Source: an uncultured Candidatus Saccharibacteria bacterium (lineage in GTDB: Bacteria; Patescibacteriota; Minisyncoccia; UBA6257; WO2-44-18). Taken from it: DNA of 64,000 nucleotides. The position numbers were made by a program, and so were the translations under genes. Under the pieces are notes generated by a model, which did no database searches, was not told where the DNA came from, and saw only the letters and a program-made list of their open reading frames with translations. The stretch lies in the NCBI GenBank assembly GCA_964637575.1, contig CAZWVU010000002.1, positions 82,824 to 146,823 of the forward strand. Reading direction: 5' to 3'. Shown here piece after piece: positions 1 through 64,000 of the stretch. Numbering within the stretch: position 1 is the stretch's first letter; every line of letters starts with the position of its first letter.

Positions 1-363
1 AAGCCGGTCTGGCAGTCCGATTCCGGCTGCGCCAACCGCACCATTGCCGATGTATCGGCAGTCGCCGATCCGAACACGGGTGCCGCGGTCTATGACAGCG
101 TGCGCTATCAGGGCAAGAAAGGCTGGTTCAAAGTGGGCGGCACAAGTTTGTCATCACCGCTGATCGCGGGTATGTACGCGCTCGCAGGCGGACTTTCCTC
201 CGGCGTCTATGGCGCTTCGCTTCCGTACGGCAACGCGGCCGCCTTGCACGATGTTCTCTCTGGCAGCAACGGCTCCTGCGGCGGCACATACCTCTGCACC
301 TCGCTCTCCGGCTATGACGGCCCGACTGGTATGGGCACGCCAAACGGCCTTTCCGCTTTTTAA
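1..363 (+). CDS. Subtilisin-like serine peptidase (S8 family), C-terminal fragment; 5' end lies outside the window
   Basis: Translation contains GTSLSSPLIAGMYAL, which matches the catalytic-Ser motif GTSMASPHVAG of S8 peptidases. The frame is open to the window edge. Confidence 0.6.
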   Translation, partial: KPVWQSDSGCANRTIADVSAVADPNTGAAVYDSVRYQGKKGWFKVGGTSLSSPLIAGMYALAGGLSSGVYGASLPYGNAAALHDVLSGSNGSCGGTYLCTSLSGYDGPTGMGTPNGLSAF

Positions 364-498
364 AACAACTCCACCCCACTGGTGAAAGTAGGGTGGTAGA
401 CAGCTAGTATTTTTGGGAACGTCCCGCAGGACGATGTGGCTGGCTCTGGCGCATGGTTGCGCCAGAGCCATGGTGCCTTGCACATCGTCCGAGGGTGA

Positions 499-531
499 AG
501 AAAAATCGGCCGCTGGAGCCGATTTATTCTG
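499..531. terminator. Bidirectional intrinsic terminator between convergent genes
   Basis: Hairpin AATCGGCCGCTGGAGCCGATT is flanked by an A-run upstream and a T-run downstream, so it can terminate on either strand. Confidence 0.5.
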
Positions 532-562
532 TTTCCCGAAAAAACTAGCTGTCTGCGCCGAA

Positions 563-937
563 CTATATTTTCAAAACGTCCCTTACTTTTGCCACAATAT
601 CCTCCAGCTTCACTTCAGCTTTCATTAAGTAATACGCCGGCTCGTCTTTGGCGACGCCCTTCATAATCTTGTCGTCCATATTCAGGTTGGTGAGAATGAT
701 AATCGGCACCTTCCTGCCCCATTCATCCTGCCGCAGCTTGCTCATCGCCGTCATACCGTCCATTTTCGGCATAATCAGGTCCAGCAGAATGAGGTCGGGT
801 TTCTTTTTCAGCGCCATCGCCAGCGCCTCCTCTCCGTTTTTTGTTTCCATAACTTTAAAACCCTCCTTCGAGAATTTTTTGGAAAGCGCCATCAGCATCG
901 GCGCCTCGTCTTCGGCAATTAATATTGTTTTGGCCAT
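563..937 (-). CDS. Single-domain response regulator (CheY-like receiver)
   Basis: 124 aa. It has the receiver signature: an acidic pocket (IAEDE), a phospho-acceptor Asp context (LILLDLIMP) and a conserved Lys. There is no output domain. Confidence 0.85.
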   Translation of the reverse strand: MAKTILIAEDEAPMLMALSKKFSKEGFKVMETKNGEEALAMALKKKPDLILLDLIMPKMDGMTAMSKLRQDEWGRKVPIIILTNLNMDDKIMKGVAKDEPAYYLMKAEVKLEDIVAKVRDVLKI

Positions 938-1335
938 CAGGATTTTATAAATGTTTTAATGTCCTGAATCATCTGATCCAGGCGATAGTCCGATTTCGTG
1001 TAATATTTATCAACGCCAAGCCGGAGATAGGCATCCACTTTTTCCGGGCTGGCGGTGTTGGATACCACAAACACCGGAACTTTGCGCCATTTGGACTTCG
1101 CTCCCTTCAGCTTCACCACGAAATCCAATCCGGTCTCCCGTCCGAGCAGATAATGGTCGAGCCAGATCACGTCCACCCGCTTTACATCTTCCAGGTAACC
1201 CAGCGCCTGCTTGGCAGTCCGCGCAGTAATCACGTCAAAACCGTTCAGTTCCATCTTCTGCTTGACCGCTTCCAACAGCGGACGTTCATCCTCGATTACC
1301 AGCGCCACCGGATTTTCTTTCACCATTTTTGCCAT
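937..1335 (-). CDS. Single-domain response regulator (CheY-like receiver)
   Basis: 132 aa receiver domain (VIEDE ... VIWLD). Its stop overlaps the downstream receiver's start by 1 nt, which suggests translational coupling. Confidence 0.8.
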   Translation of the reverse strand: MAKMVKENPVALVIEDERPLLEAVKQKMELNGFDVITARTAKQALGYLEDVKRVDVIWLDHYLLGRETGLDFVVKLKGAKSKWRKVPVFVVSNTASPEKVDAYLRLGVDKYYTKSDYRLDQMIQDIKTFIKS

Positions 1336-1391
1336 AGGTTTTATTATACCAAACCGGGCAGTGAAAACTCGAGTTTCTCCTGCCCGGCACG

Positions 1392-2783
1392 TTAACTCAA
1401 ATGCTTCGTGCCTTCTTTCTCTTTCATTCCTTTAAGAGGAATGCTGACATGGAACTTGGTTCCCTTGTTTTCCTCGGATTCGAACCAGACTTTCCCCCCG
1501 GCGCTTTCCACCACTGCCTTCACAAGATACAAACCGAGCCCGGTGCCGGCGGTTTCTTTTTCCCGGACGTTGTCGGCCCGGAATAATTTCGTGAAAATTT
1601 TGGACTGCTGGTCGCTGGGGATGCCGTAGCCGTTGTCCGCCACCGTGATGAGGGCGTCGGGATTTCCTTTCGTAATCTCCAGGCTGACACTTCCTTTCGG
1701 CGGAGTGTATTTTACCGCGTTCGAGAGAAGATTCTGGAAAATAATCCGAAGCAGTTTCGCGTCGGCCGGGATCGCCGGCAGTTTGTCGTAATGCTTCTCA
1801 AAATGAATCAGGCGTTCTTTCATCTGCGGCTTCAGTTCGTCGATCACCGAATCCGCCACTTCCGTAAAACTGGTCGGCGCGAGATCAATTACGAAGGTGC
1901 CTAGGTCAAGGCGGGACACGTTCAGAAGCGCATTGACGAGCTCGATCATCCGCTGGTTGCCGCGATAAATTTCCTGCAAATAATGCTTCTGCTCTTCCTT
2001 AAGTTTACCCGCATCGCCGTTAAGGAGCATTTCCGCATACCAGCTGATAGTGGAGAGCGGGGTGCGCAACTGGTGCGACGCCAGCGATACGAACTCCGTC
2101 TTCGCCCGGTCCACGTCCTTTTCCAGCGTGACATCGCGGAAGACATCGATCACGCCGACGGTCCTGTCTTGTATGACGATCGGGCTGGCGGTACTGGCCA
2201 CCGGAAACGTCCGGCCGTTTTTCCGCACATAGCTTACTCCGGCGGTACTGCTGGTGTAGAGTTTTTTCCCGCTCTCCCGCGCCTTCTGGAAAAGCCGCGC
2301 CTGTTTCGGAATCAGTTTTCCATTCTCGTCAACCGCCGGCAAAACCTCGTCCCAGGCCTTTCCCTTCGCGTCGGCAAACTGCCACCCAAGCAGACGCTCC
2401 GCCTCCCGGTTCATCACGATAATCCTGCCCTCCTCGTCGGTCGCGATCACGCCGTCGCCGATGCTCACCAGCAGCGCCTCGTCCCTGATTTTTTCCTCCT
2501 GCAGCTGCTTGTTGATCGCGGTCAGCTCCGTGGAACTTATCTCCAGCGAACGCTCCACGAGCGCCCGGTCCTCATCGGCGTGCTGATACGTCTCGCTGAC
2601 TGCTGACAAAAAAGCCTCCCACTCTTTGGGAATAGGCCGGTCTCCGAAATATTTTTTCAGCTGACGCTCAAGAACTTTATGCACGGAATGTTCACGTATC
2701 GGGCTTATGCTTCGCGAAATGTAGTGATCGTCATCGTCTGGTTGTGTAACTGGCACTGCTTCTCGGTCGGCGCCGTCGGGCAA
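1392..2783 (-). CDS. Sensor histidine kinase with PAS domain
   Basis: PAS segment (GDGVIATDEEGRIIVMNREAERLLGW), H-box HQLRTPLSTISWYAEML and HATPase_c motifs (DNGYGIP, GTGLGLYLVK). The true start probably lies downstream of the annotated Met, because the 5' end overlaps the FIST gene by 79 nt. Confidence 0.88.
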   Translation of the reverse strand: MPDGADREAVPVTQPDDDDHYISRSISPIREHSVHKVLERQLKKYFGDRPIPKEWEAFLSAVSETYQHADEDRALVERSLEISSTELTAINKQLQEEKIRDEALLVSIGDGVIATDEEGRIIVMNREAERLLGWQFADAKGKAWDEVLPAVDENGKLIPKQARLFQKARESGKKLYTSSTAGVSYVRKNGRTFPVASTASPIVIQDRTVGVIDVFRDVTLEKDVDRAKTEFVSLASHQLRTPLSTISWYAEMLLNGDAGKLKEEQKHYLQEIYRGNQRMIELVNALLNVSRLDLGTFVIDLAPTSFTEVADSVIDELKPQMKERLIHFEKHYDKLPAIPADAKLLRIIFQNLLSNAVKYTPPKGSVSLEITKGNPDALITVADNGYGIPSDQQSKIFTKLFRADNVREKETAGTGLGLYLVKAVVESAGGKVWFESEENKGTKFHVSIPLKGMKEKEGTKHLS

Positions 2784-3856
2784 AGCTCGCCATACGAATA
2801 AAACCCGATGATCGCCGCCTGTTTTCCGATGGTGGAATGGACCGCCTCGATTTCTTCTTCGATTCTTTCTTTCAATACAAGCTTGCGGCCGATGCAGCTG
2901 ATCAAAATCGCTAGCTCCGGCTTGGATTTTCCGAGCGGCTCCACGCTCATGCTGGCCGCGCCGGACGCGCCGTCGATCAGGCGGTCGAAATTCGCCTTCA
3001 TCAGCTTCGCAGAAACGCCCACCGGCATATCACCGGCAAAGGTCATGCTCTGGTCCTTTTCATCCACCCCCAGCAGCGTGCGCACCACCTCCACCTCTCC
3101 TCCTTTATCATTTTTGATTTTCAAACTCAACGGAAAGAGCAGGCCAGTGCCCGGCAATCCGGACGCCTTGTCGCCAAGATATTCCTTATACAATCCGAGC
3201 GCCGGTTTGCCGTCCAGCTCGTAAAGCACATTGTCTTTCGCTTTGGTGATCGTCCGATCGGGGCCGAACGCGTCCCAGCCGCCCAAGGATCCGTAGCCGA
3301 CTTTCAGATCATTCCCGTAAAAACCGATGAGCACGATCTTGCCTTCGGCCGGCTGGCTGTCGAGGCCGACGAGCGTCGTTTTGAACGCGGCCCCGTCGCC
3401 CACCAATCCGCCGGTCGCGGATACGCTTTTGGGCAGACTTTCGGCAAGACCGCGGACGAGCGCCGTCCCGTTCACCTTCAAACCGTCCGAAAACACCATG
3501 ACGTGCATCAGATCTTTTGCGGGAAGTTTCGCCGCGAGCTGTTTGCCCGCCTCAAAACTTTCCGGCCCGGAAGCGATGTCTCCGACTTGGAATTCCAGTT
3601 TCGTTTTTTCAAAATGAATCGCGGTAACGGAAATGGAATCGTCCAAAACCTCGTCGCCGATAATCTCGCCGGCGGTGCTGCACAATAGAATGTGCGATTT
3701 CGGATACATCTGCTTCATGCCCTTAAAGGTTTCCGGATTCTTGAGCATCGCCGTACTGCTCATGACGAGCACCAGCTGGGGAATCTCTTTTATTTTTTGC
3801 GTCACTTCGACCCAACCCTTACCTTTTGTCCACTTTTTTTGTTCAGTAATAATCAT
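2705..3856 (-). CDS. FIST-domain sensor protein
   Basis: 383 aa soluble protein ending in GFYSYGEL, which is typical of the FIST_C domain. It sits directly upstream of a histidine kinase, as FIST proteins usually do. Confidence 0.6.
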   Translation of the reverse strand: MIITEQKKWTKGKGWVEVTQKIKEIPQLVLVMSSTAMLKNPETFKGMKQMYPKSHILLCSTAGEIIGDEVLDDSISVTAIHFEKTKLEFQVGDIASGPESFEAGKQLAAKLPAKDLMHVMVFSDGLKVNGTALVRGLAESLPKSVSATGGLVGDGAAFKTTLVGLDSQPAEGKIVLIGFYGNDLKVGYGSLGGWDAFGPDRTITKAKDNVLYELDGKPALGLYKEYLGDKASGLPGTGLLFPLSLKIKNDKGGEVEVVRTLLGVDEKDQSMTFAGDMPVGVSAKLMKANFDRLIDGASGAASMSVEPLGKSKPELAILISCIGRKLVLKERIEEEIEAVHSTIGKQAAIIGFYSYGELCPTAPTEKQCQLHNQTMTITTFREA

Positions 3857-3873
3857 GACTTTTAGTATATCAT

Positions 3874-6798
3874 TTACCGCACATTCACAAGAAATTTCGT
3901 CGTAATAACCTTTCCGGCGCGGCTGAATTGGCCGAATATATAGTAATTTCCTGATGCCGGAAAGAAGAAGTTGCCCGCTTCGATATCCGGCCCAAAGGCG
4001 TTGGGCAGGAAAAGATGCGACTGGTGGACGCTCTCACCGAGAAGCTGGTTCAGGAATGACAGCGGCAGAAGCCCATGGATATGGCGGAAGTTGGAAAGGT
4101 CGTCGCGGACAATGCTGATGTGCATCGGGACGGCAAGATACGGGTTGAGATCAGTAACCGGCTGGCCGTCCTTTTCAATATGGTAGGAAAGCGTCATGGG
4201 ATTACCGGGCTTCGGATTTTTCGGAGCCATGGCCAGCGTTACATCATACCCGTCAAAATTCCCCCTGGTATCAAAGGATTCCGTGGGGCCGCTCATCGCC
4301 GCCGGATTGCCGACGTTCACGTAAAACTGATCGGAGAAAAGCTGGGCGCGCTGCATGAAGTCGACGGAAATCATGTAGTAACCCGGTTTCGGGAACGTGT
4401 ACCTGACCGGGAATTCAGACCGGGCCAGCATGTCCGGCGTCACCGGCCCGGAATCTTCCGGGTGAATATGCGCGAAGACGCTGAAGTCTTTGCTGATGAT
4501 CACCACATGGATAATCCGGTCGTGATCCAGCGTCAGATCCCGGATCGGGCCGTTGGCAATGTTGTCGTGAAGCGTGAAGGTCAATGTCACCGGCATCCCC
4601 GGCATCAACGTTTTTGGATTGACCGCCATCCGGGCGTCAGTACGCGCCGGCCGGATGAAATACGCGAACTCGCGCGGGTCGGCAAAATGATACTGGCCAA
4701 GCCCGAGGCCGATCGTGCAGCCCGGCACCGCCACATCCGACGTCGCCTTCCCCGCCCGCTCCGGCACGCTCTCATGCCAGACATTCATCACATTCTGCTG
4801 TTCGCACTGTTTCTGGAACGCACTTTCCAGCACTCCGGAATGCGCGGCATGCGAACCACCTATGATGTGGAGCACCGCCCACACCCCCACCAGAGGGATC
4901 AGCCATGTTCCCCGCGCGTTGAAATCTATCAGAAGCGGCGCGGCTGCCGGCGCTGCGGCCAGGATGGTCCGGTTTCTCGCGCCGGCAACCCGGTACAGCC
5001 GGAAGGAAACCGCCGCGATGCCCGCCGCCACAAGAATATTCAAGATTTCAAACAATCCGAATCGCCGGTCTTCGGCATGCGCGGAACTGTCGTTGATTTC
5101 CTGCGGGTAATTGACGGTGAACGATGCCGCCGCGTCGTAGGCGCCGCCACGCTTCGCGACAAGATCAATTTTCCAGGTTCCCGCCGGGGAAAGAAGACTC
5201 ATCGGGAAAATATATCCGCCGATAAAGCGCCCGGTAACCGGAGCTATGATCGGGCCGATTCCTTGTTTCTGATTGGTAAGCGTCACCGCCAGATCGTTGA
5301 CCGCCGCCGCTCCGCCGGTTTTTTCATCCTGCAGCTCCACCAGAAATTCCCCGCGTTCATAAGGATGCTGGGTAAGCCGGAGGTCAACGCCCTGACTCAC
5401 CGCTTCCCGCTGGAAACTGAAATTCCGGTCCACTGGCGGCGTGGTGATGATCAGCAGGCCGGTCACGCAAAGAATAGTAAGCCCCATGACCACTTCAGAA
5501 GGCAGCGAGACGCCGAGCCAGAAGATCGCCTTCGCGAGTTTCGGCGTAGGCTGTTTTTGCAGATATCCGGCCGCCAGCGGCTCGAAATACAGCTGATGAA
5601 ATACCCGCAACGCCGCCAGCAGTCCCGCGAACACGCTCAGAATAATGAATGCCTTTCCCCAGTCGGTCGTGAGAAGATTCTGGAAACTCTTTAGATGAAG
5701 CCAGACGATGTACACGCCGGTCACCCCCGCCACGCCGAAGGAAACGCTGGCGATTTTTGAAAAGACCGACATCGCGTAGGCGGCGATCTTCAGATTTTGG
5801 AGCTTTCGCATCACCGGTGCGAGGATCAGCACGAACGCGGCGATCCCGCCGATCCAGATGTCTTTGAAAAAGAGATGAATGAAATTCATCAGGACAGAAA
5901 ACGCCGGCGCAAACGTGGACGCGGCGGCATGGCTGACGCGGGCGCGCGCGAGGGCGGTCAGCGCCAGGATAATCCAGAGCGTCCGTTCCGCCGCGCCGAC
6001 GGTTTCCCCCGCGGCTATTGTTTTTCCGAACATGAGAAAGATACAAAGAAACACGATCGCGCCGATCATCCGGTAGACAGTAAAAAGGCCCGAGACAGTG
6101 TTTACAAACGGAATGAAAACCGCCGAAAACGACGACTCCTGCAGTGTCGCGAGCTCGCTGGTCTTATAGATGAGATAGGAAACGCCTCCGGCAAGCGCCA
6201 GTATCAGTCCGATCACCGCGATCAGGCGGGCGCGCTTCCAGACTGCTTCCTCATGTCCCGAAAGTTCCACGGCGAAAAACTTTTTCCGCATCGGACGCCA
6301 GATGAATGCCAGGACGGCCAACGCGCCCAGCAGGAGTGCCTCGCCGACCAGCTCCAGCGCCACGGTTGCCGCCTCCGGCACACTGGAACTGTGGACGATC
6401 TGGAATTCGGCATTGGACGCGGCGGCCGGACTTTCGGCGCCGACGGAAAATACATACGCTCCCTTTGTGAAGTGGCCGTCATCGGCGGAGATCACCTGCC
6501 AGGAAACCGTGTACGTCCCCTTCCCGCCGTTCATCAGCGCCGCGCCGAAAAGCCGGGCATCATTCGGATTGACGCCGCCATTCCCGATATTCACTTTGGC
6601 GCCATCCGGCCCGAACACGCTGATACTGCTCACTCCCGGCTCGATCCGCTCGCTGAATTGAATACGCACACTGGCCGGCGCGGTGCCCAGCACTGACGAC
6701 GCCTCCGGCGTGTATTGCACCGGCGTCGCGTGCGCGAACGCCGCCGCGGGGAACGCCAGCGCGATTGCCACGCCGCACCATATGAAAATCTTGTTCAT
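3874..6798 (-). CDS. Copper transport protein, CopC-CopD fusion (YcnJ-like) with extra C-terminal periplasmic YtkA-like domains
   Basis: Signal peptide, then a CopC-like cupredoxin fold (HATPVQYTPEASSVL ... SWQVISADDGHFTKGAYVFSV). About 8 TM helices typical of CopD follow. Roughly 480 aa of C-terminal domains with HxH/Met-rich segments and one additional TM follow that. At 974 aa it is much longer than B. subtilis YcnJ (about 540 aa). Confidence 0.75.
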   Translation of the reverse strand: MNKIFIWCGVAIALAFPAAAFAHATPVQYTPEASSVLGTAPASVRIQFSERIEPGVSSISVFGPDGAKVNIGNGGVNPNDARLFGAALMNGGKGTYTVSWQVISADDGHFTKGAYVFSVGAESPAAASNAEFQIVHSSSVPEAATVALELVGEALLLGALAVLAFIWRPMRKKFFAVELSGHEEAVWKRARLIAVIGLILALAGGVSYLIYKTSELATLQESSFSAVFIPFVNTVSGLFTVYRMIGAIVFLCIFLMFGKTIAAGETVGAAERTLWIILALTALARARVSHAAASTFAPAFSVLMNFIHLFFKDIWIGGIAAFVLILAPVMRKLQNLKIAAYAMSVFSKIASVSFGVAGVTGVYIVWLHLKSFQNLLTTDWGKAFIILSVFAGLLAALRVFHQLYFEPLAAGYLQKQPTPKLAKAIFWLGVSLPSEVVMGLTILCVTGLLIITTPPVDRNFSFQREAVSQGVDLRLTQHPYERGEFLVELQDEKTGGAAAVNDLAVTLTNQKQGIGPIIAPVTGRFIGGYIFPMSLLSPAGTWKIDLVAKRGGAYDAAASFTVNYPQEINDSSAHAEDRRFGLFEILNILVAAGIAAVSFRLYRVAGARNRTILAAAPAAAPLLIDFNARGTWLIPLVGVWAVLHIIGGSHAAHSGVLESAFQKQCEQQNVMNVWHESVPERAGKATSDVAVPGCTIGLGLGQYHFADPREFAYFIRPARTDARMAVNPKTLMPGMPVTLTFTLHDNIANGPIRDLTLDHDRIIHVVIISKDFSVFAHIHPEDSGPVTPDMLARSEFPVRYTFPKPGYYMISVDFMQRAQLFSDQFYVNVGNPAAMSGPTESFDTRGNFDGYDVTLAMAPKNPKPGNPMTLSYHIEKDGQPVTDLNPYLAVPMHISIVRDDLSNFRHIHGLLPLSFLNQLLGESVHQSHLFLPNAFGPDIEAGNFFFPASGNYYIFGQFSRAGKVITTKFLVNVR

Positions 6799-7310
6799 TT
6801 CTTTTTCTTGAGATCCAGCATAACCCCGCCGGCGATCAAGCCGATCGCGGTCAGCGCGACCACCCCGAACAGGATGTACTTTCCCGCCCCCGTGCCGCCT
6901 CCTTTAATAGTAATCGGCATCACCGCTCCGGTAATCACCCGGTTCTGGTCGTCATAAAACGCGAGATCGAGATTGAAGGTGCCGCCTTCGGTGAAGGTAT
7001 AGACAAGAAGGGTTGGCCCGAAAAGCGAATAAGGAACCGTCTCTTGAAATGCGGTGTCACCGTTGCTTTTGATAAACTTCACGGCCACCGTCGCGAACGG
7101 GACGTATTCTCTCGTGTCACTCTTCAGGAGGTTAAAATCAAACTGGATCGGCGTCCCGGCCATCGGCACGCCGCTCTGATCCGTCCCGACGTCCACGATC
7201 AAGTTGCCGACCACCTTTTCCAGACGCTGGCCGCCAAGCCCGTTCGCGAACGCGAACGGCGCCAACGCAAGGGCGCACGCCGCGATCCCTATGGCCGCCG
7301 CGATTTTCAT
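6795..7310 (-). CDS. Membrane-anchored periplasmic protein (signal peptide + beta-rich domain + C-terminal TM/KKKK anchor), copper-operon member
   Basis: N-terminal signal peptide, and a C-terminal hydrophobic helix followed by KKKK. It overlaps the CopCD start by 4 nt, so it is probably co-translated with it. Confidence 0.5.
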   Translation of the reverse strand: MKIAAAIGIAACALALAPFAFANGLGGQRLEKVVGNLIVDVGTDQSGVPMAGTPIQFDFNLLKSDTREYVPFATVAVKFIKSNGDTAFQETVPYSLFGPTLLVYTFTEGGTFNLDLAFYDDQNRVITGAVMPITIKGGGTGAGKYILFGVVALTAIGLIAGGVMLDLKKKK

Positions 7311-7314
7311 CCGG

Positions 7315-8016
7315 TTATTTTCTCCGCCGCGCCGCCACGAGCGCCACTACCGCCAGCGCGAAGGCTCCGATCGCGAATGTCTTCGCCGTACCCGCGGATG
7401 ACGCGGAGGCCGATGCCGCCGCGTTCAGGTCGTAGGAAGAACGCTCCGGCTCCGGAAAACCATACTCATCGCTCGCCACCGGACAGCCAAACGCCCCGAC
7501 TTTATGCAGCCGCGTGACGCCAGCGGAAATTTTGGAAACCGTGGCATCCTCCGCGTCTTCGGACACCGACGAATCGCAGGTGAACTTCAAATCCACGGGT
7601 GTGTTATTGAGCGTGCCGAAAATCCGGTAACTATACGTCGTCGCCACGGTGGGAATGAAGATCGCAGTATACGCACCGGGCGCGTCTTCAGAAGGTTCCA
7701 GCGGCACTATTTTCGTTTTGTCGCCGGCGCCAAGCTCCACTTTGAGCGAGTCCGCGAGCCCGTTGACCGGAACGCCGCTTGTCGCACCCTGGCGAAAGAT
7801 CTGCGAGACGCGAAAGTCCACGCCGGACTGCCGGTCTACGATCGCCGGCTCCGCGAGCGATCCCACCGTCACAAGATACATTTTATTCCCGATCTGGAAG
7901 GTGTCATGTTCGTGCGCGAACGCTGCAAACGGCACTGCCAGACTCACCAACCCCGCCGCCGCGATGAACGGCAACGCGTATATTTTTTTCATGTGATTCA
8001 TTATATCTTGAAACAA
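7315..8016 (-). CDS. YcnI-like (DUF1775-type) candidate copper-binding protein, membrane anchored
   Basis: Signal peptide ending AFA|HEHD, so the predicted mature N-terminus is His. A Ser/Ala-rich linker and a C-terminal TM follow, matching YcnI architecture. It lies immediately upstream of the CopC-CopD gene, as in the ycnI-ycnJ arrangement. The start is ambiguous among three Met codons between 7992 and 8016. Confidence 0.4.
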   Translation of the reverse strand: MFQDIMNHMKKIYALPFIAAAGLVSLAVPFAAFAHEHDTFQIGNKMYLVTVGSLAEPAIVDRQSGVDFRVSQIFRQGATSGVPVNGLADSLKVELGAGDKTKIVPLEPSEDAPGAYTAIFIPTVATTYSYRIFGTLNNTPVDLKFTCDSSVSEDAEDATVSKISAGVTRLHKVGAFGCPVASDEYGFPEPERSSYDLNAAASASASSAGTAKTFAIGAFALAVVALVAARRRK

Positions 8017-8032
8017 TTAAAAATCCGAGCCT

Positions 8033-8275
8033 TTAGCCCGGTTTTTGAAACGACCGCTTCTCTTCCAGCGACTGGCGCAGCCGATCCAGATTGATCAGGT
8101 GTTTTTGCCAGGCCTTGCCGTGCGGATTTACCGTCTCGCCGCCACCGACACAGAAAAAGACTGCCTTGCATCGTTCGCACCCCATGAGATCCCCGTTGCC
8201 CGTCTTCCGGTCGCCCCACGCCACGAACACTAGCTGATACCCGCACTCGCTGCAGTAAATCATAGCGCTCTCCAA
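8033..8275 (-). CDS. Small zinc-ribbon protein (two CxxC pairs), heads the copper operon
   Basis: CSECGY ... CERCKA gives a 4-Cys zinc ribbon; the rest of the protein is a short basic tail. Confidence 0.4.
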   Translation of the reverse strand: MESAMIYCSECGYQLVFVAWGDRKTGNGDLMGCERCKAVFFCVGGGETVNPHGKAWQKHLINLDRLRQSLEEKRSFQKPG

Positions 8276-8317
8276 TTTGCTGGATTTATAGTAGCAAAAA
8301 TGGTTAAATATTCATAT

Positions 8318-8388
8318 TCCGAGGTCGTCTAATGGTAGGACAGCAGCCTTTGGAGCTGTGAATCGGGGTTCGATTCCCTGCCTCGGAA
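8318..8388 (+). tRNA. tRNA-Gln (anticodon TTG)
   Basis: Manual cloverleaf: acceptor TCCGAGG/CCTCGGA, anticodon stem GCAGC/GCTGT with loop CTTTGGA, T-arm GGGGTTCGATTCCC. CCA is not encoded. Confidence 0.85.
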
Positions 8389-8400
8389 CAAAAATAAAAT

Positions 8401-8430
8401 ACCCACGCTCATCGTGGGTATTTTATTTTT
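8401..8430 (+). terminator. Intrinsic terminator after tRNA-Gln
   Basis: Hairpin ACCCACG-CTCAT-CGTGGGT followed by ATTTTATTTTT. Confidence 0.6.
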
Positions 8431-8567
8431 CGTTACTTAGATAGTGGGAATCGAAGACCGCAGCGCCGGCCGCCAGCAGGCGGACAAGCGAGGGGCGGGC
8501 TGCGAGAAATTTCCTGCAGGAAATTTACTTGTAGCCGATTCCACCTGTTATTTGTTAAAATTCTCTG

Positions 8568-9122
8568 ATGCAAGAGCTGAACGAAGAACAAAAAAAGATG
8601 GCCACAAGGTCAATGATGTGCAATGCTGCAAAAAACTATGTCAGAAGTATGGAAATACTAGACGAGAACGCCCCGATTTCTGATTGGCACTTATCTTACT
8701 ACTTACTTGCCACTACAAGCCTTGAAGTATCTGCGAAGCTTTTCCTGTTCAATAAAGTTATGCCGGACTTTGAAAATCTTTCGGATATTGAAAAAAAGCT
8801 GAGATCTTTCGATCATGATTTATCCAAAATTTACTCCCCCGAAACAATTGATATAAAATTTCTTCATAAAGCCAAAATTTCTAAAGTAGTCAAAAAAGTA
8901 ACAACTGGGATTTTCCTATATGACTTCAAGCTAATAGAAGATGGGGCAGAGCCAATCCATGTTTATGATGCAGAATCAATTAAATATGGTTTGATGACGG
9001 ATAAAAAGAATTTGGGATTTGTAGGCTACCAACACAAAGAATTATTGAAATTATGCCAAAATGCATTAAATGCTACACTTAGTTTACTGATGGGTTCGAG
9101 CGGTGGTAGTCAGCAAAAATAA
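8568..9122 (+). CDS. Hypothetical all-helical protein in a low-GC islet (possible HEPN-like/Abi-like)
   Basis: The ORF is AT-rich, unlike the roughly 60% GC flanks. The translation is Lys/Glu-rich and helical, with an R-x3-H-D segment (RSFDHD). No confident family assignment. Confidence 0.4.
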   Translation: MQELNEEQKKMATRSMMCNAAKNYVRSMEILDENAPISDWHLSYYLLATTSLEVSAKLFLFNKVMPDFENLSDIEKKLRSFDHDLSKIYSPETIDIKFLHKAKISKVVKKVTTGIFLYDFKLIEDGAEPIHVYDAESIKYGLMTDKKNLGFVGYQHKELLKLCQNALNATLSLLMGSSGGSQQK

Positions 9123-9507
9123 GACGAAGGGCTGGCCAAAGTTGTGCATTGAATCCTTTACTAAAATGAATATATTTAAGGTCCCCACAAAAGAGGCACA
9201 GGATTTAAAGATTGCTTTAGAAAAATTAGGGGCGAGAGTTTTGGTAGAAGTTTTTGACGAACATAAACGAATCGATTTAACAATTCCGGCTGCAAAAATT
9301 AATATTGAAGTTGATGGAATCCACCATCTTACAGACGCCAATCAAATTGTTGCGGATTTAAACCGTAGTTATTATTCAAATAAACTTGGCTATAATACTA
9401 TACATATTCCTAATAAACTCATTCACACGGATTTGGAAGAAATTGCATCTGCGTTAGCCAAAGCTGCAAGAATTAGGGAAGAGCAATTAAACCAGAAAAG
9501 ACAATAA
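9103..9507 (+). CDS. DUF559 (Vsr-like endonuclease fold) domain protein
   Basis: LGARVLVEVFDEHKRIDLTIPAAKINIEVDGIHH ... LGYNTIHIPNKLI matches the DUF559 pattern, which has a D...(E/Q)VDG..H core and a C-terminal G..vlRf.n motif. The true start may be the internal Met at about 9163. The first 17 codons look like a duplicated remnant of the downstream gene's 3' end. Confidence 0.55.
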   Translation: MVVSKNKTKGWPKLCIESFTKMNIFKVPTKEAQDLKIALEKLGARVLVEVFDEHKRIDLTIPAAKINIEVDGIHHLTDANQIVADLNRSYYSNKLGYNTIHIPNKLIHTDLEEIASALAKAARIREEQLNQKRQ

Positions 9508-9530
9508 CTAATCTGCTATACTATCCATAT

Positions 9531-9788
9531 ATGGATCCATTTCATTACTACATTAATACGTGGGGCGGGCATTGGCCGATACTGATGGGAGCCGGCGTGG
9601 CGATCGGGTTGCTGGGGCTAATCTGGGTGCTGTACTGGAAAGCGATGTCGCTCTGGCACGCGGTGAAAAACGGCGAGAAGGCCTGGTTTGTGGCACTTCT
9701 CATTATTAATACCTTCGGCATCCTGGAAATTCTCTATTTGTACTTCTTCTCAAAGAATAAACAGAAAGGCTGGCCGAAATTGGAGTAG
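9531..9788 (+). CDS. Small two-TM membrane protein (DUF5652-like)
   Basis: 85 aa with two hydrophobic helices. The C-terminus is SKNKQKGWPKLE. Confidence 0.45.
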   Translation: MDPFHYYINTWGGHWPILMGAGVAIGLLGLIWVLYWKAMSLWHAVKNGEKAWFVALLIINTFGILEILYLYFFSKNKQKGWPKLE

Positions 9789-9810
9789 TCCCCGGCGCTT
9801 CTGCGGCAAT

Positions 9811-9839
9811 TTGAAATTTCAAATTTTAAATTTAAAATT
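9811..9839 (+). promoter_or_regulatory. Palindromic promoter/operator: TTGAAA-N17-TAAAAT, with -10 ending 5 nt before the ATG (leaderless-type)
   Basis: A perfect 12-mer palindrome TTGAAATTTCAA and an 18-mer palindrome AATTTTAAATTTAAAATT lie immediately upstream of the HMBD-MauE gene. Confidence 0.45.
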
Positions 9840-9844
9840 GAATT

Positions 9845-10462
9845 ATGTATATCTGCCCGATGCATTCGGAGGTTGTCAGCGACCAGCCGGGCCGCTGTCC
9901 GAAATGCGGCATGCGTTTGGTCCTCCGCGAGAACGCCTCACCTGTCCCGCCTATAGCAGATAAAGGACTCGGAACTCTCACCTGGAAAAATTATCTGCCG
10001 CTGATCCTGATCGTCGGATGTATTCTGGCCGCGACCGCGATATTCTCATGGAGCGATCATCAGTCCGGCTCTTTTTCCATTTTCAAATCAATCGGTTACT
10101 TTATGACCGGATTTTTTCTGGTGTTCTCGTTGTTTAAATTGCTGGACATCAAAGGATTCGCGGAAGGATACTCAACCTATGATCTTCTGGCGCAGAAATG
10201 GTTCGGCTATGGGTATGTCTATCCGTTCGTGGAGCTCGGTTTCGGCCTGGCAATGCTCACCGGAATTCGCACTGCGCCATTTTTACTTGCGGAAATCGCA
10301 GTGATGGCCTTCAGTGGCTTGGGCGTATTAATAAAAATTTTACGGCGTGAGCCGGTGAAATGCGTCTGCCTCGGCACGGTTTTGAAAGTCCCGCTTACCA
10401 CCGTCACCCTCGTTGAAGATTTCGGCATGGCCGCACTCGGCCTTTTACTGCTACTCTTTTAA
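9845..10462 (+). CDS. Heavy-metal-binding domain (YxCPMH ... CPxCGM) fused to MauE/DoxX-family membrane domain
   Basis: N-terminal YICPMHSEVVSDQPGRCPKCGMRL matches the HMBD found on CusB/CopA-type proteins. It is followed by 4 TM helices of DoxX/MauE type. Confidence 0.65.
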   Translation: MYICPMHSEVVSDQPGRCPKCGMRLVLRENASPVPPIADKGLGTLTWKNYLPLILIVGCILAATAIFSWSDHQSGSFSIFKSIGYFMTGFFLVFSLFKLLDIKGFAEGYSTYDLLAQKWFGYGYVYPFVELGFGLAMLTGIRTAPFLLAEIAVMAFSGLGVLIKILRREPVKCVCLGTVLKVPLTTVTLVEDFGMAALGLLLLLF

Positions 10463-10469
10463 AATAACT

Positions 10470-10539
10470 GCGAAGTCTTCTGTTCTTCCCGCAGACAGGA
10501 TTGTAGCCCGACGTCCTGTCGAGGAGAAGAACAGAAGAC
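10470..10539 (+). repeat. Hairpin repeat element copy A: conserved 37-nt core CCGCAGACAGGATTGTAGCCCGACGTCCTGTCGAGGA inside a 14-bp outer stem
   Basis: Identical over 70 nt to the inverted copy at 11950-12019. The same core also occurs at 55537-55601 with different but self-complementary outer stems. Confidence 0.8.
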
Positions 10540-10599
10540 GAGCCACCTTGTTGACCGAACCCTATCTTTTGTGGCGTAACTGTGCTACAGTAGGCGCAC

Positions 10600-11934
10600 A
10601 TGAATAAAGAGGAATCGCAGAACGTCAGTTTTACCTCTCTTGGTATCGCTCCGGCGCTCTTAGAAACATTAACCCGCCTCAAATACGTCACCCCTACGCC
10701 GATTCAGGCGCAGGCAATTCCGGTTGCCGTAACCGGAAAAGATGTGGTCGGGATCGCCCAAACCGGCACCGGCAAGACGCTCGCCTTCGGTATTCCGATG
10801 ATCCAGCGCCTCTCCCAGATCAAGGGAAAAGGCCTGATCGTGTTGCCTACCCGCGAACTCGCCGACCAGGTGGAGGAAACAATCAAAAAGATCGGCAACA
10901 ACCACGTCCGCACCGCGCTTCTGATCGGCGGCGCTTCGATGTTTGCCCAGAAGCAGGCTATTATGCGCGATCCGCATATCGTCATCGCCACCCCGGGCCG
11001 CCTCATCGATCATATGGAACAGCGCAATATCAGCCTTGGTAAAGTGGAGATTCTGGTGCTTGATGAAGCCGACCGTATGTTTGACATGGGATTCGCCCCG
11101 CAACTCCGCAAGATCATGGACGCCATTCCGAAAGAACGCCAGACCATGCTTTTCTCCGCGACGATGCCGCCGGAGATCATGAAGATTGCGAGCGGCCACA
11201 TGAAACTCCCCGTCCGCGTGGAAGTCGCCCCCGCCGGCACGACTGCCGACCGCGTCACCCAGGAAATTTTCATGGTGCGCAAGGAGGAGAAGAACCGCCT
11301 CGTCGAAAAATTACTCACCCAATATCCGGTGACCACGCTGATCTTTACCCGCACGAAATTCGGCGCGAAGCGCCTGGCCCGCACCATCCGCGATATGGGA
11401 TCCACCGCCGCCGAACTCCACTCCGACCGTTCGCTCGGCCAGCGCCGCGAAGCGCTGGATGGTTTCAAGACCGGCAAGTATCGCGTCCTTGTCGCGACCG
11501 ATATCGCCGCGCGCGGCATCGACGTTACCGGCATCGGCCTCGTCCTTAACTATGATCTTCCGATGAACACCTCCGACTACGTGCACCGCATCGGCCGCAC
11601 GGCCCGCGCCGGCGCCGGAGGCCATGCCATTTCCTTTGTGGCGCCCGAACAGCGCGGCGAAGTGCGCGAGATCGAACGCCTCATCAAGAAGAGTCTGCCG
11701 CTTTCCAAGATGCCTACGGATCTTCCGCCTGCCCGCGTACAGGAGCGTCCCCAGTATTTTGAAGAAGAACGCCCCCGTTTCGGCCGCGGACGCCGTCCAG
11801 GTTTTGGTTCCCGTCCGTCCCGTCCCGGTTTCGGATCGCGCCCTTCATTTGGCAGCCGTCCGCATGGCCCGCGTCCCGCCGGATCTTCCGATGGCCGCTC
11901 CTCATTCCCCCGCCGGCGTTTCCGCCGCGGCTAA
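10600..11934 (+). CDS. DEAD-box ATP-dependent RNA helicase with C-terminal RG/RGG-rich tail
   Basis: Q-motif region, AQTGTGKT (motif I), PTRELA, DEAD, SAT and HRIGRTARAG are all present. The C-terminal 80 aa are rich in RGRRPGFGSRPSRPGFGSRP. Confidence 0.95.
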   Translation: MNKEESQNVSFTSLGIAPALLETLTRLKYVTPTPIQAQAIPVAVTGKDVVGIAQTGTGKTLAFGIPMIQRLSQIKGKGLIVLPTRELADQVEETIKKIGNNHVRTALLIGGASMFAQKQAIMRDPHIVIATPGRLIDHMEQRNISLGKVEILVLDEADRMFDMGFAPQLRKIMDAIPKERQTMLFSATMPPEIMKIASGHMKLPVRVEVAPAGTTADRVTQEIFMVRKEEKNRLVEKLLTQYPVTTLIFTRTKFGAKRLARTIRDMGSTAAELHSDRSLGQRREALDGFKTGKYRVLVATDIAARGIDVTGIGLVLNYDLPMNTSDYVHRIGRTARAGAGGHAISFVAPEQRGEVREIERLIKKSLPLSKMPTDLPPARVQERPQYFEEERPRFGRGRRPGFGSRPSRPGFGSRPSFGSRPHGPRPAGSSDGRSSFPRRRFRRG

Positions 11935-11949
11935 GGACTGGCTTGTCTT

Positions 11950-12019
11950 GTCTTCTGTTCTTCTCCTCGACAGGACGTCGGGCTACAATCCTGTCTGCGG
12001 GAAGAACAGAAGACTTCGC
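11950..12019 (-). repeat. Hairpin repeat element copy B (inverted orientation), immediately 3' of the helicase stop
   Basis: Reverse complement is identical to copy A over 70 nt. It is followed by TTCGCTTTTATTTT, so it may act as the helicase terminator. Confidence 0.8.
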
Positions 12020-12053
12020 TTTTATTTTAAAAAAAATGATATAGTATGAACGC

Positions 12054-12461
12054 ATGGCAAAATCATTCGCATCATTTGTAATAATAATTCTGGTCATCAT
12101 CGCGGCCGCGGTGTTCATTACGACGGGAAGCCGGACCACCGTCCCCGCCCCGCTGAAAACCGCTGACGTCAGCTCGGCGACCGGACAGGTTAAGGAATTC
12201 ACCGTCGTCGGCCAGAATTATTCCTTCACCCCATCCACCATCACCGTCAATAAAGGCGACCATGTGAAAATCACGTTCAAGAACGTGGACGGGTTCCACG
12301 ACTTCCGCATTGATGAATTCCAGGCGGCTACCCGCCGCATCTCCGCGGGACAGGAAGACGCCGTTGAATTCACCGCTGACAAAACCGGGACGTTTGAATA
12401 CTACTGTTCGGTCGGCGGCCACCGCATGATGGGCATGCGCGGTTCGCTGATTGTCCAATAA
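12054..12461 (+). CDS. Membrane-anchored cupredoxin (type-1 blue copper protein)
   Basis: N-terminal TM, then a cupredoxin fold carrying the Cu ligand set: His (GFHDF), Cys (YYCSVGGH), His and Met (MMGM). Confidence 0.75.
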   Translation: MAKSFASFVIIILVIIAAAVFITTGSRTTVPAPLKTADVSSATGQVKEFTVVGQNYSFTPSTITVNKGDHVKITFKNVDGFHDFRIDEFQAATRRISAGQEDAVEFTADKTGTFEYYCSVGGHRMMGMRGSLIVQ

Positions 12462-12469
12462 TCTCATGT

Positions 12470-12940
12470 ATGAAAATTAGAGTCGGCGCGCCTGCTCCCG
12501 ATTTCACCCTCGTTGACCAGCGCGGGAAATCGCATACGCTTTCTGATTATAAAGGCGGCTGGGTATTGGTATATTTTTATCCGAAAGATGATACACCGGG
12601 TTGTACGAAAGAAGCCTGCGCTATCCGTGACAATTTCCCCGCGTTCAAAAAAATGAAGGCGCTGGTGTTCGGCATCAGCGCCGACTCCGAAAAGAGCCAC
12701 GCGAAATTCATTGAAAAATACGATCTGCCATTCACGCTCCTTTCCGATCCGGATAAAAAAGTTTTAAAGGCATACGGCGTCTGGGCCAAAAAGAAATTTA
12801 TGGGACGGGAATATATGGGCATCCTCCGGACTTCTTTTCTGATCCATCCTTCCGGCACAATCGCAAAAATATACGAAAAAGTAGCGCCGGAAACCCACGC
12901 CGGCGAAGTGCTGGCGGACCTGAAAGAACTTCGCCGCTAA
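12470..12940 (+). CDS. bcp: Thiol peroxidase Bcp (peroxiredoxin Q type)
   Basis: FYPKDDTPGCTKEACAIRD holds the peroxidatic and resolving Cys in the Bcp arrangement; 156 aa. Confidence 0.9.
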   Translation: MKIRVGAPAPDFTLVDQRGKSHTLSDYKGGWVLVYFYPKDDTPGCTKEACAIRDNFPAFKKMKALVFGISADSEKSHAKFIEKYDLPFTLLSDPDKKVLKAYGVWAKKKFMGREYMGILRTSFLIHPSGTIAKIYEKVAPETHAGEVLADLKELRR

Positions 12941-13467
12941 ACCTTCAGGCTGGCGGCCACCTTCGCAAAGTCCTGCCGGATTCCGTCATCGGGTGAGCGG
13001 TAGGTGGCGTAAAGATACATAATATTGTCGCCGTTCGCGAACACCACCTCGTCCGCCTGATATGCTCCGGACCAGTGATAGGCGTATGCCGGAAGATCCG
13101 CGGTGGTGGTGGCCTGATAGGCGCCAGCGGCGAGTTTAAAATTCGAATAATAATTAGTCTGAATCCATTCGGAAACCGGCTCCTGCTCGGGATTTTGATA
13201 TACGCCGATAATAATTGCCGGCGGATCTTCCCCGGCATATCCGGGTTTCCAGCCGGCATCGATGAGCGAGATCTGGTAATGATAACGGTGCGATTTCTCC
13301 ACCACCCGCTCTTCGATGCGGTAATGCGAGGGATATTTGAATGAAAACCCGAGCGCGCTGCTTGTATACACGCTCATGGTATCCGTGGATTTCAGGGAAA
13401 GCGTGTAGCCAAAATAACAAAGCAATAAACCCGATGCGACGCCTCCGATCGTCCACACTCCCCTCAT
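12937..13467 (-). CDS. Secreted hypothetical protein
   Basis: N-terminal signal/TM segment and no recognisable motifs. Confidence 0.4.
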   Translation of the reverse strand: MRGVWTIGGVASGLLLCYFGYTLSLKSTDTMSVYTSSALGFSFKYPSHYRIEERVVEKSHRYHYQISLIDAGWKPGYAGEDPPAIIIGVYQNPEQEPVSEWIQTNYYSNFKLAAGAYQATTTADLPAYAYHWSGAYQADEVVFANGDNIMYLYATYRSPDDGIRQDFAKVAASLKV

Positions 13468-13484
13468 ACTTTCATTGTACCGCT

Positions 13485-15008
13485 TTATAACGCGCCTAAA
13501 TCAAGGGTATTTTCGATATTGATCTGCGCTACGAATTCCGGCGAGTGGCTCACCAGAATCATCGCACCTTCATAACGGGACAGGGCGCGGGCAACCACCG
13601 GAAGGTGGCGGAAATTGATATGATTGGTCGGCTCATCAAGAATCAGAAGCCCGGGACGCTGGAGGACGAAACGGGCGAACATCAGCAGTCCTTTCTGCCC
13701 TTCGGACAGAGAACCGACTTTGTTGCGCAGAATATCGCTGTCGAGCAGGAAATTGGCCGCGGTGCTACGGAGCGTTTCCTCACCCCCCGACTCCATCACG
13801 CCCGCAAGTGTTTCATACACGCTCGTATTGAAATCCAGCGCCGAAAAATCCTGCTTGTAATAACCGATTTTCACGCCTTCGGCAATTTTGGCACCCTTGG
13901 CTTTCCCGGCCGCGAGTGCTTCAAGAAACGTGCTTTTGCCGATGCCGTTCGGGCCGGTGACCAGCAGCCGATCCTTGCGCTTCAATATAATATTTACTTT
14001 TTTAGAGGCCGGCTTGCCATTCTTCAAAGCGGAGATAGAGGTAATTTCAAGAATTTTCCAATCGGGAAGCTCCGAACCTTCGAACGTCTGTACCGGGATC
14101 ATGAAGTCGCCGATGGTTTTATCTTCCTGCCGCAAATCCACCATCTGGGCTTCCAGTTCCTCTATCGCCTCTCTCATTTTCCTGGCGACATCGCGCATCT
14201 TGCCGCCTTTTTGCGCGAAGAAATTCATCTGCTCCTTGCGGTTGGAAATATCCCGCTCCAACATGACGTTTTTCTTCCGCTCCCGCTCAATCCGAAGCGT
14301 AATTTCTTCCACCACTTTCAGATAGTCGCCGACATACTGCTCGACGTTTCTGGTAAAGCTGTCCAGGTAGAGCACGCCATGCGTGAAGGAGTTGAGAAAA
14401 TGGGCGTCGTGGGAAATGACGATGCAGGTCTTCTTGTAATCGATCAGGAACTGGGTCAGGTGTTCGATGCCAGTTTTGTCGAGATTGTTGGTCGGCTCGT
14501 CCAGCAAAAGAATGTCCGGATTCTGGATCAGCGCGAACGCCAGCAAAAGACGCGCCTGCTGTCCGCCGGAAAACTGGCGGAGCTTTTTTTCCAGATCGGC
14601 ATCGAGATTCACCACGGTGAGAATTTTCTTCACTTTCGGCTCAAGATCATACACCTTCTGCGGAAATGCCCGCTGGAAATATTCCCGCACCGTGTCATCC
14701 ATCCATTCGGGCGGAATCACCTGCTTGGCGATGGCCACCGTCACGTCTTGGCGGATATTGATGGCGCCCTCTTCCGGCTGAAGCTCGCCGGTGATCATTT
14801 TGAAAATCGTGCTTTTCCCCGCGCCATTCTGGCCCATCAGCGTAATTTTCGCCCGCTCGCGCACGCTGAATTCCGCCTCCCGCAGAAGCGGCTTGGAAGA
14901 CGTGTAGCCGAAGGTCACTTTGTTGAAACGCAATACCACGTCGCCGTGATCGTATTTTTTCTGCTGTGACGGGGCCTTCTGTTCCTTTTTTTGCTTCTCC
15001 TGGGCCAT
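13485..15008 (-). CDS. ABC-F family ATPase (tandem ABC domains, ribosome-associated type)
   Basis: Two complete ABC cassettes are present: GQNGAGKST/LSGGQQARL/LLLDEPTNNLD and GPNGIGKSTFL/LSEGQKGLL/ILDEPTNHI. There are no TM domains, and a charged inter-domain linker separates the cassettes. Confidence 0.9.
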   Translation of the reverse strand: MAQEKQKKEQKAPSQQKKYDHGDVVLRFNKVTFGYTSSKPLLREAEFSVRERAKITLMGQNGAGKSTIFKMITGELQPEEGAINIRQDVTVAIAKQVIPPEWMDDTVREYFQRAFPQKVYDLEPKVKKILTVVNLDADLEKKLRQFSGGQQARLLLAFALIQNPDILLLDEPTNNLDKTGIEHLTQFLIDYKKTCIVISHDAHFLNSFTHGVLYLDSFTRNVEQYVGDYLKVVEEITLRIERERKKNVMLERDISNRKEQMNFFAQKGGKMRDVARKMREAIEELEAQMVDLRQEDKTIGDFMIPVQTFEGSELPDWKILEITSISALKNGKPASKKVNIILKRKDRLLVTGPNGIGKSTFLEALAAGKAKGAKIAEGVKIGYYKQDFSALDFNTSVYETLAGVMESGGEETLRSTAANFLLDSDILRNKVGSLSEGQKGLLMFARFVLQRPGLLILDEPTNHINFRHLPVVARALSRYEGAMILVSHSPEFVAQINIENTLDLGAL

Positions 15009-15093
15009 ATTCGTAAGAACTAAACAATAACAATTTCACCGGATTTGGTCAAAGATTAGCGCGCGAGCCGGCTCCTCCGCTATAATCATATGT

Positions 15094-15600
15094 ATGATTT
15101 TGGTAACACACGGCGTTATTGGCGCCGCTCTGGGCCGGCTTTTTCCGCGCTATCCTTTTCTCGCGTTTCTGGCCGGTTTCGTAAGCCACTTCCTCGCAGA
15201 CGCCATTCCCCACTGGCACTATAAACTTTTTTCCCACACCCGCCATCCGGACGATCCGATACAGAACGACATGGTGATCGGCAAAAAATTCCTTATCGAT
15301 CTCATGGATATCGGTCTTGATGGCACGGCTGGACTCGCCCTGCCGATCCTGCTCTTCCAGGGGTGGGCGGGATTTTCCCATCCGGACTGGTCGGTGCTTG
15401 CCGGCGCGTTCGGCGGTCTTCTTCCAGATTTTTTTCATTTTGTCTATATGAAAATCCGAAGAGAGCCTTTTTACAGTTTTCAGCGTTTCCACGTCTGGAT
15501 GCATTCCAAAACCGATATCGACAAAAAACCCCTTATCGGTATCGGGAGCCAGCTCCTGATTATTGTCGCGGCAGCCCTACTTTCGCGCGTGCTTCTTTAG
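15094..15600 (+). CDS. Membrane-bound metal-dependent hydrolase family protein (YdjM/DUF457-like)
   Basis: Small polytopic protein with His clusters (VTHGV, SHFLADAIPHWHY) typical of DUF457. Confidence 0.45.
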   Translation: MILVTHGVIGAALGRLFPRYPFLAFLAGFVSHFLADAIPHWHYKLFSHTRHPDDPIQNDMVIGKKFLIDLMDIGLDGTAGLALPILLFQGWAGFSHPDWSVLAGAFGGLLPDFFHFVYMKIRREPFYSFQRFHVWMHSKTDIDKKPLIGIGSQLLIIVAAALLSRVLL

Positions 15601-16251
15601 GCCTTCAACCTCTTTCCCGGTAAGCGGGCGGGATTCCGCCTCTTTTAATGAGCCGAGTTTTACATTTCCGATCCGCACCCGTTTCAGATTCACCACTGTC
15701 AAACGCACCGCGTCACACATCCGGCGGATCTGATGCTTGCGTCCTTCTTTGATGATCAACGAGAAGGAATGCCCGCTCAGCTTTTCGGCCTTGGCCGGCA
15801 TAGTCATGCCATCCTCCAAAACGATTCCCTCCTCCATCCGGCGGAGTTTCCCGGGCGGTACATCCTCCTGTGTCGTCACTTCATATTCTTTTTCCACAAG
15901 ATGCTCATCGCCGGTGACGGCTTTAGTAACAAGCCCGTCATTGGAAACAAGGATCAATCCCTCGCTTTCCTTATCCAGACGGCCGACGGCATTCAGACCG
16001 CTGAACTGCGGCGAAAAATGCGGAATCTCTTCCGTGGTCATGCCGCGCGGTTTGTTGAACGCCAGCGTTTTCTTTCCGGCGGCCGGGCCTCCGGGCTTGA
16101 TCACCTCCACCCGGTCTTTTTCCGGGTCTATCTGAACCCCCATCTCCGTCACTGTCTTCCCGTTCAGCTTGATCCAGCCGTGCGCAATATAGGCCTCCGC
16201 CTCGCGGCGCGAGCAAATTCCCTCCTGGGATAGATATTTTTGGATGCGCAT
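15577..16251 (-). CDS. rRNA pseudouridine synthase, RsuA/RluB family (S4 domain + catalytic domain)
   Basis: S4 RNA-binding N-terminus (RIQKYLSQEGICSRREAEAYI) and the catalytic Asp motif GRLDKESEGLIL. Confidence 0.9.
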   Translation of the reverse strand: MRIQKYLSQEGICSRREAEAYIAHGWIKLNGKTVTEMGVQIDPEKDRVEVIKPGGPAAGKKTLAFNKPRGMTTEEIPHFSPQFSGLNAVGRLDKESEGLILVSNDGLVTKAVTGDEHLVEKEYEVTTQEDVPPGKLRRMEEGIVLEDGMTMPAKAEKLSGHSFSLIIKEGRKHQIRRMCDAVRLTVVNLKRVRIGNVKLGSLKEAESRPLTGKEVEGLKKHARK

Positions 16252-17076
16252 TGTAAAATAAATCTACCATACATGGAAAACATTATCGAAGTTAAAAATC
16301 TGGTAAAACAATTCGGCACGTTGACCGCGGTCAACGATGTTTCTTTTAATGTTCCCAAGGGTGAGATTTTCGCGTTCCTCGGGCCCAACGGCGCCGGCAA
16401 AACCACCACAATTAAAATACTGACCACGCTCCTCCATCCGACCTCGGGAACGCTTTCGCTCAATGGCCATAATCCGGTTACCGAAAAAGACGCGGTACGG
16501 CGTTCGTTCGGTATTGTCTTTCAGGACCCCAGTCTGGACGATGAGCTGACCGCCCAGGAAAACATGGAATTCCACGGCGTGCTGTACGGCGTGCCGAAAG
16601 AACTCCGGCACGAACGGATCAAACAACTTCTGGACATCGTCGAGCTGTGGGATCGCCGCAACGATCTGGTGAAAGGTTTCTCCGGCGGCATGCGCCGGCG
16701 CCTGGAAATCGCCCGGGGCTTGCTCCATCACCCGAAAATTCTCTTCCTCGACGAACCTACCCTCGGCCTCGATCCGCAGACCCGCAACCATATCTGGGAT
16801 TACATCAAAAATCTCAATGCCACCGAAGGCATTACCGTATTCTTTACCACGCATTATATGGAAGAAGCCGATCGCAGCGCCCGGCAGATTGCCATTATCG
16901 ATCACGGGCAGATTGTCGCCACCGGATCCCCCGCCGAGCTCAAACAAAAAGCGGGCGTCCAGAATCTGGAAGACGCGTTTATCAAGCTTACCGGCAAAAA
17001 AATCCGCGAGGAGGATTCAAGCGGGATGGATTCGATGAGAATGCACCGCCAGATGTGGCGCGGAAAAAATAAATAA
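16240..17076 (+). CDS. ABC transporter ATP-binding protein (ABC-2 exporter type)
   Basis: Walker A GPNGAGKTT, signature FSGGMRRRLEIA and Walker B LFLDEPTLGLD. Confidence 0.9.
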   Translation: MDAHCKINLPYMENIIEVKNLVKQFGTLTAVNDVSFNVPKGEIFAFLGPNGAGKTTTIKILTTLLHPTSGTLSLNGHNPVTEKDAVRRSFGIVFQDPSLDDELTAQENMEFHGVLYGVPKELRHERIKQLLDIVELWDRRNDLVKGFSGGMRRRLEIARGLLHHPKILFLDEPTLGLDPQTRNHIWDYIKNLNATEGITVFFTTHYMEEADRSARQIAIIDHGQIVATGSPAELKQKAGVQNLEDAFIKLTGKKIREEDSSGMDSMRMHRQMWRGKNK

Positions 17077-17091
17077 TCTATCTAAAAAAAC

Positions 17092-17838
17092 ATGAACGCA
17101 ATTTATATTCTTTGGCTCCGTCAATTAAAAAGATATTTCCGCTCCAAGGCGCGCATGATCGGCTCGCTTGGCCAGCCGGTTCTTTTCCTGGTGGCGCTGG
17201 GCTTCGGTTTCGGCCCGACGTACGCGAAAGCGGGCGGCGGCAACTATCTTCAGTTCCTGGCGCCGGGGATCATCGCCATGGGCGTGCTCTTCACCGCCAT
17301 CTTTTCCGGCATTGAAATCATCTGGGACCGTCAATTCGGATTCCTAAAAGAAACGCTGGTAGCACCGGTCTCCCGCCTTTCGATTATGATCGGCCGCACG
17401 CTCGGCGGCGCCACCATCGCCTTATTCCAGGGACTGGCCGTGCTCCTTATTTCACTTGTCTTCGGCTACCGGCCGGAAAGTCTAGCGGCGCTTCCGCTGG
17501 CAATTGTCTTTATGCTGCTCATCGCCGTGCTCTTTACGTCGCTCGGCACTGCCATCGCGGCGCTCCTGGACGACATGCAAGGTTTCCAGCTCATCATGAA
17601 TTTCGTGGTTATGCCGACGTTTTTCCTTTCCGGCGCGCTCTTCCCGTTTTCAGGTTTACCGCCGGTACTTGCCCTGCTGACCCGTCTTGATCCGCTGTCT
17701 TACGGCGTGGACGGCCTGCGCGGCACTCTTTCCGCCGTAGTTCACTTTGGCCTGACCTCGGATATTCTCATTCTCGGCGCCGCCGCCGGCGCGCTGCTCG
17801 CAGTTGGCGCGTACCTCTTCTCTAAAATTGAAGTATAG
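17092..17838 (+). CDS. ABC-2 family transporter permease
   Basis: Six predicted TM helices, located immediately downstream of the ABC ATPase. Confidence 0.8.
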   Translation: MNAIYILWLRQLKRYFRSKARMIGSLGQPVLFLVALGFGFGPTYAKAGGGNYLQFLAPGIIAMGVLFTAIFSGIEIIWDRQFGFLKETLVAPVSRLSIMIGRTLGGATIALFQGLAVLLISLVFGYRPESLAALPLAIVFMLLIAVLFTSLGTAIAALLDDMQGFQLIMNFVVMPTFFLSGALFPFSGLPPVLALLTRLDPLSYGVDGLRGTLSAVVHFGLTSDILILGAAAGALLAVGAYLFSKIEV

Positions 17839-18315
17839 ATGACCACCGCAACCGTCCGGAAAGCCGAAGGCAGGGATCTCGGGCACGTAGTGGAGCTCGC
17901 CCGCATGATGGCCGAGTATCATCACGAACTGGATCCGTATTACAAACCGGGATCGTCTTATAAAAATTTGGAGCTTGATCTTGCCGAGGAACTTGAAGAC
18001 AAGGATTCGGCTATTTTGGTCGCGGAAATGGCCGGCCAGATTGTCGGCTACTTCCGGGGCATGATCGAGCCGGGACCGATGTATATCGCCGCCAAAAAAA
18101 TCGGCGTCATCAATGATCTCGTCGTCCGTCCCGACTTCCGCCGGAAGACGGTCGGCCAGCAGATCCTGAACGCGGCGATAGCATGGTTCGGCGACCGCGG
18201 CGTCAAAAATATTGAACTCAACGTGGACGCCCGCAACGAACCCGGCGTGAAATTCTGGCGCAAGAACGGTTTCTTTGACTACAAGATCCGGATGCGGCTG
18301 GATATCAAAAAATAA
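17839..18315 (+). CDS. GNAT family N-acetyltransferase
   Basis: Acetyl-CoA binding motif region VVRPDFRRKTVGQQIL; 158 aa. Confidence 0.75.
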   Translation: MTTATVRKAEGRDLGHVVELARMMAEYHHELDPYYKPGSSYKNLELDLAEELEDKDSAILVAEMAGQIVGYFRGMIEPGPMYIAAKKIGVINDLVVRPDFRRKTVGQQILNAAIAWFGDRGVKNIELNVDARNEPGVKFWRKNGFFDYKIRMRLDIKK

Positions 18316-18341
18316 AGACCCGCGCTAAGGCGGGTCTTTTG
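18316..18341. terminator. Bidirectional intrinsic terminator
   Basis: AGACCCGC-GCTAA-GGCGGGTCT followed by TTTT, lying between convergent genes. Confidence 0.6.
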
Positions 18342-18344
18342 ATT

Positions 18345-18923
18345 TCATCTGGCGGGAGGAAACACCTGTCTCACCTCTCCGCATTCCAGCATTTCCTTGC
18401 CGAAATACGGATTTCGGACCGGCCCTTCGCATTGCAGCCAACTGGCGCCGGTATTGTTAAACGCCATGCCGCAATACACCTGCTGCACCGGCCCCAGATA
18501 GGTATGACCGACCAGGGCGACCGCGAGCATCATCGAGTTTGAAATACCGGCAAAGTGGGCACGAAGTTCAATAAGATCAGCCCGCTTCGTGTACTTCGGT
18601 ATGTCGAGAAGATTCTTTCTGGCCAGCTCCCAGTCGGCTTTTTGCGGCGATTTGGAGACAAATACCACGTCGTTCATTTCCGCCACTGCCGACTCCCAAT
18701 TCTGTTCTGCCCGAAAGGCGGCGACCGCGTCGTCACCGGCCAGTGCCCGGCCCATCACAAAGTAATGGCCGAGAACATTGGAAACCGCCTGCCGGCACGG
18801 ACCAGGCATCGTATTGCCCTTGCGGCCGTCGGGAACCAGGAGGACCGCCAGTCCGGCCAGCGCGAACACAAGGCACGCTCCGATAATGAACCGCCGGAAA
18901 CCATTCTTCATACCGCACCTCAA
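18345..18923 (-). CDS. Secreted/membrane-anchored protein, possibly DUF3347-like metal-associated
   Basis: N-terminal TM. The C-terminal segment YCGMAFNNTGASWLQ ... NPYFGKEMLECGE resembles the CPMA ... NPY(F/Y)G ... CG end of DUF3347 proteins. Confidence 0.3.
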   Translation of the reverse strand: MRCGMKNGFRRFIIGACLVFALAGLAVLLVPDGRKGNTMPGPCRQAVSNVLGHYFVMGRALAGDDAVAAFRAEQNWESAVAEMNDVVFVSKSPQKADWELARKNLLDIPKYTKRADLIELRAHFAGISNSMMLAVALVGHTYLGPVQQVYCGMAFNNTGASWLQCEGPVRNPYFGKEMLECGEVRQVFPPAR

Positions 18924-19027
18924 AAAACTTTTTCCAGAATATTATAAAATTGCCGGCGGCGCAAGATTGATTGCGCTATTTCTTTAAAGGAGATACTCTT
19001 TAAAAAGCTTTTTCACAGGGGTGCGCT

Positions 19028-19387
19028 GTGATTCGTGCGCTTATAGTCATTTCCTTTTGCGTGCTCGGTCTTGGAGGCATACTGAATTTCGCGGTAATTG
19101 CCGCCAACGGCTGGCATATGCCGATTCTTGGAGGATTCGACGGAGAACCGGCCGGGGTATTCGGAATTTTCACCACCTGCGAACTCACTTCACACACCAA
19201 ACTTGCCGCGCTCGCCGACATCTATCCGGCGTGGTGGGGCTATATGCTCAGCATCGGCGACATTTTTATCCTAGTCGGCTCCGCCGGATTTATTTTGTTC
19301 ACCATCATCCTTCTTTGCGTCAGGAGAATCGTGAAACATGCGGCCGGGCGGATCAATGACGGCCCGTCGCCGTTAAAGCCTTTTTAA
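19028..19387 (+). CDS. Small polytopic membrane protein, hypothetical
   Basis: Three hydrophobic helices. The start is GTG as called by the ORF track. Confidence 0.4.
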   Translation: MIRALIVISFCVLGLGGILNFAVIAANGWHMPILGGFDGEPAGVFGIFTTCELTSHTKLAALADIYPAWWGYMLSIGDIFILVGSAGFILFTIILLCVRRIVKHAAGRINDGPSPLKPF

Positions 19388-19400
19388 CTGGAGGTGGGCG

Positions 19401-19754
19401 GTGGCATCGGAACTCAAGGTCGTTACCTGGATCTGGGAGCGGATTTCCGAACTGGAGTGGTATCAATCACCCCACGGCGGCTTCTTCGCCGTCATCAACG
19501 GCGTCCTAATCCATACCTCGGAAGCCGGGCTGTTACTTGCCAGGGGGCCGAAGCAGTGCAAAATCCCCCGTCCTCAAGAATCCCGAAAAATTATGGACGC
19601 CGTGGATGAAATGTTGAAAGCCCGGCGGGAAATGATGATCGAAATCCATCGCGCGGCTTCGCAGCAAGTTATCAGGCAGGTCGAAGACCCGAAGGCGCAC
19701 AATGACCGGATGCGCCGGGAGCTTTTCCGGGAACTCAGCGGTGAAATTTTCTAG
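19401..19754 (+). CDS. Hypothetical protein
   Basis: Intact 117-aa ORF in an operon-like position, with no recognisable motifs. Confidence 0.35.
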   Translation: MASELKVVTWIWERISELEWYQSPHGGFFAVINGVLIHTSEAGLLLARGPKQCKIPRPQESRKIMDAVDEMLKARREMMIEIHRAASQQVIRQVEDPKAHNDRMRRELFRELSGEIF

Positions 19755-19811
19755 TTTCAAGCGGCCATGACCATGGTCGCTTTTTTGTTCTATACTTGAT
19801 AGAGTACGGCA

Positions 19812-20777
19812 ATGCTGGTTGATGATGTAACAATAAAAATAGCGGCGGGCAAAGGCGGCAAAGGAGCCGTGGCCTTTGAGAAGAATAAATTCGCTCTGGG
19901 GCCGACCGGTGCCCGCGGCGGCGACGGCGGCAATGTGTATTTCGAAGCGGTTTCCGATTTCTCCGCGCTCAACAAATTCCGTAATCAAAAGGACTGGGCG
20001 GCCGTCAACGGCCAGGAGGGACGGAGCCAGTACCGCGACGGGAAGGTCGGCGAAGACCTGGTATTGCGGGTGCCGGTGGGTACCGTAATCCACAATCTCG
20101 AAACCCGCCACCAGGAGGAGCTTGTGCGGATCGGCGACCGGGTGCTGATCGCGAAAGGCGGCCGTGGCGGCAAGGGGAATTTTTTCTTCCGCTCCCCCAC
20201 CAACACCAGTCCGGAAAATTTTGAATACGGCCAGCCCGGCGACAAATTCACGATCCGCCTCGAACTGAAACTGATCGCCGATATCGGCATCGTCGGGCTT
20301 CCCAATGCCGGCAAGTCCAGTCTTTTGAACGAACTGACCAAAGCGCAGGCCAAAGTCGCCAACTATCCCTTCACTACGCTTGAGCCGAATCTCGGCGTCT
20401 ATAAAAATCTCGTGCTTGCCGATATTCCCGGATTGATCGAGGGCGCCTCGGAAGGCAGAGGTCTCGGCACGAAGTTCCTCCGACATATTGAACGCACGCG
20501 CGTGTTATTCCATCTCGTTTCGGCGGAATCGGAGCATGCCGTAAAGGACTACAAAACAATCCGTAAGGAACTCGGCGCCCACAATCCGGAACTGCTGGAA
20601 AAACCGGAATATATCTTTGTAAGCAAAAATGACGCGATTGACCCTAAACAGCTGAAAAAAGAAGTGACGGCGTTGAAAAAACTCAATTCCAAAGTAACAC
20701 CCATCTCCATTCACGACTGGGAAAGTCTGGAAAAAGTTAAAAAGGTTTTGGATTCGCTTTCGAAGAAGAAGGGGTAG
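19812..20777 (+). CDS. obg: GTPase Obg/CgtA
   Basis: Gly-rich Obg fold (GKGGKGAVAFEKNKFALGPTGARGGDGGNVYF) followed by a GTPase domain with GLPNAGKSSLLN and DIPGLIEGA. Confidence 0.95.
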   Translation: MLVDDVTIKIAAGKGGKGAVAFEKNKFALGPTGARGGDGGNVYFEAVSDFSALNKFRNQKDWAAVNGQEGRSQYRDGKVGEDLVLRVPVGTVIHNLETRHQEELVRIGDRVLIAKGGRGGKGNFFFRSPTNTSPENFEYGQPGDKFTIRLELKLIADIGIVGLPNAGKSSLLNELTKAQAKVANYPFTTLEPNLGVYKNLVLADIPGLIEGASEGRGLGTKFLRHIERTRVLFHLVSAESEHAVKDYKTIRKELGAHNPELLEKPEYIFVSKNDAIDPKQLKKEVTALKKLNSKVTPISIHDWESLEKVKKVLDSLSKKKG

Positions 20778-21372
20778 GCCAGAATATTTTTACCAGCTGG
20801 CAGGAAATAACCGCCACCAGCACTCCGACCACCACATCGATCAGATAGTGTTGTTTCACCGTAAGCGTCGACATGCTGATCGCGGCGCCCCAGGCCGCGT
20901 AGACCGCGAAGGCGGTTTTTTTAAGATAGGGGTAGGCCATAATGGTCAGCGTCACCGCCGCCACCACATGGCTGCTGGGAAACGTATTATTGGGAAGATC
21001 GGTCGCGTAGACTTTTTTCAGAATATAATCGGACCAGCTGGACCGGGCTTCGGCGGCGCTGATGGTCGGGCGCGGATACGCGGAAGGAATGATGATATGG
21101 ATAGTGAACGTGATCGCAAACGCCAGCGCCACCGCGGCGATAATCCTTGAATATTGCCGGACATTCACATTTCTCGAAAGAATCAGCGGCAGCCAAAAAA
21201 AATAAATGGTGACATAGAAAATTACCGTTGCCGGCATGAACGGGATCCACATATCAATCGGGGTTTCGAGCGAATGATTGAAACTACGCCGGAGCGTTTC
21301 CACGCCGATCAACCGGTACGCGATAAAGATCAGTCCGATCGTCGCGATAAAAATAAGCCACTTCTTTGCCAT
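20737..21372 (-). CDS. PAP2-family membrane phosphatase
   Basis: PSSH and (S)...HYLID motifs are present, with 5-6 TM helices. The start is placed at the ATG at 21372 (MAKKWLIF). Confidence 0.7.
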   Translation of the reverse strand: MAKKWLIFIATIGLIFIAYRLIGVETLRRSFNHSLETPIDMWIPFMPATVIFYVTIYFFWLPLILSRNVNVRQYSRIIAAVALAFAITFTIHIIIPSAYPRPTISAAEARSSWSDYILKKVYATDLPNNTFPSSHVVAAVTLTIMAYPYLKKTAFAVYAAWGAAISMSTLTVKQHYLIDVVVGVLVAVISCQLVKIFWPTPSSSKANPKPF

Positions 21373-21416
21373 ATTATTCGAAATTATAATACCAGAAAAA
21401 ATCTTTTTTGTCCCGG

Positions 21417-23276
21417 CTATTGTGCGCCGGTGCCGATCAGGCAGATCCTCTGCCAGGGCTGATACACACTGTGGAATTCCTGCTGCCTGGTCGTGCCGTC
21501 CGCATACCGGACAGTAGAGGTGGCATCGGCGGTAACTCCTTTGCGCGGCGTCTCGCTGCATTTGGTTTCACCCGCCGGAAGATCGGAAGTCGCGGTGTAT
21601 TTGGTGGGCGGCGCCGGTATGACGTTGGAAATTACCGGATCGGACACCTCCGCCGAACGCCCGTCCCGCGTCCCGTACAACTCAAACACCACTTCGGTTC
21701 CCTCCGTCCGCCCCTGAAGCAGAATGTAGTTACCCGTGTCATTGACGAAACGCAGATCGGGTTCCGGCCCGTAAATGGTCGCGTCCAGCCCGGGGCCGTA
21801 ATAGGACACCACATAGCGGTGGTTGGTCCGGTCGGTAATCGGCAGGCCGGCGTTCAGCGCCATCCGGAAAAGTGTGGTGGCAAGCTGGCAAAGTCCCCCG
21901 CCAAGTTCTTTAACGCTTTTGTTGTCTTTAATGACGTATTCTTTGACGAATCCGGTTTCTTCAGTGACGGGACCGATACCGTTAACCGCGGAAAATTTGG
22001 CGCCGGGCGGAATGAGCATCCCGGTCAGCTTGGAAATTCCTTCGTCTATATTATGGATGCGATCCGCGCTGCTTCCCTTGAACCCTGTTCTCGCCACTCC
22101 CACGAGGTCGCGGATGTGATACTGATCGATCGTTTTCCGGGTGATTTTCGGATCCGCCTGGCTTATCTGGATCGGGACCTCGATGTCGCCCGTCTGCGCC
22201 CGGAAATTGGCGATATCCGACACCGATGCGAGCGCCAGCGGCAGATTTTCATTGTTCATCGCGTAGGAACGCTGGGTATTCACCACCAGCTCTTCCACTT
22301 TCTGCGCGGTTTTTTTAACATCCACCACATTCCCTGATTTTCCGGGAACAATTTCGGTCAGTGTTCCATCCCGCATTTCAAAACGGCTGTCCACCGGCGG
22401 ATCGTCGATCGCCGCCGCCACTGTGCCGGAAAGAAAGTTTTCCAGAGGGCCACTGTCCACGCCGATGGTATTATCCGCCTTTAATGTCAGCCAGGTGACC
22501 CAGGTGTAGCCTCCCACCCGCCAGCGGTGTTGTTGGTAATAAAATACAATCCGAGTGGTGCGGGCCAGCTGTTGGGCGAATGAAAGGAACGGTTTTAATT
22601 TTTCCGCGGTAACCGCCGGCGCGTCCGTAGCTGCGGTAAATTCCAGAACCGAAGTATCGGCGCGGGCGAGCTGCCCCCGTAGCCCGTCCATTATCGTTTC
22701 CTCCGGAATCACTTCCCCGATTTTTTCCTTGGTAATGGCAACGCCCGATCCGAACGGCGCAAACCTTGCCGGCACGCTTTCCTGAACGAATCCTTTTATT
22801 TCACGGGAAAGAAGGGACTGGACAGCCGCGTCATGAAGTCCCGCGGGCAGAGGAAAATCTTTTTGGCCAAACAAAAGCCGGAATTGCTCGGAAAATCTCC
22901 GCGGCAGAGAACCCGCGCGCCCCCATACATATGCCGATCTGACCGTGGCCTCCCAGTCTCCGAGGGAAAAATATTCGACGGAGTTGTCGGCAGTTAGACC
23001 GCTGCTGGACATGGGGATTTTCACGGACTTGGCGCCGTTCATTCCCTTAAGCGTAAGCGCGAGCCCCTGCGCCCCCAGCGCGTCCACTTTCTTTTCAAAT
23101 GCATCGCGCGCCTCTTCATATGTCTGCCCGCTTACCGCCACTCCTCCTATGGTTACCCGCGGATAAAAACGCCCCCGATAACCGGCCTCGACCGACACGA
23201 TAACCACTCCCACCGTCGCAATAAAGATGAGAAGGACCGCCAGTTCAATTCCGCGTATCCGCCGCAGCATGTTCAT
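21417..23276 (-). CDS. VanW-family protein
   Basis: N-terminal TM, then a VanW-like core with GGGLCQLATTLFRMALNAGLPI; 619 aa. Confidence 0.65.
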   Translation of the reverse strand: MNMLRRIRGIELAVLLIFIATVGVVIVSVEAGYRGRFYPRVTIGGVAVSGQTYEEARDAFEKKVDALGAQGLALTLKGMNGAKSVKIPMSSSGLTADNSVEYFSLGDWEATVRSAYVWGRAGSLPRRFSEQFRLLFGQKDFPLPAGLHDAAVQSLLSREIKGFVQESVPARFAPFGSGVAITKEKIGEVIPEETIMDGLRGQLARADTSVLEFTAATDAPAVTAEKLKPFLSFAQQLARTTRIVFYYQQHRWRVGGYTWVTWLTLKADNTIGVDSGPLENFLSGTVAAAIDDPPVDSRFEMRDGTLTEIVPGKSGNVVDVKKTAQKVEELVVNTQRSYAMNNENLPLALASVSDIANFRAQTGDIEVPIQISQADPKITRKTIDQYHIRDLVGVARTGFKGSSADRIHNIDEGISKLTGMLIPPGAKFSAVNGIGPVTEETGFVKEYVIKDNKSVKELGGGLCQLATTLFRMALNAGLPITDRTNHRYVVSYYGPGLDATIYGPEPDLRFVNDTGNYILLQGRTEGTEVVFELYGTRDGRSAEVSDPVISNVIPAPPTKYTATSDLPAGETKCSETPRKGVTADATSTVRYADGTTRQQEFHSVYQPWQRICLIGTGAQ

Positions 23277-23301
23277 ATATCCATTATATCCGATTGGCTT
23301 T

Positions 23302-25641
23302 TTAAAGCTTGTTTAACAATGGTATGGCCGCCCGCAGATCGGCCCGCGCGTTCCGCATCGGCGACCAGACATCGCCAAGCTTTTTGATCCGCGCCGGCAT
23401 GGTGCGAATGTTGAATCTTCCCGGATTAAGGCGGGCGGTCACCTCCGTCCAGCGTAAAGGAGCTGATGCGAGCGCGCCCGGAACAGGCCGGAGACTGTAC
23501 GGCGCCGCCTGGGTTTTCTCGCGGCTGTTTTGAAGGTAGTCTATATACACTTTTTTCTGCCGGTGTTTTGGCAGACGCTCAAGACTAGTAAAATCCCTGG
23601 TGTTCGCGTGCACAATCGTCGCGACCAGTTCCGCGAAATCACCGGATTCTTCGAACGTATACCGGGCGCCCAGGGGTATATATATGTGGATTCCCCGCTT
23701 TCCGGAGGTCTTCGGAAAATGCGGAACGCCGGCGGCCTCCAAAACGCTGTGAATGGCCCGCGCCGTTTTTACCACGAAGGAAAAATCGATATCCTCCGGG
23801 TCGAGATCCAGAATGCAGTAATCCGGCCGGTCCAGACTTCCCACGCGCGAACTCCACGGGTTGATTTCAATGCACCCAAGATTCACCATGTACAGCACTG
23901 AATCGATGCCGTCGCACACCAGATATTCGACCGTCTTTTGATTGCTCTTCGAATACACGGACACGGTCTTGATCCAATCCGGCGCGATCGGCCCCACATT
24001 CTTATGATAGAAATGCATTCCGTTGATACCTTCGGGAAAACGGTTCAACGATTGCGGCCGGTTCAGTACATACGGAAGCAGCACCCCGCTTACCGCGCGG
24101 TAATAATCCGCGACGTCGCCTTTGGTGTATCCTTCCTCCGGCCAGAAAATCTTGTCGGCGTGATGAATGATAAATTCGGGACTGTTTTTTACCGGCGTTT
24201 CCCTGACCACTTTTTTGGGATCCTTATCTTCACGAAGGCCCACGAAGATCGGCTGGCGCATATGTCCTGTTTCTGTCCATTCCCGGAAGGTGATCTCGGC
24301 CACCAGCTTCGGAGTAAGCCAATGAACCGGCGCGTTTGTTTTCGGCGGATTCCCGAAGGGGGATTTTTTTGTTTCGAGCGGCGCCAGCCGCCTGCGCAAA
24401 AGTTCCAAATTCCCGAGCTTCCCTCCCGTGTGCCCGACATAGCGCAGCGTGCCGTCCCGGTCGTATACGCCCAGCACAAGGGCGCCGAGAAATTTCCGGC
24501 CGCCGCGGGGTTCCGTGAATCCCGCGATTACCGCTTCCTGCCGCGGATGGGTTTTGATTTTCAGCCATTCCCGGCTCCGCACTCCCGTCAGATATGCGCT
24601 CGCCCCGTTTTTCGCAATGATTCCTTCAAGGCCGGCCTTTTCCGCTCCCCGGAAAAGCTCCTTTCCCGATTCCTCCACGTAGTCATTGAAAAAAATCGAG
24701 AGGGTCTTTCTGGGGATTACGTTCCGGAGAAGTTCCTTCCGCTCGGCGAGCGTTTTACGCCGCACGTCCTCCCCGTCCAGTTCGAGAATGTCGAATACGT
24801 AATAGCGGAGCGCGCCGTTCCCGCTTTTCAGATAATTCTGCAGTAACTGGAATGACGGCCGTCCCTGGGTATCAACTACCACGATCTCCCCGTCCAGCAC
24901 TGCTTCGAGGCGGAACGTTTCGAGCTCCCGGACGATCGGATCGAACTCGGCGGTGAAATTGCTGGCGCCGCTCCGCGAGTAGAGCGTGACGTGTTTATTC
25001 CTGCAGACCGCAACGGCCCGGAACCCGTCCCATTTCGGCTCGAAGATCCATCCCTTCCGGTTGAACGGCCCCTCTGCGAGCGAAGCCAGCATCGGCTTGA
25101 TGGGAAGCGAAAGCGACGGGGCCACCCGGGGCGCCCGGACGGCGGCCTCGTCGTGCTTCTTGATGAGCAGCCAGGTGTTTTTCCCGGCGCCCGCCATCCG
25201 CACCAGCGTGAAGGTTCCTTTCAATTTTTTTCCTTCAAGAAAGAAATCGATGTGGCCTTTTTTCAGACCGTTGAGCGCCGCAGCCTCGGTCTCCTTCGGA
25301 TCTTCGCCGCCGGGAAGATGATAGGTTCCCGAATCCCAGACGGAAACCAGTCCGGCTCCGTAGTTTCCCTCCGGGATGACGCCTTCGAACGTCCGGTATT
25401 CGAGCGGATGATCCTCGGTCATAACCGCCAGTCGCTTTTCATCAGGATCCCGCGAAGGACCTTTGGGCACCGCCCAGCTTTTCAAAACGCCGTCCATTTC
25501 CAGCCGCACATCATAGTGCACGCGCGACGCGTAATGCTTTTGCACCACGAAACGCAGCGGTCCGGCGCGGTGCGTCCGCCGGCCGGCCGGCTCGGGAGTT
25601 TTCGCGAACGCTCGCTTTCTCCGGTACTCCTTCAGCGCCAT
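23302..25641 (-). CDS. ligD: Multidomain ATP-dependent DNA ligase LigD (phosphoesterase-ligase-polymerase/primase order)
   Basis: PE domain HYDVRLEMDGVLKSWAVPKGPS, a ligase core with K-x-DG-type adenylation region (EPKWDGFRA), and a C-terminal primase-polymerase (LigD Pol) domain. The start is assigned to the ATG at 25641 (MALKEYRRKRAF). Confidence 0.9.
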   Translation of the reverse strand: MALKEYRRKRAFAKTPEPAGRRTHRAGPLRFVVQKHYASRVHYDVRLEMDGVLKSWAVPKGPSRDPDEKRLAVMTEDHPLEYRTFEGVIPEGNYGAGLVSVWDSGTYHLPGGEDPKETEAAALNGLKKGHIDFFLEGKKLKGTFTLVRMAGAGKNTWLLIKKHDEAAVRAPRVAPSLSLPIKPMLASLAEGPFNRKGWIFEPKWDGFRAVAVCRNKHVTLYSRSGASNFTAEFDPIVRELETFRLEAVLDGEIVVVDTQGRPSFQLLQNYLKSGNGALRYYVFDILELDGEDVRRKTLAERKELLRNVIPRKTLSIFFNDYVEESGKELFRGAEKAGLEGIIAKNGASAYLTGVRSREWLKIKTHPRQEAVIAGFTEPRGGRKFLGALVLGVYDRDGTLRYVGHTGGKLGNLELLRRRLAPLETKKSPFGNPPKTNAPVHWLTPKLVAEITFREWTETGHMRQPIFVGLREDKDPKKVVRETPVKNSPEFIIHHADKIFWPEEGYTKGDVADYYRAVSGVLLPYVLNRPQSLNRFPEGINGMHFYHKNVGPIAPDWIKTVSVYSKSNQKTVEYLVCDGIDSVLYMVNLGCIEINPWSSRVGSLDRPDYCILDLDPEDIDFSFVVKTARAIHSVLEAAGVPHFPKTSGKRGIHIYIPLGARYTFEESGDFAELVATIVHANTRDFTSLERLPKHRQKKVYIDYLQNSREKTQAAPYSLRPVPGALASAPLRWTEVTARLNPGRFNIRTMPARIKKLGDVWSPMRNARADLRAAIPLLNKL

Positions 25642-25642
25642 A

Positions 25643-26416
25643 TTACGTGTTGACCCGCCGGCGTTCGATGCTGCGCCGCAGAAGTGCGGCAAGATCCTTG
25701 GCGTGGGTGGGTTTCGCCGGTCCCTCCTTGGCGGGCGGTTTTTGTCCGCGCGCTTTTCTCCTGATTACCTCGCGCAGTTCGGCAAGATACGTGTCTTTGA
25801 ATTCGCTGCCCCGGAAAGGCTTGCTAAGTTTCTGAATCAGCTGGGTAGCCATCTCAAGCTCCGCATTGCTTACCTGCTCCTTTTTCGGCAGATTGAGTTT
25901 GCTTGCCGGCTCAACTTCTTCCGCGTAGCGCATCTGGTTCAATACGAGCGCCTTGCCTTCCGCGGTTAACGCGCCGAGATGCTGCCGGTTGCGGATGACG
26001 AAGGTGGCGATTCCCACCGTTCCCGTTTTTCTGAGCGCTTCCTGGAAAAGGACGTAGGCCTTTTCGGCTCCTTTCTCCGGCTCGATATAATATGGTTTTT
26101 CGAAATATTTCGGATCGATTTCCTTGAGTTTGGAAAAGCTGTGAAGGGTGATGGCGCTCGTTTTTTTCGGGTTCGCGTTTTTGAAATCCTCATCGGTGAG
26201 CACGATGTACCGGTTTCCGTATTTGAAACCCTTCACGATATCTTCGTAAGGAACTTCCTTTTGCTCATCTTTACAGACGCGGGCGTATAGGATCGGCGAA
26301 AGGTCGGCGCGGTGCAGCATATCCAGATCCAGTTTTTCTTCCGGAGACGCGCTATAGAGCCGAACAGGGATGTTCACCAATCCGAAGCTTATTGATCCTG
26401 ACCATAGCGATCTCAT
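25643..26416 (-). CDS. ku: Ku protein (NHEJ)
   Basis: Canonical Ku N-terminus MRSLWSGSISFGLVNIPVRLYSA. The gene abuts LigD. Confidence 0.95.
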   Translation of the reverse strand: MRSLWSGSISFGLVNIPVRLYSASPEEKLDLDMLHRADLSPILYARVCKDEQKEVPYEDIVKGFKYGNRYIVLTDEDFKNANPKKTSAITLHSFSKLKEIDPKYFEKPYYIEPEKGAEKAYVLFQEALRKTGTVGIATFVIRNRQHLGALTAEGKALVLNQMRYAEEVEPASKLNLPKKEQVSNAELEMATQLIQKLSKPFRGSEFKDTYLAELREVIRRKARGQKPPAKEGPAKPTHAKDLAALLRRSIERRRVNT

Positions 26417-26422
26417 ACTCTC

Positions 26423-26474
26423 TTTTCATCGTATCACGGGAAAAACCGGCCCGGCGTTCGTGATACGATGAAAA
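26423..26474. promoter_or_regulatory. Palindromic divergent promoter: two 16-nt inverted arms (TTTTCATCGTATCACG / CGTGATACGATGAAAA), each carrying an extended -10 TGaTACGAT facing outward
   Basis: Perfect inverted repeat with a 20-nt GC-rich spacer. It lies between divergent ku (minus) and the small ORF at 26513 (plus). Confidence 0.5.
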
Positions 26475-26512
26475 TATAAGGACAAAAGTCGATTATACTT
26501 TTAAAACATTAC

Positions 26513-26704
26513 ATGGCAGAACATCACGATCATGACGAGCATGCGGATGACGCTACCGCGACGGTGCTTCTGGTAATTCTGATTATTATAGTAGTGGCGT
26601 TTGGCGTATATTTCCTGGTGCAGGGAAGATTTTTCCCGTCCGCCGCGCCGAACAACAGCGGTATTGAAGTGAAGGTGAACCTTCCGCCGAAGAACAGCTA
26701 CTAA
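26513..26704 (+). CDS. Small membrane protein with acidic His/Asp N-terminus
   Basis: MAEHHDHDEHADD followed by one TM helix. Confidence 0.35.
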   Translation: MAEHHDHDEHADDATATVLLVILIIIVVAFGVYFLVQGRFFPSAAPNNSGIEVKVNLPPKNSY

Positions 26705-27204
26705 CGCACCTCTAGAATGCGGTAGGGCTTAAACCCGCCCGTAGTCGGGACGTTCACGGTATCGCCTGCTGCGTGGCCGAGCAACGCGGCGCCGAGGGGC
26801 GACCGGTCGGAAATCCGCCCTTTTTCCGGATCGGTTTCCTGGGGTCCGACAATTTGAAATATTTTTTGCGCGGTACCGGCCTCCAGCACCACCGTTGATC
26901 CGATTTTCACCCGGCCGGAAATATCGGGGCCGGACTCAATGACCACGGCGCGCTTAATCTGGTCCTCAATGCTCAAAATCTGCCGGTGTGCGGAGCGCAA
27001 TTTCCCTTTGGCGTCTTTATATTCGGCATTTTCAGAACGATCGCCATAATCGGCGGTACGCTTGGCCTCATTGGCCAGTTCCGGAATGGAAGCCTTAAGA
27101 CGCGCCAGGCGGTCTTTCAGACGCTGAAGTCCTTCCCGGGTAAGATGAACCGGACTGGTGTCCCGCACCTTCAGTTTTTCGTCCGCGCGCTTCGGTATCT
27201 GCAT
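26701..27204 (-). CDS. greA: Transcription elongation factor GreA
   Basis: Coiled-coil N-terminus and an FKBP-like C-terminus (SENAEYKDAKGKL ... VVIESGPDISGRVKIGSTV). Confidence 0.9.
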   Translation of the reverse strand: MQIPKRADEKLKVRDTSPVHLTREGLQRLKDRLARLKASIPELANEAKRTADYGDRSENAEYKDAKGKLRSAHRQILSIEDQIKRAVVIESGPDISGRVKIGSTVVLEAGTAQKIFQIVGPQETDPEKGRISDRSPLGAALLGHAAGDTVNVPTTGGFKPYRILEVR

Positions 27205-27214
27205 ATAGCAGATT

Positions 27215-28240
27215 CTACTTCAGATGCATGTAACTCTCCAGGTTGTGGATAGAAAACCCCCCGAAGGCCGTTTTAGAAATGAACGCCGCGGCAATCCGTT
27301 TCATTTCAATTTTCATCGCCTCCTTGGTCATTCCCAAAAATGTCACCTTCGGCGGATCGGCATCGGTGGTTTCCTGGCCGATGATTACTTTTACCCGCGG
27401 CGCGTACTGACTGGCGTAATCGATCTCGCCCTGGGCGTGGGCGATCGAGCCGTCATCCCCGCGCGCGAAATTGCGGTAATCCATAAGCACGACATACCCG
27501 TTGGCAATCTGGTTCAGCTCATCCATCAGGAACAATCCGGCGCCTTTCGCCGACTGATCGCGCCAGGAGACGATGCTGGTGGCGTTCTCGCCGTCCAGCC
27601 AATACGTCGCGGTAAACCCCAGCTTGAAACCCTGCTCCGCCAGTCCGGCGGTGGTGTTATATTTGGCGACGATCGCGTCCGCCATGTCCAGATACTGCTG
27701 CAAACCTTTCGTCTCCCGGCCGTTAAAATCCTCCTGGCCGTACGGCTCAACGTCGAACTGGATTCCGTCGAATCTGGCCTGGGCCGGCGCGGTCCGGTTG
27801 TAATCAAGGACTGAATCGAAAAAGTCCAGCGGCGTGCTCCGGTAATCGGGCAATGACCAGTCGGGATCTCCGCCGAGCGCCTGCACCTGGATGCCGCGCG
27901 CATGCGCGGAAATAATAAAACTGGCGACAACCTGCTGGCGGTCATGCAAATCTTTTGTAATTCCGTCTCCCGAATAAATATAGATGGAGGAAATATGTTC
28001 CTGCGCGGCAAATGCGAGCAGCTCCTCTTTCCGGGCGTCGTTGAACTGCCAGGGCGGCGTCCACAACCAGGTCGCGATGGGAACTTTTTCCAGATCGACG
28101 CTGTTCACCCGCGCCACCTCTTCCGACACCATCGCCTGCTGGTGGCTGTGATCGATATAACCGGAAACATACACATACAGCACGCCCGCCACCGCCGCGA
28201 AATAAAGAAGGTTCCGCACTGATTTTGGAATGTTAATCAT
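27215..28240 (-). CDS. Membrane-anchored glycoside-hydrolase-like TIM-barrel protein (GHL10-like)
   Basis: N-terminal TM after the internal start MINIPKSV. The remainder has alternating beta/alpha barrel-like segments and lies next to the GT2 synthases. The family call is low-confidence. Confidence 0.4.
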   Translation of the reverse strand: MINIPKSVRNLLYFAAVAGVLYVYVSGYIDHSHQQAMVSEEVARVNSVDLEKVPIATWLWTPPWQFNDARKEELLAFAAQEHISSIYIYSGDGITKDLHDRQQVVASFIISAHARGIQVQALGGDPDWSLPDYRSTPLDFFDSVLDYNRTAPAQARFDGIQFDVEPYGQEDFNGRETKGLQQYLDMADAIVAKYNTTAGLAEQGFKLGFTATYWLDGENATSIVSWRDQSAKGAGLFLMDELNQIANGYVVLMDYRNFARGDDGSIAHAQGEIDYASQYAPRVKVIIGQETTDADPPKVTFLGMTKEAMKIEMKRIAAAFISKTAFGGFSIHNLESYMHLK

Positions 28241-29465
28241 GGTCCCGAAGTTTGATGATGCCCGTGTTTTCCGCGCTGAACGCCATTTTGAAATAGGTAT
28301 AGACCCCAAGCGGCACCAGGATCATCACCTGGAACAGCGCGTAGAGCGGGAACAGCAGATAGAAGGGTTTCGCTTTTTTCCAGTGGAAAAGAAAGATGAT
28401 GCCAAGGTACAGGACTACCACCACCGGTATGACCAGCGGGTATTCGATCACTTCATACCAGCGGATCGGGGTGAGTAGATACACAAGAAACGTCGAGTAA
28501 AAAAAGTAGAGCGGGTGCCGCCAGGTGTACTGATGGGCATTCACCACGGCGTGGCGAAACTCCCCGCCGAACCAGATCATCCTCTGCCGCACCCAGGCGC
28601 GGAAGGTTCTCGGCACGTCAGTGTAAAATGTGAACGCGATATGCCCAACCTTGTAGCCCACCATTTTCGCGAGCTTTCCGATTTCAATGTCTCCCCCGCT
28701 GAAAAAGAGCGAATGATGGCCCATTACTTCTTTCATGATATTGGTTTTCGCGATCATCGCTGCCCCGGAAGTAAGCCACGGATAAATCCGCCGCGCGTCC
28801 ATCGCGAGTTCGTACTCCACCGACTGGAGTTTTTCGATGATGGTTTCGGACCGGGACGCGAGCACACGCACGGAGGCAAGATCGAAATCTTTCTGTTTCA
28901 TGAATCCCACCAGCTGATACAGGCTTTCCTCGGCCGTGGTGTCGCCGTCAATGAAAATTGAATACGCGGTCGTCACGACGCGGGAGCTTTCCCTCATGAT
29001 TTCGTCGCGGGCCTCTTCGCTGAGCGTGTAGATTGCTTCCTGATAAGCGGGGGTGTTCGGTGTGCGGGCCTGAAGCGTGGAAGTAAACAGCCGCCAGGGA
29101 TTGGGCGATGCTCCTTTGGACGAGGAAATGGGAACCTGCGAGCGGTAGATCGCGAAGTGGTATTGCTTCGCCAGGGCTTCGATCTGCGCGTTGAATTCGG
29201 GCCGCTCTTTGGTGGTGGTGCAAAGAAGCACCCTGCCCGGATACTGGCTGAGAAACGCGAGATTCCGGAGATACCGCATATCGCCGAAAATCGGGATCAG
29301 GATGGTGAAATCATCGCAGTCCTGGACTTTACCGGCGGGGATCACGGCGGTTTTCGCGAGCTTTGAGCGTATGATGGTGACAAAATCGACCAGAGAAAGA
29401 AGGAGCGGGATGAGAATATAAGGCGTGGCGGCAAGCAGTGGGATGTGGAAAATGTTCATTTGCAA
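28233..29465 (-). CDS. Processive family-2 glycosyltransferase (cellulose/chitin/PNAG-synthase-like), membrane-embedded
   Basis: DxD (IDGDT) and Q-x-x-RW (VRQRMIW) motifs are present, with an N-terminal TM and C-terminal TMs. It is a paralogue of the gene at 31272-32486. Confidence 0.85.
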   Translation of the reverse strand: MQMNIFHIPLLAATPYILIPLLLSLVDFVTIIRSKLAKTAVIPAGKVQDCDDFTILIPIFGDMRYLRNLAFLSQYPGRVLLCTTTKERPEFNAQIEALAKQYHFAIYRSQVPISSSKGASPNPWRLFTSTLQARTPNTPAYQEAIYTLSEEARDEIMRESSRVVTTAYSIFIDGDTTAEESLYQLVGFMKQKDFDLASVRVLASRSETIIEKLQSVEYELAMDARRIYPWLTSGAAMIAKTNIMKEVMGHHSLFFSGGDIEIGKLAKMVGYKVGHIAFTFYTDVPRTFRAWVRQRMIWFGGEFRHAVVNAHQYTWRHPLYFFYSTFLVYLLTPIRWYEVIEYPLVIPVVVVLYLGIIFLFHWKKAKPFYLLFPLYALFQVMILVPLGVYTYFKMAFSAENTGIIKLRDHD

Positions 29466-31234
29466 AGATACGCGGTATTACCGATAAGGATGCGCTGTTT
29501 ATGAAGACAGAAATCGAGCGACGCGACCTCTTTATAGCGGACTCCGGCTGAAGCAAGTTTCAATTCGGTGGGCACTCTTAGTTCGCCGAAATAAATCTTG
29601 AGCGGCGCTTTTACCGATTGAACGCGCAGGGTCGCGATTTCATCGGCGAGCGCCCGGGTGTATCCGTAGTTGGTTCCGAAAAAATCTTTTGCCACCAGCA
29701 CGTTGTTGACGAGGAGGATCGCCAGGACGGCGAATCCCACGGCTGGAAGCAGCCGCGTATTCGACTTAAATGCCAGGGGCACCGCGATCAGCGGGAGCAG
29801 CCAGATTTGCGGCACGTACCGCGCGACGGAAGACATCGGGTTGAGTATCGCGGACACTACGAGCACCGCGCAGATGAGAAGCGCCATTTTATAAATTTCA
29901 AAATTTCTATACCGTTCCTTCGCCGGTTTTTTCTCGATCGGAAGCGCGGCCGCCCGGTCCCTCCGGATCCGGTAATGCGCTTCGATCGCGCTGAAGAGCA
30001 GGATCGCGGCAGCGAGCACGATCGCGCCGCTGAACAACGGCCCGAATCCCCCCTCCTTCGGATCGCTGCCGTAAAACTGGTGCAGCTCGGTCGCGTCAAT
30101 CGTGAACGGCACCTTCAGCTGCCCGAAGGTATTTTCACCGCGGACGTCATCGCTTTTTGAGAATGCCGAAAGCGCGAGGGTGGCCAGCGATGTCTGGTCC
30201 AGATAATTCTGGGGAACATTGTAAGGTTTAAGATCGATCGCGTGCGCGCCGGCAAGCGGATAGAACGGGTTGCCGTGGTACAGCCAGTTCGTAAGGTATG
30301 GGTTGTATCCCACAAAGGCCACACCGACCAGGACGCCCGCAAAACTTGCCAGGAGAACCCGCTTGATCTGCCGGATCCGGTTCTGGAACCACAGCAACAG
30401 CAGGAGGGCGGACACGGCCACCCCTCCATAGATAAGGCCGGTAAATTTAATGTTGAAGAGGATGACCAGCGCGAAAAAGAAGGATACGAACACCGGCGCC
30501 TCCGGCTCGTCCTGATTCAGGTATTGAAGACCGAGCAGGGCGGCAACGACCAGAAACACCGAGGCGAGCTGGCCGTCCACGTAGTAGGTGGTGGACTGAT
30601 ACAGCGCCACCGGATTAAGCGCCATCAGGAACGCCAGCAGAAGACTTTTGGAAACTCCCCGTTTTTTGAATCCTAGGCCGAGGAAGAAGCTGGTAAGTAA
30701 AAAGAACGACGCAAAACACAATAATATGCCGGAAATTTTCGCCTGCTCGATATTTCCCAAAAGCTGGTACAGGCCGGCGGCGTAATACCAGGGAGCCTTG
30801 GCATAATGATCGATCCACCGCGCCAGCGTGCTGAGATCGGCGCCTACGCTTTCATAAAACGGATTCCAGCCGCCCGCCAGCCGGATGATCGCCGTCTGAT
30901 GATACGACTGGCCGTCATAGGAAAGGTCGGTAAAGGTTCTCGCGATGAACCAGGATCCCGCGGCGATGCCGACCACGATTGCCAGGACGAGCGGAAAGGC
31001 GAAAGGAGATGTTTTGAAATAATACTGAGAAAAAAGGAAACAGATCAGGCCGGCCGCGACCGCCGAGACGATGATCTGCCATGCCCCCGTCGCGCCGCCG
31101 AACAGGAACGTAAAGGCGGATACCAGCAGATCCGCGCAAAAGAAGGCAATAATTGTCGATCCGGTAATAAAGAAGAGCCGCGCGAGGTTTTTCGCGAAGG
31201 AGGATGTGGCATGCTGGTTAGGTTCTACAATCAT
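29456..31234 (-). CDS. Large polytopic membrane protein, possible GT-C-type glycosyltransferase/polysaccharide polymerase
   Basis: 592 aa with about 14 TM helices and large loops. It sits between the two GT2 paralogues. Confidence 0.4.
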   Translation of the reverse strand: MIVEPNQHATSSFAKNLARLFFITGSTIIAFFCADLLVSAFTFLFGGATGAWQIIVSAVAAGLICFLFSQYYFKTSPFAFPLVLAIVVGIAAGSWFIARTFTDLSYDGQSYHQTAIIRLAGGWNPFYESVGADLSTLARWIDHYAKAPWYYAAGLYQLLGNIEQAKISGILLCFASFFLLTSFFLGLGFKKRGVSKSLLLAFLMALNPVALYQSTTYYVDGQLASVFLVVAALLGLQYLNQDEPEAPVFVSFFFALVILFNIKFTGLIYGGVAVSALLLLLWFQNRIRQIKRVLLASFAGVLVGVAFVGYNPYLTNWLYHGNPFYPLAGAHAIDLKPYNVPQNYLDQTSLATLALSAFSKSDDVRGENTFGQLKVPFTIDATELHQFYGSDPKEGGFGPLFSGAIVLAAAILLFSAIEAHYRIRRDRAAALPIEKKPAKERYRNFEIYKMALLICAVLVVSAILNPMSSVARYVPQIWLLPLIAVPLAFKSNTRLLPAVGFAVLAILLVNNVLVAKDFFGTNYGYTRALADEIATLRVQSVKAPLKIYFGELRVPTELKLASAGVRYKEVASLDFCLHKQRILIGNTAYLCK

Positions 31235-31271
31235 TTTTTAAGAAATATTTCATGCTTTCATTTTCACTGTA

Positions 31272-32486
31272 TCATAAAAAATTGGCGTCATTATCGCGGA
31301 ATTTTATCATTCCGGTGTTCTCCGTGGTGAACGCCATTTTGAAATATGCATACATGCCAAGCGGCACCAGCACCATCACCTGGAACAGCGCGTAGAACGG
31401 AAAAATCAGATAGAAAAGACGGGCACGCCTCCAGTGAAACGCCAGGATCAGAAACCAGTAGAGAAAAATAACGATCGGGATAATGACCGGTCTCTTCACC
31501 GCCTCGTACCAGCGGATCGGCGCCAGGGCGTACACCAGAATCGTATTGTAGAAATAAAAAAGCGGATGCTTCCAGGAGTACTGGTGCGCATTGATCACCG
31601 CATGGCGGAATCCCCCGCCGAACCAGACGACCCGCTGGCGGAACCAGGCGCGGAAGGTCCGCGGCACGTCGGTATAAAATGTGAACGCGATATGGCCGAC
31701 CTTATACCCCGCCATTTTCGCGAGCTTCCCGATTTCGATATCGCCGCCGCTGAAGAAGAGCGAGTGGTGGCCCATAATCTCTTTCATCACCCCGGTTTTC
31801 GCGATCATCGCGGCACCTGACGTCAGCCAGGGATATATCTTCCGGGCATCCATCGCCAGTTCGTACTCCACGGACTGGAGCTTTTCCATCATCGTGTCCG
31901 CTTTCGAGGCCAGGACCCGCACCGACGCCAGGTCGAATTTTTTTTCTTCCATCAGGCCCGCCAACCGGTCCAGCGGTTTGCGGGTTACCGTATCGCCGTC
32001 GATCAGGATGGAGTATTTCGTAGTCACGACGCGGGAACCTTCCTGCATGATTTCATCGCGCGCCTCGTCGCCCAGTTCGTATTGCCAAACGTCGTCATCC
32101 TCATCTTTGGTCTGGGTGAGCGTTGAGGAAAAAATTCTCCAGGGATTTGGCCTGGCCTTGGAGGAAGCGATCGGCACGCTGGACCGGTAAATATTGAATC
32201 CGTGTTCGGCAGCAATCGCTTTCAGCCGCTCGTTAAACGTGCGCGTTTCCCGGGTGGTAGTGCATAACAGGACCTTACTGCCGTAGGGCTTCAGAAATTC
32301 GACGTTTTTCAGATAGCGGATACTTCCAAAAATAGGCAAAAGAATGGTAAAATCATCGGACTGCGGACCGTCCGAAGACACCTCCGCCGCGTTGGAAAAT
32401 TTTGCGCGGAGAATGATAATGAAGTCCGCAAGCGAAAGCAGGAGGGGAATAGCGATATACGGAGCCACTGCCAAAAAATTATTCAT
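31272..32486 (-). CDS. Processive family-2 glycosyltransferase, paralogue of 28233-29465
   Basis: Same architecture and motifs (IDGDT, FRQRVVW) as the paralogue. The conserved motif TGaTACCAT, an extended -10, ends 10 nt before its ATG. Confidence 0.85.
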   Translation of the reverse strand: MNNFLAVAPYIAIPLLLSLADFIIILRAKFSNAAEVSSDGPQSDDFTILLPIFGSIRYLKNVEFLKPYGSKVLLCTTTRETRTFNERLKAIAAEHGFNIYRSSVPIASSKARPNPWRIFSSTLTQTKDEDDDVWQYELGDEARDEIMQEGSRVVTTKYSILIDGDTVTRKPLDRLAGLMEEKKFDLASVRVLASKADTMMEKLQSVEYELAMDARKIYPWLTSGAAMIAKTGVMKEIMGHHSLFFSGGDIEIGKLAKMAGYKVGHIAFTFYTDVPRTFRAWFRQRVVWFGGGFRHAVINAHQYSWKHPLFYFYNTILVYALAPIRWYEAVKRPVIIPIVIFLYWFLILAFHWRRARLFYLIFPFYALFQVMVLVPLGMYAYFKMAFTTENTGMIKFRDNDANFL

Positions 32487-32551
32487 TTCTACTTTTATGG
32501 TATCACGGGTAATTATTGACTTATTTAAATTATTGTGTTAAGGTATTGACC

Positions 32552-33112
32552 ATGACTATTCATTTCGACAACGTCCCCTTTTATTCCCAATTCCAGGATA
32601 TCTCCCGGCCGGAATGGCGCGGCCAGAGCTGCGGCATTGCCAGCATGGCGATGGCGATCGAGTTCTATAAGCCGAAGAGTTTCTCCATCACCAAACTGCT
32701 CTCCCAGGCAATTAATTCCGGCGCCTATGATCCCGCCGTGGGATGGAAGCATCAGCAGCTCGCGGAGCTGGCGGATCGTTACGGCCTGGTGGGAACCAAT
32801 TACGATTTTTCCGAAGCCGATAATGAAACGGCGCTGAACAATCTCGAAGCCGCCCTGAAAGAGGGTCCGGTGGTGGTTTCCATCCACAATAAATTCGATC
32901 CTAGGGCGACGCTGGGGCACATTGTCGTGCTGACCGGTTTTGAAAATGAATTTATGCTCTATAACGATCCGGCGAGCGCCAAAGTCGAGAAGAAAATTTC
33001 CACGCTCGATTTTCTGAAAGGGTGGAAGAAACGCTTCATCACGGTCCGCGAAAAAGCGCCTGCGGACGCGCCGATCGCCCTGGACACCCGCGACTTCACG
33101 GCGCTGCCATAA
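32552..33112 (+). CDS. Peptidase C39-like (papain-fold Cys/His) domain protein
   Basis: YSQFQDISRPEWRGQSCGIASMAMAIEF carries a candidate catalytic Cys, and HIVVLTGF carries the His. The start is assigned to the internal Met (MTIHFDNV). Confidence 0.5.
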   Translation: MTIHFDNVPFYSQFQDISRPEWRGQSCGIASMAMAIEFYKPKSFSITKLLSQAINSGAYDPAVGWKHQQLAELADRYGLVGTNYDFSEADNETALNNLEAALKEGPVVVSIHNKFDPRATLGHIVVLTGFENEFMLYNDPASAKVEKKISTLDFLKGWKKRFITVREKAPADAPIALDTRDFTALP

Positions 33113-33140
33113 AAAAGCCCCCGAAAGGGGCTTTTTTGGT
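33111..33140. terminator. Bidirectional intrinsic terminator
   Basis: AAAAAAGCCCC-CGAAA-GGGGCTTTTTT. Confidence 0.65.
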
Positions 33141-33148
33141 CGGCAGTA

Positions 33149-33439
33149 TTAATGATTCGACGTGAGCTGGAAACAGGCGACGTCATACTGTGCGACCGCG
33201 TGAGAGCTGGTAGCATGCGCGAACGACGCGCTCCCGGTACTTCCGGCGTACACGGTAGCCGCGTGAAAGAAACCGCCGGTGGTAAAACCATGCGGCATCA
33301 ACGTCGCGTTCGCGTCTCCGCATTCAACGCTGGGCTGTCCGGTGCCGCTGGGATTTGCCGCGGCGGCCGCCATCAATGCGCCCGAAGCGCTTGCGAGCGT
33401 TGCCGCGATAATGCTTCCTATCAGAAGTTTTTTATTCAT
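33149..33439 (-). CDS. Small secreted Gly/Ala/Thr-rich protein
   Basis: Signal peptide followed by a low-complexity mature region containing two Cys. Confidence 0.4.
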   Translation of the reverse strand: MNKKLLIGSIIAATLASASGALMAAAAANPSGTGQPSVECGDANATLMPHGFTTGGFFHAATVYAGSTGSASFAHATSSHAVAQYDVACFQLTSNH

Positions 33440-33510
33440 GATGATTATAATTGCGATACTCCGACCTTTATTTCATCATAAAATAAAAAACCACCTGCGG
33501 TCGGCGATTG

Positions 33511-34380
33511 TTAATTAAAAAGCGTGATAAGATAGCCGTCGATCTCGCGCTGATCGACATCATAAAAATGCCGGTTCGTATCGTGCAGATTGGTAGCAAG
33601 CGCCACGCCGACGAAACGCCAGTGCCACGGCTCGAACTGATAATAAGAATTGCCCTGGGGATACGAAAGGATGAATCCGAACTTGTAGGCGTTGGCGTTG
33701 AGCCAGGCATAGGCCGGCGATATTTCAAAACCGGACAATATCGCCTTCACGCCCGGCGAGGTGAAATCCGCCGCCGTCCCCAGCTGGTGCTCCGAGTATC
33801 CCTGCTCGGCGGAAAATTGGTTGGCGCCGGCACCATAGATTACTTTGTATCCTTCTTTGACCGCGGCCTGATCATAAAACGAACGGTAGGCCGAAACTAT
33901 TTGCAGAGTTATCCCATCGGCGTTCGCGGCCTGCAGCATCGCGGTCAGTTTCGGCAGGGCGCCGGTGAGGAAAAGCTGGGACCGGTTTTTATCATACAAA
34001 TACTGCGAGTCGATGCTTGAAAGCTGGGCCGGCACGTAGTTTTCATTCAGGAAATATATTTTGGAATACTTTTTCAGCAATTCCGGATCGGTGGAACTCA
34101 ATTTCTGGAGTACGCCGACAATCGTGGAAATTTCATTGATCTTCGCTTCGAACTGGACATTCTTCCCCTGCTCCGCCTGCAGCGCCTGGTTCAGGATGGC
34201 ATTCTGGGTCTGAGTACCGGCGAGCGCGCTGGTGGTGGACGCCAGATCCTGGGTCAATCCCGCGACCTGATTCTGGAGCGCGCCGTTTTCCTGGTGCAGT
34301 TTCCAATAACGGTAGCCGCCGTAGCCATACAGCACAAACGCGATCGATCCCCCGGCAATAATCCACTGTGTCAGTTTCAC
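33511..34380 (-). CDS. D-alanyl-D-alanine carboxypeptidase, VanY/peptidase M15B family
   Basis: Zn-binding motifs SAYRSF, SEHQLGTAADF and EPWHWR. An N-terminal TM plus coiled-coil region precedes the catalytic domain. Confidence 0.85.
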   Translation of the reverse strand: MKLTQWIIAGGSIAFVLYGYGGYRYWKLHQENGALQNQVAGLTQDLASTTSALAGTQTQNAILNQALQAEQGKNVQFEAKINEISTIVGVLQKLSSTDPELLKKYSKIYFLNENYVPAQLSSIDSQYLYDKNRSQLFLTGALPKLTAMLQAANADGITLQIVSAYRSFYDQAAVKEGYKVIYGAGANQFSAEQGYSEHQLGTAADFTSPGVKAILSGFEISPAYAWLNANAYKFGFILSYPQGNSYYQFEPWHWRFVGVALATNLHDTNRHFYDVDQREIDGYLITLFN

Positions 34381-34431
34381 AAATTTAATTTTAGCATAAT
34401 TAAAATCCGCCCGATTACGGGCGGTTATATT

Positions 34432-35226
34432 TTATGTCCGGTAGCCGTTTTCAAAGGCGCGCTTTGTCACGGCGCTCATCTTCCGGAGATCTTCCATGTT
34501 CAGGAAAGGAAACTTCTTTCGGAGAAATCCTTCGATTGCGCCATAGAGATCGGAAAGCTCCACGAGCGTCATTACCTCCACTCCCTGCGCACACGCATCC
34601 TTAAGCTCCTCCGCTTCTTCAACGATCTTGGAAAGCTCGCCGTAGATTCCCCGCGGAATCGAAGCGGCCGAGTATCCCTTCGGAATTCGCGAGAGTACAT
34701 ACGAGAACCTCGGCTCAGCGACGCCGGTGCCGTACACCCACGGGCCGGTCGTCTCGTGGTTGCGGATCCCATACGATCCCAACTCAATCCCGTCGTACAT
34801 GATGTCGGTGCCGATCTCGGTTCCCTGAAATTTCACAGGCTTGGGAAGATACCGGTTAAAAAAATCCGCCGCGTCATGAAGCGCGCACTCCATATCCATC
34901 GGATCTTCCGAACCGGCGATGATCAGCTCTGCCTTCATGAAGTATGGCCGGGTGTATTCGTGGTACTCACTCTCTCTTCGGAAACAGGGCGTGACGCACA
35001 GATGCTTTCCGGGCTTCAGAGTTTTCCGCTGCAGCATTTCCAAAAAACTCTGCTCACCCGACGCCACCAGCCATTTGTCAGCGTGCGGAAACCAGGACGA
35101 GCCCGGCGGCGCGGTGATCTCCAGCGCCTTTCCGTCCACTGACCAGGGCACGTCCAGATAGCCGTACCCGCGCGTTCCGTAAAATTCCACCGCGTCGGCG
35201 ATACACTTGTAATTCACCGGCAACAT
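34432..35226 (-). CDS. Class-II aminoacyl-tRNA-synthetase-like catalytic core fused to a MazG-like (EExxE ... ExxD) NTP pyrophosphatase-type helical domain
   Basis: Motif-2-like CFRRESEYHEYTRPYFMKAEL and motif-3-like GTGVAEPRF. The C-terminus carries EEAEEL ... ELSD, the MazG all-alpha signature. The start is placed at the ATG at 35226, which has a GGAGGAG ribosome-binding site. Confidence 0.45.
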   Translation of the reverse strand: MLPVNYKCIADAVEFYGTRGYGYLDVPWSVDGKALEITAPPGSSWFPHADKWLVASGEQSFLEMLQRKTLKPGKHLCVTPCFRRESEYHEYTRPYFMKAELIIAGSEDPMDMECALHDAADFFNRYLPKPVKFQGTEIGTDIMYDGIELGSYGIRNHETTGPWVYGTGVAEPRFSYVLSRIPKGYSAASIPRGIYGELSKIVEEAEELKDACAQGVEVMTLVELSDLYGAIEGFLRKKFPFLNMEDLRKMSAVTKRAFENGYRT

Positions 35227-35287
35227 TCCACTCCTCCGATTGCAAAGAACGCCATCACTATATGCCAGGTTGTATTCCCGGTCAAAC

Positions 35288-35472
35288 AAAAAGCGCCGCG
35301 CATTGCGTCGGCGCCCTGTAAGCGATGCCAGCGGTGGTTTAGTCAGGATGTCCTTTTGTCAGTCCCGCTATCTTGCGACATGAGGACTGTTGCACCCCGG
35401 CCTGAGCCATTGACTGTTCCCGTGCTCGAGTTTTGGAAATCACTTTTTGTTTTCTTCCACCTGCTGGCACCT
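35288..35472 (-). ncRNA. Candidate structured 5' leader (riboswitch/attenuator-like) upstream of the aaRS-like/MazG-like gene
   Basis: Extended -10 TGGTATAGT sits at 35475-35483. A 12-bp long-range helix pairs GCCAGCAGGTGG (35458-35472) with CCACCGCTGGC (35324-35337) and encloses about 120 nt. A terminator hairpin GGCGCCGACGCAATGCGCGGCGC+UUUUU sits at 35288-35315. The ribosome-binding site and ATG lie 60 nt further on. Confidence 0.3.
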
Positions 35473-35513
35473 TTACTATACCAGAAATTTCCTGTTATTT
35501 CGACCGCTTTTTT

Positions 35514-37010
35514 TTAAGGATGGATGAGATCCGCCGACAACTGCGCTCCGACTTTGGCATGTGATGTTTCGATGCGGTATACAATCAGGTCGCCGTAGGG
35601 AAGATTTTTTTCGCGGAAAATCTCGCTCAATTTCACGCCAAAATTTTCCGCCTGGCTCTGGTCGATTTGTTTTCCGTCGGTATCGGTGAATACCATGCTG
35701 TACCAGGACTTCCCGGAATTTTCATTCGCGTCCCTTTTGAAGGAAAAGACGCCGTTGATTTCGAGCGTGTCGCACCGCGAGTACCAGGAAATGGCGGGGC
35801 GGAAAAGCACGCTCCACACGGCACAGCTGTCGCCGGAGGCGTCATTGCGGATTGCCTCCGCCGCGGCGACGTAAGCGGTGTGGTACCGCTCGACTTCCCT
35901 CTTTTTGAAGGAACTGTCGGCATCCTGGTAATGCACGATTCCCGCGTACAAAGAAAGGCCGGTGAACGCCGCGACCAGCAGGCGCGCGTAGGACGCCGAC
36001 CAGCGGCTTATAAGATAGTACGCGCCCGCGATTCCCGCTCCCGAAAGAAGTACCGCGGAAAAGAAAATATATCTTGCCTCGGGATGGGCGACGATTCCCG
36101 TCACGATAAGACTGGCGAAGCCGATGCCCCCGATCCAGAGCACATTCGGGTATTCCTGCCGCCAGGACTTCAGGACCAGCACCGCGGAGGTGGCGATGAT
36201 TCCCGCAATGGCCGTGATCCCGAGCACCCAGCCGCCGAGTTCGTGCGGGAGCCACTCAAGATACGGAAGCACTCCTTCGCCGAGATATTGCCGCCCCGCG
36301 AATTTTCCCGCGAGTTCCAAAATCCCGATGATGCTTTTGGTGGAAATAAGGGAGTAGATGAAATGCGGCGCCAGCAGGAGAAGCGTGAGGATAAGCGTGT
36401 TTCTAAGATATATGAAACTGGCTGATTGTCTTCTGAACCGGGGATACAGGATGAAAAGCGACAGCGCCGCGACAACGCCGAAGGCGCTCACCACGCCGTA
36501 CCGCAGATAAAACGCCAGCGCGATCAGAATCCCCGCGAGATACACGGAACGGCTCTTCCCCGCCGTTTCGTAGTGGTGGTATAAGAGACCGAGAATCGCG
36601 ACGAGGAGCGCCGCGGAAGGAATATCATTGAGAAAGAGCGGTGCCTGTTTCAAAAACAAACTTGACGACACGACCGCGGCCACGCCGCCCAGCGCGATCC
36701 ATCCGTTAAAAATTCTTCTGAACGCAAGGTAGATCAGCACCGCGGCCACCGCTCCGAATATCACCCCGAAGATGCGAAGTGTCCGCTCAGAACTCCCGAA
36801 GTGAAGAAATATCCAGCCGAACCAGGCCATTCCGACCGGCCGGTAAATTTTGAATTCATCCGCCGGCGCGCCATCGATCCAGGCGCGCGCTTTCGTCAGA
36901 TACACCGCCTCATCGTGATACAGCGAATGCCGGCTTACGAGAGAACCCAGCGTGACAAGGGTGACGATAAACAGCACCAGCGGAACCGAGACTTTCAAAA
37001 CATTTTGCAT
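35514..37010 (-). CDS. GT-C fold glycosyltransferase (ArnT/PMT-like)
   Basis: About 12 TM helices, with an early periplasmic loop carrying YHDEAVY, the DE motif of GT39/GT83 enzymes. Confidence 0.55.
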   Translation of the reverse strand: MQNVLKVSVPLVLFIVTLVTLGSLVSRHSLYHDEAVYLTKARAWIDGAPADEFKIYRPVGMAWFGWIFLHFGSSERTLRIFGVIFGAVAAVLIYLAFRRIFNGWIALGGVAAVVSSSLFLKQAPLFLNDIPSAALLVAILGLLYHHYETAGKSRSVYLAGILIALAFYLRYGVVSAFGVVAALSLFILYPRFRRQSASFIYLRNTLILTLLLLAPHFIYSLISTKSIIGILELAGKFAGRQYLGEGVLPYLEWLPHELGGWVLGITAIAGIIATSAVLVLKSWRQEYPNVLWIGGIGFASLIVTGIVAHPEARYIFFSAVLLSGAGIAGAYYLISRWSASYARLLVAAFTGLSLYAGIVHYQDADSSFKKREVERYHTAYVAAAEAIRNDASGDSCAVWSVLFRPAISWYSRCDTLEINGVFSFKRDANENSGKSWYSMVFTDTDGKQIDQSQAENFGVKLSEIFREKNLPYGDLIVYRIETSHAKVGAQLSADLIHP

Positions 37011-37075
37011 CTACTTTAATTGTACCAATAAAAAAACCGCCGTGTTTTCACGGCGGTCTGGTATTATTTTTTTAT

Positions 37076-37330
37076 TTACGTCCGCTTCGGAGCGCCCCAC
37101 TTCTCCATGCAGTTCACGCCGATGCCGGTGATTTTCCGCACGATTTCCAGCGCGGCCGCGTCGCCGGGATGTTCGGTCCAGGCGGCTTCCGCCTTGGTCA
37201 TGTAGGCGCGCATCATGGTGAGAAATTCGCCGACGGTATGCACCTTCCCGTCGGTGCGGCTCGGCGGCAACCGGTCCTGATACTCCCGCTCGGTGTCGAT
37301 CGCCTCGTACACTTCCTGCCTGGTCGCCAT
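37076..37330 (-). CDS. Hypothetical small protein (co-transcribed with DUF2158 gene)
   Basis: AAGGAG ribosome-binding site 8 nt upstream. It is tightly spaced after the DUF2158 gene. Confidence 0.4.
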   Translation of the reverse strand: MATRQEVYEAIDTEREYQDRLPPSRTDGKVHTVGEFLTMMRAYMTKAEAAWTEHPGDAAALEIVRKITGIGVNCMEKWGAPKRT

Positions 37331-37361
37331 AGCGCTTCTCCTTAAGAACTTTTTTATCTTA

Positions 37362-37550
37362 CTATTTTTTGTGCAGACAGCTCAAGCTGAACCATTCGGG
37401 CTCAACCCTGCCGGAACGATCGGCAACCAGAAATCCATTGTAAGAGCAGATCTGCACCACCACACCGTCGATGGGTCCGCCTTTCCCGCCGTACGCTCTT
37501 ACCGGATCGCCAACTTTGATGCCGGCCATATTCGGACGCGACTCGGGCAT
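37362..37550 (-). CDS. DUF2158 (YodC-like) small protein
   Basis: KVGDPVRAYGGKGGPIDGVVV ... EPEWF pattern. A perfect AGGAGG ribosome-binding site lies 5 nt upstream of the ATG at 37550. Confidence 0.5.
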   Translation of the reverse strand: MPESRPNMAGIKVGDPVRAYGGKGGPIDGVVVQICSYNGFLVADRSGRVEPEWFSLSCLHKK

Positions 37551-37589
37551 ACAACCTCCTTTTTTCAAAACCAAAAGAAACTAAGCGAA

Positions 37590-37617
37590 ATTATAATTGC
37601 CGCCAATGGTTTGTCAA
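37590..37617 (-). promoter_or_regulatory. Near-consensus sigma-70 promoter TTGACA-N16-TATAAT driving the DUF2158 operon
   Basis: On the minus strand TTGACA lies at 37612-37617 and TATAAT at 37590-37595. Confidence 0.55.
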
Positions 37618-37638
37618 ATACCGCCGCTTTTGCTCATG

Positions 37639-37672
37639 CAACCAAAAAACCGCGAACGCGGTTTTTTGGTTG
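37639..37672. terminator. Strong hairpin terminator (16-bp perfect stem) after the PG-binding protein gene
   Basis: CAACCAAAAAACCGCG-AA-CGCGGTTTTTTGGTTG. Confidence 0.6.
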
Positions 37673-37694
37673 TCAAAATAAACGTCCGGACGCT

Positions 37695-38750
37695 TTAAGG
37701 AGTTCCTACCACCGTGGCCACATTGTCAAACTCATTGGTTTCCTGGATGACGTTATTCGGATCCACGGAAACTGTGGCGCTGTACACTGTCCCGGGCGTG
37801 TAGGTCAGGCCCCAGGTATCGTAAGTCCACTGCTTGGGCTGACACTTGCCGGCGGCGTACGCCTCCGGTATGTCAAAGCTCTTGGTCACGCCATTGAGGA
37901 CTATATTAACCGGGAAGCTGGTCAGCGTTACCGTACCCAGGTTGCAGAAGGTCGCCTGCACCCCGGTGCTTTTCAGAATCACGCTGCGCACCGACAAATG
38001 GGCGCCTGGCAGAGCGGGCACCTTTACCGAGGCTGACTGCGACTGGCTGGCCGGAAACGCCAACGAGCCGATCTTGTAGACATTGTTGGGATCGATGAGC
38101 CCGATGGCGGTAAAGGTAGCGCCGGGGTCATAGGACAATCCCCAGGTCTCATACTTCCAGGTGTCGGTCGTGCAAGTTCCGGCTTTTTGGGCGCCGATCG
38201 CTTCAAAGTCGCGGTTGATCCCGTTCAAACGGATGCGGAAAGGAGCGGTCGGCAGATCGGACGTACCTTGGTTGCAGAAGGTCGCGCTTACTCCGTTGGA
38301 ATCCAGAACCAGGTTAGTGATGGCCAGCTTAATACCGCTGGTCGGCACGGGAACGCTGGCGGACGCGCGGCAACCGTAGAGCACTTGCAGTTTCAACCGG
38401 GTGATCGTCCCCGGGAAACCGGTGCCCTTGGTCAGGCCGAACGGAGCGAGGATATCGCTGACGTATTTTTCCTGGAATTTCGCCACCGCCGACCTGGTGC
38501 TTTTGCCAAAGTGCCCAAATTCGGCCGCGTCAACATTGAAGCCCTCCTTGGACAAAGCCAGCTGCAGGTTGAGCAGTCCGACCTGATCGGCCGGGTCGTT
38601 GCCGGGATTCAATTTTATGACCGCGGAAAAATCCATGCAGGCATTTTGCGGCGGCGGCATTAAAGGAGCCGTCTGGGCCAGCGAAACGACCGGCATGACA
38701 CCGGTGGCAGCCAGCGCGATGAGCGCGAAAATTCTTTTAATGTTGTGCAT
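37695..38750 (-). CDS. Secreted protein: peptidoglycan-binding domain (PG_binding_1-like) + two tandem CARDB-like beta domains
   Basis: Signal peptide, then LNLQLALSKEGFNVDAAEFGHFGKSTRSAVAKFQ, which is PG_binding_1-like. Two repeats of about 100 aa follow (FCNQGTSDL ... WGLSYDPG / FCNLGTVTL ... WGLTYTPG). Confidence 0.55.
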   Translation of the reverse strand: MHNIKRIFALIALAATGVMPVVSLAQTAPLMPPPQNACMDFSAVIKLNPGNDPADQVGLLNLQLALSKEGFNVDAAEFGHFGKSTRSAVAKFQEKYVSDILAPFGLTKGTGFPGTITRLKLQVLYGCRASASVPVPTSGIKLAITNLVLDSNGVSATFCNQGTSDLPTAPFRIRLNGINRDFEAIGAQKAGTCTTDTWKYETWGLSYDPGATFTAIGLIDPNNVYKIGSLAFPASQSQSASVKVPALPGAHLSVRSVILKSTGVQATFCNLGTVTLTSFPVNIVLNGVTKSFDIPEAYAAGKCQPKQWTYDTWGLTYTPGTVYSATVSVDPNNVIQETNEFDNVATVVGTP

Positions 38751-38893
38751 ATTTTTATCTTTAATTTTTAGTTTTTAAGTTGCTCGACCTTTGTTTTTAT
38801 ATTTTCTAATCATAGCAAATAAATGGCATTCGGGCGCATCGGAGCTGTGGACAAGTAAAAACCGCCGGTCAGGGCGGGAGCGCCTCACAAGTT

Positions 38894-39121
38894 TTAGCGA
38901 TTATTGTTCAGGTACTTACTGGCAACACTCAACGCGAATGAGGGCAGAAGGATGAACAAGGTGGTGAACATCAGCTTCATGAATATAAAGTGTAAGGGCG
39001 TGCCGTTGTTGTCTCCGTTTTCCGGCAAGGTCAGCACATTTAAAATTCCGGCAATACCAAACAGAACCGACGAACAGATAAATAAACGTGTCGCTATTTT
39101 TTGCATAAGGTAAGTATACAT
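38894..39121 (-). CDS. Small membrane protein, hypothetical
   Basis: 75 aa with two TM helices. The listed ORF is trimmed to the internal Met because its 5' part is the antisense of tRNA-Asn. A terminator-like hairpin lies at about 38852-38878. Confidence 0.3.
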   Translation of the reverse strand: MYTYLMQKIATRLFICSSVLFGIAGILNVLTLPENGDNNGTPLHFIFMKLMFTTLFILLPSFALSVASKYLNNNR

Positions 39122-39228
39122 CAAAAACACCGGCGGCAAATTATCGTATTTCGTGATGAGATAATTTACTTGAAAATACATTGTAAAATGTATTACCATA
39201 TTAGTCATAAGTAGTTTGAGCATTCCGC

Positions 39229-39300
39229 TCCCCGGTAGCTCAGCGGTAGAGCGGCGCCCTGTTAAGGCGACGGTCGTAGGTTCGATCCCTACCCGGGGAG
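39229..39300 (+). tRNA. tRNA-Asn (anticodon GTT)
   Basis: Acceptor TCCCCGG/CCGGGGA, D-arm GCTCAGCGGTAGAGC, anticodon loop CTGTTAA, T-arm GTAGGTTCGATCCCTAC and discriminator G. CCA is not encoded. Confidence 0.85.
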
Positions 39301-39323
39301 CAGAGTGCTTGATCTTTAGCTGT

Positions 39324-39707
39324 TCAGTCGCTCGGCGGAGGTTTGGGCGGTTTGGACATGGAACGGTCAACGGAAATATCGTCGGGCGTGAAATAGCGGC
39401 CGTCCGGTCCCGCGGAGCGGATGTTGACCGCGTCCAGTATCCTTCCCTGCGTATAGATAATCATCAGATTGTTTCCCCAGGGATCACGCTCCGGAAGATA
39501 CATTCCCGGAAAATAAAAGAACTGGTAGCGGCCGCTCGCCGTCTGATTAGCCTGAAACCAGTCCGCCCAGCGCGACACCTGGTCGAACGCAGCCGGACTT
39601 TGGTTGTCATGCGCCCGCACTTCGAAGTACGCCAGGATGCCGATCGCAAAGAGCACCAGCGCGATGCCTATCCGGTTGATTATTCGCCTATGGTGGTGAC
39701 GGTCCAT
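39324..39707 (-). CDS. Pseudopilin-like protein (GspG/type IV pilin-like C-terminal domain) with non-canonical N-terminus
   Basis: The C-terminal ERDPWGNNLMIIY ... SAGPDGRYFTPDDISV resembles GspG (DPWGNPY ... LGADG ... DI). The N-terminal hydrophobic helix lacks the canonical G-F-T-L-I-E prepilin motif. Confidence 0.35.
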   Translation of the reverse strand: MDRHHHRRIINRIGIALVLFAIGILAYFEVRAHDNQSPAAFDQVSRWADWFQANQTASGRYQFFYFPGMYLPERDPWGNNLMIIYTQGRILDAVNIRSAGPDGRYFTPDDISVDRSMSKPPKPPPSD

Positions 39708-40603
39708 TCGGAAAATTTCACATCCATAAAATCGGTGCGGATGCCGGCATATCCCCTGTTGAAGATAGGCGCGCCGCCGAAACTTTTCCCGTCGTCCGTC
39801 GCCTGCGCGGCGAGCGTCCATGTGCCCGTCCGATTGATATCGGTGTACAGCTTGATGCCGACAGTGCCGTCAGAATTGGTGATGATTTCGCTGCGAAGGC
39901 CGAGCCAGGCCTGGTGCGGCAGAAGATCGGGACTGGACGCCTTGTCGTAGATGCCGGGAAACATCTGCGTCTGCGCCATGGTGTAATATTCGCCGGCAAT
40001 TTTTTTCTTGATGATCGCCGTGCCGTCGACGCGGAGGCCGGTGTAATAGAGATTGTCGCCGTTCTGATACCGGTTAAATAAAAGAATCCCGTTGGACTCA
40101 TTCCGGTTTTTGCTGACGCTCAATTGATCTCTGACAATCCAGAAATACGCCGACTGGTGAAAATTCTGCCAGGTGCTGCGGCTGACCAGCCGGAAAATAT
40201 TCTGCGGATGGTAGCCGCCGTCCGTGTCGGCCGGATTTTCATGGGCGTAGATGATCCGCCACAGGGATCTCGCCGGCAGTTCGCCCTGGACGGTTTCGCC
40301 GGTCCCGCTGGCGACGCGCAGATACGCCCCGGAGTTAACCCACCAGTACGGATCGGCGCTTTTTCTCATTGAATCAGTTTCTTCGATGGTTTCCGTTCCG
40401 CCGAAATTATAGGTAAAGGGAGACGCCACTGCTGCCGCGGCGATCGTTACTTTCCGCGGCACGAACGGCGCGGGAAGCGTCACGCGGGGTATTTCCACGG
40501 TGCTTGATACCCGCCGTCTTCCAATGATAATCGCGGCCGCGAGCACGATACCCGCGCTAAGCAGGATAAGACGGGTTGTTTTCATAATGACTACACCTAT
40601 CAT
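39680..40603 (-). CDS. Secreted hypothetical protein (signal anchor + beta-rich domain)
   Basis: N-terminal TM; Trp/Tyr/Asn-rich beta-type sequence. Confidence 0.45.
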   Translation of the reverse strand: MIGVVIMKTTRLILLSAGIVLAAAIIIGRRRVSSTVEIPRVTLPAPFVPRKVTIAAAAVASPFTYNFGGTETIEETDSMRKSADPYWWVNSGAYLRVASGTGETVQGELPARSLWRIIYAHENPADTDGGYHPQNIFRLVSRSTWQNFHQSAYFWIVRDQLSVSKNRNESNGILLFNRYQNGDNLYYTGLRVDGTAIIKKKIAGEYYTMAQTQMFPGIYDKASSPDLLPHQAWLGLRSEIITNSDGTVGIKLYTDINRTGTWTLAAQATDDGKSFGGAPIFNRGYAGIRTDFMDVKFSEWTVTTIGE

Positions 40604-40607
40604 TGTA

Positions 40608-42206
40608 TTACAAAGGATCCACCTGGACTCCCCGGAGGATCAGATTGGCGTTGCCATTTTTTTGATCCCAGACTTTGAAGCCGATTCCGCCGTTTCTCAA
40701 CAGCGGCGTCAGAACATTACTGTACGTGATCGGAATGCCGTTGATCAGACAGGTGACGGTGTCCCCCTGCACCCGCATACCCAGAGACACGTTGCTCGGA
40801 TTGGGAATAATTACGTCCTTCGTCTCGGCCAACTTCAGATCATTGTCTTTTGTGCGCTGGTTGATAAATACTCTGCCCTCCCCGAACTCGCAGCTGACAT
40901 AATTTTCCGGATCGTGCATCCGGCCAAAAATGGTGGCGTACGCTCCGCTCACCCAGTTGGCGCTCGTCTCCACCGAGTAATCATCCCAGAGATACGAACC
41001 GTTGAGCAGCACCGCGGTACCGTTGTTGAAGGCGCCGGTTTCCAGACTGAGATTCCCCCCGCTCATCGTCGTGGATCCCCAGAGTAGGACCCAGTCGATA
41101 TTGGTCGTCCCGTCGAAGGTGTCGGAATACGGCAGCGGCTTCGCCTCTCCCGAATCGAACAAACCCTTCAAATACCCGGCGCTCCAGGTCGGCCGTACGT
41201 CCAGGCGTTTCTTCAAATACGCCTCGGTATTGGGAAAATTGTCGGTGAATCCCTCGCCGATCCAGCTTTGGTAAAACGCGATCGGGTACACGCGGCTGGT
41301 TTCCTGCGGAACCACCCGCCGGGCATCGGGGAAATTATCGGTGGACTGGCCGAAATCGCCGAATGGATAGGCAAAGGCGTGGGCCTCGACGCCCAGCGCG
41401 TTCTTCAGGTCCTGATAGGCGCCGACAAAATCGTCGTGGATCCGGGAGTGGAATTCATCCACGGTTTCCTGCCGGTTCTGCTGGAGCAGCCAGAGCCGGT
41501 CGCTGTAGAAGTGGCCCGGCGTGCCCTTGCTGTCGATATTGTAAAACGTGTGGCCGTCACGCGTATGCGACTCCAGCTCCCAGCGCCCGCTCGCCAGAAG
41601 ATTCCGCAGCTCCGGCAGGGAAAGATAGTACGGCCCCGCCTCGTCGAGCATCGAATACCGCGTGATCACGAACATCACGGCGTTGTAATTAAGCGCACGC
41701 AAAATCGGATCGACCGGGTAGTAGCTGTCCTTGCGCCCGTCGTCGAAGGTCAGCAAAAATGACTTCGCGGGAACTTTTTTCCGGCCGTTCACGAAATTTT
41801 CAAAATCGTTCATGGTAATCGTCTGATAGCCGGCTTGTTTCAGCGCGAACATCTGTTCTTTAAATGTCTCCACGGTAACGTCGGTGCCGTTCGGCCTGCT
41901 CACGATGCCGTGATACAGGAGCACCGGCACCGAGTCGGCATAGCCGTTAACGGGCGTCTGAACCGGGACGGAATCGCCCGCCATCGCCAGCATCATGCTG
42001 GAAAGCAAATCGTGATTGGTGGATTCCGCGTAGCTCACCTCGTACTGGTATGAATCCAGCCAGATTTTTCCCTGCGCGTAAAGATAGAAAAATCCTTTCA
42101 GGAAAATACTGAATCCCACCACCATGCCGATCAGCATAAGCATGGAAAGACTGAAGTAAACTTTTGTTTTGATAAGATAATGTTTCAGCATCAGCGGGTT
42201 CCCCAT
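40608..42206 (-). CDS. Polysaccharide deacetylase (NodB/CE4 domain) with N-terminal TM and C-terminal beta-sandwich extension
   Basis: The CE4 motifs TFDDG and the His-containing segments are present (VLLYHGIV ... LLTFDDGRKDSYY). Confidence 0.8.
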   Translation of the reverse strand: MGNPLMLKHYLIKTKVYFSLSMLMLIGMVVGFSIFLKGFFYLYAQGKIWLDSYQYEVSYAESTNHDLLSSMMLAMAGDSVPVQTPVNGYADSVPVLLYHGIVSRPNGTDVTVETFKEQMFALKQAGYQTITMNDFENFVNGRKKVPAKSFLLTFDDGRKDSYYPVDPILRALNYNAVMFVITRYSMLDEAGPYYLSLPELRNLLASGRWELESHTRDGHTFYNIDSKGTPGHFYSDRLWLLQQNRQETVDEFHSRIHDDFVGAYQDLKNALGVEAHAFAYPFGDFGQSTDNFPDARRVVPQETSRVYPIAFYQSWIGEGFTDNFPNTEAYLKKRLDVRPTWSAGYLKGLFDSGEAKPLPYSDTFDGTTNIDWVLLWGSTTMSGGNLSLETGAFNNGTAVLLNGSYLWDDYSVETSANWVSGAYATIFGRMHDPENYVSCEFGEGRVFINQRTKDNDLKLAETKDVIIPNPSNVSLGMRVQGDTVTCLINGIPITYSNVLTPLLRNGGIGFKVWDQKNGNANLILRGVQVDPL

Positions 42207-43504
42207 TGCCGGTCCTTCAGACGCGCCAGCGCGTAAAACAGCACGAAGGAGAGCAGCACCATATTGATACCGGACCAGATGAAGACGTAAGGCCAGTATT
42301 TATTGCCCCGCGACACATAGCGGTAATAGGTCGTCAGGAGGCCGGCAATCAGGATTACGCCAAGCATGTAAAACGTCGGCCAGACATCATAAAAAAGCGG
42401 GTTGATGATCAGTGCCTTCGTCGCCATCAGAGGAGTCAGGAGCGTGAGAATGATCAGCGGGAAGAAATACGTGATCGCCACGAACGGTTCGGTGGCCAGA
42501 AGAAATTTGCTCGCGAACAGGGAATTCACGAACCAGCCTTTTTTCCAGCGCACCTGCTGTTTCAAAAATTTCCGGAGATTATTCGGGCAGATCGTGTAGG
42601 CGCGGGCCTGATCGGTGTAGATCGTCCGGTATCCGAGCTGAAGCACCCGGTTGGTGAGCGAGCGGTCGTCGCCCCAGGTAACCGGCAGGCCGAGAAATTT
42701 TTCCTCAAGCCACTCGTCCAGAATCGGCGCGACCACGCTTCTCCGGTAGGCGGAAGAACAGCCGCTGCAGCAGAATACAGTAAGAAAGGTCGACTCGGCC
42801 GCTTTCAAAATCCGGAAGGACATGAAATAGTAGGCGGCCTGCATTCTGGTAAGCAGATTCTCCTCCGCGTTTTCCGGATCGGCGTGGGCGCAGACCGCGC
42901 CGATCAGCGGATCGCGGAACGGCGCGACCAACTTATGGAAATCAGCCGGATTCACATAGCTGTCGCTGTCGAGCTGAACCACGATTTCCCCCTTGGCGCG
43001 CTTGAATCCCTCCACCATCGCGTGCCGCTTTCCCTTGTTTTCTTTCCAGTCGATGATCGTCAATGTCGGATACCGGGTCGCTTTCAGACGCCGGAGAATT
43101 TCCAGCGTGCGATCGGTGCTGCCGTCGTTAATAACAATCACTTCCAGCTTGTCCTTGGGATATTCGGCGGCAAAACATTTGGAAACGGTGCGCTCAATGG
43201 CGCCTTCCTCGTTTTTGCAGGGAATCACGAAGGAGGCGGTGGGTTCGTATGTTTCGTCATCCGTATTCGCCATGATTTTGGACATGGAGCGCGCGTACAT
43301 CATGGCACCTACGATCCGGGACAGTTCGAAGGTGGTGATAAAAATCGTATAGAAAAAGAGGGCGGGATCATTCTGCAGCTCTCCCGCGATCGTCCGCGAC
43401 TTGATCAGAAACACCAGAAAGAGAATCGCGGCGCCCACGCATATCAAAAAAATCCGGAACATCATATCTGATGATTTCCGGATTGGGATGGATGCCGTGG
43501 TCAT
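42191..43504 (-). CDS. Processive family-2 glycosyltransferase (PgaC/IcaA/NodC-like N-acetylglucosaminyltransferase type)
   Basis: DGSTD and DSD motifs plus QQVRWKKGW (the QxxRW motif), with multiple TM helices. Confidence 0.85.
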   Translation of the reverse strand: MTTASIPIRKSSDMMFRIFLICVGAAILFLVFLIKSRTIAGELQNDPALFFYTIFITTFELSRIVGAMMYARSMSKIMANTDDETYEPTASFVIPCKNEEGAIERTVSKCFAAEYPKDKLEVIVINDGSTDRTLEILRRLKATRYPTLTIIDWKENKGKRHAMVEGFKRAKGEIVVQLDSDSYVNPADFHKLVAPFRDPLIGAVCAHADPENAEENLLTRMQAAYYFMSFRILKAAESTFLTVFCCSGCSSAYRRSVVAPILDEWLEEKFLGLPVTWGDDRSLTNRVLQLGYRTIYTDQARAYTICPNNLRKFLKQQVRWKKGWFVNSLFASKFLLATEPFVAITYFFPLIILTLLTPLMATKALIINPLFYDVWPTFYMLGVILIAGLLTTYYRYVSRGNKYWPYVFIWSGINMVLLSFVLFYALARLKDRQWGTR

Positions 43505-43506
43505 AC

Positions 43507-44790
43507 CTATCTTCCGATTCCCCGATATGCGAGCCCGGCCTTTATGAATTGTTCCTTGGGAAGACAGTTCCTTCCGTCCACCACCACCTCCACGTTCCGC
43601 GCTACCAGGAATTCCGGGGTCAGATTCCGGAATACTTCGTGATCGGTGGCGACGACTACCGCAGTGGCGTCCTCCAGCGCGTCTTCCAGCGATTTCGCGG
43701 TGGATTGCTGCGGCACCATCGGATCGTAAATTGCCAGCCGCGCGCCGCGCGCCTTGAGATGTTTAATGATGTCGAACGAAGGACTCTCGCGGCAGTCGTC
43801 GATATTGGCTTTATACGCCAGCCCGAGGACGGCAATTTTTCTCCCGTTGATCGCAATGTTTTTCCGGTTCAGCTCCGCCATCAGCAAATCCACGGTAAAT
43901 TCGGGCATGCGATTGTTAATCCGCCGGGCCAGCGAAAGAAAATCGTGATGGAATCCCCTGTCTTTGGCGTATTCAATGAGATAGTAGGGATCCACCGGAA
44001 TGCAGTGCCCGCCCACGCCGCAGCCGGGAAAATGCGCGAAAAAGGAGAACGGCTTGGTGGCGGCGCCGTTGATGACATTCACCACGTCAATTCCCAGCTT
44101 GGCGAAGGACATCGCCAGCTCGTTCACAAAGGCGATGTTGATGTCCCGGAAGGAATTTTCAATGATTTTCACCGCCTCCGCCTCCCGCAATGAACCCATT
44201 TTTCTAATTTTGCCGCTGATAATTCCCCGGTAAAACTTGTGCGCTTTTTCCAATCCTTCTTCATCGAAGCTGCCTACCACGCGGGGAATATTTTTAACCG
44301 TCCAGCGCGCGTCGCCCGGATTGATCCGTTCCGGACAGTGCGCGAGATAAAAATCTTTTCCGCATTTCAGCCCGGAACGCTCCAGGATCGGCAGCGCGAC
44401 CTCGTCGCACACCCCCGGGTTCACGGTGGACTCCAGAATCACCAGCTGCCCCCGTTGTAAAAAACGAGCGACTGCTTTGCAGGCGCTCTCTACTGGTTCC
44501 AGATTGGGCATATGATTTTCGTATACAGGGGTGGGTACGCAGATTACGATCGTCCCGACATCCTGTACGCGGCTGAAGTCGGTGGTGGCCTTCAGACTGG
44601 CCTTCTTGAGATCCCGCCCGACCGCCTCATCCGCGAACGGGGCTATTCTATTATTAATTTTTTTTACTTTTTCCGGATTGACGTCGATACCGACCACCCG
44701 GTACCCCTTCTGATCGGCAAGGAGCGCGAGCGGGAGACCGACATATCCCAGCCCGACTACCGCGACCGACTTTTCTGATTTTTTAACCAT
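43507..44790 (-). CDS. Nucleotide-sugar dehydrogenase (UDP-glucose/UDP-ManNAc 6-dehydrogenase family)
   Basis: N-terminal NAD-binding VAVVGLGYVGLP and a catalytic Cys region GGHCIP. The extended -10 TGgTACGAT lies upstream. Confidence 0.9.
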   Translation of the reverse strand: MVKKSEKSVAVVGLGYVGLPLALLADQKGYRVVGIDVNPEKVKKINNRIAPFADEAVGRDLKKASLKATTDFSRVQDVGTIVICVPTPVYENHMPNLEPVESACKAVARFLQRGQLVILESTVNPGVCDEVALPILERSGLKCGKDFYLAHCPERINPGDARWTVKNIPRVVGSFDEEGLEKAHKFYRGIISGKIRKMGSLREAEAVKIIENSFRDINIAFVNELAMSFAKLGIDVVNVINGAATKPFSFFAHFPGCGVGGHCIPVDPYYLIEYAKDRGFHHDFLSLARRINNRMPEFTVDLLMAELNRKNIAINGRKIAVLGLAYKANIDDCRESPSFDIIKHLKARGARLAIYDPMVPQQSTAKSLEDALEDATAVVVATDHEVFRNLTPEFLVARNVEVVVDGRNCLPKEQFIKAGLAYRGIGR

Positions 44791-44871
44791 GTGTTTTTCT
44801 TTTATCGTACCACGGGTATTTTCCTTGCGTTTTCACATTTTAAAAAATCTCATCAGTAAAAAATGCCGCCC

Positions 44872-45261
44872 TTAGTCCAGGCGGTACTTACTTTTTTTAC
44901 TGACTCCGAAAATATCTTTGATGACGCGCTCCGCAAGCGGATCAAGATCGCGGCCGCACAGCTGTTCCAATTTTATCCATGCCGCACCCGGCCGGAGAAC
45001 GCCCGCGCATTTCGCCGCGGCAGCGGAATAACAGTAAAGAACCGAGTGCCGGATTTCGTACCGGCGCGGCAGAAGAAAAAAATCTTCCGGCCGCGCGTCG
45101 AGTCCGACGCAGCGTTTCAGGCACTCCCGCGCGGCTTCGCGGCCGGTCTGATTTTTTTTCATGACACACACCGGCAGAAAAATAATTTTGTTTCCGCGCG
45201 CGCGCCGCGCGATGAGCAGCACGCGGTCATTGTTCCAGAGAAATATTCCGACGCGTTCCAT
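44872..45261 (-). CDS. Degenerate NUDIX-fold protein
   Basis: The Nudix-box-like segment PVCVMKKNQTGREAARECLKRCVGL lacks the full REx2EE acid set. Confidence 0.35.
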   Translation of the reverse strand: MERVGIFLWNNDRVLLIARRARGNKIIFLPVCVMKKNQTGREAARECLKRCVGLDARPEDFFLLPRRYEIRHSVLYCYSAAAAKCAGVLRPGAAWIKLEQLCGRDLDPLAERVIKDIFGVSKKSKYRLD

Positions 45262-45359
45262 CTTCCTACTCCTTGTCAAACAACTCCTTGCAATTTCAGA
45301 ATATCAGAAAAAACTGTTGGCAATTCTGTGCTAGCCTGAAAATGTAGGAAATAGAAAAT

Positions 45360-47054
45360 ATGATAAATAAAAAAAATATCGGACTGACGCTGGGAATGGG
45401 TATGATGGTCGCGGCCGCCATTCTCACCCTCCACACGGCGCGCGCAGATGCCGCCAACCTGATCAGTAACCCGTCGGTGGAAACGGGATCATCAAGTAAT
45501 CCGCTTATGCCGCAGAGCTGGTTCAAGGGCGGTTACGGATCGAATACCCGCACCCTCACCTATCCTGTTCCGGGATACGATGGCGCCAGGGCGGTCAGGG
45601 TGGATATCAGCGGATACACCGATGGCGATGCGAAATGGTATTTCAATTATGTCCCCGTAAATCCCGGGGACAATTATTTTTTCTCGGACAATTTCCTCTC
45701 CAACACGACTTCCTATCTTACGGTCCAGTTTAAGAAAACCGACGGAACATTCCGCTATCTGAGCCTCGGATCCCTTCCGGCCGACGGAAGCTGGCAGTTC
45801 ATCCAGAAAAATTTCGTGGTTCCCTCAAACGTCACAGGCCTTACCATATTCCACGCGCTCCGCGGCGATGGGTATCTGGTAAGCGACAACTATGTTTTGA
45901 AAAAAATAATTTCCCCGGCCGCCGATCCCAATAATCTTATCAGCAATCCTTCGATGGAACTTCCCTCCTCCGCCGATCCGAATATTCCCAAAAACTGGCT
46001 GCAGGGCGGCTATGGGTCAAACACACGCATCTTCACGTATCCCGTTGCCGGCAACGACGGCTGGAGCGGCGCCAAGGTGGAAATTACCAGTCATGACGAC
46101 GGCGACGCCAAGTGGTATTTCAATCCCGTAGCCGCCAGCTCCGGCGACAGCTTCGAATATTCCGATTACTCGATCGGCAGTATTCCCAACGACGTGACCG
46201 CCCGGTTCACCCTGAAAAACGGCGCCTTCCAGTATCAATATCTCGGCACGGTACCCGCCGCCACCAGCTGGACAAAGTTCGACACCACCCTCACCGCCCC
46301 GGCCAACACCGCCGCGCTTACCGTCTTTCATAATATTGACGACGTCGGCACATTGAAAACCGATTCCTACTATCTGAAAAAACTTCCTTCCAATAAATTC
46401 GCGCAGGGAATGGTCACGCTGACCTTCGACGACGGTTACCAGAGCGTGTACGACAACGCGATTCCTATTCTCCGGAAAGCCGGGATCAAAAGCAGCCACT
46501 ATATCGTCAGCACCTACACGGATTACACGGGATTCATGAACCTGCAGGAGATCGCCGAACTCAACAAATCAGGCTATGAAATCGGCTCGCACACCCGGAC
46601 GCATCCCTACCTTACCCAGCTTTCCGACACCGACGCCTGGAATGAAATTTCCGGAGGTAAATCCGATATAACCGGATTCGGATTTACCCCGAACAGCGTC
46701 TTCGTGTATCCCTTCGGCGATTATGATGACCGGATCAAGCAGATGGTGAAGAAGGCGGGATTCATCGCGGCGCGCAGCACGATCGACGGATTCAATTTCA
46801 AGAACACCGATAAATTCGAGCTTCAGGACGAGCGGGTGCTCCGCACGACGACCGTCAGCCAGGTCCAATCCTGGATCGACCAGGCGCTGGCCGATCATTC
46901 CTGGCTGATTATTGAGCTTCATCAGACACTCGATTCCAGCAACGACCTCTACAGCAATAATGTGGCAATGATCCAGGCAATCGCCGATTATATTACCAAA
47001 ACAGGAATCAAAGTGATCAGTGTCCCCGAAGGAGTGGCGATGATGAATCCTTAA
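45360..47054 (+). CDS. Secreted polysaccharide deacetylase (CE4) with two tandem N-terminal CBM-like beta-sandwich repeats
   Basis: Signal peptide. Two repeats of about 170 aa follow (NLISNPS ... GGYGSNTR ... DGDAKWYFN). A NodB domain comes after them (TFDDGYQSVY, GSHTRTHP). Confidence 0.75.
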   Translation: MINKKNIGLTLGMGMMVAAAILTLHTARADAANLISNPSVETGSSSNPLMPQSWFKGGYGSNTRTLTYPVPGYDGARAVRVDISGYTDGDAKWYFNYVPVNPGDNYFFSDNFLSNTTSYLTVQFKKTDGTFRYLSLGSLPADGSWQFIQKNFVVPSNVTGLTIFHALRGDGYLVSDNYVLKKIISPAADPNNLISNPSMELPSSADPNIPKNWLQGGYGSNTRIFTYPVAGNDGWSGAKVEITSHDDGDAKWYFNPVAASSGDSFEYSDYSIGSIPNDVTARFTLKNGAFQYQYLGTVPAATSWTKFDTTLTAPANTAALTVFHNIDDVGTLKTDSYYLKKLPSNKFAQGMVTLTFDDGYQSVYDNAIPILRKAGIKSSHYIVSTYTDYTGFMNLQEIAELNKSGYEIGSHTRTHPYLTQLSDTDAWNEISGGKSDITGFGFTPNSVFVYPFGDYDDRIKQMVKKAGFIAARSTIDGFNFKNTDKFELQDERVLRTTTVSQVQSWIDQALADHSWLIIELHQTLDSSNDLYSNNVAMIQAIADYITKTGIKVISVPEGVAMMNP

Positions 47055-47112
47055 CCATCCGGGGTGGCTTGACAAAAATAATAAGGACTGCTACTCTTTC
47101 CCCATTACTCCT

Positions 47113-48711
47113 ATGAAGAAGACTCTTATTATAGTAGGGATGGTGGGCGTTTTGAGCGCCAATCTTTTGATTCCGGCCCTCGCCGGCGCCGCTACCTGCC
47201 AGTATTACATTGCCAGTCACTGCCCGAATTACGTCTATGATACCTACAATCCTCCGGCTTCCGGCACCTCGTCCAACGGCGGCGCCACGAACCGCCCGCC
47301 GACCTGGAATTATGTCGGCAACAAAACCGTCTTTGCCGGCCAGGTTCTGCAGTTCACGGTAACCGCGACCGACCCGGAAAACGACTGGCTTTATTATGAT
47401 ATTTTGAACACGCCCGCGGGCGCCTGGTTCGACCGCACGATGCACACGTTTTACTGGAATCCCAGCGAAGGCGATGTCGGCACGTATGGCCTGACCTTTA
47501 CCGTGAGCGACGGCAATTCGATTGTCTATAAAAATGTCACCGTCACCGTGCTCAGCAACGGCGGCCAGACGGGCGGCAACGACAACGGCGGTTCAAACGG
47601 AACCGGCGGAACTTCCGGCGCGACTCCGATCTGGAGCCAGACCGGGGACAAGAATGCCACGGTCGGACAGTATCTTCAGTTCACCGTGTCCGCCTATGAT
47701 CCGAACAGCAATTCCGGCGGCATCACGTACACCGCGCTGAATCTTCCGTCCGGAGCTTCCTTCGATTCGAACAGCCATTTCTTCTCCTGGAATCCGCAGA
47801 ATTATCAGGTCGGCACGTACGTGGTTACCTTCCGCGCGCATAACGCCTATGGTAATTCCGATCTGAACGTGACCATCCATGTTTCCGCCGCGTCGGGCAA
47901 CACTTCCAACAATAACCCGCCGCAGTTCTTCAGCTTCAATCCGGTCACGGGTGCCACGGTCAACCAGCTTTACAGCTATATCGTCCACGCGAACGATCCG
48001 GATGGCGACGCGCTCACCTACTACCTGATCGTCGCGCCGAGCGGAATGTCCATCAACTCCACGACGGGCTTCATTGCCTTCGTTCCCACGGCAGGCCAGG
48101 TCGGCACCCAGCCGGTCAAAGTGGGTGTTTCCGACGGTACCCATCAGGCGACCGCCGACTACACGCTGACCGTCTATAATGCCGGCACTTCCGTCCCTGT
48201 TCCCACTCCGGGTACCACGGGCGGCAACGGCGGCGGCACCGGCGCGACTGTTCCAGTTGAACCGAAGCTGGTAATTTCCGACATCAAGATTGAAAACAAG
48301 GACGGTGACATCGTGGTCAGCTGGAAAACGAATATTCCGGCGGGCTCCCGCATCATCTACGACACCGCCTCCGAAGCGGACCGGACCCGCAACTTCAGCT
48401 ATGCGAATGCCACGTCGGAAAATCAGGAACGTTTCACGAGCCATTCCGTGAATCTCGGCAAGCTCGATACGAACACCGTGTATTATTTCCGCGTCGTCTC
48501 CAAAACCGACCAGCAGACCGCCGTCGGCCAGGAAGTCGGCTTTATCCAGCTCGAAAACGGCCAGGTAAAAAGTCTGTTCGGCGCGTCCCTGATTGAAGCG
48601 CTCGGCAATCTTTTCGGAAACCGCGGGTTCCTCTGGCTACTCATCGCCGGCCTTGGCACCACGACCGCGATCTTCTTCCGCAAGCACCGCAAGTCCTCGC
48701 TGACCGTCTAA
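47113..48711 (+). CDS. Surface protein with tandem Ig-like (He_PIG/cadherin-like) domains, Fn3-like domain and C-terminal TM anchor
   Basis: Signal peptide, then about four repeats of the type FTV(S/T)A.DP ... GTY ... T(F/V) and an Fn3-like segment (WKTNIPAGSRIIYDT ... YYFRVVS). The C-terminal TM is followed by RKHRK. Confidence 0.6.
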   Translation: MKKTLIIVGMVGVLSANLLIPALAGAATCQYYIASHCPNYVYDTYNPPASGTSSNGGATNRPPTWNYVGNKTVFAGQVLQFTVTATDPENDWLYYDILNTPAGAWFDRTMHTFYWNPSEGDVGTYGLTFTVSDGNSIVYKNVTVTVLSNGGQTGGNDNGGSNGTGGTSGATPIWSQTGDKNATVGQYLQFTVSAYDPNSNSGGITYTALNLPSGASFDSNSHFFSWNPQNYQVGTYVVTFRAHNAYGNSDLNVTIHVSAASGNTSNNNPPQFFSFNPVTGATVNQLYSYIVHANDPDGDALTYYLIVAPSGMSINSTTGFIAFVPTAGQVGTQPVKVGVSDGTHQATADYTLTVYNAGTSVPVPTPGTTGGNGGGTGATVPVEPKLVISDIKIENKDGDIVVSWKTNIPAGSRIIYDTASEADRTRNFSYANATSENQERFTSHSVNLGKLDTNTVYYFRVVSKTDQQTAVGQEVGFIQLENGQVKSLFGASLIEALGNLFGNRGFLWLLIAGLGTTTAIFFRKHRKSSLTV

Positions 48712-48714
48712 CCA

Positions 48715-48747
48715 AAAAATCCCGCCTTTGACAGGCGGGATTTTTTG
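48715..48747 (+). terminator. Intrinsic terminator
   Basis: AAAAAATCCCGCC-TTTGACA-GGCGGGATTTTTT. Confidence 0.7.
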
Positions 48748-48819
48748 TCCTACACTATCTCCGCACTTTGAAAGGAGAGAGCATATCGAGTTTCCCCGAA
48801 ACCGGGGAAGGAGGTCCGG

Positions 48820-49110
48820 ATGCTGATGGTTGATGTGGGTATCGTCGCAGCGGTCTTTTTCGTGCTGTATCTTCTGATCGCCGCGCCGATGCGCCGGCGC
48901 GCGAAGCAACAATCCGCGCCCGAGCCGGAAACTGCCGGTTCACTCCGCCAGAAAATCGCGGAGCTGGAGCGGAAACGGGCGGAACGCGTCCGTTTGGCGA
49001 GAGAAGTGGAAGTAAGTCGGGAACTGGCCGACGTCGACGCGGAGCTGGAAGAGCTGCGCAAACAGTTGGCCGAAGCGGAAACCCGCGAGAACGCCGCAGG
49101 TAGCCGATAA
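48820..49110 (+). CDS. Small membrane protein with coiled-coil tail
   Basis: GGAGG ribosome-binding site, one TM and a charged helical C-terminus. Confidence 0.4.
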   Translation: MLMVDVGIVAAVFFVLYLLIAAPMRRRAKQQSAPEPETAGSLRQKIAELERKRAERVRLAREVEVSRELADVDAELEELRKQLAEAETRENAAGSR

Positions 49111-49152
49111 TGGCAGGAAAAGCGTTCGAATCGGAATCGAAAGAGGTGGTTC

Positions 49153-50469
49153 ATGGAAGGCTTCAAGATCCGTCCCTGGATGGTGGCAAGTCTCCTGCTG
49201 GTCATCATGGCCGTAGTGATCGTCACGGGCGGTCTCGCGACCGTTCATGCCGGCACGTACCAGATCAAGCAGGCCGCGGTCAGCGGCACCATGTCGGCGC
49301 ACATGCAGCCCGGCATGTATATGAAAATGTTCGGCACGATCACAGAGTGGCCGCTCGCCGAAACGTTCTACTTCACTGCCGACAACAAAGAAGGCGGTCC
49401 AGGAGATGACAGCATCGAAGTGGTCTTCAATGACGGCTCCAACTGCAAGATCTCCGGCACCTGCCGGATCGTTATGCCGGCGACCGAATCGGACGCGCTC
49501 AATCTGGTGATGAGGCACGGTTTCCAGAGCCACGAAGAACTGCAGCACAAGCTCGTGCTGCCGGTGATCCGCAACGCGCTCAACCGCACGGCCAACCTGA
49601 TGTCAGCCCGCGAATCCTATTCGGATCGCCGGCCCGACTTCGTGAACTGGGCCTGGGATCAGATCCGGGACGGGCTCTACGAAATCGACGAGGAAACCCA
49701 TAAAGAGAAGGATCTGATCTCCGGTGAAATGATCACCAAGATCGTGAAGGTCATCCGGAAAGACGATCATGGCACCGCGATCCGCCAGGCAAACCCGCTC
49801 AAGGGTATGGGCGTGACGCTCGCGAACTTCGAAATCAAGAAGTTCGTCTATTCGGAAAAGGTAACCGAACAGATCGCCAGCCAGCAGGCGGCGCTCATGG
49901 CCGTCGCCACCGCCCGCGCCAATGCGCAGAAGGCGGAGCAGGACGCGCTTACCCAGGAAGCCCAGGGTAAGGCGAAGGTGATGGAAGCCAAGTATGAGGA
50001 AGAGCAGAAGAAGGTCCGCGCCATGGTCGTCGCCACCCAGGAAAAGGAAGTGGCCGAAACGGCGGCTTCCAAGGAAGTGGCAGTCGCCAAACAGCAGAAG
50101 CTGGTCGCCGAGACCAATGCCTCGAAGGAAGTCGAGGTGGCCAAACTCCAACAGCAGGCCGCCGAGTTCAACAAGCAGAAGAACATTCTGGAAGGCGAAG
50201 GCGAGGCCAAGCGGAAACAGCTGGTGCTGGAAGCCGACGGCGCGCTCGCCCAAAAACTGCAGGCCTATATCGAGGTCAACAGAATGTATGCCGATGCCAT
50301 GGCACGGTACCAGGGACAGTGGGTGCCGAGCGTGGTGATGGGTAAGGGACCGGATGGCGCCCAGTCCAACAACGGCGCCCAGGCGTTGATTGACATGCTC
50401 ACCGTCAAGACGGCCAAGGATCTGGCGCTCGATCTTGAGGTCAAGACCAAGAACGCGCAGAAGAAGTAA
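49153..50469 (+). CDS. SPFH/band-7 (flotillin/YqiK-like) membrane protein with long Ala/Glu/Lys/Gln coiled coil
   Basis: N-terminal TM, a central SPFH-like region and about 200 aa of AEKQ-rich heptad repeats. Confidence 0.45.
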   Translation: MEGFKIRPWMVASLLLVIMAVVIVTGGLATVHAGTYQIKQAAVSGTMSAHMQPGMYMKMFGTITEWPLAETFYFTADNKEGGPGDDSIEVVFNDGSNCKISGTCRIVMPATESDALNLVMRHGFQSHEELQHKLVLPVIRNALNRTANLMSARESYSDRRPDFVNWAWDQIRDGLYEIDEETHKEKDLISGEMITKIVKVIRKDDHGTAIRQANPLKGMGVTLANFEIKKFVYSEKVTEQIASQQAALMAVATARANAQKAEQDALTQEAQGKAKVMEAKYEEEQKKVRAMVVATQEKEVAETAASKEVAVAKQQKLVAETNASKEVEVAKLQQQAAEFNKQKNILEGEGEAKRKQLVLEADGALAQKLQAYIEVNRMYADAMARYQGQWVPSVVMGKGPDGAQSNNGAQALIDMLTVKTAKDLALDLEVKTKNAQKK

Positions 50470-50474
50470 TAAAA

Positions 50475-50505
50475 CAGCCCCGACACAATGTGTCGGGGCA
50501 TTTTT
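50475..50505. terminator. Bidirectional intrinsic terminator
   Basis: GCCCCGACACA-A-TGTGTCGGGGC followed by ATTTTTT. Confidence 0.65.
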
Positions 50506-50521
50506 TAACAGTTGGCAGCTT

Positions 50522-51214
50522 TTAATAGAACGTTTCGTTGCGGCGCGTGAGCCGGTAGCCGTACAGATCGTGATGCTGGTACTCGTACACCGAGCAGTTT
50601 TTCGGATGGTCGTGCTCGTGCATCTTGTCCACCTCCTCTTCTGTGAGCCGCTCCAGCCAATAGCGGAGAAGGAGAATGGTATTTCCGTGCGTGACGATCA
50701 GCATCGGATCCCCGGCCAGCGAAGGCGTATCCAGGAACAGGCGCACGCGCAAGGCAACCTGCGCGAAGCTCTCCACGCTCGCCATCTGCAGATGAAAAAA
50801 GCCATGCTTCAATCCCAGCGAACGGTACCGCTGGTAAGCCTCATGAACTTTTTCGGGATCGCCGATGCCGGCATCCAGCTCGCCGGGGTTCTGCTCCACC
50901 AGCAGCGAATTGTAGCGGATGGACTTGCTCATCCATTCCGATCCGAATTGCTCAACCACCAATTGCGCGGTCTGCCGGGCACGGATCAGGCTGCTGGAAT
51001 AGATTCCCCTGAATTGGCCGTAAAGCTCTTTGAGCTTCCGTCCGGTGGCGACCGCCTGCTGTTTCCCCTCTTCGCTCAACTCGGTGCAGTAGTTCGGCAC
51101 CCGGAGTTTTTCCGGCACTTCCATTTGCCGCAAGCGGACGGCTCTCGCGACCTTATTCCATTCTGTTTCGCCGTGCCGGAGAATCACCAGCGTCTTCGGC
51201 GTATGATGCAACAT
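50522..51214 (-). CDS. Histidine phosphatase family protein (phosphoglycerate-mutase-like)
   Basis: The RHGETEWN catalytic His motif at the N-terminus and a second His region (THGNT). Confidence 0.85.
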   Translation of the reverse strand: MLHHTPKTLVILRHGETEWNKVARAVRLRQMEVPEKLRVPNYCTELSEEGKQQAVATGRKLKELYGQFRGIYSSSLIRARQTAQLVVEQFGSEWMSKSIRYNSLLVEQNPGELDAGIGDPEKVHEAYQRYRSLGLKHGFFHLQMASVESFAQVALRVRLFLDTPSLAGDPMLIVTHGNTILLLRYWLERLTEEEVDKMHEHDHPKNCSVYEYQHHDLYGYRLTRRNETFY

Positions 51215-51250
51215 GTATGCTCCTTATAAAGTTCTGCCGGCATTGTGCCA

Positions 51251-51280
51251 TAAAAAAAGCCCCGACACAACGTCGGGGCT
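51251..51280 (-). terminator. Intrinsic terminator for the ligase gene
   Basis: AGCCCCGAC-ACAAC-GTCGGGGCT followed by a T-run on the minus strand. It shares the GCCCCGACAC stem with the terminator at 50475. Confidence 0.6.
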
Positions 51281-52262
51281 AGTCAATCGGATACTTGCGC
51301 GGCGCCCGGCAGTCGCGGATGTTCTTGTCATGCCGGAATCGCACGAACCGCGCGCCCTGAAGCTTACCGCTGTCAAAACGATAATCGTATTCGAGCTGGA
51401 TCACCAACGGATATCTCGCTTTGCGGAGCCATTCGCGCGTTTTGTTATCAAACGCGCCGAACTTGCCGCAGTCAAACTCGTTCCGATCCAACGTGCCGTT
51501 GAACTGCGAGAGTGTGACTTCTTTCACCCGGTCTTTGTTGCTCGGATCCATGATCGGATGCCGCACGATGAAATCGTCTTCGTGGACGGGCTTCCATTTG
51601 TAACAGCCACGGATCCTTTGCGGACTTTTCCCATCCAGGCGGAACGCCGACAGAAACTCGGCGTCGTAGAGCACAAGGCCTTCCCAGCCCTTTTGTTTCA
51701 CCAGGCGTTTGGCCAGCGTGAAGTTGTTGTGCACAACCTCAACAGGCTCAACATAATCACGGCAATATACTTCCAATCCGCACCCGAACGCTGTTCGAAG
51801 CGTGGCGTGCCGGGAAGCATATCTCCATTCGCCGATGACCTGTTTGCCGCCCCAAAAGACAATATCAAACAGCCGGTAATGCACCATGCCGATTCTTTTC
51901 TGCTTCTCCAATGCCTGATCATCCTTTGAGCAGAAAATGCTCTGGATGCGCTCGAGTTTGTCGCCGGATAACGCATCGGGCACTACCGCTTCGCCGGCAA
52001 GCACCGTGTCGTCCGGCACATTCCGGGAAGCCAGGTCGCGGGCAATATGGCCGAGGAATGTAACATTCCGGATGCCATCGGTATACAGCTTCCATCCACC
52101 CATTGCCTTGACCGCAAACAACTTCCAGCCATTCCGTTTGCGCGTAATGACCAGCCGGCTGTCTTTTTCAAGCCGGAAGATTTCTTCCTCGGTGTAATTT
52201 TCCTGGCTTACCGGCTTGGCAAGGATGAATCCCTTCGGCAGCGGATCAAACGAGAACCGCAC
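51279..52262 (-). CDS. Minimal ATP-dependent DNA ligase-family nucleotidyltransferase (LigC/phage-like) with K-x-N-G variant of motif I
   Basis: TRKRNGWKL (Lys adenylation site), EGLVLYD (motif IV) and CYKWKP (motif V, KxK) are present. 327 aa with no extra domains. Confidence 0.6.
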   Translation of the reverse strand: MRFSFDPLPKGFILAKPVSQENYTEEEIFRLEKDSRLVITRKRNGWKLFAVKAMGGWKLYTDGIRNVTFLGHIARDLASRNVPDDTVLAGEAVVPDALSGDKLERIQSIFCSKDDQALEKQKRIGMVHYRLFDIVFWGGKQVIGEWRYASRHATLRTAFGCGLEVYCRDYVEPVEVVHNNFTLAKRLVKQKGWEGLVLYDAEFLSAFRLDGKSPQRIRGCYKWKPVHEDDFIVRHPIMDPSNKDRVKEVTLSQFNGTLDRNEFDCGKFGAFDNKTREWLRKARYPLVIQLEYDYRFDSGKLQGARFVRFRHDKNIRDCRAPRKYPID

Positions 52263-52322
52263 GCAACACCTCCTGTCAAAGAACGGCTATATCCTATCAG
52301 TTTTTGTGTTAAAATCAAGCCA

Positions 52323-53021
52323 ATGTCCAAAGTGTACGTGGTGACGCCCACTTACAATGAACGCGGCAATCTTCCAATTTTAGTGGAAAAAATTTTCGCG
52401 CTGAAAATTCCGGAATTGCGTATGGTGATCGTGGACGACAACTCCCCCGACGGCACAGGTGCGCTCGCCGAAGAACTGGCGCGCGCGCATCCAATCTCCG
52501 TTCTCCACCGCGCCGGTAAACAGGGCCTCGGCACTGCGTATGTCGCCGGTTTCAAGCACACTCTCGCTGAAAAACCCGATTTCATAATCCAGATGGACGC
52601 CGATCTTTCTCATGATCCGACGACAATCCCGGTGATGCTCGAAAAAATGCAAGAGAGCGATCTCGTCCTCGGCTCCCGATATATTCCCGGCGGGCGCACG
52701 GAGAACTGGGATTTCTTCCGGAAAATGGTCAGCCGCTTCGGGAATTTCTACGCCCGGACGATTCTCGGACTTCCTTACCGCGATCTCACCGGAGGCTTCA
52801 AATGTTTCCGCCGCGAAGTGCTGGAAAAAATAAATTTAGACTCGCTAAGTTCGGTCGGTTACAACTTTCAGATCGAGACCACCTACCGTGCCCATCAAAG
52901 TGGTTTTACAATCGCCGAAGTGCCGATCGTCTTCCGTGAACGGAAAACCGGCCAATCCAAATTCAACCTGAAGATCATGCTGGAAAGTTTCTGGAGAGTG
53001 CTTCTGCTCCGTTTCAAATGA
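52323..53021 (+). CDS. Polyprenol-phosphate mannose/glucose synthase (Dpm1-like GT2)
   Basis: VVTPTYNERGNL ... VDDNSPDGT ... DADLSHDP is the classic Dpm1/GtrB signature. The start is assigned to the ATG at 52323. Confidence 0.9.
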   Translation: MSKVYVVTPTYNERGNLPILVEKIFALKIPELRMVIVDDNSPDGTGALAEELARAHPISVLHRAGKQGLGTAYVAGFKHTLAEKPDFIIQMDADLSHDPTTIPVMLEKMQESDLVLGSRYIPGGRTENWDFFRKMVSRFGNFYARTILGLPYRDLTGGFKCFRREVLEKINLDSLSSVGYNFQIETTYRAHQSGFTIAEVPIVFRERKTGQSKFNLKIMLESFWRVLLLRFK

Positions 53022-54724
53022 AATCATCCTCCAAATATCTTCTCGCGATCCTGGCGGCCGCCGCCATTCTCCGCGTGATCAACCTCGGCTCCGGCGATCT
53101 GGTCGGCAATGACGAGGTACTCTACGCCTTCCGCTCCGTGGGAATAACGGACTTCGTGAATTCCCCCGCCCAGACCACGCCACCCGTCTGGTTTGACGGC
53201 CACGTTCCCGGCTGGGCCGGCCTCTCCATGCACGACCATCCCCTCCTCGTATTTATCGTCCAGCATATTTTCATGGGGATCTTCGGCGAAAACAACTTCG
53301 GCTTCCGCTTCCCCTCCGCCGTCTTCGGCGTGCTGTCGGTATATCTCGTCTACCTCATTTCAAAAAAGTTATTTTCGGAACGCGCCGGCCTGATCAGCGC
53401 CGCGTTGATGGCGCTCACGGTCAATAACGTCTACATTTCCCGCCTGGGCCTGCAGGAATCGTATCTGATCTTTTTTATCCTGCTGACGTCCTGGCTGTTT
53501 CTGAACGCGCTGGAACGCCCGAAGTATTTCCTCTGGACCGGCGCTGCATTCGGGTTTACGTTGCTTACAAAATATAACGGCGCCGTCGTCGCGCCTGTCA
53601 TACTCACCTATCTCCTGCTCTTCCGACGCGATGTATTCAGACAAAAATATTTCTGGCTCGGCGGCCTGCTCGCCGCGTGTATTGCCAGCCCGATTCTGAT
53701 CTACAACATCGGCATGTACCGCGCGACCGGACATTTTGATTTCCAGATATCCTATCTTCTCGGCCAGCATCCTGCTATCTGGCAATCCGCGCCGGGCAAA
53801 GAAGTAGTCGGTTCATTCGGCGACCGCCTCCGCGCGTTCATTCCGAATCTGATCGCGTCCAATTCTCCCCTGCTCATGCTGCTCTTCGCGCTGACCATTC
53901 CGTTTTTCATCCGGGAGATCGCCAGGAACCGCGCGGCGCTCCGGCGAAAGGCATTTCTGGATATTTCCTTCGTCTGGATCATTCTCTTACTGCTCTTCAT
54001 CGGCCCAACTTTCCGGTTCCTTACCCTGCTCACGCCATTCATCGTGATGAAGGTCGGCCTGTTTTTGGATGACGCCTTTCCCAAACGCCGGCATCTTCTG
54101 GCGGCATTCCTCGCAGCTTTCCTGATCTTTGAATGTCTGTACTCCCTGAACAGCGTCGTCACGAATTACCCGGCCGGACCGGAGGGTTGGGCTTTCTCCC
54201 ATCTGCGCTATGAAAACTTTCACTGGGGCTACAACGAACTGGAGGACTACTTTTCCAAAGAGTTGGCGGGAAAATATCCATTGCTGACATTCGATCTTCA
54301 ATATCAGTTTCTGGAAAAACAGAAAGAGGCCGGCGTCGCCGCCGCGAAAGCTGCCGGAGCCACGCCCTATCCCGCGCTGCTGGTATATGACGAAAACATC
54401 CACAGCGGCCCCCAGCTTTGGACGTTTGACCGCCGCCAGATTTATCATGGCTGGCCGGTAATGACCGCGGGAGATTATCTGAAGCTGATATCCGAAAAGG
54501 GACCGCGCGCGCTCGAAAATTCCGGCATACAAGTAATCTACTTTGCCTTTCCCACGGACGCAGTCGCCCTGAAAGCCACCGGCCAGCTTACCAGTCATGG
54601 CAAGACGCTGGAACCTCTCGTCGCCTCTCAAAAGGACGCGTTTTTCATTCCCGTCAAAAACGGATTAGGGCAGGACGCCTTTCATATATATAGGCTGAGC
54701 TTCATCCGGCTTGTGGATAATTAG
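53018..54724 (+). CDS. GT-C fold glycosyltransferase, PMT/ArnT family (polyprenol-phosphate-sugar dependent)
   Basis: About 12 TM helices with a first loop carrying GNDEVLYAF, the DE motif. It overlaps the Dpm1-like gene by 4 nt. Confidence 0.75.
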   Translation: MKSSSKYLLAILAAAAILRVINLGSGDLVGNDEVLYAFRSVGITDFVNSPAQTTPPVWFDGHVPGWAGLSMHDHPLLVFIVQHIFMGIFGENNFGFRFPSAVFGVLSVYLVYLISKKLFSERAGLISAALMALTVNNVYISRLGLQESYLIFFILLTSWLFLNALERPKYFLWTGAAFGFTLLTKYNGAVVAPVILTYLLLFRRDVFRQKYFWLGGLLAACIASPILIYNIGMYRATGHFDFQISYLLGQHPAIWQSAPGKEVVGSFGDRLRAFIPNLIASNSPLLMLLFALTIPFFIREIARNRAALRRKAFLDISFVWIILLLLFIGPTFRFLTLLTPFIVMKVGLFLDDAFPKRRHLLAAFLAAFLIFECLYSLNSVVTNYPAGPEGWAFSHLRYENFHWGYNELEDYFSKELAGKYPLLTFDLQYQFLEKQKEAGVAAAKAAGATPYPALLVYDENIHSGPQLWTFDRRQIYHGWPVMTAGDYLKLISEKGPRALENSGIQVIYFAFPTDAVALKATGQLTSHGKTLEPLVASQKDAFFIPVKNGLGQDAFHIYRLSFIRLVDN

Positions 54725-54817
54725 GAGCGCCACTCCCGCCAAAATGCTATAATGAACCTTGTTATCTTTTATCCGCTATCTGGCGGAGAGAAAGGTCGAA
54801 AATAGTCGAATATACAC

Positions 54818-55216
54818 ATGAATCCAAAGAAATTTCTCCAAATCGGTGGCGCAGTCCTCGTATTAGTAGGGATCCTTGGTTTCGTCGGCGTCCTCGGGCC
54901 GACTGCCGAACAGTCAATTTTCGGCAGCAGCTGGTGGTTTGATGGCGGCGAAAACTGGGCTCATCTGATCCTGGGCGTAGTCGGTCTCATCGCTTCTTTT
55001 GCGCTGGGAGCCGGATATCAGCGCGTCCTGGTTCGGTTGTTGGGTTGGATCGGCATCCTGGTAGGGCTGTACAGTCTGTTCATCAGCAACAGCTTCCTCG
55101 GCGCCAATCTTGAGAACCCGATGGACACGCTTCTTCATCTGGCAGTCGGTGTGTGGGCGCTTCTTGCCGCGAAAGGCAGCAAGGCTCCCGCTCCCGCCCC
55201 GATGATGCAGCAATAG
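54818..55216 (+). CDS. Small polytopic membrane protein, hypothetical
   Basis: Four hydrophobic helices. Confidence 0.4.
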   Translation: MNPKKFLQIGGAVLVLVGILGFVGVLGPTAEQSIFGSSWWFDGGENWAHLILGVVGLIASFALGAGYQRVLVRLLGWIGILVGLYSLFISNSFLGANLENPMDTLLHLAVGVWALLAAKGSKAPAPAPMMQQ

Positions 55217-55222
55217 TCTAGT

Positions 55223-55487
55223 CCAGGGAATTTACATTAGCTCTTCCCGCGTTGTGAGGCAAAATGTTCCGACTCGCGAAGTCGAGCCAGTGTGAGCTGT
55301 AGACTCTACTGCCACACTGGGAGACGAGCGAGCGGACATTTTGACCACAACCCTTCGGGACACGCGAATTTTACTGCAGCGCTGTGTGATTCGGACTTGA
55401 AGTAGAGTCTACATCTGCGTCCTCACCACTTCGCGCTGACAGATAAAATTCGCGGTGTCGCGGGGGAGATTAATGTAAATTTCCTGG
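55223..55487. mobile_element. MITE-like nested-palindrome element (about 265 bp) with 18-bp terminal inverted repeats CCAGGGAATTTACATTAG / ATTAATGTAAATTTCCTGG
   Basis: Terminal inverted repeats lie at 55223-55240 and 55469-55487. Inner inverted repeats GTAGACTCTAC (55299) / GTAGAGTCTAC (55403) are present, and there is no ORF. Confidence 0.4.
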
Positions 55488-55495
55488 ACCACATA

Positions 55496-55527
55496 AAAAT
55501 CGCCCTGTGAGGGGGCGGTTTTTATTT
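55496..55527 (+). terminator. Intrinsic terminator
   Basis: CGCCC-TGTGAGG-GGGCG followed by GTTTTTATTT. Confidence 0.5.
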
Positions 55528-55536
55528 ACTAATGAA

Positions 55537-55601
55537 GCTCCGCCTCCTTCCCGCAGACAGGATTGTAGCCCGACGTCCTGGCGAGGAGAAGGAGGCGGAG
55601 C
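55537..55601 (+). repeat. Hairpin repeat element copy C (same 37-nt core, one substitution; different but complementary outer stem CTCCGCCTCCTTC / GAAGGAGGCGGAG)
   Basis: The core CCGCAGACAGGATTGTAGCCCGACGTCCTGGCGAGGA is shared with copies A and B. Outer stem sequences differ yet remain perfectly complementary. Confidence 0.75.
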
Positions 55602-55610
55602 TGTGGTAAT

Positions 55611-56348
55611 ATGGAGGGTATGAAAAAAAGCACCTCCTGGGGCGGAGAATCCGTCGTCGGGCATTACCAGCAGCATGTGATCCTTCCGAACCTCACCCGC
55701 CTGATCGCGCCAAAAAAAGGCGAGTTGATTGTTGATCTCGGCTGCGGCGAAGGTTTTTTTGCAAAGAAATTTGCCCACGACGGCGCGCAGGTCATCGGCT
55801 TCGACGTCTCGAAAGAGCTGATCGAAAAAGCGAAAGAAACCGCCGGGAAAAATGAAGAATACCATGTCGGCTCCGCCGAGCGGCTTCCCCTGCTCAAAAA
55901 CAGCGCTGCCGACAAAATTACCATCATTCTTGCCATTCAGAATATGGATAATGCCCACGCCGTGCTCAAAGAGTGCCATCGTATCCTGAAGCCGGGCGGC
56001 AGGCTTTACATCGTGATGAACCACCCGGCCTTCCGCGTGCCGAAAGCGAGCGACTGGGTTTGGGATGAAGCCAATCAGATCCAGTACCGCCGCGTGGATT
56101 CTTATTTGAGCGAGTCCAAAGCGAAGATCGAAATGCATCCCGGCGAAAAAAACAGCGAGTACACCATTTCCTTCCACCGGCCGCTCCAGCTCTATTTCAA
56201 ACTGCTCAAAAACGCCGGATTCTGCGTGACGAACTTGGAGGAATGGATTTCCGACAAAAAAAGCGAGCCGGGACCGCGCGCGGAAGCTGAAAACCGCACC
56301 CGGAAAGAAATTCCGCTTTTTCTTTTTCTGGAGGCAAATAAGGTATAA
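55611..56348 (+). CDS. Class I SAM-dependent methyltransferase
   Basis: SAM-binding motif I VDLGCGEGFF, with an acidic residue after beta-2 (GFDVS). Confidence 0.85.
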   Translation: MEGMKKSTSWGGESVVGHYQQHVILPNLTRLIAPKKGELIVDLGCGEGFFAKKFAHDGAQVIGFDVSKELIEKAKETAGKNEEYHVGSAERLPLLKNSAADKITIILAIQNMDNAHAVLKECHRILKPGGRLYIVMNHPAFRVPKASDWVWDEANQIQYRRVDSYLSESKAKIEMHPGEKNSEYTISFHRPLQLYFKLLKNAGFCVTNLEEWISDKKSEPGPRAEAENRTRKEIPLFLFLEANKV

Positions 56349-56356
56349 TTTTCTCA

Positions 56357-57073
56357 ATGCGGCTTCATAGATTTATCGGCAATTTTGACTTCACCAAGAA
56401 ACCGCTCCGCGTCGAGGATAAGGAGCTGGCGCATCAGCTGAAAAACGTCTTCCGGATGAAACCGGGCGGGCAGGTAATGCTGGTCAACAACACGCTCCAG
56501 GAAGCGGTGGCAGAAATCAAAACGCTAGGCCGGGATTCGGTTGAGTTTGAAGTAATGGCAACCACGGAAAATAAAAAGGAGCCGGGCATTGAAACGACGC
56601 TGTTCTGCGCGGTCATCAAAAAAGAGCATTTCGAGCTTGTCGTCCAAAAAGCCACGGAAGCCGGAGTGACGGAGATTGTTCCGATTGTCACGAAGCACAC
56701 GGTCAAACTGTCCCTCCGCAAGGACCGCCTAGAAAAGATCGCCAAGGAAGCCGCCGAGCAGTCCGGCCGCGGTATCATTCCGGCAATCGGCGACGTGATT
56801 ACCTTCGAGCAGGCGCTCCGCCACGCGAAAGATTACCAGGCCAATCTTTTTTTCGAGCCGGGCGCGCCGCTCTTCAGCCAGGAACGCCTCCGCAATTCCG
56901 GCGCTACACGCGCCAGCATCTTCATCGGGCCCGAAGGCGGCTGGGATGACGCGGAAATTGAAACCGCCCGCCTCCATGACCTTAAAGTCATCGGACTCGG
57001 CGGACTCACACTCCGATCCGAGACTGCCGCGATTATTGCAACGTATCTCGTTGCCAATGCCGCGAATTTCTAG
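56357..57073 (+). CDS. rsmE: 16S rRNA (uracil1498-N3)-methyltransferase RsmE
   Basis: PUA-like N-terminus and a SPOUT C-terminus with the FIGPEGGW motif. Confidence 0.88.
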   Translation: MRLHRFIGNFDFTKKPLRVEDKELAHQLKNVFRMKPGGQVMLVNNTLQEAVAEIKTLGRDSVEFEVMATTENKKEPGIETTLFCAVIKKEHFELVVQKATEAGVTEIVPIVTKHTVKLSLRKDRLEKIAKEAAEQSGRGIIPAIGDVITFEQALRHAKDYQANLFFEPGAPLFSQERLRNSGATRASIFIGPEGGWDDAEIETARLHDLKVIGLGGLTLRSETAAIIATYLVANAANF

Positions 57074-57107
57074 TACGCTTTGTAAAGTTTTTTGATAAGG
57101 AGAGTTT

Positions 57108-58301
57108 GTGAAAGAGAAGAAGAAAGCCCTGCGCGACGGCACGCGTCTGCTTCATGACGGCTCCTATGAGCCCGCCGCGTTCGGCGGCCATCTGAACACG
57201 CCTCTTTTTCTGGACGTAGCGCCGGTGATGCCGAGTATGGAAGAAGCCTGCCGGCGTTTCGAATCGGCGGAGCGGGGCGTCACCTACATGCGCAAAGGCC
57301 ATGTCAACGCCCGAGTCCTCGAACAAAAACTGGCGGCCATGGAAGGCGCTGAAGACGCGCTGGTCTTCTCGTCCGGAATGGCGGCGACCAACTGCCTGCT
57401 GCTCGACGTGGTGCCGCGGAATTTCCGGATCGTGTCCCAGCAGTGCGTCTATGGAGGCACGCTGGGTTTCCTCACCAAAGATCTGGTGGATGCCGGCCGG
57501 CATGTCTGGTTTGTGGAACATCCGCTGAATCATGACGAGTGGTGGAAAGCGATCCATCACGATCTGACCGCCGCCGTCTGGGTGGAGATGCCTTCGAATC
57601 CGCGGATCGATCTGGTTGAACTGGACGATATCGCGGCGATGTGCCGCGAACAGGGCGTTCTCCTGATCGTGGACAACACGTTCGCGCCGCTCTATTTCCC
57701 GCCGCTGCAACACGGTGCCGACATCGTCCTCCGCTCCTGCACGAAGTATGAAAATCCGGGTAACACCAGCATGCTCGGCGCGATCATGGGAACGCGCAAC
57801 GTGATCAGCAAAATCCGCAACGGACGCTATGAGCGCCTGGGCGCCCAGGCAAACCCGCTGGACTGCTGGCTCACTGAAGCCGGACTCCGCGTGCTCGACA
57901 TCCGGATGGAACGGCACTGCGGTAATGCGCTGAAAGTAGCCCGTTTCCTTGCCTCGCACCGCAGCGTGAAGTCGGTCAATTACCCCGGACTGGAAACTTC
58001 GCTGCATCACGCGCTCGCGCGGAAATACATGCCGAAGGGCTGCGGCGCCATTCTCTCCTTCGAAATGAACACCGAGCGCCAGGCCGTCAATTTCGTCCAA
58101 TCGCTCGAACTTTTCAGCCACGTCATCTCGCTCGGCGACGTCCGTTCGATCGTCACCTACCCCGCCAAGACGACCCATTCCAAGGCGCCGGCGGAAATGC
58201 GGGCGAAAATGGAAATTTCCGAAACCCTCATCCGTCTTTCGGTGGGCATTGAGGATCCGGACGACCTTATCGCCGATCTTCAGCAGGCGCTGAAACAGTA
58301 A
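57108..58301 (+). CDS. PLP-dependent Cys/Met-metabolism enzyme (cystathionine gamma-synthase/beta-lyase family)
   Basis: SSGMAATN and SCTKY (PLP-Lys) motifs. The usual G-H-x-D after TKY is replaced by ENPGNTSMLG. Confidence 0.7.
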   Translation: MKEKKKALRDGTRLLHDGSYEPAAFGGHLNTPLFLDVAPVMPSMEEACRRFESAERGVTYMRKGHVNARVLEQKLAAMEGAEDALVFSSGMAATNCLLLDVVPRNFRIVSQQCVYGGTLGFLTKDLVDAGRHVWFVEHPLNHDEWWKAIHHDLTAAVWVEMPSNPRIDLVELDDIAAMCREQGVLLIVDNTFAPLYFPPLQHGADIVLRSCTKYENPGNTSMLGAIMGTRNVISKIRNGRYERLGAQANPLDCWLTEAGLRVLDIRMERHCGNALKVARFLASHRSVKSVNYPGLETSLHHALARKYMPKGCGAILSFEMNTERQAVNFVQSLELFSHVISLGDVRSIVTYPAKTTHSKAPAEMRAKMEISETLIRLSVGIEDPDDLIADLQQALKQ

Positions 58302-58308
58302 CGAAACC

Positions 58309-58341
58309 AAATCCCCCGGAGTATCCAGGGGATTTTTTTAT
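58309..58341 (+). terminator. Intrinsic terminator
   Basis: AAATCCCCCGG-AGTATC-CAGGGGGATTT followed by TTTTT. Confidence 0.7.
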
Positions 58342-58433
58342 TGCGCCGGCGTTCAACGCGCTAACTGGAAAATCCGGTTGGAAATTGATACTATGCTTAG
58401 TAGCACGTTGACCCGCAAGGGTTTGGAGGTTCT

Positions 58434-58949
58434 ATGGATTCCGAACCTGAAGAATCCGCGCCGACGTACGACCACCTGCAGCGATTGTACGACAACACGA
58501 TTGTACTTCTGATGACCGACAATCCCGATTCTGAAAATCTCAGCTGGGAAGATATCCTGATTGACGGATTCCTGGAAACTGCGACGGGAATGGATCCGGC
58601 GGAAATGCCGGCCGATGTCCATGAATTTCTCAAAGAATGGTCGCTGAAGCACGGGCATGTGTTCGCGTCGTCCCAGACACACGACGACGAACCGGCGGCT
58701 AACGAACAGGAAGTGGTGAAACGTCATGTGGAAAGCCACAGAAACACGCTCCGGCTTCTGGCTTCGCTCTTTGATTGGATCGCGGAAGAGGCGCCCAAAA
58801 GCATGCCGCCGCGCATCATTGAGTGCATCCTCCATATGTACAACGAACAGATGTCTTCCAACCGCGGCTGCATCGCCCACAAACTCTACGGCGCCGACGA
58901 AGACCTGGATGATCCGGAAGAAGAAGACACCGACGAAGAAATAACCTAA
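58434..58949 (+). CDS. Acidic hypothetical protein upstream of dinB
   Basis: GGAGG ribosome-binding site 5 nt upstream. Highly acidic termini (DEDLDDPEEEDTDEE). Confidence 0.4.
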   Translation: MDSEPEESAPTYDHLQRLYDNTIVLLMTDNPDSENLSWEDILIDGFLETATGMDPAEMPADVHEFLKEWSLKHGHVFASSQTHDDEPAANEQEVVKRHVESHRNTLRLLASLFDWIAEEAPKSMPPRIIECILHMYNEQMSSNRGCIAHKLYGADEDLDDPEEEDTDEEIT

Positions 58950-58960
58950 ACGACTCGCAT

Positions 58961-60115
58961 ATGAGTCGTTTTTTTGTTGACCTGTTCCTGTATGCTTATG
59001 GTGTGAGAATTATTGCTCATCTCGATATGGACGCCTTCTTCGCTTCAATCGAAGAACGCGACCATCCGCGCTACCGCGGCAAACCGCTTGTCGTCGGCGC
59101 CGATCCGGAGGAAGGCCGCGGCCGCGGCATTGTCTCCACGGCAAATTACGCCGCCCGCAAATTCGGCATTCACTCCGCGATGCCTATTTCCACCGCCTGG
59201 CGGCTCGCGGAAAAAGCCCGGCTGGCTGGCGCGCCCCGGACAATCTTTGTCGGCGGCCATTACCGTAATTATTCCGCGACTTCCGCGCGCCTCATAGCTA
59301 TCGTCAGACACATTGTGCCGCTCGTGGAGCAGGCCAGCGTGGATGAGGCCTACCTCGATCTCAGCTTCGCCAAGACGTATGCGTGGGCAGAGAAAATCGC
59401 TTTGAAAATAAAGGTGGAGATCAAAAAGAAAGAAAAGTTGACCTGCTCCATCGGCATCGGCCCCAACAAACTGATCGCCAAAATTGCCGTAGGTATGCAC
59501 AAACCCGACGGCCTGACCGTCGTCCCCGAAAAAGACGCCGAAACATTTCTTGAACCGCTCCCGATCCGCACCATTCCCGGCGTCGGACCGAAAACAGAGA
59601 GCGTCTTCGGCGTCCGCGGTATTCGTACCGTCAAAGACCTCAAGCGTTTCAGCCGGTCCGAGCTTTCCGACTGGCTGGGCAAATGGGGCTACGTTCTCTA
59701 TGACCGGATCCGCGGGCGCGACGACTCGCCGGTTGTGGAAGAATACGAGGTGAAATCCATCGGCGAGCAGACCACGTTCCGGGAAGACACCCGGGACGCC
59801 AGTCTGGTCACCGAGGAAATGAAAGCCCTGTGCGCCAGCGTCATCCGGAGTTTTCTTCAGAGCGATTTCCGTTCGTTCCGCACCGTCAGCATCACCGTCC
59901 GGTTTGAGGACTTTGAAACCAAGACTCGCGCCCACACACTTTCCGAAACCAAGGATAAAATCGGCAATCTTTTCGAACAGCAGTCTCCGAAAAAACTCAC
60001 CGAGTTTCTCCAGTTTGAAGCGATGAAACTTCTTGCCCCATTTTTCGATACACGTGAAAATCCCCGGCGCAAAAAGATCCGGTTAGTGGGGGTAAGAATA
60101 GAAAAACTTGTCTGA
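58961..60115 (+). CDS. dinB: DNA polymerase IV (Y-family, DinB)
   Basis: HLDMDAFFASIEERD (catalytic DMD), and SIGIGPNKLIAKIA ... KPDG palm/finger motifs. Little-finger domain at the C-terminus. Confidence 0.9.
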   Translation: MSRFFVDLFLYAYGVRIIAHLDMDAFFASIEERDHPRYRGKPLVVGADPEEGRGRGIVSTANYAARKFGIHSAMPISTAWRLAEKARLAGAPRTIFVGGHYRNYSATSARLIAIVRHIVPLVEQASVDEAYLDLSFAKTYAWAEKIALKIKVEIKKKEKLTCSIGIGPNKLIAKIAVGMHKPDGLTVVPEKDAETFLEPLPIRTIPGVGPKTESVFGVRGIRTVKDLKRFSRSELSDWLGKWGYVLYDRIRGRDDSPVVEEYEVKSIGEQTTFREDTRDASLVTEEMKALCASVIRSFLQSDFRSFRTVSITVRFEDFETKTRAHTLSETKDKIGNLFEQQSPKKLTEFLQFEAMKLLAPFFDTRENPRRKKIRLVGVRIEKLV

Positions 60116-60194
60116 TTTGGTATTATTAAACCTATCAACCAAAAAGGACGCCTGCTTGACATTTTAACCAAATTAATTTAATATTTCCCCTATC

Positions 60195-63185
60195 ATGACC
60201 AAATCCAAAAAGGTTCCGCAGCGATCGATTTCCCGAAAGGTCCAGGCAATTCTTACCGGTACCGCCATTCTTTTTCAATTGGCATTGCCGGTTTTTTCAT
60301 TCGCGACCACGCCCGTAACGCTTTTCAGCGACGGATTTGAATCCAACGACTTCAGCCATTGGACGTCCGCGGACAACACCGGCTCGGCGGGCAAATGGGA
60401 CGTGCTCGGCGGCGATGTTCACGCCGGCAGTAAGAAAGCCGAAATGAAAGGCAGCACCAGCAGCGACATGAGTATTGCCAAAACCCAGTCCACTGCTGGA
60501 TATGAAAACATCGTACTCTCCTACTGGTACAAAGTTGTTTCCGGCAAAGAGCTGGAATCCAACGATCATCTCTATGTTGAATGGTCCGTTAACGGCACGG
60601 GCTGGACTCAACTCACTGATTACTCCGCCGCGCCCTCCAGTTCTTCCTGGACGCAGGCCAGTTTCAGCTTGCCGGCCGGCACCGCCAACCAGAGCGGGTT
60701 CCGCTTCCGTTTCCGCGCCAATATGGACTCGGCCAACGACCTTGTACGTTTTGATGATGTGGCACTCACCGGCACCGCAATTGTGACGCCTCCCCCGGCC
60801 GTGACCGGTTCCATCTCCGGCATGAAGTTCGGCGATGCCAACGCCAATGGCGTCCAGGATAACGGCGAAGCCGGCCTTTCCGGCTGGACGATCACCTTGT
60901 CCGGTCCGGCGAGCGCCTCCGCTGTTACCAATGCGGGCGGAAATTATTCTTTCGCCTCCCTTGCCGACGGTACCTATACTGTTTGCGAAACAATGCAGTC
61001 CGGCTGGAGCCAGACTTTCCCGGCGAGCGGTGCTGCGTGCACAGGCGGCTTTGGGTATTCCGTCACGATCAGCGGCGGCAACACGGTGAGCGGCGAAAAT
61101 TTCGGCAACGTTCAGCACGGCCACCTGATCGTCACGAAAGTTACCGATCCGGCGAATGATGCCCAGCAGTTTTCCATTACCGCGACTGGCGACGGCACGG
61201 TCTTCAGCAACGCCACCCAGAATATTTCCGCCCTTTCCCCGGTTAATTACGAAGTTAATCCGGGAACCTATTCCGTGAGCGAAGCCGCAGTCTCGGGCTG
61301 GTCCAATACCGGCAATACCTGCGTGAATATCACGGTGGCGGCTGGTGCCACGGCGACCTGCACGATCACCAACACCAAGTTCGGCTCCATTTCCGTTATT
61401 AAAATCGCCGATCCTGCCCAGGGCACGTTCGGTTTCACTCTGACCGGCGGCGATTACTCCCAGACCCAGAGCGTGACGATCGGCCAGAACAGCAATACCA
61501 CGGTCTTTTCCAGCCTGATGCCCGGCGCCTACACCCTGACCGAAAGCTCCGTTCCGGAAGACTGGACGAATGCCAGCATGACAACCAACTGCGGCGGCAC
61601 GATCACCCTTTCCGCCGGCGGCAGCGTGACCTGCACGATCAATAACACCCAGTATGCCGTTATCACTGGCAAAAAGTTCAATGACCTGAACGCCAATGGT
61701 GTGAATGACAGCGAACCGGCACTTTCCGCCTGGACAATGACGCTCACCGGCACTGATGAAAACCAGAATCCGGTCAACAGCTCCGTCCAGACCGATGAGA
61801 ACGGCAATTACTCGTTCACCAGTCTGATGCCGGGCACCTATACCGTCTGCGAGCAGATGCAGGAGGGCTGGCACCAGTCCGCTCCCGCGAGCGGCGCCGA
61901 TTGCCAGGGTTCCAATGGTTACACGGTCACGGTAACCGCGGGCGCCACCGCCGGCAACAATGATTTCGGAAACTTCCAGGACAACGACGCCCCGGTAAGT
62001 TCCTTCAACGATCCGCTTGATCACAAAGTAATCAACACGGAGATTGTTTCGCTCAACTTGAGCGGCACCTCGGCCGACCAGGTTTCCGGCGTGCAAACCC
62101 TTGAGCTGACGGTTGCCGAAATCGGCGGCCCCGATTCCGTCGCGCAATATCCGTCCTCCAGCTTTTTCGACGTCTTCACGCCGCTTGATTGCGCGACCGC
62201 CCAGCCCGTCGCGACCGAACTCGTTTCGCTGACGCTGACGAACGGCGCCTGGAGCCACGACTGGACTCCCGCCGAATCTGGCCTCTATTGCTTCAGTTTG
62301 AAAGCGACTGACAAAGTCGGCAATGTTGAAACCAGCGTCTTCGCCGGACCGGTTGCCTATGTGCCGGTGGTGCAGATTTCCAATCAGAACGCCGGTACGC
62401 CGGGCGAAACTTCGTTCACCGTCACCTGGGACACCGACAAGCCGGCGACCAGCCGCGTAGTGTTCGACACGGTTCCCCACGCCACGCTCGGCACCCAGCC
62501 GAACTACGGCTATGCGCTTTCCAGCGTTGAATCCGATGTTGATCCGACGGTTATCAACCACTCCGTCACCCTCTCCGGCCTCACCTCCGGTACGACCTAC
62601 TACTATCGCGTGATCTCCCACGCCTCTCCGGAATCCGTAAGCTCCGAGGGCAGCTTCACGACCGCGACCCCGGCGCCTGCACCGGCTCCGGAGCAGCCGC
62701 CTGTGAATACCGATAATACTTCCGGTAGTGGTGGCACTTCTTCCAGCGGCGGATCCGGTTCCTCCGGCGGTGGCGGCAACGCGACCAATGATCCGAGCGT
62801 AAATAACGATCCGGGCAGCTTTATTCCGGGATGTTCTCCGAGCGGTTGCACGCTCGCGACCCAGGGCGGCAATTCCAATCAGGAAACGCCTGCTCCGAAT
62901 CCGACGTTAGCACTTGCCAACACGTCCGGCCCGGTTACCGGCGGCAATGAAGTCGGCAATTCCGGCGAAAACGCTGCACCTTCCAACGAAGTAGCGGCCG
63001 CGCCCGCCGGAAATGAAGCTCCGGCGGCCGAACAACCGGCGGCGCAAAACCCTGGCCTGCTCGCGGCGCTCGGCAGTCTTATCGGATTCGGCGGCAGTCC
63101 CTGGTCCAGCCTTCTTTTCTGGATCGTGGTGCTGCTTGCGATCTATCTGACCTACCGCCAATTCCGGAAAAAGAACAACCAATAA
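60195..63185 (+). CDS. Large cell-surface adhesin-like protein: lectin-like N-domain, SdrD/Cna-B-type and DUF11-type repeats, Fn3-like domain, Ser/Gly-rich stalk, C-terminal TM anchor
   Basis: Signal peptide. Repeated blocks of the form GxKFxDxNANGVxDxxEPxLSxWTxTL (at 60830 and 61680). A C-terminal Fn3-like segment (FTVTWDTDKPATSRVVFDT ... YYYRVIS), a GSGG-rich stretch and a final TM plus RKKNNQ. Confidence 0.75.
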   Translation: MTKSKKVPQRSISRKVQAILTGTAILFQLALPVFSFATTPVTLFSDGFESNDFSHWTSADNTGSAGKWDVLGGDVHAGSKKAEMKGSTSSDMSIAKTQSTAGYENIVLSYWYKVVSGKELESNDHLYVEWSVNGTGWTQLTDYSAAPSSSSWTQASFSLPAGTANQSGFRFRFRANMDSANDLVRFDDVALTGTAIVTPPPAVTGSISGMKFGDANANGVQDNGEAGLSGWTITLSGPASASAVTNAGGNYSFASLADGTYTVCETMQSGWSQTFPASGAACTGGFGYSVTISGGNTVSGENFGNVQHGHLIVTKVTDPANDAQQFSITATGDGTVFSNATQNISALSPVNYEVNPGTYSVSEAAVSGWSNTGNTCVNITVAAGATATCTITNTKFGSISVIKIADPAQGTFGFTLTGGDYSQTQSVTIGQNSNTTVFSSLMPGAYTLTESSVPEDWTNASMTTNCGGTITLSAGGSVTCTINNTQYAVITGKKFNDLNANGVNDSEPALSAWTMTLTGTDENQNPVNSSVQTDENGNYSFTSLMPGTYTVCEQMQEGWHQSAPASGADCQGSNGYTVTVTAGATAGNNDFGNFQDNDAPVSSFNDPLDHKVINTEIVSLNLSGTSADQVSGVQTLELTVAEIGGPDSVAQYPSSSFFDVFTPLDCATAQPVATELVSLTLTNGAWSHDWTPAESGLYCFSLKATDKVGNVETSVFAGPVAYVPVVQISNQNAGTPGETSFTVTWDTDKPATSRVVFDTVPHATLGTQPNYGYALSSVESDVDPTVINHSVTLSGLTSGTTYYYRVISHASPESVSSEGSFTTATPAPAPAPEQPPVNTDNTSGSGGTSSSGGSGSSGGGGNATNDPSVNNDPGSFIPGCSPSGCTLATQGGNSNQETPAPNPTLALANTSGPVTGGNEVGNSGENAAPSNEVAAAPAGNEAPAAEQPAAQNPGLLAALGSLIGFGGSPWSSLLFWIVVLLAIYLTYRQFRKKNNQ

Positions 63186-63203
63186 AAAAGGTTGCGCGAA
63201 AAA

Positions 63204-63231
63204 AAATCGCCCTCAACGGGGCGATTTTTGC
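63204..63231 (+). terminator. Intrinsic terminator
   Basis: ATCGCCC-TCAACG-GGGCGAT followed by TTTT. Confidence 0.6.
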
Positions 63232-63246
63232 TGGTATAATAAAAGT

Positions 63247-63483
63247 ATGAATAAGACAACAACGGTGTTAATGATCCTTCTCCTCGTAATTATCGGCCTG
63301 GTCGCGCTGTACCTCATTTTCTATCCGCCCTTCGGCGACTCCAACCCTGCCAACACCACCTACACGCCCGGCACAAGCTACACTCCGCCGGCCAGCTCGC
63401 CTTCCACAGGCACCACGGTGAAGCCGCCTTACAACACCCAGACGCCCTCGGTTCCTTCCGGTCAGCCGAATCCTTACTACTAA
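63247..63483 (+). CDS. Small membrane protein with Pro/Thr/Ser-rich extracellular tail
   Basis: TATAAT lies 6 nt before the ATG (leaderless-type). One TM, then a PTS-rich tail. Confidence 0.4.
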   Translation: MNKTTTVLMILLLVIIGLVALYLIFYPPFGDSNPANTTYTPGTSYTPPASSPSTGTTVKPPYNTQTPSVPSGQPNPYY

Positions 63484-63779
63484 TCCCGGCGCTCTTTTTT
63501 CTCCTGACGTTCGCGGGCAATCCGTTCGATTTCCTCGTCGGTGAGGCCGTCGCGCAGGATCCGTTTCTTTTCCTCTTCCAACGCCGCGGCCCGCTCGTCT
63601 TCCTTCTGTTTGTGTTCCATCGCCCCCAAGACCCGCTTCTTCGCATATCTCCGCCGCTCCTCATCACTCATGAAATGCATTCCCGCCCAGCCTTCTTTCC
63701 GGGCTTCGTCCGACTCCTGGCGAAGCCGCTGTTCTTCCTCGTCAATTTTCTGCTCCAGCTCCTTCGGCTCTCGTTCCAT
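63480..63779 (-). CDS. Highly charged (Glu/Arg/Lys) hypothetical protein
   Basis: The start is assigned to the internal Met (MEREPKELEQ). Coiled-coil composition. Confidence 0.35.
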   Translation of the reverse strand: MEREPKELEQKIDEEEQRLRQESDEARKEGWAGMHFMSDEERRRYAKKRVLGAMEHKQKEDERAAALEEEKKRILRDGLTDEEIERIARERQEKKERRD

Positions 63780-63808
63780 ATGTTCACTATACCAATAAAA
63801 AAGAAGGG

Positions 63809-64000
63809 TTATTCCCCTTCTTTGATCTTGTTGACCCGCCGGAACCATTCGTCATAGAGCTTCTGGTCTTCCGGCGAGAGATTCTTGCGCGGCCGGAAAA
63901 GCTCCACTTTGGCATCCAGCACATCCGGATTCTGGAGATTAATCCCGGCAGTCCATTTCACATCCCAGCCATGCCGGTGGATCTCATCTTCAATTTCCCG
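63809..64000 (-). CDS. Hypothetical protein, C-terminal fragment (5' end outside window)
   Basis: Open frame on the minus strand to the window edge; translation ends ...DEWFRRVNKIKEGE*. Confidence 0.3.
   Translation of the reverse strand, partial: REIEDEIHRHGWDVKWTAGINLQNPDVLDAKVELFRPRKNLSPEDQKLYDEWFRRVNKIKEGE

Follow-up and report, generated by a model that had tools for sequence, protein, structure and literature searches.

The eight co-directional genes at 8263-563 on the minus strand of the window (the whole analysed stretch of 64,000 nucleotides from an uncultured Candidatus Saccharibacteria bacterium) are likely to represent three autonomous units that came to stand head to tail by chance: an orphan gene for a putative zinc-ribbon protein, a copper trio (P2, P3 and a long CopC-CopD protein), and a signalling cassette made of a FIST protein, a PAS histidine kinase and two receivers. 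The adjacency of the trio and the cassette would be a rearrangement specific to this lineage. The sequence-only reading of this DNA had proposed one eight-gene operon, in which a copper importer is hard-wired to a FIST system; comparison of related loci instead breaks the block into the three units.

Extent and composition of the gene block

The arrangement of the genes is as first described. All eight are separated by tiny gaps or overlap; from the zinc-ribbon gene to receiver 2 the distances are 31, 4, -4, 17, 20, 56 and -1 nt. Three independent Logan assemblies are 100% identical to the window, including both junctions. A divergent tRNA-Gln gene (ttg; 8318..8389, plus strand) marks the upstream boundary, at a distance of only about 54 nt from the zinc-ribbon start; this interval is AT-rich and contains TATAAA. 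Scanning the window with Rfam yielded two tRNAs only, and neither a riboswitch nor a leader RNA. The sources of homologues, DUF5652 and synteny with CPR MAGs place the organism in Patescibacteria (candidate phyla radiation, CPR). Among the domain assignments made at the outset, HMM searches recovered CopC, CopD, FIST_N/FIST_C, the PAS-kinase and two receivers, gave a weak result for YtkA and none for DUF1775.

The first gene (8033..8263, minus strand) codes for an orphan protein of 76 aa with two CxxC pairs and is called in L001-L003, L001 being the extension of the window. Its start has a GGAG Shine-Dalgarno motif, and a terminator-like hairpin with a T-run (8025..8041, minus strand) overlaps its stop. 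Only the CxxC...CxxC pattern and sub-threshold matches to Pfam zinc-ribbon families point to a zinc ribbon, so that this part of the proposal stands as a putative assignment; membership in the cluster does not, since none of the 68 related CopCD loci has a homologue. Judging by these comparisons, the gene lies outside the conserved copper cluster, and may be an orphan unit encoding a four-Cys mini-protein with its own terminator-like hairpin. Downstream of it, TATAAT at 8005-8000 (minus strand), a consensus match only, is found 7 nt before ATG 7992 of P2.

The copper trio

P2 (7315..8001, minus strand) is called with 228 aa; its probable start is ATG 7992. It has a signal peptide and is predicted to form a β-sandwich followed by a C-terminal membrane helix. 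Across 42 P2 sequences the pair A29|H30 hardly varies, and the A-x-A signal-peptide-like site that precedes the His suggests cleavage at this point, which would leave His30-Glu31 at the mature N-terminus. Glu51, 21 residues past the mature His, and two Cys are invariant. P3 (6795..7310, minus strand; 171 aa) consists of a signal peptide, an Ig-like domain and a C-terminal membrane anchor, in agreement with the anchored periplasmic protein predicted between the YcnI-position gene and CopCD. It matched no Pfam family. The last 4 nt of the gene, at its stop, are shared with the start of CopCD.

The third gene (3874..6798, minus strand, stop codon included) encodes 974 aa, and its HMM matches confirm the proposed CopC-CopD fusion. 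The CopC domain occupies residues 23-119 (6442..6732, minus strand; E 2e-19). In the alignment of homologues His23, directly past an A-x-A signal-peptide-like site, is nearly invariant, and Asp107 and His109 are invariant, which is the Cu(II) ligand pattern of the C0-1 type; the Cu ligands of YcnJ served for comparison (PMC12362106). The CopD membrane domain, approximately residues 140-455 (5434..6381, minus strand), has an invariant His290 in the motif SHAAAS. It scores 31.4 bits in Pfam (PF05425), just short of the cut-off of 32.1; most homologues of the 974-aa protein carry PF05425, and the NCBIfam CopD model aligns over positions 31-294 of 295 with E 2e-11.

The remainder of the protein is probably extracytoplasmic and β-rich, apart from two predicted membrane helices. 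A domain at approximately residues 456-575 (5074..5433, minus strand), without an HMM match, can be read from the alignment at the position where YcnJ has its YtkA domain; the two helices come next. The C-terminal 335 aa (3877..4881, minus strand) form a Cys-containing cap followed by two His-rich Ig/FnIII-like domains, with C665, C694, H704, H759, H764, H777, H779, H893, H906 and H908 invariant. An AF2 model of this module has pLDDT 89.3 and pTM 0.86, and Foldseek returned generic tandem FnIII matches. The earlier description of extra YtkA-like domains is correct as far as the extracytoplasmic β-sandwiches go; the match to YtkA (PF13115) itself is weak (E 0.009 over 38 residues). PF13115 is, however, matched by eight CopCD homologues and by other carriers of the module, and at the sequence level the module appears distantly YtkA-like. 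The His-rich domain was found in 2216 cluster representatives; its other fusion partners there are CopD alone, DsbD_TM or cupredoxin, and it also makes up stand-alone secreted proteins.

The closest known counterpart is the ycnKJI locus of B. subtilis, in which YcnJ is a CopC-CopD-YtkA protein, YcnI a DUF1775 Cu(II) chaperone, and YcnK a repressor. The window shares with it the fusion of a C0-1 type (His/Asp/His) CopC to CopD, an extracytoplasmic domain after CopD, and an adjoining protein that has a signal peptide, a His at its mature N-terminus with a Glu close by, and a predicted C-terminal membrane anchor. The differences are the extra anchored protein P3; about 400 additional residues in the fusion, comprising the two membrane helices and the Cys-capped tandem His-rich Ig module; the gene order, P2-P3-CopCD as opposed to K-J-I; and the lack of a YcnK-like repressor, with no DNA-binding domain in any of the eight window genes. 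In the AZY operon of E. coli (yobA-yebZ-yebY) and in Pseudomonas copCD, CopC and CopD likewise act in copper uptake or handling along with a small accessory periplasmic protein, but they are separate genes, the AZY accessory YebY belongs to DUF2511, not to the P2 or P3 type, and YtkA-like or His-rich domains are missing. CtaK/YtkA chaperones resemble the window protein in having an extracytoplasmic Ig-like domain associated with copper, and the second C-terminal repeat of the window protein gives a PF13115 match, weak and at or below threshold; unlike them, the window module comprises two repeats in tandem, in which H..H...HxH motifs are conserved, behind an N-terminal cap that contains Cys.

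The FIST cassette

The stand-alone FIST protein (2705..3856, minus strand; 383 aa) is composed of FIST_N (7e-46) and FIST_C (3e-33). It is followed by a soluble histidine kinase with PAS, HisKA and HATPase_c domains (1392..2684, minus strand; 430 aa from GTG 2684), whose first 65 or so residues form a conserved helical segment shared by the N-termini of FIST-partner genes. Receiver 1 (937..1335, minus strand; 132 aa), which also matches cREC_REC, and receiver 2 (563..937, minus strand; 124 aa), whose start overlaps the receiver 1 stop by 1 nt, have Asp59 and Asp53, respectively, at the expected phospho-acceptor position. The four assignments of the sequence-only reading are thus supported by HMM matches throughout; the same searches found no DNA-binding or other output domain in either receiver. 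FIST sequences are 65-89% identical among homologues, and 65-70% across CPR classes. A search of PDB sequences with the FIST profile found no solved FIST structure, and a full-text literature search found no paper on FIST in CPR.

NosP-NosK/NahK-NosR systems of Pseudomonas, Burkholderia, Vibrio and Legionella are organized in a similar way, with a single-domain FIST protein beside a soluble kinase that lacks a membrane sensor, and with receiver genes in the same unit. The window FIST, however, reaches only 54 bits with NF041558, the NosP equivalog model, whose cut-off is 450; its kinase differs from the NosP kinases in having a PAS domain and the N-terminal helical segment; and neither a c-di-GMP enzyme nor a hybrid kinase serves as output, which falls to two receiver-only proteins. 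Since heme synthesis is mostly missing from these organisms, a role in sensing heme or NO would be unlikely.

Comparison of related loci

Among 68 CopCD loci, drawn from Acidobacteriota, Patescibacteria and other groups, P2 precedes CopCD in 64 and P3 was detected in about half; none has FIST within 10 kb of CopCD. Reciprocally, homologues of P2, P3 or CopCD were found at none of 89 FIST loci, by checks that included a tblastn panel of modest sensitivity. Because related genomes never pair the trio with the cassette, the apparent wiring to copper seems to reflect chance in the local order of genes. Nor is there support for a FIST sensor and kinase in the regulator slot, as had been suggested: the cassette has no DNA-binding output, and elsewhere it is a unit of its own.

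Each unit keeps its own company. In one locus (L158) the trio adjoins the gene of a Cu P1B-ATPase that carries YHS and HMBD domains; in the window an HMBD-MauE gene is 1.6 kb from the trio, and in Peribacteria a Fur-family gene directly precedes it. L011/L157 has the trio near RluB-like and ABC-F genes, as in the window, and without FIST. The full cassette of FIST, PAS-kinase and two receivers recurs in L072, L073, L075 and L082, among unrelated neighbours, and Doudnabacteria-type loci have a shorter version with FIST, kinase and one receiver. Elsewhere the cassette is first in its own unit, behind AT-rich non-coding DNA; no conserved promoter upstream of FIST is discernible across loci, the upstream regions being too diverse either way. 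The nearest relative, L072, has FIST 88% and receiver 1 about 90% identical to those of the window, and shares with the window's extension the series EamA-DnaX-NUDIX-DUF4015-ScpA-ScpB beyond the cassette. Upstream of its FIST, the 4.2 kb of contig available contain Fur and CobW and no copper cluster; L072 is the only close relative, its FIST is 5'-truncated, and the locus is itself rearranged.

Alternative interpretations

The cassette might have been captured, in this lineage only, into the transcription unit of copper uptake and become functionally coupled to it. The spacer between CopCD and FIST (3857..3873, minus strand) is a same-strand gap of 17 nt without a terminator-like site, and this makes co-transcription of trio and cassette likely in this genome; read-through from CopCD into FIST is possible on sequence grounds. 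The spacer also contains TGATATACT (3872-3864), an extended -10-like consensus match by sequence reading, which ends 7 nt before the FIST ATG. Metal genes do occur near other FIST cassettes, as sporadic matches in the not-very-sensitive tblastn panel and in the Pfam survey of neighbour ORFs: a CopC-plastocyanin fusion convergent just past the cassette in Doudnabacteria, along with Zip and a P-type ATPase, a heavy-metal ATPase in L089, a cupredoxin in L163, and the Fur and CobW genes of L072. Against capture are the lack of co-occurrence in the 68 and 89 related loci, the absence of any recurrent copper family in the FIST neighbourhoods (Pfam, 139 neighbour ORFs of 24 CPR-type loci), the lack of DNA-binding or other output domains in the receivers, and the strong conservation of the cassette independently of any copper gene. 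We therefore regard capture as improbable. There is a similarly small chance that a captured cassette is expressed with the importer and tunes it, or answers copper status, via the two receivers, and it is no easier to credit that co-transcription would make cassette dosage copper-dependent or provide feedback on copper import. Far less credible still is the idea that FIST and kinase are halves of an ancestral fusion split by a frameshift or an assembly error. It arose from the longest kinase ORF, which overlaps the 3' end of FIST by 79 nt; the overlap is an effect of taking the longest ORF, and only the suggestion of a downstream non-ATG start has held up, since gene callers put the kinase start at GTG 2684, 20 nt past the FIST stop, where homologue alignments also begin. 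The gene downstream of FIST begins 10-30 nt past its stop in about 50 of 52 loci, and its product aligns with the 430-aa form from residue 1 on; the overlapped stretch codes for the invariant FIST C-terminus; and the junction is the same in the three assemblies, leaving no sign of a frameshift. The best 120 FIST homologues all have FIST_N and FIST_C only, and nearly all are 378-398 aa long, with a few shorter partials; close homologues being stand-alone proteins of about 383 aa, no fusion was split. Three chance neighbours remain the preferred explanation of the block.

Two further questions concern the trio itself. P2 could be a genuine but extremely diverged YcnI/DUF1775 member, since it seems to repeat the YcnI layout of signal peptide, mature His, a Glu 21 (23 in BsYcnI) residues further on, β-sandwich and C-terminal helix, and its genomic partner is also CopC-CopD. 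Yet neither P2 nor any of its 42 homologues matches DUF1775 (PF07987) in Pfam even at E<=10, and the P2 profile has no match among PDB sequences. Comparison by hhalign with the BsYcnI chain 7ME6, located in PDB by means of a YcnI sequence, gave a probability of 0.3%. Foldseek against PDB produced generic Ig-like matches only (best E 0.017), with YcnI absent from the top 50. All four approaches being negative, P2 was rejected as a detectable DUF1775 member. Furthermore, P2 has no Trp at all, whereas His and Trp are kept in approximately 95% of DUF1775 proteins (PMC8424229). Extreme divergence thus seems unlikely, and what survives of the label "YcnI-like" is the mature N-terminal His and the architecture: by sequence criteria P2 is an architectural analogue of YcnI without detectable DUF1775 homology, and may represent a new family, distinct from DUF1775, of Cu(II) chaperones that carry an N-terminal His. 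Somewhat less doubtful, although still disfavoured, is the notion that the trio is an extracytoplasmic device for copper buffering or metallation, serving to supply copper to surface cuproproteins or to sequester it, and not an importer. CtaK/YtkA and the "copper resistance" annotations of CopC/CopD point in that direction; CtaK of B. subtilis, once named YtkA, works at the outer face of the membrane in support of cytochrome c oxidase activity (PMC13344008); the His-rich tandem domain also occurs with DsbD_TM, with cupredoxin or as secreted proteins; and no cytosolic cuproenzyme or copper-sensing regulator was found within the window. On the other side is the conservation of CopC His23 and CopD His290 among homologues of the 974-aa protein, these two being putative counterparts of YcnJ residues.

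Possible mode of action

A mechanism for the trio can be suggested because of the analogy with Bacillus YcnI/YcnJ (PMC8424229, PMC12362106, PMC13344008). P2 and CopC would take up Cu(II) through their N-terminal His sites, exchange it with each other and then pass it to CopD for transport, while the His-rich C-terminal domains may provide additional relay or storage sites. The cassette might operate in the manner of NosP-NosK, where heme-bound NO sensing modulates kinase autophosphorylation (PMC12570481): a ligand-bound soluble FIST protein would modulate autophosphorylation of the adjacent PAS-kinase, probably via the conserved helical segment at the N-terminus of this kinase, and phosphate would be passed to the two single-domain receivers. 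As these have no DNA-binding domain, their output would have to run through protein-protein contacts.

Implications

Judged by the comparison of loci, the link between copper import and a FIST two-component system is positional and not conserved, and ought not to be passed on as a model of regulation; if capture were true after all, the cassette would be a fresh case of a reduced genome rewiring its regulation through altered gene order. The Ycn-like cluster is widespread in Acidobacteriota and Patescibacteria, and its YcnI-position protein belongs to a family without annotation, in which an N-terminal His-Glu is conserved; the protein is a candidate for a second histidine-brace-type copper chaperone that has either evolved independently or diverged beyond recognition. 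The His-rich, distantly YtkA-like tandem domain is mobile and is seen in more than 2000 protein clusters, and the FIST, kinase and receiver cassette is unusually conserved across CPR classes.

Organization of the gene block

The eight co-directional genes that the sequence-only reading described are borne out, all on the minus strand, between positions 8263 and 563: a zinc-ribbon-like ORF (8263-8033, 76 aa); P2 (8001-7315, 228 aa as called) and P3 (7310-6795, 171 aa), two membrane-anchored β-sandwich proteins; a long CopC-CopD fusion, or CopCD (6798-3874, 974 aa); a FIST protein (3856-2705, 383 aa); a histidine kinase (2684-1392, 430 aa); and receivers 1 (1335-937, 132 aa) and 2 (937-563, 124 aa). 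The successive intergenic spacings are 31, 4, -4, 17, 20, 56 and -1 nt. Three independent Logan assemblies, each built from a different run, agree with the window at 100% identity for up to 8.5 kb, both queried junctions included. The original observation is real, yet it was partly mis-described.

The upstream limit of the block is a divergent tRNA-Gln (8318-8389, plus strand). Beyond it comes a low-GC island (GC 0.38 versus 0.55 window-wide; tRNA and island together span 8318-9507) that holds a 184-aa ORF without family and a DUF559/restriction-endonuclease-like ORF (9103-9507), and two independent assemblies stop at 8358, within the tRNA. The low GC content and the assembly ends inside the tRNA suggest that this stretch is an inserted or population-variable islet.

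The zinc-ribbon-like ORF has no family match in Pfam and is absent from all 68 species-level CopCD loci. It is followed by a hairpin with a T-run (8041-8025) and then by a TATAAT (8005-8000) ahead of P2, and for these reasons we treat it as a separate gene, outside the copper module. The TATAAT (within 8005-7990) ends exactly 7 nt ahead of the ATG at 7992, a P2 start that the N-termini of homologues (MKK.F) favour. Likewise, TGATATACT (within 3872-3854) ends exactly 7 nt ahead of the FIST ATG at 3856; judged by sequence, such spacing would be the geometry expected of leaderless transcripts.

A copper module of three genes

In the 974-aa protein, the CopC domain is recognized by Pfam with E of 2e-19, and CopD falls 0.7 bits below the Pfam cut-off; CopD is nevertheless supported by an NCBIfam CopD model that aligns over nearly its full length (E 2e-11) and by PF05425 in most homologues. 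Homologues keep the whole architecture end to end; those of Acidobacteriota are 55-60% identical and those of many Patescibacteria 30-54%. A P2 homologue lies directly upstream in 64 of the 68 loci, and tblastn finds a P3 homologue in about half of them, the gap in the remainder being probably filled by more diverged P3 homologues; P3 itself matches no family in Pfam. P2, P3 and CopCD thus form an independent, widely conserved module. The trio in the window is closer to the Acidobacteriota versions (55-60%) than to most Patescibacteria versions (30-54%), which hints that it may have moved as a whole by inter-phylum transfer.

The copper context of the trio is indicated by the CopC site residues His23, Asp107 and His109, which match the C0-1 Cu(II) site pattern reported from YcnJ (PMC12362106), by a P1B-ATPase with YHS/HMBD that adjoins the trio in one Acidobacteriota locus, and by an HMBD-MauE membrane protein gene 1.6 kb from the trio in the window. 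This second copper-linked gene (9845-10462, plus strand, 205 aa) encodes an N-terminal heavy-metal-binding HMBD motif (CPMH...CPKCGM) and a MauE-type membrane domain; homologues of the MauE part are found near the trio in two other loci (L048, L067). One Peribacteria locus has P2-P3-CopCD directly behind ZnuABC and a Fur-family gene; where a regulator adjoins the trio, it is of conventional kind.

P2 had been called YcnI-like, with a mature N-terminal His. The His is there: after a signal peptide, the mature chain begins with a His that is almost invariant (A|HE), and an invariant Glu stands 21 residues further on, reminiscent of His27 and Glu50 used by Bacillus subtilis YcnI (PMC8424229). The all-β domain with a C-terminal membrane helix and the same tight association with CopC-CopD complete the resemblance in architecture, but homology is not detectable. 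P2 has no Pfam family match, and 42 members of its family give no DUF1775 match even at E<=10; a profile search of PDB was empty, hhalign against the actual 7ME6 (YcnI) sequence gave a probability of 0.3%, and Foldseek returned generic Ig-like folds only (E>=0.017), copper-binding P19/FetP proteins among them. Unlike DUF1775 proteins, about 95% of which keep a metal-cushioning Trp (PMC8424229), P2 contains no Trp. We therefore regard P2 as a candidate functional analogue of YcnI and not as a family member. As to P3, the predicted mature chain begins with His in several CPR homologues (A|H..GQSL; L014, L015, L034, L035), in contrast to Asn (A|NGLGG) in the window (6795-7310) and Acidobacteriota versions; it may therefore be only in some lineages that P3 has a copper site.

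The C-terminal part of CopCD, described as YtkA-like periplasmic domains, is more elaborate. A β-rich domain follows the last CopD helix, at the position of the YtkA domain of YcnJ, and two membrane helices then lead to a 335-aa module (3877-4881, minus strand). AlphaFold models the latter with confidence (pLDDT 89, pTM 0.86) as a small Cys-containing cap with two Ig/FnIII-like sandwiches, and Foldseek relates it to generic tandem FnIII domains only; it has ten invariant Cys and His residues, laid out as two H..H...HxH repeats. Searched against the full library, the module turns up in 2216 cluster representatives. Apart from CopC-CopD fusions, these comprise stand-alone proteins of about 300-360 aa and proteins in which it is joined to CopD alone, DsbD_TM or cupredoxin (carriers include P0372, P0452, P0481 and P0486). 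One 3810-aa protein carries 19 stretches matching it. In the window protein, YtkA shows up only as a match of E 0.009 across 38 residues, but several carriers give weak PF13115 (YtkA) matches, so the description is fair, if loose.

The FIST signalling cassette

Pfam supports the domain assignments made for the second half of the block: FIST_N (7e-46) and FIST_C (3e-33), PAS/HisKA/HATPase_c in the kinase, and Response_reg in each of the two small proteins. Members of the FIST family to which the window protein belongs are stand-alone and very conserved (65-89% identical), and they come from Daviesbacteria, Doudnabacteria, Paceibacterota and many CPR bins. The full order FIST/PAS-kinase/receiver/receiver recurs beside quite different genes (L072, L073, L075/L076, L082), and a shorter FIST/kinase/receiver form is found in Doudnabacteria-type genomes. 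Genes for type IV pili, FtsEX, purine synthesis and DNA repair are among the neighbours at annotated FIST loci; in a set of 139 neighbour ORFs from 24 CPR-type loci, no Pfam families recur apart from those of other signalling proteins and of ABC ATPases. The cassette is a second independent module. LigD genes occur near it in two loci (L161, L163); in the window, a full LigD (phosphoesterase-ligase-primase/polymerase, 796 aa; 23302-26416, minus strand) adjoins Ku, so that this small CPR genome has both members of the NHEJ pair.

The arrangement resembles NosP-NosK, in which a soluble FIST protein is the auxiliary sensor for an adjacent soluble kinase (PMC12570481), but the window protein scores 54 bits against a NosP cut-off of 450, and the cassette has its own outputs, two single-domain receivers, each with an Asp at the expected phospho-acceptor position as read from sequence. 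The cassette contains no DNA-binding domain and so cannot, on its own, occupy the transcriptional regulator slot in which it had been placed.

A 79-nt overlap of FIST and kinase had been explained by either a downstream non-ATG start or a split ancestral fusion. The overlap arises only if the first TTG of the longest ORF is taken as the kinase start. The kinase begins at GTG 2684, 20 nt past the FIST stop, the start used by the gene callers behind public records. Among the 52 FIST loci that have sufficient DNA downstream, about 50 have a following gene that starts 10-30 nt past the FIST stop, and its alignment with the window kinase opens at residue 1 of the 430-aa form. FIST_N and FIST_C are the only domains in the 120 best FIST homologues, nearly all of which are 378-398 aa long, a few being shorter partial proteins. 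The DNA that an overlap would share codes for the invariant C-terminus of FIST. A frameshift or split fusion is thereby refuted; at this junction, too, the three assemblies are 100% identical. The first ~65 kinase residues (MHKVLERQLKKYFG..., 2684 to about 2490, minus strand), over which Pfam finds no family, are kept as the N-terminus of the gene after FIST (L073-L156) also in cases where the remainder of the protein is different, and are a candidate FIST-docking segment.

Relationship of the two modules

The claim that a copper importer is hard-wired to the FIST circuit is not supported. Not one of the 68 CopCD loci has a FIST homologue inside 10 kb, and not one of the 89 FIST loci has a homologue of P2, P3 or CopCD. 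The nearest relative found, L072 (FIST 88%, receiver 1 about 90% identical), shares EamA-DnaX-NUDIX-DUF4015-ScpA-ScpB on the far side of the cassette with the window's extension (L001), and has no copper cluster in the 4.2 kb of contig ahead of FIST, although this locus is itself rearranged and its FIST gene 5'-truncated. In L072, FIST is preceded by Fur, CobW and an S8-peptidase-like gene; in the window, the peptidase-like gene is found downstream of the receivers instead, at the opposite end of the cassette. The FIST truncation (292 aa) and the split (121 + 274 aa), relocated peptidase-like gene in L072 (2797-5099) indicate recent rearrangement or decay there. Conversely, in one CPR genome the trio lies near the RluB-like and ABC-F genes that also accompany it in the window, and no FIST cassette is present there.

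Some observations would agree with a connection. The 17-nt CopCD/FIST spacer has no terminator, so that read-through is likely, the TGATATACT element being a consensus match only. A handful of FIST loci have metal genes nearby, most prominently a CopC-plastocyanin fusion convergent to the cassette in Doudnabacteria; metal-gene matches across 945 kb of FIST-locus DNA look like the background rate. In that Doudnabacteria locus (L160/L161, 10017-14810, about 20 near-identical contigs), FIST-kinase-receiver is followed by the convergent fusion, the only other CopC gene seen beside a FIST cassette, and by an HTH protein, a ZIP transporter and a His-rich P-type ATPase. Given the lack of co-occurrence, L072 and the trio-bearing CPR genome, the junction is a lineage-specific rearrangement that placed the two modules together by chance, with no link found outside this organism.

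The block thus pairs a Ycn-type copper system of a new variety with a neighbouring NosP-like CPR signalling cassette. The copper system includes an unannotated N-terminal-His partner family and a His-rich, distantly YtkA-like tandem module.

Follow-up and report, generated by a model that had tools for sequence, protein, structure and literature searches.

The segment described here lies within a 64-kb window, i.e. the whole stretch of 64,000 nucleotides that was analysed, between a tRNA-Gln gene and two genes for membrane proteins. It contains the gene for a 184-aa protein, a short coding relic and the gene for a DUF559 nuclease, preceded by a terminator-like hairpin, a GC-rich spacer and a palindrome (Table 1). 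Nowhere in the window is GC lower than at positions 8507-9525 (0.34 compared to a mean of 0.547). GC values are about 0.55-0.6 before the drop and 0.32-0.39 throughout the segment, with a minimum of 0.335, which is 4.7 standard deviations (sd = 0.045) below the window mean. The individual genes show the same pattern, with 0.357 for the 184-aa gene and 0.342 for DUF559, compared to 0.496 for the DUF5652 gene downstream and 0.585 and 0.564 for the left and the right flank, respectively. An initial annotation of this DNA had proposed an AT-rich two-gene islet of foreign origin next to tRNA-Gln. Apart from small corrections, the GC profile and the open reading frames confirmed this layout, and the low GC content together with the position 3' of tRNA-Gln agrees with a foreign origin. 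The approximately 1-kb islet is real but a fairly ordinary variable islet, and a toxin-antitoxin pair is not demonstrated.

Table 1 Features of the islet and its immediate flanks (positions refer to the 64-kb window).
Feature	Position	Strand	Basis
tRNA-Gln (anticodon TTG), without encoded CCA	8318..8389	+	ARAGORN; Rfam tRNA, 62.8 bits
Terminator-like hairpin, perfect 18-bp stem, 5-nt loop, T-run	8390..8430	+	Repeat search
GC-rich spacer	8431..8506	+	RNA fold prediction
20-nt perfect palindrome AAATTTCCTGCAGGAAATTT	8507..8526		Unique in the sequence; shuffle test
Gene for a 184-aa protein, undescribed family of 170-195 aa	8568..9122	+	ORF; family alignment; AF2
Relic of a second DUF5652 gene, 11 codons (SKNKTKGWPKL)	9112..9144	+	tblastn, repeat search, codon comparison
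Gene for a 113-aa minimal DUF559 / Vsr-EDxHD-fold PD-(D/E)xK endonuclease	9166..9507	+	Pfam, homologues, PDB profile, AF2, Foldseek
Intact DUF5652 small membrane-protein gene, 85 aa, GC 0.50	9531..9788	+	Pfam DUF5652, E = 4.7e-19
HMBD + MauE membrane-protein gene, 205 aa, GC 0.51	9845..10462	+	Pfam

The tRNA-Gln gene is the conserved left anchor of the islet and was the sole match in an Rfam scan of positions 8200-10700. Spacer and palindrome together yield a strong predicted structure, in which 8446-8453 pairs with 8535-8541; as a single sequence, 8431-8567 folded with -54.8 kcal/mol (z = -3.8 compared to 200 shuffles). The palindrome AAATTTCCTGCAGGAAATTT was matched in none of 100 shuffles with 3 mismatches allowed and sits exactly at the compositional boundary, 41 nt 5' of the start codon of the 184-aa gene. 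Its proposed role as an attachment or operator site was not borne out; no such palindrome was found upstream of other members of the 184-aa family. Direct repeats of the tRNA 3' end, which the initial annotation had also brought up, do not occur in the 64-kb window: the last 16-24 nt have no second copy anywhere in it, even with mismatches allowed, and a tRNA att-repeat hypothesis was thereby rejected for this locus. None of the open reading frames within 8033-10462 matches an integrase or recombinase family beyond noise.

For the 184-aa protein, AF2 predicts a long helical hairpin, a beta-hairpin and a C-terminal helix with high confidence (pLDDT 94). A word-indexed search with this protein returned only the protein itself and a profile search of the indexed database added few relatives; an exhaustive HMMER scan was needed, which retrieved 25 relatives among 1.84 billion representatives. 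Residues L47, E53, K57 and H83 are invariant in the family, and the near-invariant ones include Y89, E136 and S137, while no 7-10-mer is conserved throughout the alignment. The last approximately 10 codons of the gene are not conserved and run into the relic, within which the stop codon lies. The family corresponds to no family in Pfam, PADLOC, PHROGs or NCBIfam, and a narrower alignment gave no matches in IMG/VR. PADLOC-DB provided no consistent match either; single members matched PDC-M30A (E = 0.0025) and KwaA (E = 0.011). The best Foldseek matches by TM score were HEPN domains, none of them significant (E > 0.1, TM 0.4-0.55), and one family member showed a sub-threshold match to Pfam HEPN_RiboL-PSP. 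The HEPN Rx4-6H motif is not conserved in the family; the nearest basic residue occurs at position -4 of the invariant H83 (R/K-x3-H) in 17 of 23 sequences. HEPN proteins known from defence islands and from toxin-antitoxin systems (4NQF, 1WOL, sacsin HEPN 3O10, HEPN_RiboL-PSP) are comparable in size and likewise have a bundle with a long helical hairpin, whereas the invariant E53 and K57 and the inserted beta-hairpin are found in the 184-aa family alone. At most, the family is only weakly HEPN-like. PDE10A, which appeared in a PDB profile search with E ~0.1, was taken as a chance match.

The second gene had been annotated as a Vsr-like DUF559 nuclease, and Pfam, motif and fold all agree with this assignment. 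Pfam DUF559 (PF04480) matched the C-terminal two thirds of the protein with 21.9 bits (cutoff 20.6; E = 1.7e-4), and 19 homologues were found at 49-69% identity. Invariant residues are D31, K34, D37, E48, D50, G51 and H54. The catalytic motif D...ExDG..H is intact, with D37, E48, D50, G51 and H54 being invariant in 18 sequences, and aligns with vDF...vEaDGgqH of the DUF559 structure 3hrl, which was also retrieved with the homologue profile from the PDB (E = 0.005). With the AF2 model (pLDDT 81.6), Foldseek matched 3r3p and 3hrl with a probability of 1.0 (TM 0.56-0.73), followed by PvuRts1I and AbaSI; E. coli Vsr (1cw0) ranked far below 3r3p and 3hrl. Judged from its intact metal-binding site, the protein should be able to nick or cut DNA. 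A longer reading frame (9103-9507) starts at a GTG and would add the relic to the N-terminus. However, for three public contigs the gene callers chose the ATG at 9166, at which the homologues start as well, and this start, yielding 113 aa, is most likely the correct one. None of the homologues carries the SKNK...GWPKL stretch, in line with the earlier view that it lies outside the nuclease. Compared to the known DUF559/Vsr-like nucleases (PF04480; 3HRL NGO0050; Vsr 1CW0), the motif and the alpha/beta core of about 100 aa are common to all. In contrast, the islet protein falls far short of Vsr in length, no cytosine methyltransferase gene is seen linked to it, and its relatives appear to be roaming single-gene inserts in CPR genomes.

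The relic between the two genes has its counterpart at 9750-9782 (SKNKQKGWPKL), corresponding to residues 74-84 of the intact DUF5652 protein, whose gene has AAAGGCTGGCCGAAATTGGAG (AAAGGCTGGCCGAAATTGGAGTAG) at its 3' end. The relic includes the 184-aa stop codon and shares the frame of the DUF559 ORF. Ten of the 11 residues and 23 of the 33 nucleotides are identical (70%, or 77% over a 30-nt core). The repeat reported in the initial annotation is therefore real, but was placed at 9757-9788 and given too high an identity (about 80%). In a six-frame search of the window, the relic was the best non-self tblastn match of the DUF5652 protein (E = 0.004). It lies only 640 nt from the real end of the DUF5652 gene, and identity drops to random immediately on either side (8/36 and 6/36). 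Seven of the 11 codons differ from those of the intact gene, six of them synonymously, a pattern that occurred in 0 of 200,000 random-substitution simulations. The KNKxKGWPKL match is not due to chance. As the divergence is almost exclusively synonymous, we take the relic to be what remains of a second DUF5652 gene, which had diverged long ago and under selection. The proposed scar of a duplication or insertion thus remains valid as a captured gene end, but given the synonymous divergence it is not fresh, and it does not lie at the edge of the islet. Being located between the two islet genes, it rather marks their junction. No further DUF5652 remnant was detected by tblastn upstream of 9112 in any frame, and in none of the 88 other loci is DUF559 preceded by the relic.

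These 88 loci, mostly from Paceibacterota where named, were surveyed for the neighbourhood of DUF559. The 141 flanking ORFs fell into 119 clusters, so that nearly every locus represents a different context. The DUF559 relatives have host-like GC in low-GC hosts and form low-GC single-gene islets in hosts of higher GC, e.g. between dnaN and PBP1A in L004 (0.36 vs. 0.55-0.62) and between glyS and an M16 peptidase in L066 (0.35 vs. 0.49). L125 has the same gene order as L004 (rpmH-dnaA-dnaN-[slot]-PBP1A), and the slot that holds DUF559 in L004 is occupied in L125 by a gene of the 184-aa family (GC 0.385 vs. flanks of 0.52 and 0.58). The family gene is located just 3' of tRNA-Gln in four of nine contexts, compared to 0 of 60 control loci with the same geometry (Fisher p = 1.5e-4); other positions are behind conserved genes such as dnaN, dnaX and rpsI. 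In one of these contexts, L127, the 3' end of tRNA-Gln is present in three exact, att-like copies, and 9 nt separate the last copy from the family gene that follows.

The 184-aa family often occurs amid conflict-type genes (Fic, type ISP R-M, PDDEXK_1/Cas4-like, Mrr_cat, RNaseH_like). Directly downstream and on the same strand, a nuclease gene follows in four of the nine contexts, namely DUF559 in the window, PDDEXK_1 in L036, Mrr_cat in L121 (28-nt gap) and RNaseH_like in L127, and in L038 the nuclease is two genes away. L121 repeats the layout of the window: a low-GC pair, the family gene and then a PD-(D/E)xK nuclease gene, follows tRNA-Gln. As a counterpoint to the stacked cassettes proposed below, the four downstream nucleases, which represent three different PD-(D/E)xK families and an RNase H-like protein, and the L121 layout could point to a modular system of two genes in which the nuclease can be exchanged. 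A gene of the 184-aa family was found near none of the 88 DUF559 relatives, and DUF559 in none of the eight other contexts of the family. This lack of conserved pairing and the solitary occurrence of each gene (DUF559 in L004 and L066, the 184-aa family in L125) argue against an obligate toxin-antitoxin module. For the toxin-antitoxin, abortive-infection or defence mini-island that had been suggested initially, a conserved pair was thus not supported, whereas the conflict-type neighbourhoods fit the general idea. In L065, DUF559 is preceded by a gene for a 185-aa protein, which was rejected as a hidden member of the 184-aa family (hhalign probability 0.2%), as was a kinship of the 215-aa downstream partners in L040 and L036, which are unrelated to each other.

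On balance, we consider it probable that two independently mobile single-gene cassettes of the conflict type were stacked at a tRNA-Gln hotspot. In this scenario, a Patescibacteria (CPR) chromosome would have gained the low-GC DNA of 8507-9525 recently, in a variable slot that directly follows tRNA-Gln, and the two cassettes would travel separately among Paceibacterota genomes. The first would consist of the 184-aa protein, a putative cytoplasmic helical protein that lands repeatedly behind tRNA-Gln or other conserved genes, and the second of the 113-aa Vsr/EDxHD-type endonuclease, predicted to comprise the catalytic core only. A second DUF5652 gene, diverged under purifying selection, may have been destroyed when the cassettes joined, with its last codons remaining; the position of the relic between the two genes argues that these did not arrive as one operon. 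This order of events is inferred; among the protein clusters and genome contigs searched, neither an empty site nor a tandem DUF5652 ancestor was seen. The DNA was probably acquired by recombination anchored in the conserved flank, i.e. the tRNA gene, or by site-specific integration directed by tRNA-Gln as it may have occurred in L127. Rather than a toxin and its antitoxin, the two are most likely conflict genes directed at nucleic acids and independent of each other, either defensive or selfish.

The two genes may instead belong to one conflict module, in which an HEPN-like 184-aa sensor, immunity protein or RNase would be combined with a swappable DNA nuclease as effector in a toxin-antitoxin, abortive-infection or restriction-like system. 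The same-strand nucleases downstream of the family gene, the low-GC layout shared by L121 and the window and the weak HEPN signals all are consistent with such a module, as is the finding that no terminator was predicted between the two genes in the window. However, the family gene stands without a partner in L125 and is missing near all other DUF559 loci; the partners come from unrelated families, which are common in variable islands anyway; and here a fragment of an unrelated gene separates the two, which one would not expect of genes moving as a unit. As the family also has no PADLOC match and does not conserve the canonical HEPN motif, we regard this explanation as possible, though unlikely. 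Unlikely, too, is a wider proposal, according to which the 184-aa family would be an unrecognised Patescibacteria module with interchangeable nucleases, or both genes would be integrase-free cassettes hopping between the same slots by an undescribed mechanism. In the module version, a conserved HEPN-like core gene may reach tRNA-Gln as well as further conserved slots between genes, where it would be combined with DUF559, Cas4-like, Mrr or RNase H-like nucleases.

Another explanation takes DUF559 as a free-standing homing-type endonuclease that targets the 3' end of DUF5652, with the relic being the remainder of the homing site. The abrupt end of the relic similarity at 9144/9145, where the DUF559 unit begins, and the single-gene low-GC DUF559 inserts flush against conserved genes would fit, and so would the closest solved structure, 3r3p, which shows the catalytic part of a homing endonuclease, I-Bth0305I (EDxHD; PMC3239194), that, like the islet protein, stems from a patchy, selfish-looking small insert. 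Moreover, a group I intron homing endonuclease is listed within the Vsr/DUF559 clade (PMC3424549). On the other hand, the sites of the relatives are about as numerous as the loci, so that there is no common target, and neither a DUF5652 gene nor a relic occurs near any other DUF559 locus. Unlike I-Bth0305I, the 113-aa protein is a catalytic core that is not located in an intron or intein and does not have the extra DNA-binding region. This region is said to give I-Bth0305I its long target. Homing is thus improbable, and we judge equally so its detailed version, an insertion two codons before the DUF5652 stop that would spread by cutting cassette-free alleles; for homing into DUF5652, the intact gene would be expected upstream of the nuclease gene, whereas here it lies downstream. 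Very improbable is a housekeeping role of DUF559 as a Vsr-type enzyme nicking T:G mismatches for an unlinked cytosine methyltransferase, with an unrelated 184-aa gene and no role in conflict. Fold and motif resemble those of Vsr, the GC of the gene is native in most low-GC hosts, as expected of a long-term resident, and a solitary Vsr-like DUF559 protein of Caulobacter is functionally tied to an unlinked methyltransferase (PMC12907096); yet the gene is foreign here, its position is patchy and ever-changing, and 1cw0 ranks low among the structural matches. A crude regex scan for motifs IV and VI of C5-methyltransferases found none in the 64-kb window, which covers a minor part of the genome. 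Finally, we see hardly any chance that nothing was inserted at all and that native genes owe their low GC to amino-acid composition, with KNKxKGWPKL as a chance similarity between lysine-rich stretches. The absence of an att repeat and an integrase would be in line with this, and an empty-site allele was found neither in the contig scan with the flanking MauE protein nor among the protein clusters. However, the depth of the GC trough, the equally sharp low-GC single-gene islets formed by the same families in other high-GC hosts, and the window-wide significance, distance and synonymous pattern of the relic all speak against it.

The islet resembles other tRNA-gene islets and defence hotspots in that it directly follows the 3' end of a tRNA gene, in its foreign composition and in its conflict-type cargo. 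It differs in that it comprises only 1 kb and two genes, that the window has no integrase or att duplication, in contrast to the att-like repeats of L127, and that the same cargo genes also fill slots away from tRNA genes, such as that between dnaN and PBP. CPR/Patescibacteria genomes are tiny, and their gene gain and defence are little understood. Against this background, the locus illustrates low-GC one-gene cassettes slotted flush between housekeeping genes, with the same slot holding different cassettes and tRNA-Gln as a recurrent landing site. The relic provides a rare internal time-stamp, suggesting that the islet was built in steps. An undescribed family without a model in Pfam, NCBIfam, PHROGs or PADLOC accompanies nucleases, Fic and R-M genes; if it were a component of defence or immunity, a CPR-specific system would be added. 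For now, this is a variable islet that is well documented but unsurprising.

Exact look-ups of the window proteins returned the same locus only (L001-L003), and all tested window proteins fell into clusters of one or two sequences, which came from the same NCBI/Logan sources. Scanning genome contigs with the flanking MauE protein gave relatives of at most 66% identity, none of them syntenic. The best relatives of this HMBD + MauE protein, at 56-66% identity, are found in MAGs of several phyla; its gene lies outside the islet, yet is itself widely exchanged among phyla.

From 8507 to about 9525, GC content falls to 0.32-0.39. This islet next to tRNA-Gln(ttg) is the deepest GC dip in all 64 kb, its minimum being 0.335 against a mean of 0.547 (sd 0.045). 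The initial annotation had described a low-GC two-gene islet here, and this observation is real and well described. The same arrangement recurs, base for base, in three short public contigs.

Features of the islet and its surroundings (window positions)
Feature	Position	Strand	Remark
tRNA-Gln(ttg)	8318-8389	+	left neighbour of the islet
Perfect 18-bp hairpin with T-run	8390-8430		directly after tRNA-Gln
GC-rich spacer	8431-8506
20-nt perfect palindrome AAATTTCCTGCAGGAAATTT	starts at 8507		single copy in the window
184-aa ORF	8568-9122	+
DUF5652 relic	9112-9144		SKNKTKGWPKL
DUF559 ORF	GTG 9103 or ATG 9166 to 9507	+
Intact DUF5652 gene, 85 aa	9531-9788		Pfam E = 4.7e-19; at most 23 nt past the DUF559 ORF
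HMBD-MauE gene	9845-10462		downstream of the DUF5652 gene

No shuffle gave a match to the palindrome, even with three mismatches allowed. It is one hairpin of the structure predicted for 8431-8567, a region that folds far better than its shuffles (z = -3.8). Nothing like the palindrome and spacer occurs upstream of other members of the 184-aa family, and Rfam gave no match for this region. It may act as a terminator or an operator, or may be mere junk at the junction. Two public assemblies stop exactly at the palindrome, which is probably an effect of the inverted repeat on the assembler.

The longest DUF559 ORF begins at the GTG codon; on the public contigs, gene callers chose the ATG, which yields a protein of 113 aa. 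The SKNKTKGWPKLCIESFTK extension is present in none of 18 DUF559 homologues, and the N-termini of two of the closest (MYKKSTKEA and MFKKSTREA) resemble the MNIFKVPTKEA of the window protein. The homologues (49-69% identity, 102-130 aa) carry Paceibacterota or Patescibacteria labels where named, and D31, K34, D37, E48, D50, G51 and H54 are invariant among them. A profile built from them matched 3hrl, a crystal structure of a DUF559 protein, at E = 0.005, and the alignment covers the vDF...EaDGgqH motif. The best structural matches of the AlphaFold model (pLDDT 81.6) were 3r3p, 3hrl and the Vsr-like domains of PvuRts1I and AbaSI. Judged by motif and modelled fold, the 113-aa protein belongs to the Vsr/DUF559/EDxHD clade of PD-(D/E)xK nucleases (PMC3424549) and consists of the catalytic core alone; it may nick or cleave DNA.

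Relatives were collected by protein look-ups and one metagenome scan, and 88 loci were scored as carrying one. In most of them, the hosts being low-GC, the gene has the GC content of its host. In higher-GC hosts it stands out as a sharp single-gene low-GC islet, as in locus L004 (6001-6375; GC 0.36 vs 0.55-0.62), where it occupies a slot between dnaN and a PBP1A gene, and in L066/L067 (GC 0.35 vs 0.49), where it starts 4 nt past the glyS stop and is followed by an M16 peptidase gene. The 141 flanking ORFs fell into 119 clusters, a position being almost never common to two loci, and a 184-aa relative, a DUF5652 gene and a KGWPKL-like remnant were each absent from all 88. Because the gene forms low-GC single-gene islets with changing flanks and lacks 184-aa or DUF5652 companions, we conclude that it travels singly, whether by itself or carried by something else. 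It is at home in low-GC Paceibacterota and foreign in the window genome; reading the locus as a foreign mini-island was right. In IMG/VR the DUF559 family is nearly absent, with one distant partial match only. In L005 (2146-6354), a homologue is preceded by an RNase H gene and the gene trio SMEK_N/CTD10 - MC6 - DUF2326, which resembles a conflict system. In L065 (49-4706), an island linked to tRNA-Gln(ctg) encodes a 380-aa membrane/zinc-ribbon protein, a 347-aa protein with a weak DUF5677 match, a 185-aa unknown, DUF559 and a convergent Fic protein; the 185-aa protein has no detectable relationship to the 184-aa family and was rejected as a member.

The 184-aa protein matched no Pfam, PADLOC, PHROGs or NCBIfam family, and only 25 relatives, mostly of 160-195 aa, emerged when 1.84 billion representatives were scanned exhaustively with HMMER; the family is absent from IMG/VR. 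L47, E53, K57 and H83 are invariant, and nearly invariant positions include Y89, E136 and S137. The confident AlphaFold model (pLDDT 94) has a pair of long helices, further short ones surrounding H83, a beta-hairpin, and a helix at the C-terminus. Foldseek gave no significant match; the best by TM were non-significant matches to HEPN domains (TM 0.39-0.55), namely 4nqf, 1wol, sacsin HEPN and a phage 'HEPN domain-containing protein', and Pfam HEPN_RiboL-PSP matched one family member below threshold. The HEPN-defining Rx4-6H motif is not conserved: position -4 relative to H83 is the only one with a basic residue, and just 17 of 23 sequences have it there. The family is at most HEPN-like. The protein may act on, or sense, nucleic acids or a partner enzyme.

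Nine independent genomic contexts of this family, the window included, were compared. In four, tRNA-Gln lies just upstream on the same strand: tRNA-Gln(ttg) at 178 nt in the window, 37 nt in L121/L122 and 327 nt in L127, and tRNA-Gln(ctg) in L124, separated by two small genes. As controls, 60 similarly sized loci from the DUF559 set were used; tRNA-Gln occurred in two of them and the same geometry in none (Fisher p = 0.002 for any presence, 1.5e-4 for geometry). In L127 (2616-2954), the last 20 nt of tRNA-Gln plus 14 more appear in three copies at 152-153-nt spacing, the third ending 9 nt upstream of the ATG of a 179-aa family member. Copies one and two (34 nt each) do not differ from each other, and the third has 76% identity to them; the 20 nucleotides from the tRNA are unchanged in every copy. 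The two 137-nt units between copies are 96% identical. These repeats look like traces of site-specific integration into the 3' end of the tRNA gene, and their tandem array like att sites left by repeated integration or excision at tRNA-Gln. The search for direct repeats of the tRNA 3' end suggested by the initial annotation found none in the window, the L127 type included. The window tRNA-Gln lacks an encoded 3' CCA; CCA is encoded in the tRNA-Gln of L121, L124, L127 and L065.

The neighbours of the family are often conflict genes. In L036, HTH_17 and Fic genes lie upstream and a Cas4-like PDDEXK_1 nuclease gene downstream; in L038, a type ISP R-M enzyme is encoded upstream, and HTH-Fic, then PDDEXK_1, downstream. 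In L121, a membrane-region plus Mrr_cat nuclease (E = 8e-19) follows by 28 nt, both genes having a GC content of 0.32-0.34 vs 0.48, and in L127 an RNaseH_like protein (E = 9e-43) is encoded downstream. In L125 (2952-3494), the family gene stands alone between dnaN and PBP1A (GC 0.385 vs 0.52/0.58). L125 and L004 are collinear Paceibacterota loci (rpmH-dnaA-dnaN-[slot]-PBP1A; flanks about 65% identical), so that one slot holds different lone low-GC genes, DUF559 in L004 and the 184-aa family in L125.

The relic between the two islet genes resembles the end of the intact DUF5652 gene (9750-9788, SKNKQKGWPKL-E-stop), 640 nt away. With the DUF5652 protein as tblastn query against the window, it ranks first after the gene itself (E = 0.004), and from the sequence comparison this match is evidently not due to chance. 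Ten of 33 nucleotides and seven codons differ, six of the latter synonymously, including serine AGC vs TCA; none of 200,000 simulations with ten random substitutions each gave one amino-acid change or fewer. This synonymous-dominated pattern indicates that the source of the relic was a DUF5652 gene which had separated from the surviving copy while selection still acted on it, an old paralogue or else a foreign orthologue, and not a fresh target-site or gene-end duplication; the insertion scar of the initial annotation is not supported as stated. Its borders are sharp (flanking identities 8/36 and 6/36), and tblastn found no other DUF5652 piece upstream of it in the window. It overlaps the 184-aa stop codon and ends 21 nt before the DUF559 start, and therefore lies exactly at the seam of two cassettes; the last ~10 residues of the 184-aa protein are non-conserved and of low confidence. 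In the simplest history, a second DUF5652 gene would once have stood at this site or in a donor, DUF559 would have settled directly at the end of that gene, just as it abuts dnaN or glyS at other loci, and the 184-aa cassette would then have come from the tRNA-Gln side, removing the rest. The relic shares its reading frame with the DUF559 ORF (9103-9507), no stop codon intervening, and by analogy with the L121 nuclease an ancestral membrane-anchored DUF5652::DUF559 fusion is conceivable.

Taken together, we lean towards two conflict-type cassettes, independent of each other and stacked at a hotspot, given the foreign composition, the independent distributions, the intact nuclease motif and fold, the tRNA-Gln bias and the conflict-rich neighbourhoods. 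The toxin-antitoxin pair initially proposed is not supported as stated: the two genes are distributed independently, and an unrelated gene piece between the ORFs, whatever the order of events, argues against travel as one operon. A modular pair, in which the 184-aa protein works with a swappable nuclease, is the main rival and appears possible, if rather doubtful; nuclease adjacency in 4-5 of the 9 contexts speaks for it, as does L121, which repeats the layout tRNA-Gln, family gene, PD-(D/E)xK nuclease. That DUF559 is a homing endonuclease agrees with its fold, 3r3p being the catalytic domain of the homing endonuclease I-Bth0305I, whose study reportedly also treats the Vsr/DUF559/EDxHD clade; however, there is no common insertion site and the relic geometry does not fit, which leaves this unlikely. 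A Vsr repair role, for which Caulobacter VsrA (PMC12907096) offers a comparison, seems very improbable.

For two stacked cassettes, gain may have occurred by recombination anchored in conserved flanks or, alternatively, by tRNA-Gln-directed integration with an integrase acting in trans or since lost; none was found at the window islet. Small variable islets that sit at tRNA genes and carry nucleases are a well-known kind of feature. What is new is the uncharacterised 184-aa family, which favours tRNA-Gln, and the finding that single low-GC genes replace one another in the same conserved slots across CPR genomes.

Downstream, the best relatives of the HMBD + MauE protein (56-66% identity) come from MAGs labelled Saccharibacteria, Gammaproteobacteria, Bacteroidetes and Thermoplasmata, and its gene has a GC content of 0.51, lower than its flanks. 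As this gene appears widely exchanged and is lower in GC, the foreign region may reach about 10560. Past the HMBD + MauE gene, at 10475-10539, lies a 26-nt inverted repeat (85% complementary, 13-nt loop), where two of the public contigs of this locus (L001 and L003) end. The second-deepest GC dip of the window (38701-39250; 0.41) lies immediately 5' of tRNA-Asn (39229-39301) and contains a small membrane-like minus-strand ORF; a third, mild dip (59901-60350; 0.42) is found where a 384-aa ORF meets a 996-aa ORF.

Follow-up and report, generated by a model that had tools for sequence, protein, structure and literature searches.

The 64,000-nt stretch of DNA analysed here (the window) carries a DEAD-box helicase gene on the plus strand (10600-11934), flanked on both sides by a hairpin-forming repeat of which the gene is not a part. 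A search for the exact 37-nt core of this repeat returned three matches in the window, at 10489-10525 (+), 11964-12000 (-), and 55551-55587 (+), the number given by the initial annotation, and no chance match was found in 100 shuffled sequences. These copies are referred to as A, B, and C. Copies A (10470-10539) and B (11950-12019, minus strand) are indeed 100% identical over 70 nt, and the inverted repeat that they form runs further, with 96% identity over 89 nt (10457-10545 and 11944-12032). The core of copy C differs from that of copy A by one base, the T to G change already recorded, with the G at position 31.

The whole element of copy A spans 10461-10543 (+), where the 3' boundary comes from an alignment to the hairpin-free orthologous region of L009 and the 5' boundary is known to within about 6 nt. 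It consists, all on the plus strand, of a 5' extension AAAATAACTGCGAA (10461-10474), a pyrimidine-rich 5' arm (10475-10488), the 37-nt core (10489-10525), a purine-rich 3' arm (10526-10539), and the 3' end GAGC (10540-10543). Within the core are the internal-loop segment CCGCA, a 7-bp inner stem (GACAGGA/TCCTGTC), a 13-nt loop TTGTAGCCCGACG, and the internal-loop segment GAGGA. Copy B occupies 11950-12028 on the minus strand (hairpin 11950-12014, core 11964-12000). Read on that strand, its 5' extension lies at 12015-12028; the GAGC 3' end is missing, and AAGAC is duplicated in its place. Copy C occupies 55525-55602 on the plus strand (core 55551-55587), with the 5' extension TTTACTAATGA at 55525-55535, the 5' arm AGCTCCGCCTCCTTC at 55536-55550, and the 3' arm at 55588-55602. 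The stems had earlier been assigned to the wrong copies; A and B actually have GTCTTCTGTTCTTC/GAAGAACAGAAGAC and C has AGCTCCGCCTCCTTC/GAAGGAGGCGGAGCT. These stems had also been described as entirely different. This did not hold, since the 4 bp beside the core (CTTC/GAAG) are common to both, and therefore the conserved block is 45 nt, not 37 nt.

Two further copies (L2-1 and L2-2) were found at locus L002 of a related metagenome-assembled genome (GCA_964432465.1), whose EF-Tu is 91% identical to that of the window genome and whose GC content is 47% vs 55%, a difference of 7.5%. Over the 45-nt block, copies C and L2-1 each match copy A at 44/45 positions and L2-2 at 43/45, and the L002 stems, still paired, are different again from those of the window. 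The element exceeds the hairpin, since the window copies have in common with those of another genome both the 5' extension AAATAACTnAAGCGARG and, at the 3' end, GAYGAGC. The known set contains five copies, four of them distinct. Their density is patchy, with three in the 64-kb window, two in 21 kb of L002/L025, and none in about 80 kb from four related genomes. A covariance model (R1) run over 186 kb plus 21 kb recovered only the five known copies and a weak match in L017, a look-alike that has the same junction bases and genomic position with a different inner hairpin. Exact-core scans of GTDB genomes gave one true locus (L002) and one chance match in a coding region, and those of JGI metagenomes gave chance matches only, in two groups in or near coding sequence. 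There was no real match in IMG/VR viral scans with three sub-patterns, and no match when the 89-nt repeat was compared with plasmids and phages by blastn.

The window copies are predicted to form long hairpins both as RNA (-41 to -44 kcal/mol, z -6 to -7) and as DNA (-22 to -25 kcal/mol, z -5.8 to -7.3), and the hairpin z-scores of all five copies are between -4 and -7 as RNA and DNA. The distal stems differ at most positions between copies and the pairing is kept. Pairing holds in all four distinct stems (that of A/B, that of C, and the two of L002), with 93% of cells paired, and 8 of the 16 outer-stem pairs have changed on both sides. The observed covariation values were reached in none of 500 shuffles, and controls with slid partners were far lower. 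Thus, the suggestion that selection acts on structure around a conserved apical sequence stands. The 5' arm is pyrimidine-rich and the 3' arm purine-rich (80-92%), an asymmetry that a bare pairing constraint fails to explain. Perfect complementarity of the arms could alternatively come from intrastrand template switching during replication, which needs no selection. A micro-ORF through the core was also considered. It spans 25 codons from ATG to TAA in copy C, but the corresponding frame of L2-1 lacks a start codon, and coding sequences do not evolve by stem covariation, so the micro-ORF was rejected.

All five copies are intergenic beside unrelated genes, three in forward and two in reverse orientation relative to local transcription. 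The positions recorded earlier for the window copies proved correct. Copy A lies 8-13 nt past the stop codon (10460-10462) of an HMBD/MauE gene, copy B is followed by a U-rich tract, TTTTATTTT (12020-12028), and 9 nt separate the end of copy C from the methyltransferase ORF, whose first ATG is at 55611. The plus-strand sequence after the copy B hairpin reads CTTCGCTTTTATTTT, so this copy may end the helicase transcript or take part in its processing. Copies B and L2-2 follow the helicase and fusA stop codons, respectively, by 5-15 nt, at positions where relatives have ordinary terminators. Copies C and L2-1 are both downstream of a canonical terminator and upstream of a promoter; copy C sits between a terminator at 55495-55523 and the extended -10 of the methyltransferase gene at 55604-55612.

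Such positions raise the possibility that the host retains the hairpin as a portable module of structured RNA, which would be transcribed together with adjacent genes and serve as a terminator, stabiliser, RNase III processing site, or protein-binding hairpin, the core being an RNA-protein recognition site. The strong covarying fold, the core that is near-identical in two diverged genomes, the U-rich tract after copy B, and the location of B and L2-2 at terminator positions are all consistent with this. Moreover, folding is slightly more favorable for the forward than for the reverse strand (-41.3 vs -37.5 and -44.3 vs -40.9 kcal/mol), and the few non-Watson-Crick stem positions are U-G or A.G when read on the forward strand. 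However, a module acting as RNA does not agree with copies lying in both orientations, with two copies (C and L2-1) between a terminator and a promoter, where little transcription is expected, or with close relatives that lack the element at the same sites. A terminator scan flagged none of the copies; the terminal loop is 13 nt, and the T-rich tail is on the reverse strand only and starts 5-6 nt beyond the stem, which is not the arrangement of an intrinsic terminator. At the gathering threshold, Rfam identified only two tRNAs in the whole window, and at a lenient E-value it added only sub-threshold look-alikes of miRNA precursors (30 bits or less, against cut-offs of 60-100). We therefore consider an RNA module possible but unlikely. 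Inspection of the core showed no fit to a K-turn, hammerhead, twister, or box C/D consensus, and Rfam gave no match, so these readings were rejected.

The position of the element in relatives shows how it came to its present sites. The region upstream of tuf is an empty site in four relatives (EF-Tu identity to L002 of 96% for L023, 94% for L017 and L019/L022, and 92% for L024), where a terminator is followed by 17-20 nt and then by TTGACA-18-TATACT. In L002, about 78 extra bases are present at exactly the empty-site position, and these are the element. Likewise, the region upstream of the helicase in L009 aligns to the window from 10544 onward, without the element. The presence or absence of the element is thus polymorphic at two orthologous sites, upstream of tuf and upstream of the helicase, and what inserts into terminator-promoter gaps is the entire hairpin with its stem. 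No direct repeat was found at the L002 tuf junctions when compared with the four empty sites, nor any target duplication in the flanks of copy A; the copies occur in either orientation without target duplication. AAATAA precedes three of the five copies, and it may be part of the element itself. Insertion of the core into pre-existing hairpins was considered and rejected, because no palindrome was found at the empty tuf sites.

These comparisons also bear on the helicase, for which the initial annotation had proposed a linked cis-regulatory RNA, for example a structured cold-shock 5' UTR. This proposal draws on placement, copies A and B flanking the gene. Orthologues in L009 (86% identity) and L010/L011 (75% identity) are hairpin-free, and they share the upstream sequence from CAC..TTGAC onward. 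The same element is found beside unrelated genes, namely a methyltransferase in the window and fusA and tuf in L002. Furthermore, an extended -10-like site, TGcTACAGT (10583-10591, +), is located 8 nt before the helicase ATG and is conserved as TGgTAGAAT in L009. Its sequence suggests a near-leaderless promoter. Since copy A is upstream of this likely promoter, it should be outside the helicase 5' UTR, barring read-through from the upstream gene. A dedicated regulatory role at the helicase is thus extremely improbable, and a gene-flanking hairpin with covarying stems need not regulate the flanked gene.

The two L002 copies are likewise inverted relative to each other, with a spacing of about 1.5 kb, and in both pairs each copy is most closely related to its partner. 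A new copy tends to insert in inverted orientation at a distance of about 1.5 kb, and this accounts for A and B bracketing the helicase gene. A and B might instead be sites of homologous or site-specific recombination through which the 1.4-kb helicase segment could flip. Both the perfect 70-bp inverted repeat around the gene (89 bp at 96% identity) and the existence of the second pair favor this idea, and Logan unitigs from four samples end within the repeat, so that the k=31 assembly graph leaves the orientation of the segment unfixed. However, no invertase or recombinase was identified by Pfam in the window, and the -10-like site lies inside the bracketed segment, downstream of copy A, together with the whole ORF, so flipping would not switch expression. 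The assembled helicase orientation is the ancestral one in L010. In addition, the L002 pair has arms that are no longer alike, and the pairs are oppositely arranged, the inward-facing ends being the 3' ends in the window and the 5' ends in L002. Copy C is solitary. Invertibility is therefore very unlikely. We also rejected hairpin pairs as the bounds of a mobile cargo, since the bracketed genes are ancestral. The helicase keeps its ancestral syntenic place and orientation relative to DUF5652, a 168-aa ORF, GNAT, DUF5317, and Obg, and for the L002 ORF that lies between fusA and tuf, L017 has a homolog at the same place but no canonical hairpins. No relic copies were found at the far ends of extra gene blocks.

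Pfam searches of the approximately 65 window ORFs revealed no transposase, recombinase, or HUH domain, and no Y1_Tnp domain was found in these ORFs. Nor do the window ORFs include TnpA/TnpB, Nop/Tas, IS110, integrase, or invertase proteins. The last result bears on a further alternative, that the repeat acts like a guide RNA, with targets set by its variable arms, in the way of TIGR-Tas stem-loops or IS110 bridge RNAs. TIGR units are tandem and adjoin a Tas (Nop-domain) gene, and their loops hold variable spacers and box C/D motifs (PMC12045711). The present repeat resembles stem-loop TIGR arrays in that its stems vary but stay palindromic and enclose a structured, conserved interior, and TIGR systems also occur in CPR bacteria (PMC12045711). 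However, the copies here are dispersed singletons and not tandem arrays, the loop is invariant and has no box C/D motifs, and the arms are complementary to each other and to no other site in the window. A TIGR-Tas array was thus rejected, and with no Nop/Tas or IS110 gene in the window we give guide function in general almost no weight.

On balance, we favor the view that the hairpins are a non-autonomous interspersed palindromic repeat of about 76-85 bp, confined to one clade of Patescibacteria (CPR) and working in the manner of REP/REPIN or MITE elements. The element might be moved as a single-stranded hairpin by a hypothetical enzyme encoded elsewhere in the genome, for which the closest model would be an HUH/Y1 single-strand transposase of the IS200/IS605-RAYT type. 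Such an enzyme would probably recognize the invariant apex, made up of CC/GCA, the 7-bp inner stem, the loop of 13 nt, and GA/GG, and would require no more of the outer stem than pairing. If propagation is limited to copies whose core is intact and whose stem is paired, this would explain why a core that is 43-45/45 identical stands beside freely covarying stems. Effects on neighboring genes would be by-products of insertion, for example when copy B serves as a helicase terminator. Counting against this view, no candidate enzyme is encoded in the window, the copy number may be low for a REP-like family, conservation runs opposite to that in REPINs (PMC3337134), and the arm asymmetry and the possibility of template switching noted above weigh the same way. 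The initial annotation had set the repeat apart from a plain REP sequence. This did not hold, since the filled and empty sites show an interspersed mobile repeat, although features that formally define REP and MITE elements are absent.

A more far-reaching interpretation is that the apical 45-nt module is the recognition site of a new hairpin-specific enzyme or RNA-binding protein of Patescibacteria and that the element belongs to a new class of hairpin-borne mobile modules. The outer stem would then covary with a pyrimidine-5'/purine-3' bias, the host would put the element to use between its numerous leaderless genes, as a portable insulator or terminator, and the L017 look-alike would be a second specificity class. 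We regard this combination as quite doubtful.

Patescibacteria have reduced genomes with few repeats. To our knowledge and as far as a literature search showed, interspersed palindromic repeats are essentially undescribed in them. The repeat family is previously undescribed, and it is an oddly built relative of bacterial REP/MITE-type repeats. It provides a clean example of filled and empty sites in a CPR clade. Moreover, the hairpin repeat breaks short-k assemblies, as the Logan unitigs indicate, and can create perfect inverted repeats around single genes. Its position immediately upstream of promoters may influence expression or rearrangement.

Several known systems were compared with the element. 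Inverted repeats of the kind that border invertons are present around the helicase, and no invertase gene was found in the window. Integron attC sites have the opposite conservation pattern, and here orientations are mixed and no integrase is present in the window. In contrast to MITEs, the terminal arms vary between copies, neither the L002 tuf site nor the flanks of copy A have a target-site duplication, and the window has no parent IS; collections of plasmids, phages, and viruses contain no match to the repeat. ERIC/IRU and Correia (CREE) elements are imperfect palindromic intergenic repeats of about 100 bp in enterobacteria and Neisseria. The present element is similar to them in its size, imperfect palindrome, intergenic location in both orientations, presence/absence polymorphism among relatives, and possible side effects on termination, promoters, and RNA processing, and the ERIC sequence is also conserved across species. 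However, Correia elements are bounded by conserved terminal inverted repeats of 26 bp and have a duplicated TA, in ERIC the conservation covers the full length, and neither has a covarying stem around an invariant core.

IS200/IS605 elements, which transpose as single strands by "peel and paste", and their non-autonomous derivatives (PATEs) generate no target duplication and are recognized by hairpins instead of terminal inverted repeats. The present element likewise inserts without target duplication and has a hairpin in place of terminal inverted repeats. Short conserved bases by the hairpin foot (CCGCA/GAGGA and the ends GCGARG/GAYGAGC) are possible guide or cleavage motifs. IS200/IS605 elements and PATEs have two different subterminal hairpins, one at the left and one at the right end, and insert 3' of a defined 4-5-nt target, whereas here there is a single hairpin, a mere hint of a target (AAATAA), and no TnpA/TnpB in the window.

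REP/REPIN elements of Pseudomonas and Enterobacteria are mobilised by RAYT transposases (PMC3337134, PMC3116915). The present repeat resembles them in being short (about 90 bp), extragenic, non-autonomous, able to form a near-perfect single-strand hairpin, and found in both orientations, although it differs in its CPR host, in the small number of copies seen so far (3 per 64 kb and 2 per 21 kb), and in having no RAYT gene in the window. REP/REPIN families number tens to hundreds of copies in each genome. It also has no conserved GTAG-type head at the hairpin foot; GTAG occurs only inside the loop. In both systems, one part is conserved in sequence and another is variable yet keeps the hairpin. 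REPINs have conserved basal REP units and an apical spacer that varies (PMC3337134); no two spacers are identical and a hairpin is always formed (PMC3337134). Here, in contrast, the apical 45 nt are invariant and the basal arms vary, and this reversal, an invariant apex on a covarying stem, points to a different recognition logic.

The 37-nt core (CCGCAGACAGGATTGTAGCCCGACGTCCTG(T/G)CGAGGA), which is not expected by chance in the window, was recovered by a core search of the window at three positions, 10489-10525 (+, copy A), 11964-12000 (-, copy B) and 55551-55587 (+, copy C), in agreement with the initial annotation. Direct comparison also bore out that copies A (10470-10539) and B (11950-12019) are inverted copies identical over 70 nt, and their inverted repeat reaches 89 nt at 96%. 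Since copy C also has the first 4 bp of the stem (CTTC/GAAG) in common with A and B, the block common to copies A/B and C (repeat family D12) is 45 nt long. The outer-stem arms are GTCTTCTGTTCTTC/GAAGAACAGAAGAC in copies A and B and AGCTCCGCCTCCTTC/GAAGGAGGCGGAGCT in copy C; the annotation was right that these stems are distinct, but it had assigned them the wrong way round, and with 4 bp in common they are not entirely different. All copies have one common fold: a 14-15 bp outer stem, an internal loop made asymmetric by unpaired GCA and GA (CC is paired), the inner stem that had been noticed within the core (7 bp, GACAGGA/TCCTGKC) and an apical loop of 13 nt. Folding is strong for both nucleic acids: -41 to -44 kcal/mol (z about -6 to -7) for RNA and -22 to -25 kcal/mol for DNA. 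The same strain was present in four runs in Logan unitigs (SRR8931202, SRR8931230, SRR8931233, SRR8931234), and the helicase and cupredoxin-block unitigs (L001, L012-L015) end inside the core in all four; assemblies at k=31 therefore break systematically at the element.

The helicase and its neighbouring genes assign the window (GC 54.7%) to Patescibacteria (CPR). A 19-nt core piece scanned against GTDB species representatives gave one true locus, L002, from a metagenome-assembled genome labelled Saccharibacteria (GC 47%). By EF-Tu search, L002 forms a single clade with the window's own genome (P0246, 149,835-bp contig; EF-Tu identity 91%), the L010/L024 genome (92%), L017 (94%) and L023 (96%). 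The search of related genomes for more copies thus yielded two, both in L002: L2-1 upstream of tuf, and L2-2 on the other strand directly past the fusA stop codon. Over the 45-nt core they match copy A at 44 and 43 positions, respectively. Their outer stems are again distinct (CCGCCCTTCTTC/GAAGAAGGGCGG, and GCTTATCC-TTCTTC/GAAGAAGG-G-ATGAGC with one bulge) but remain paired. A 5' extension (AAATAACTnAAGCGARG) and the 3' end GAYGAGC are common to the copies of both genomes. A 25-codon ATG...TAA frame runs through copy C (55532-55609, +; MKLRLLPADRIVARRPGEEKEAELW) and is open also in A and L2-1; L2-1 has no start codon, so the frame is probably meaningless.

In a five-row alignment of the copies, 93% of cells were paired and 8 of the 16 outer-stem pairs had changed on both sides, as expected from the earlier claim that the arms stay complementary; these statistics rest on four distinct sequences only and are indicative, not conclusive. 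No shuffle reached the observed pairing and covariation values, and slid-partner controls were far lower. The inner stem is invariant except for A:U to A.G in three copies. In all four distinct stems the 5' arm is 80-92% pyrimidine and the 3' arm 80-92% purine, which pairing alone does not explain.

The tuf promoter (TTGACA-18-TATACT) and leader hardly vary among L002, L017, L019/L022, L023 and L024. The gap from the preceding terminator to the -35 box is only 17-20 nt in the four relatives, and the roughly 78 additional bases in that gap in L002 are the element. The four empty sites hold no palindrome and comparison with them revealed no direct repeat at the L002 junctions; therefore, the stem travels with the element. 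At the helicase, the alignment of the 86% orthologue (L009) to the window runs from 10544 (CAC..TTGAC..CTATCTTTTGTGGCGT) to the start codon and includes no hairpin, and there is none at the 75% orthologue (L010/L011). About 80 kb of sequence covering four related genomes had no canonical copy, nothing real was found in JGI metagenomes, IMG/VR, plasmids or phages, and no Rfam family matched. The element was inserted at these sites and is not a conserved regulator. The proposal of a helicase-linked cis-regulatory RNA is contradicted by both orthologues and by the unrelated genes beside the other copies.

A weak covariance-model match (11.3 bits) lies in L017 (8533-8604, -; identical sequence in L018, 1746-1817), in the same intergenic position and strand as L2-2, directly after fusA. 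It reads CCGCAG, a 9-bp stem of different sequence with a 27-nt loop, and CGAGG, and shares the CC/GCA...GA/GG junction geometry of the element; the motif by itself would arise by chance about twice in 64 kb. It could represent a relic or diverged relative of the element, a second subfamily, or a coincidence. In three JGI samples (L004, 5058-5075; L007, 712-729; L008, 601-618), 18 nt of the core loop (GATTGTAGCCCGACGTCC) turn up again in AT-rich intergenic DNA of an unrelated organism with 60% GC; no hairpin surrounds this piece, so these matches were treated as chance. The 9-mer AGCCCGACG, common to the element loop and the terminator of the L009 helicase (3210-3235; ACAGCCCGACGGGGCTGT plus a T run), is probably also chance.

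The five copies lie between unrelated genes: HMBD/MauE and helicase (A), helicase and cupredoxin (B), DUF4383 and methyltransferase (C), fusA and a membrane ORF (L2-2), and a membrane ORF and tuf (L2-1). Relative to local transcription, three are forward and two reverse. Copies C and L2-1 lie between a canonical terminator and a promoter, and copy A precedes the probable helicase promoter (TGcTACAGT, 10583-10591, 8 nt from the start codon), which is conserved in L009. Copies B and L2-2 are 5-15 nt past stop codons, where relatives have ordinary terminators. Because the T-rich tract reported after copy B is indeed there, the helicase may have co-opted this copy as its terminator. The element may also act at host level as an RNA module (terminator, processing site or protein-binding hairpin), a role compatible with its being mobile. 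In HMBD/MauE (9811-9847, TAAAAT), helicase (10583-10602), cupredoxin (12037-12056, TGaTATAGT) and methyltransferase (55604-55622, TGgTAATAT), a -10 or extended -10 site ends 6-8 nt from the ATG and no Shine-Dalgarno sequence intervenes, which suggests leaderless mRNAs for these genes; in the related loci, tuf differs in having a leader of about 70 nt.

The 70-bp perfect repeats A and B make inversion of the helicase segment physically plausible, but this segment carries the promoter-like site with it, so a flip would not act as a switch for the gene. The window and L010 share the order DUF5652, helicase, 168-aa ORF (60% identity), GNAT, DUF5317 and Obg, and the helicase is thus in its ancestral place. 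For the L002 ORF that separates fusA from tuf, L017 has a homologue in the same position. Mobile cargo bounded by either inverted pair was therefore ruled out. Within each pair the closest relative of a copy is its partner, which suggests local duplication in inverted orientation. Copper/redox genes around the helicase (CopC-CopD fusion, HMBD-MauE, cupredoxin, AhpC-type peroxiredoxin and DUF3347; 3874-6798, 9845-10462, 12054-12940, 18345-18923) are absent from the L010 syntenic region, so the window's lineage has acquired genes to either side of the helicase. Elsewhere in the window (23302-26416, -), a Ku gene adjoins a full-length LigD gene with phosphoesterase, ligase and primase-polymerase domains, which gives this small CPR genome a complete pair for non-homologous end joining. 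Two family-2 glycosyltransferase paralogues (28233-29465 and 31272-32486, -), 3051 bp apart, retain stretches of 75-82% DNA identity (repeat families D1-D3).

Taken together, the hairpin element inserts into intergenic DNA with a constant apical sequence and a covarying stem. An enzyme that recognises the apical module would mobilise it in trans, in the form of a single-stranded hairpin, and selection for being copied would keep the core and the pairing without host benefit. Searches of the window ORFs turned up no transposase, recombinase or Nop domain. IS200/IS605 TnpA and RAYT enzymes recognise hairpins and insert without target duplication, and so they are the closest models for the putative mobilising enzyme; no RAYT gene was seen among the window ORFs. 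TIGR stem-loop units, attC sites and canonical terminators were rejected as identities of the element. The initial annotation had set it apart from a plain REP sequence, which is not supported, as it is an inserted repeat that behaves like REP/REPIN, ERIC and Correia elements. It does lack the features that define them: it has neither conserved terminal repeats nor target duplication, and its conservation is apical, not basal as in REPINs (PMC3337134). We therefore file it as a kind of interspersed palindromic mobile repeat.
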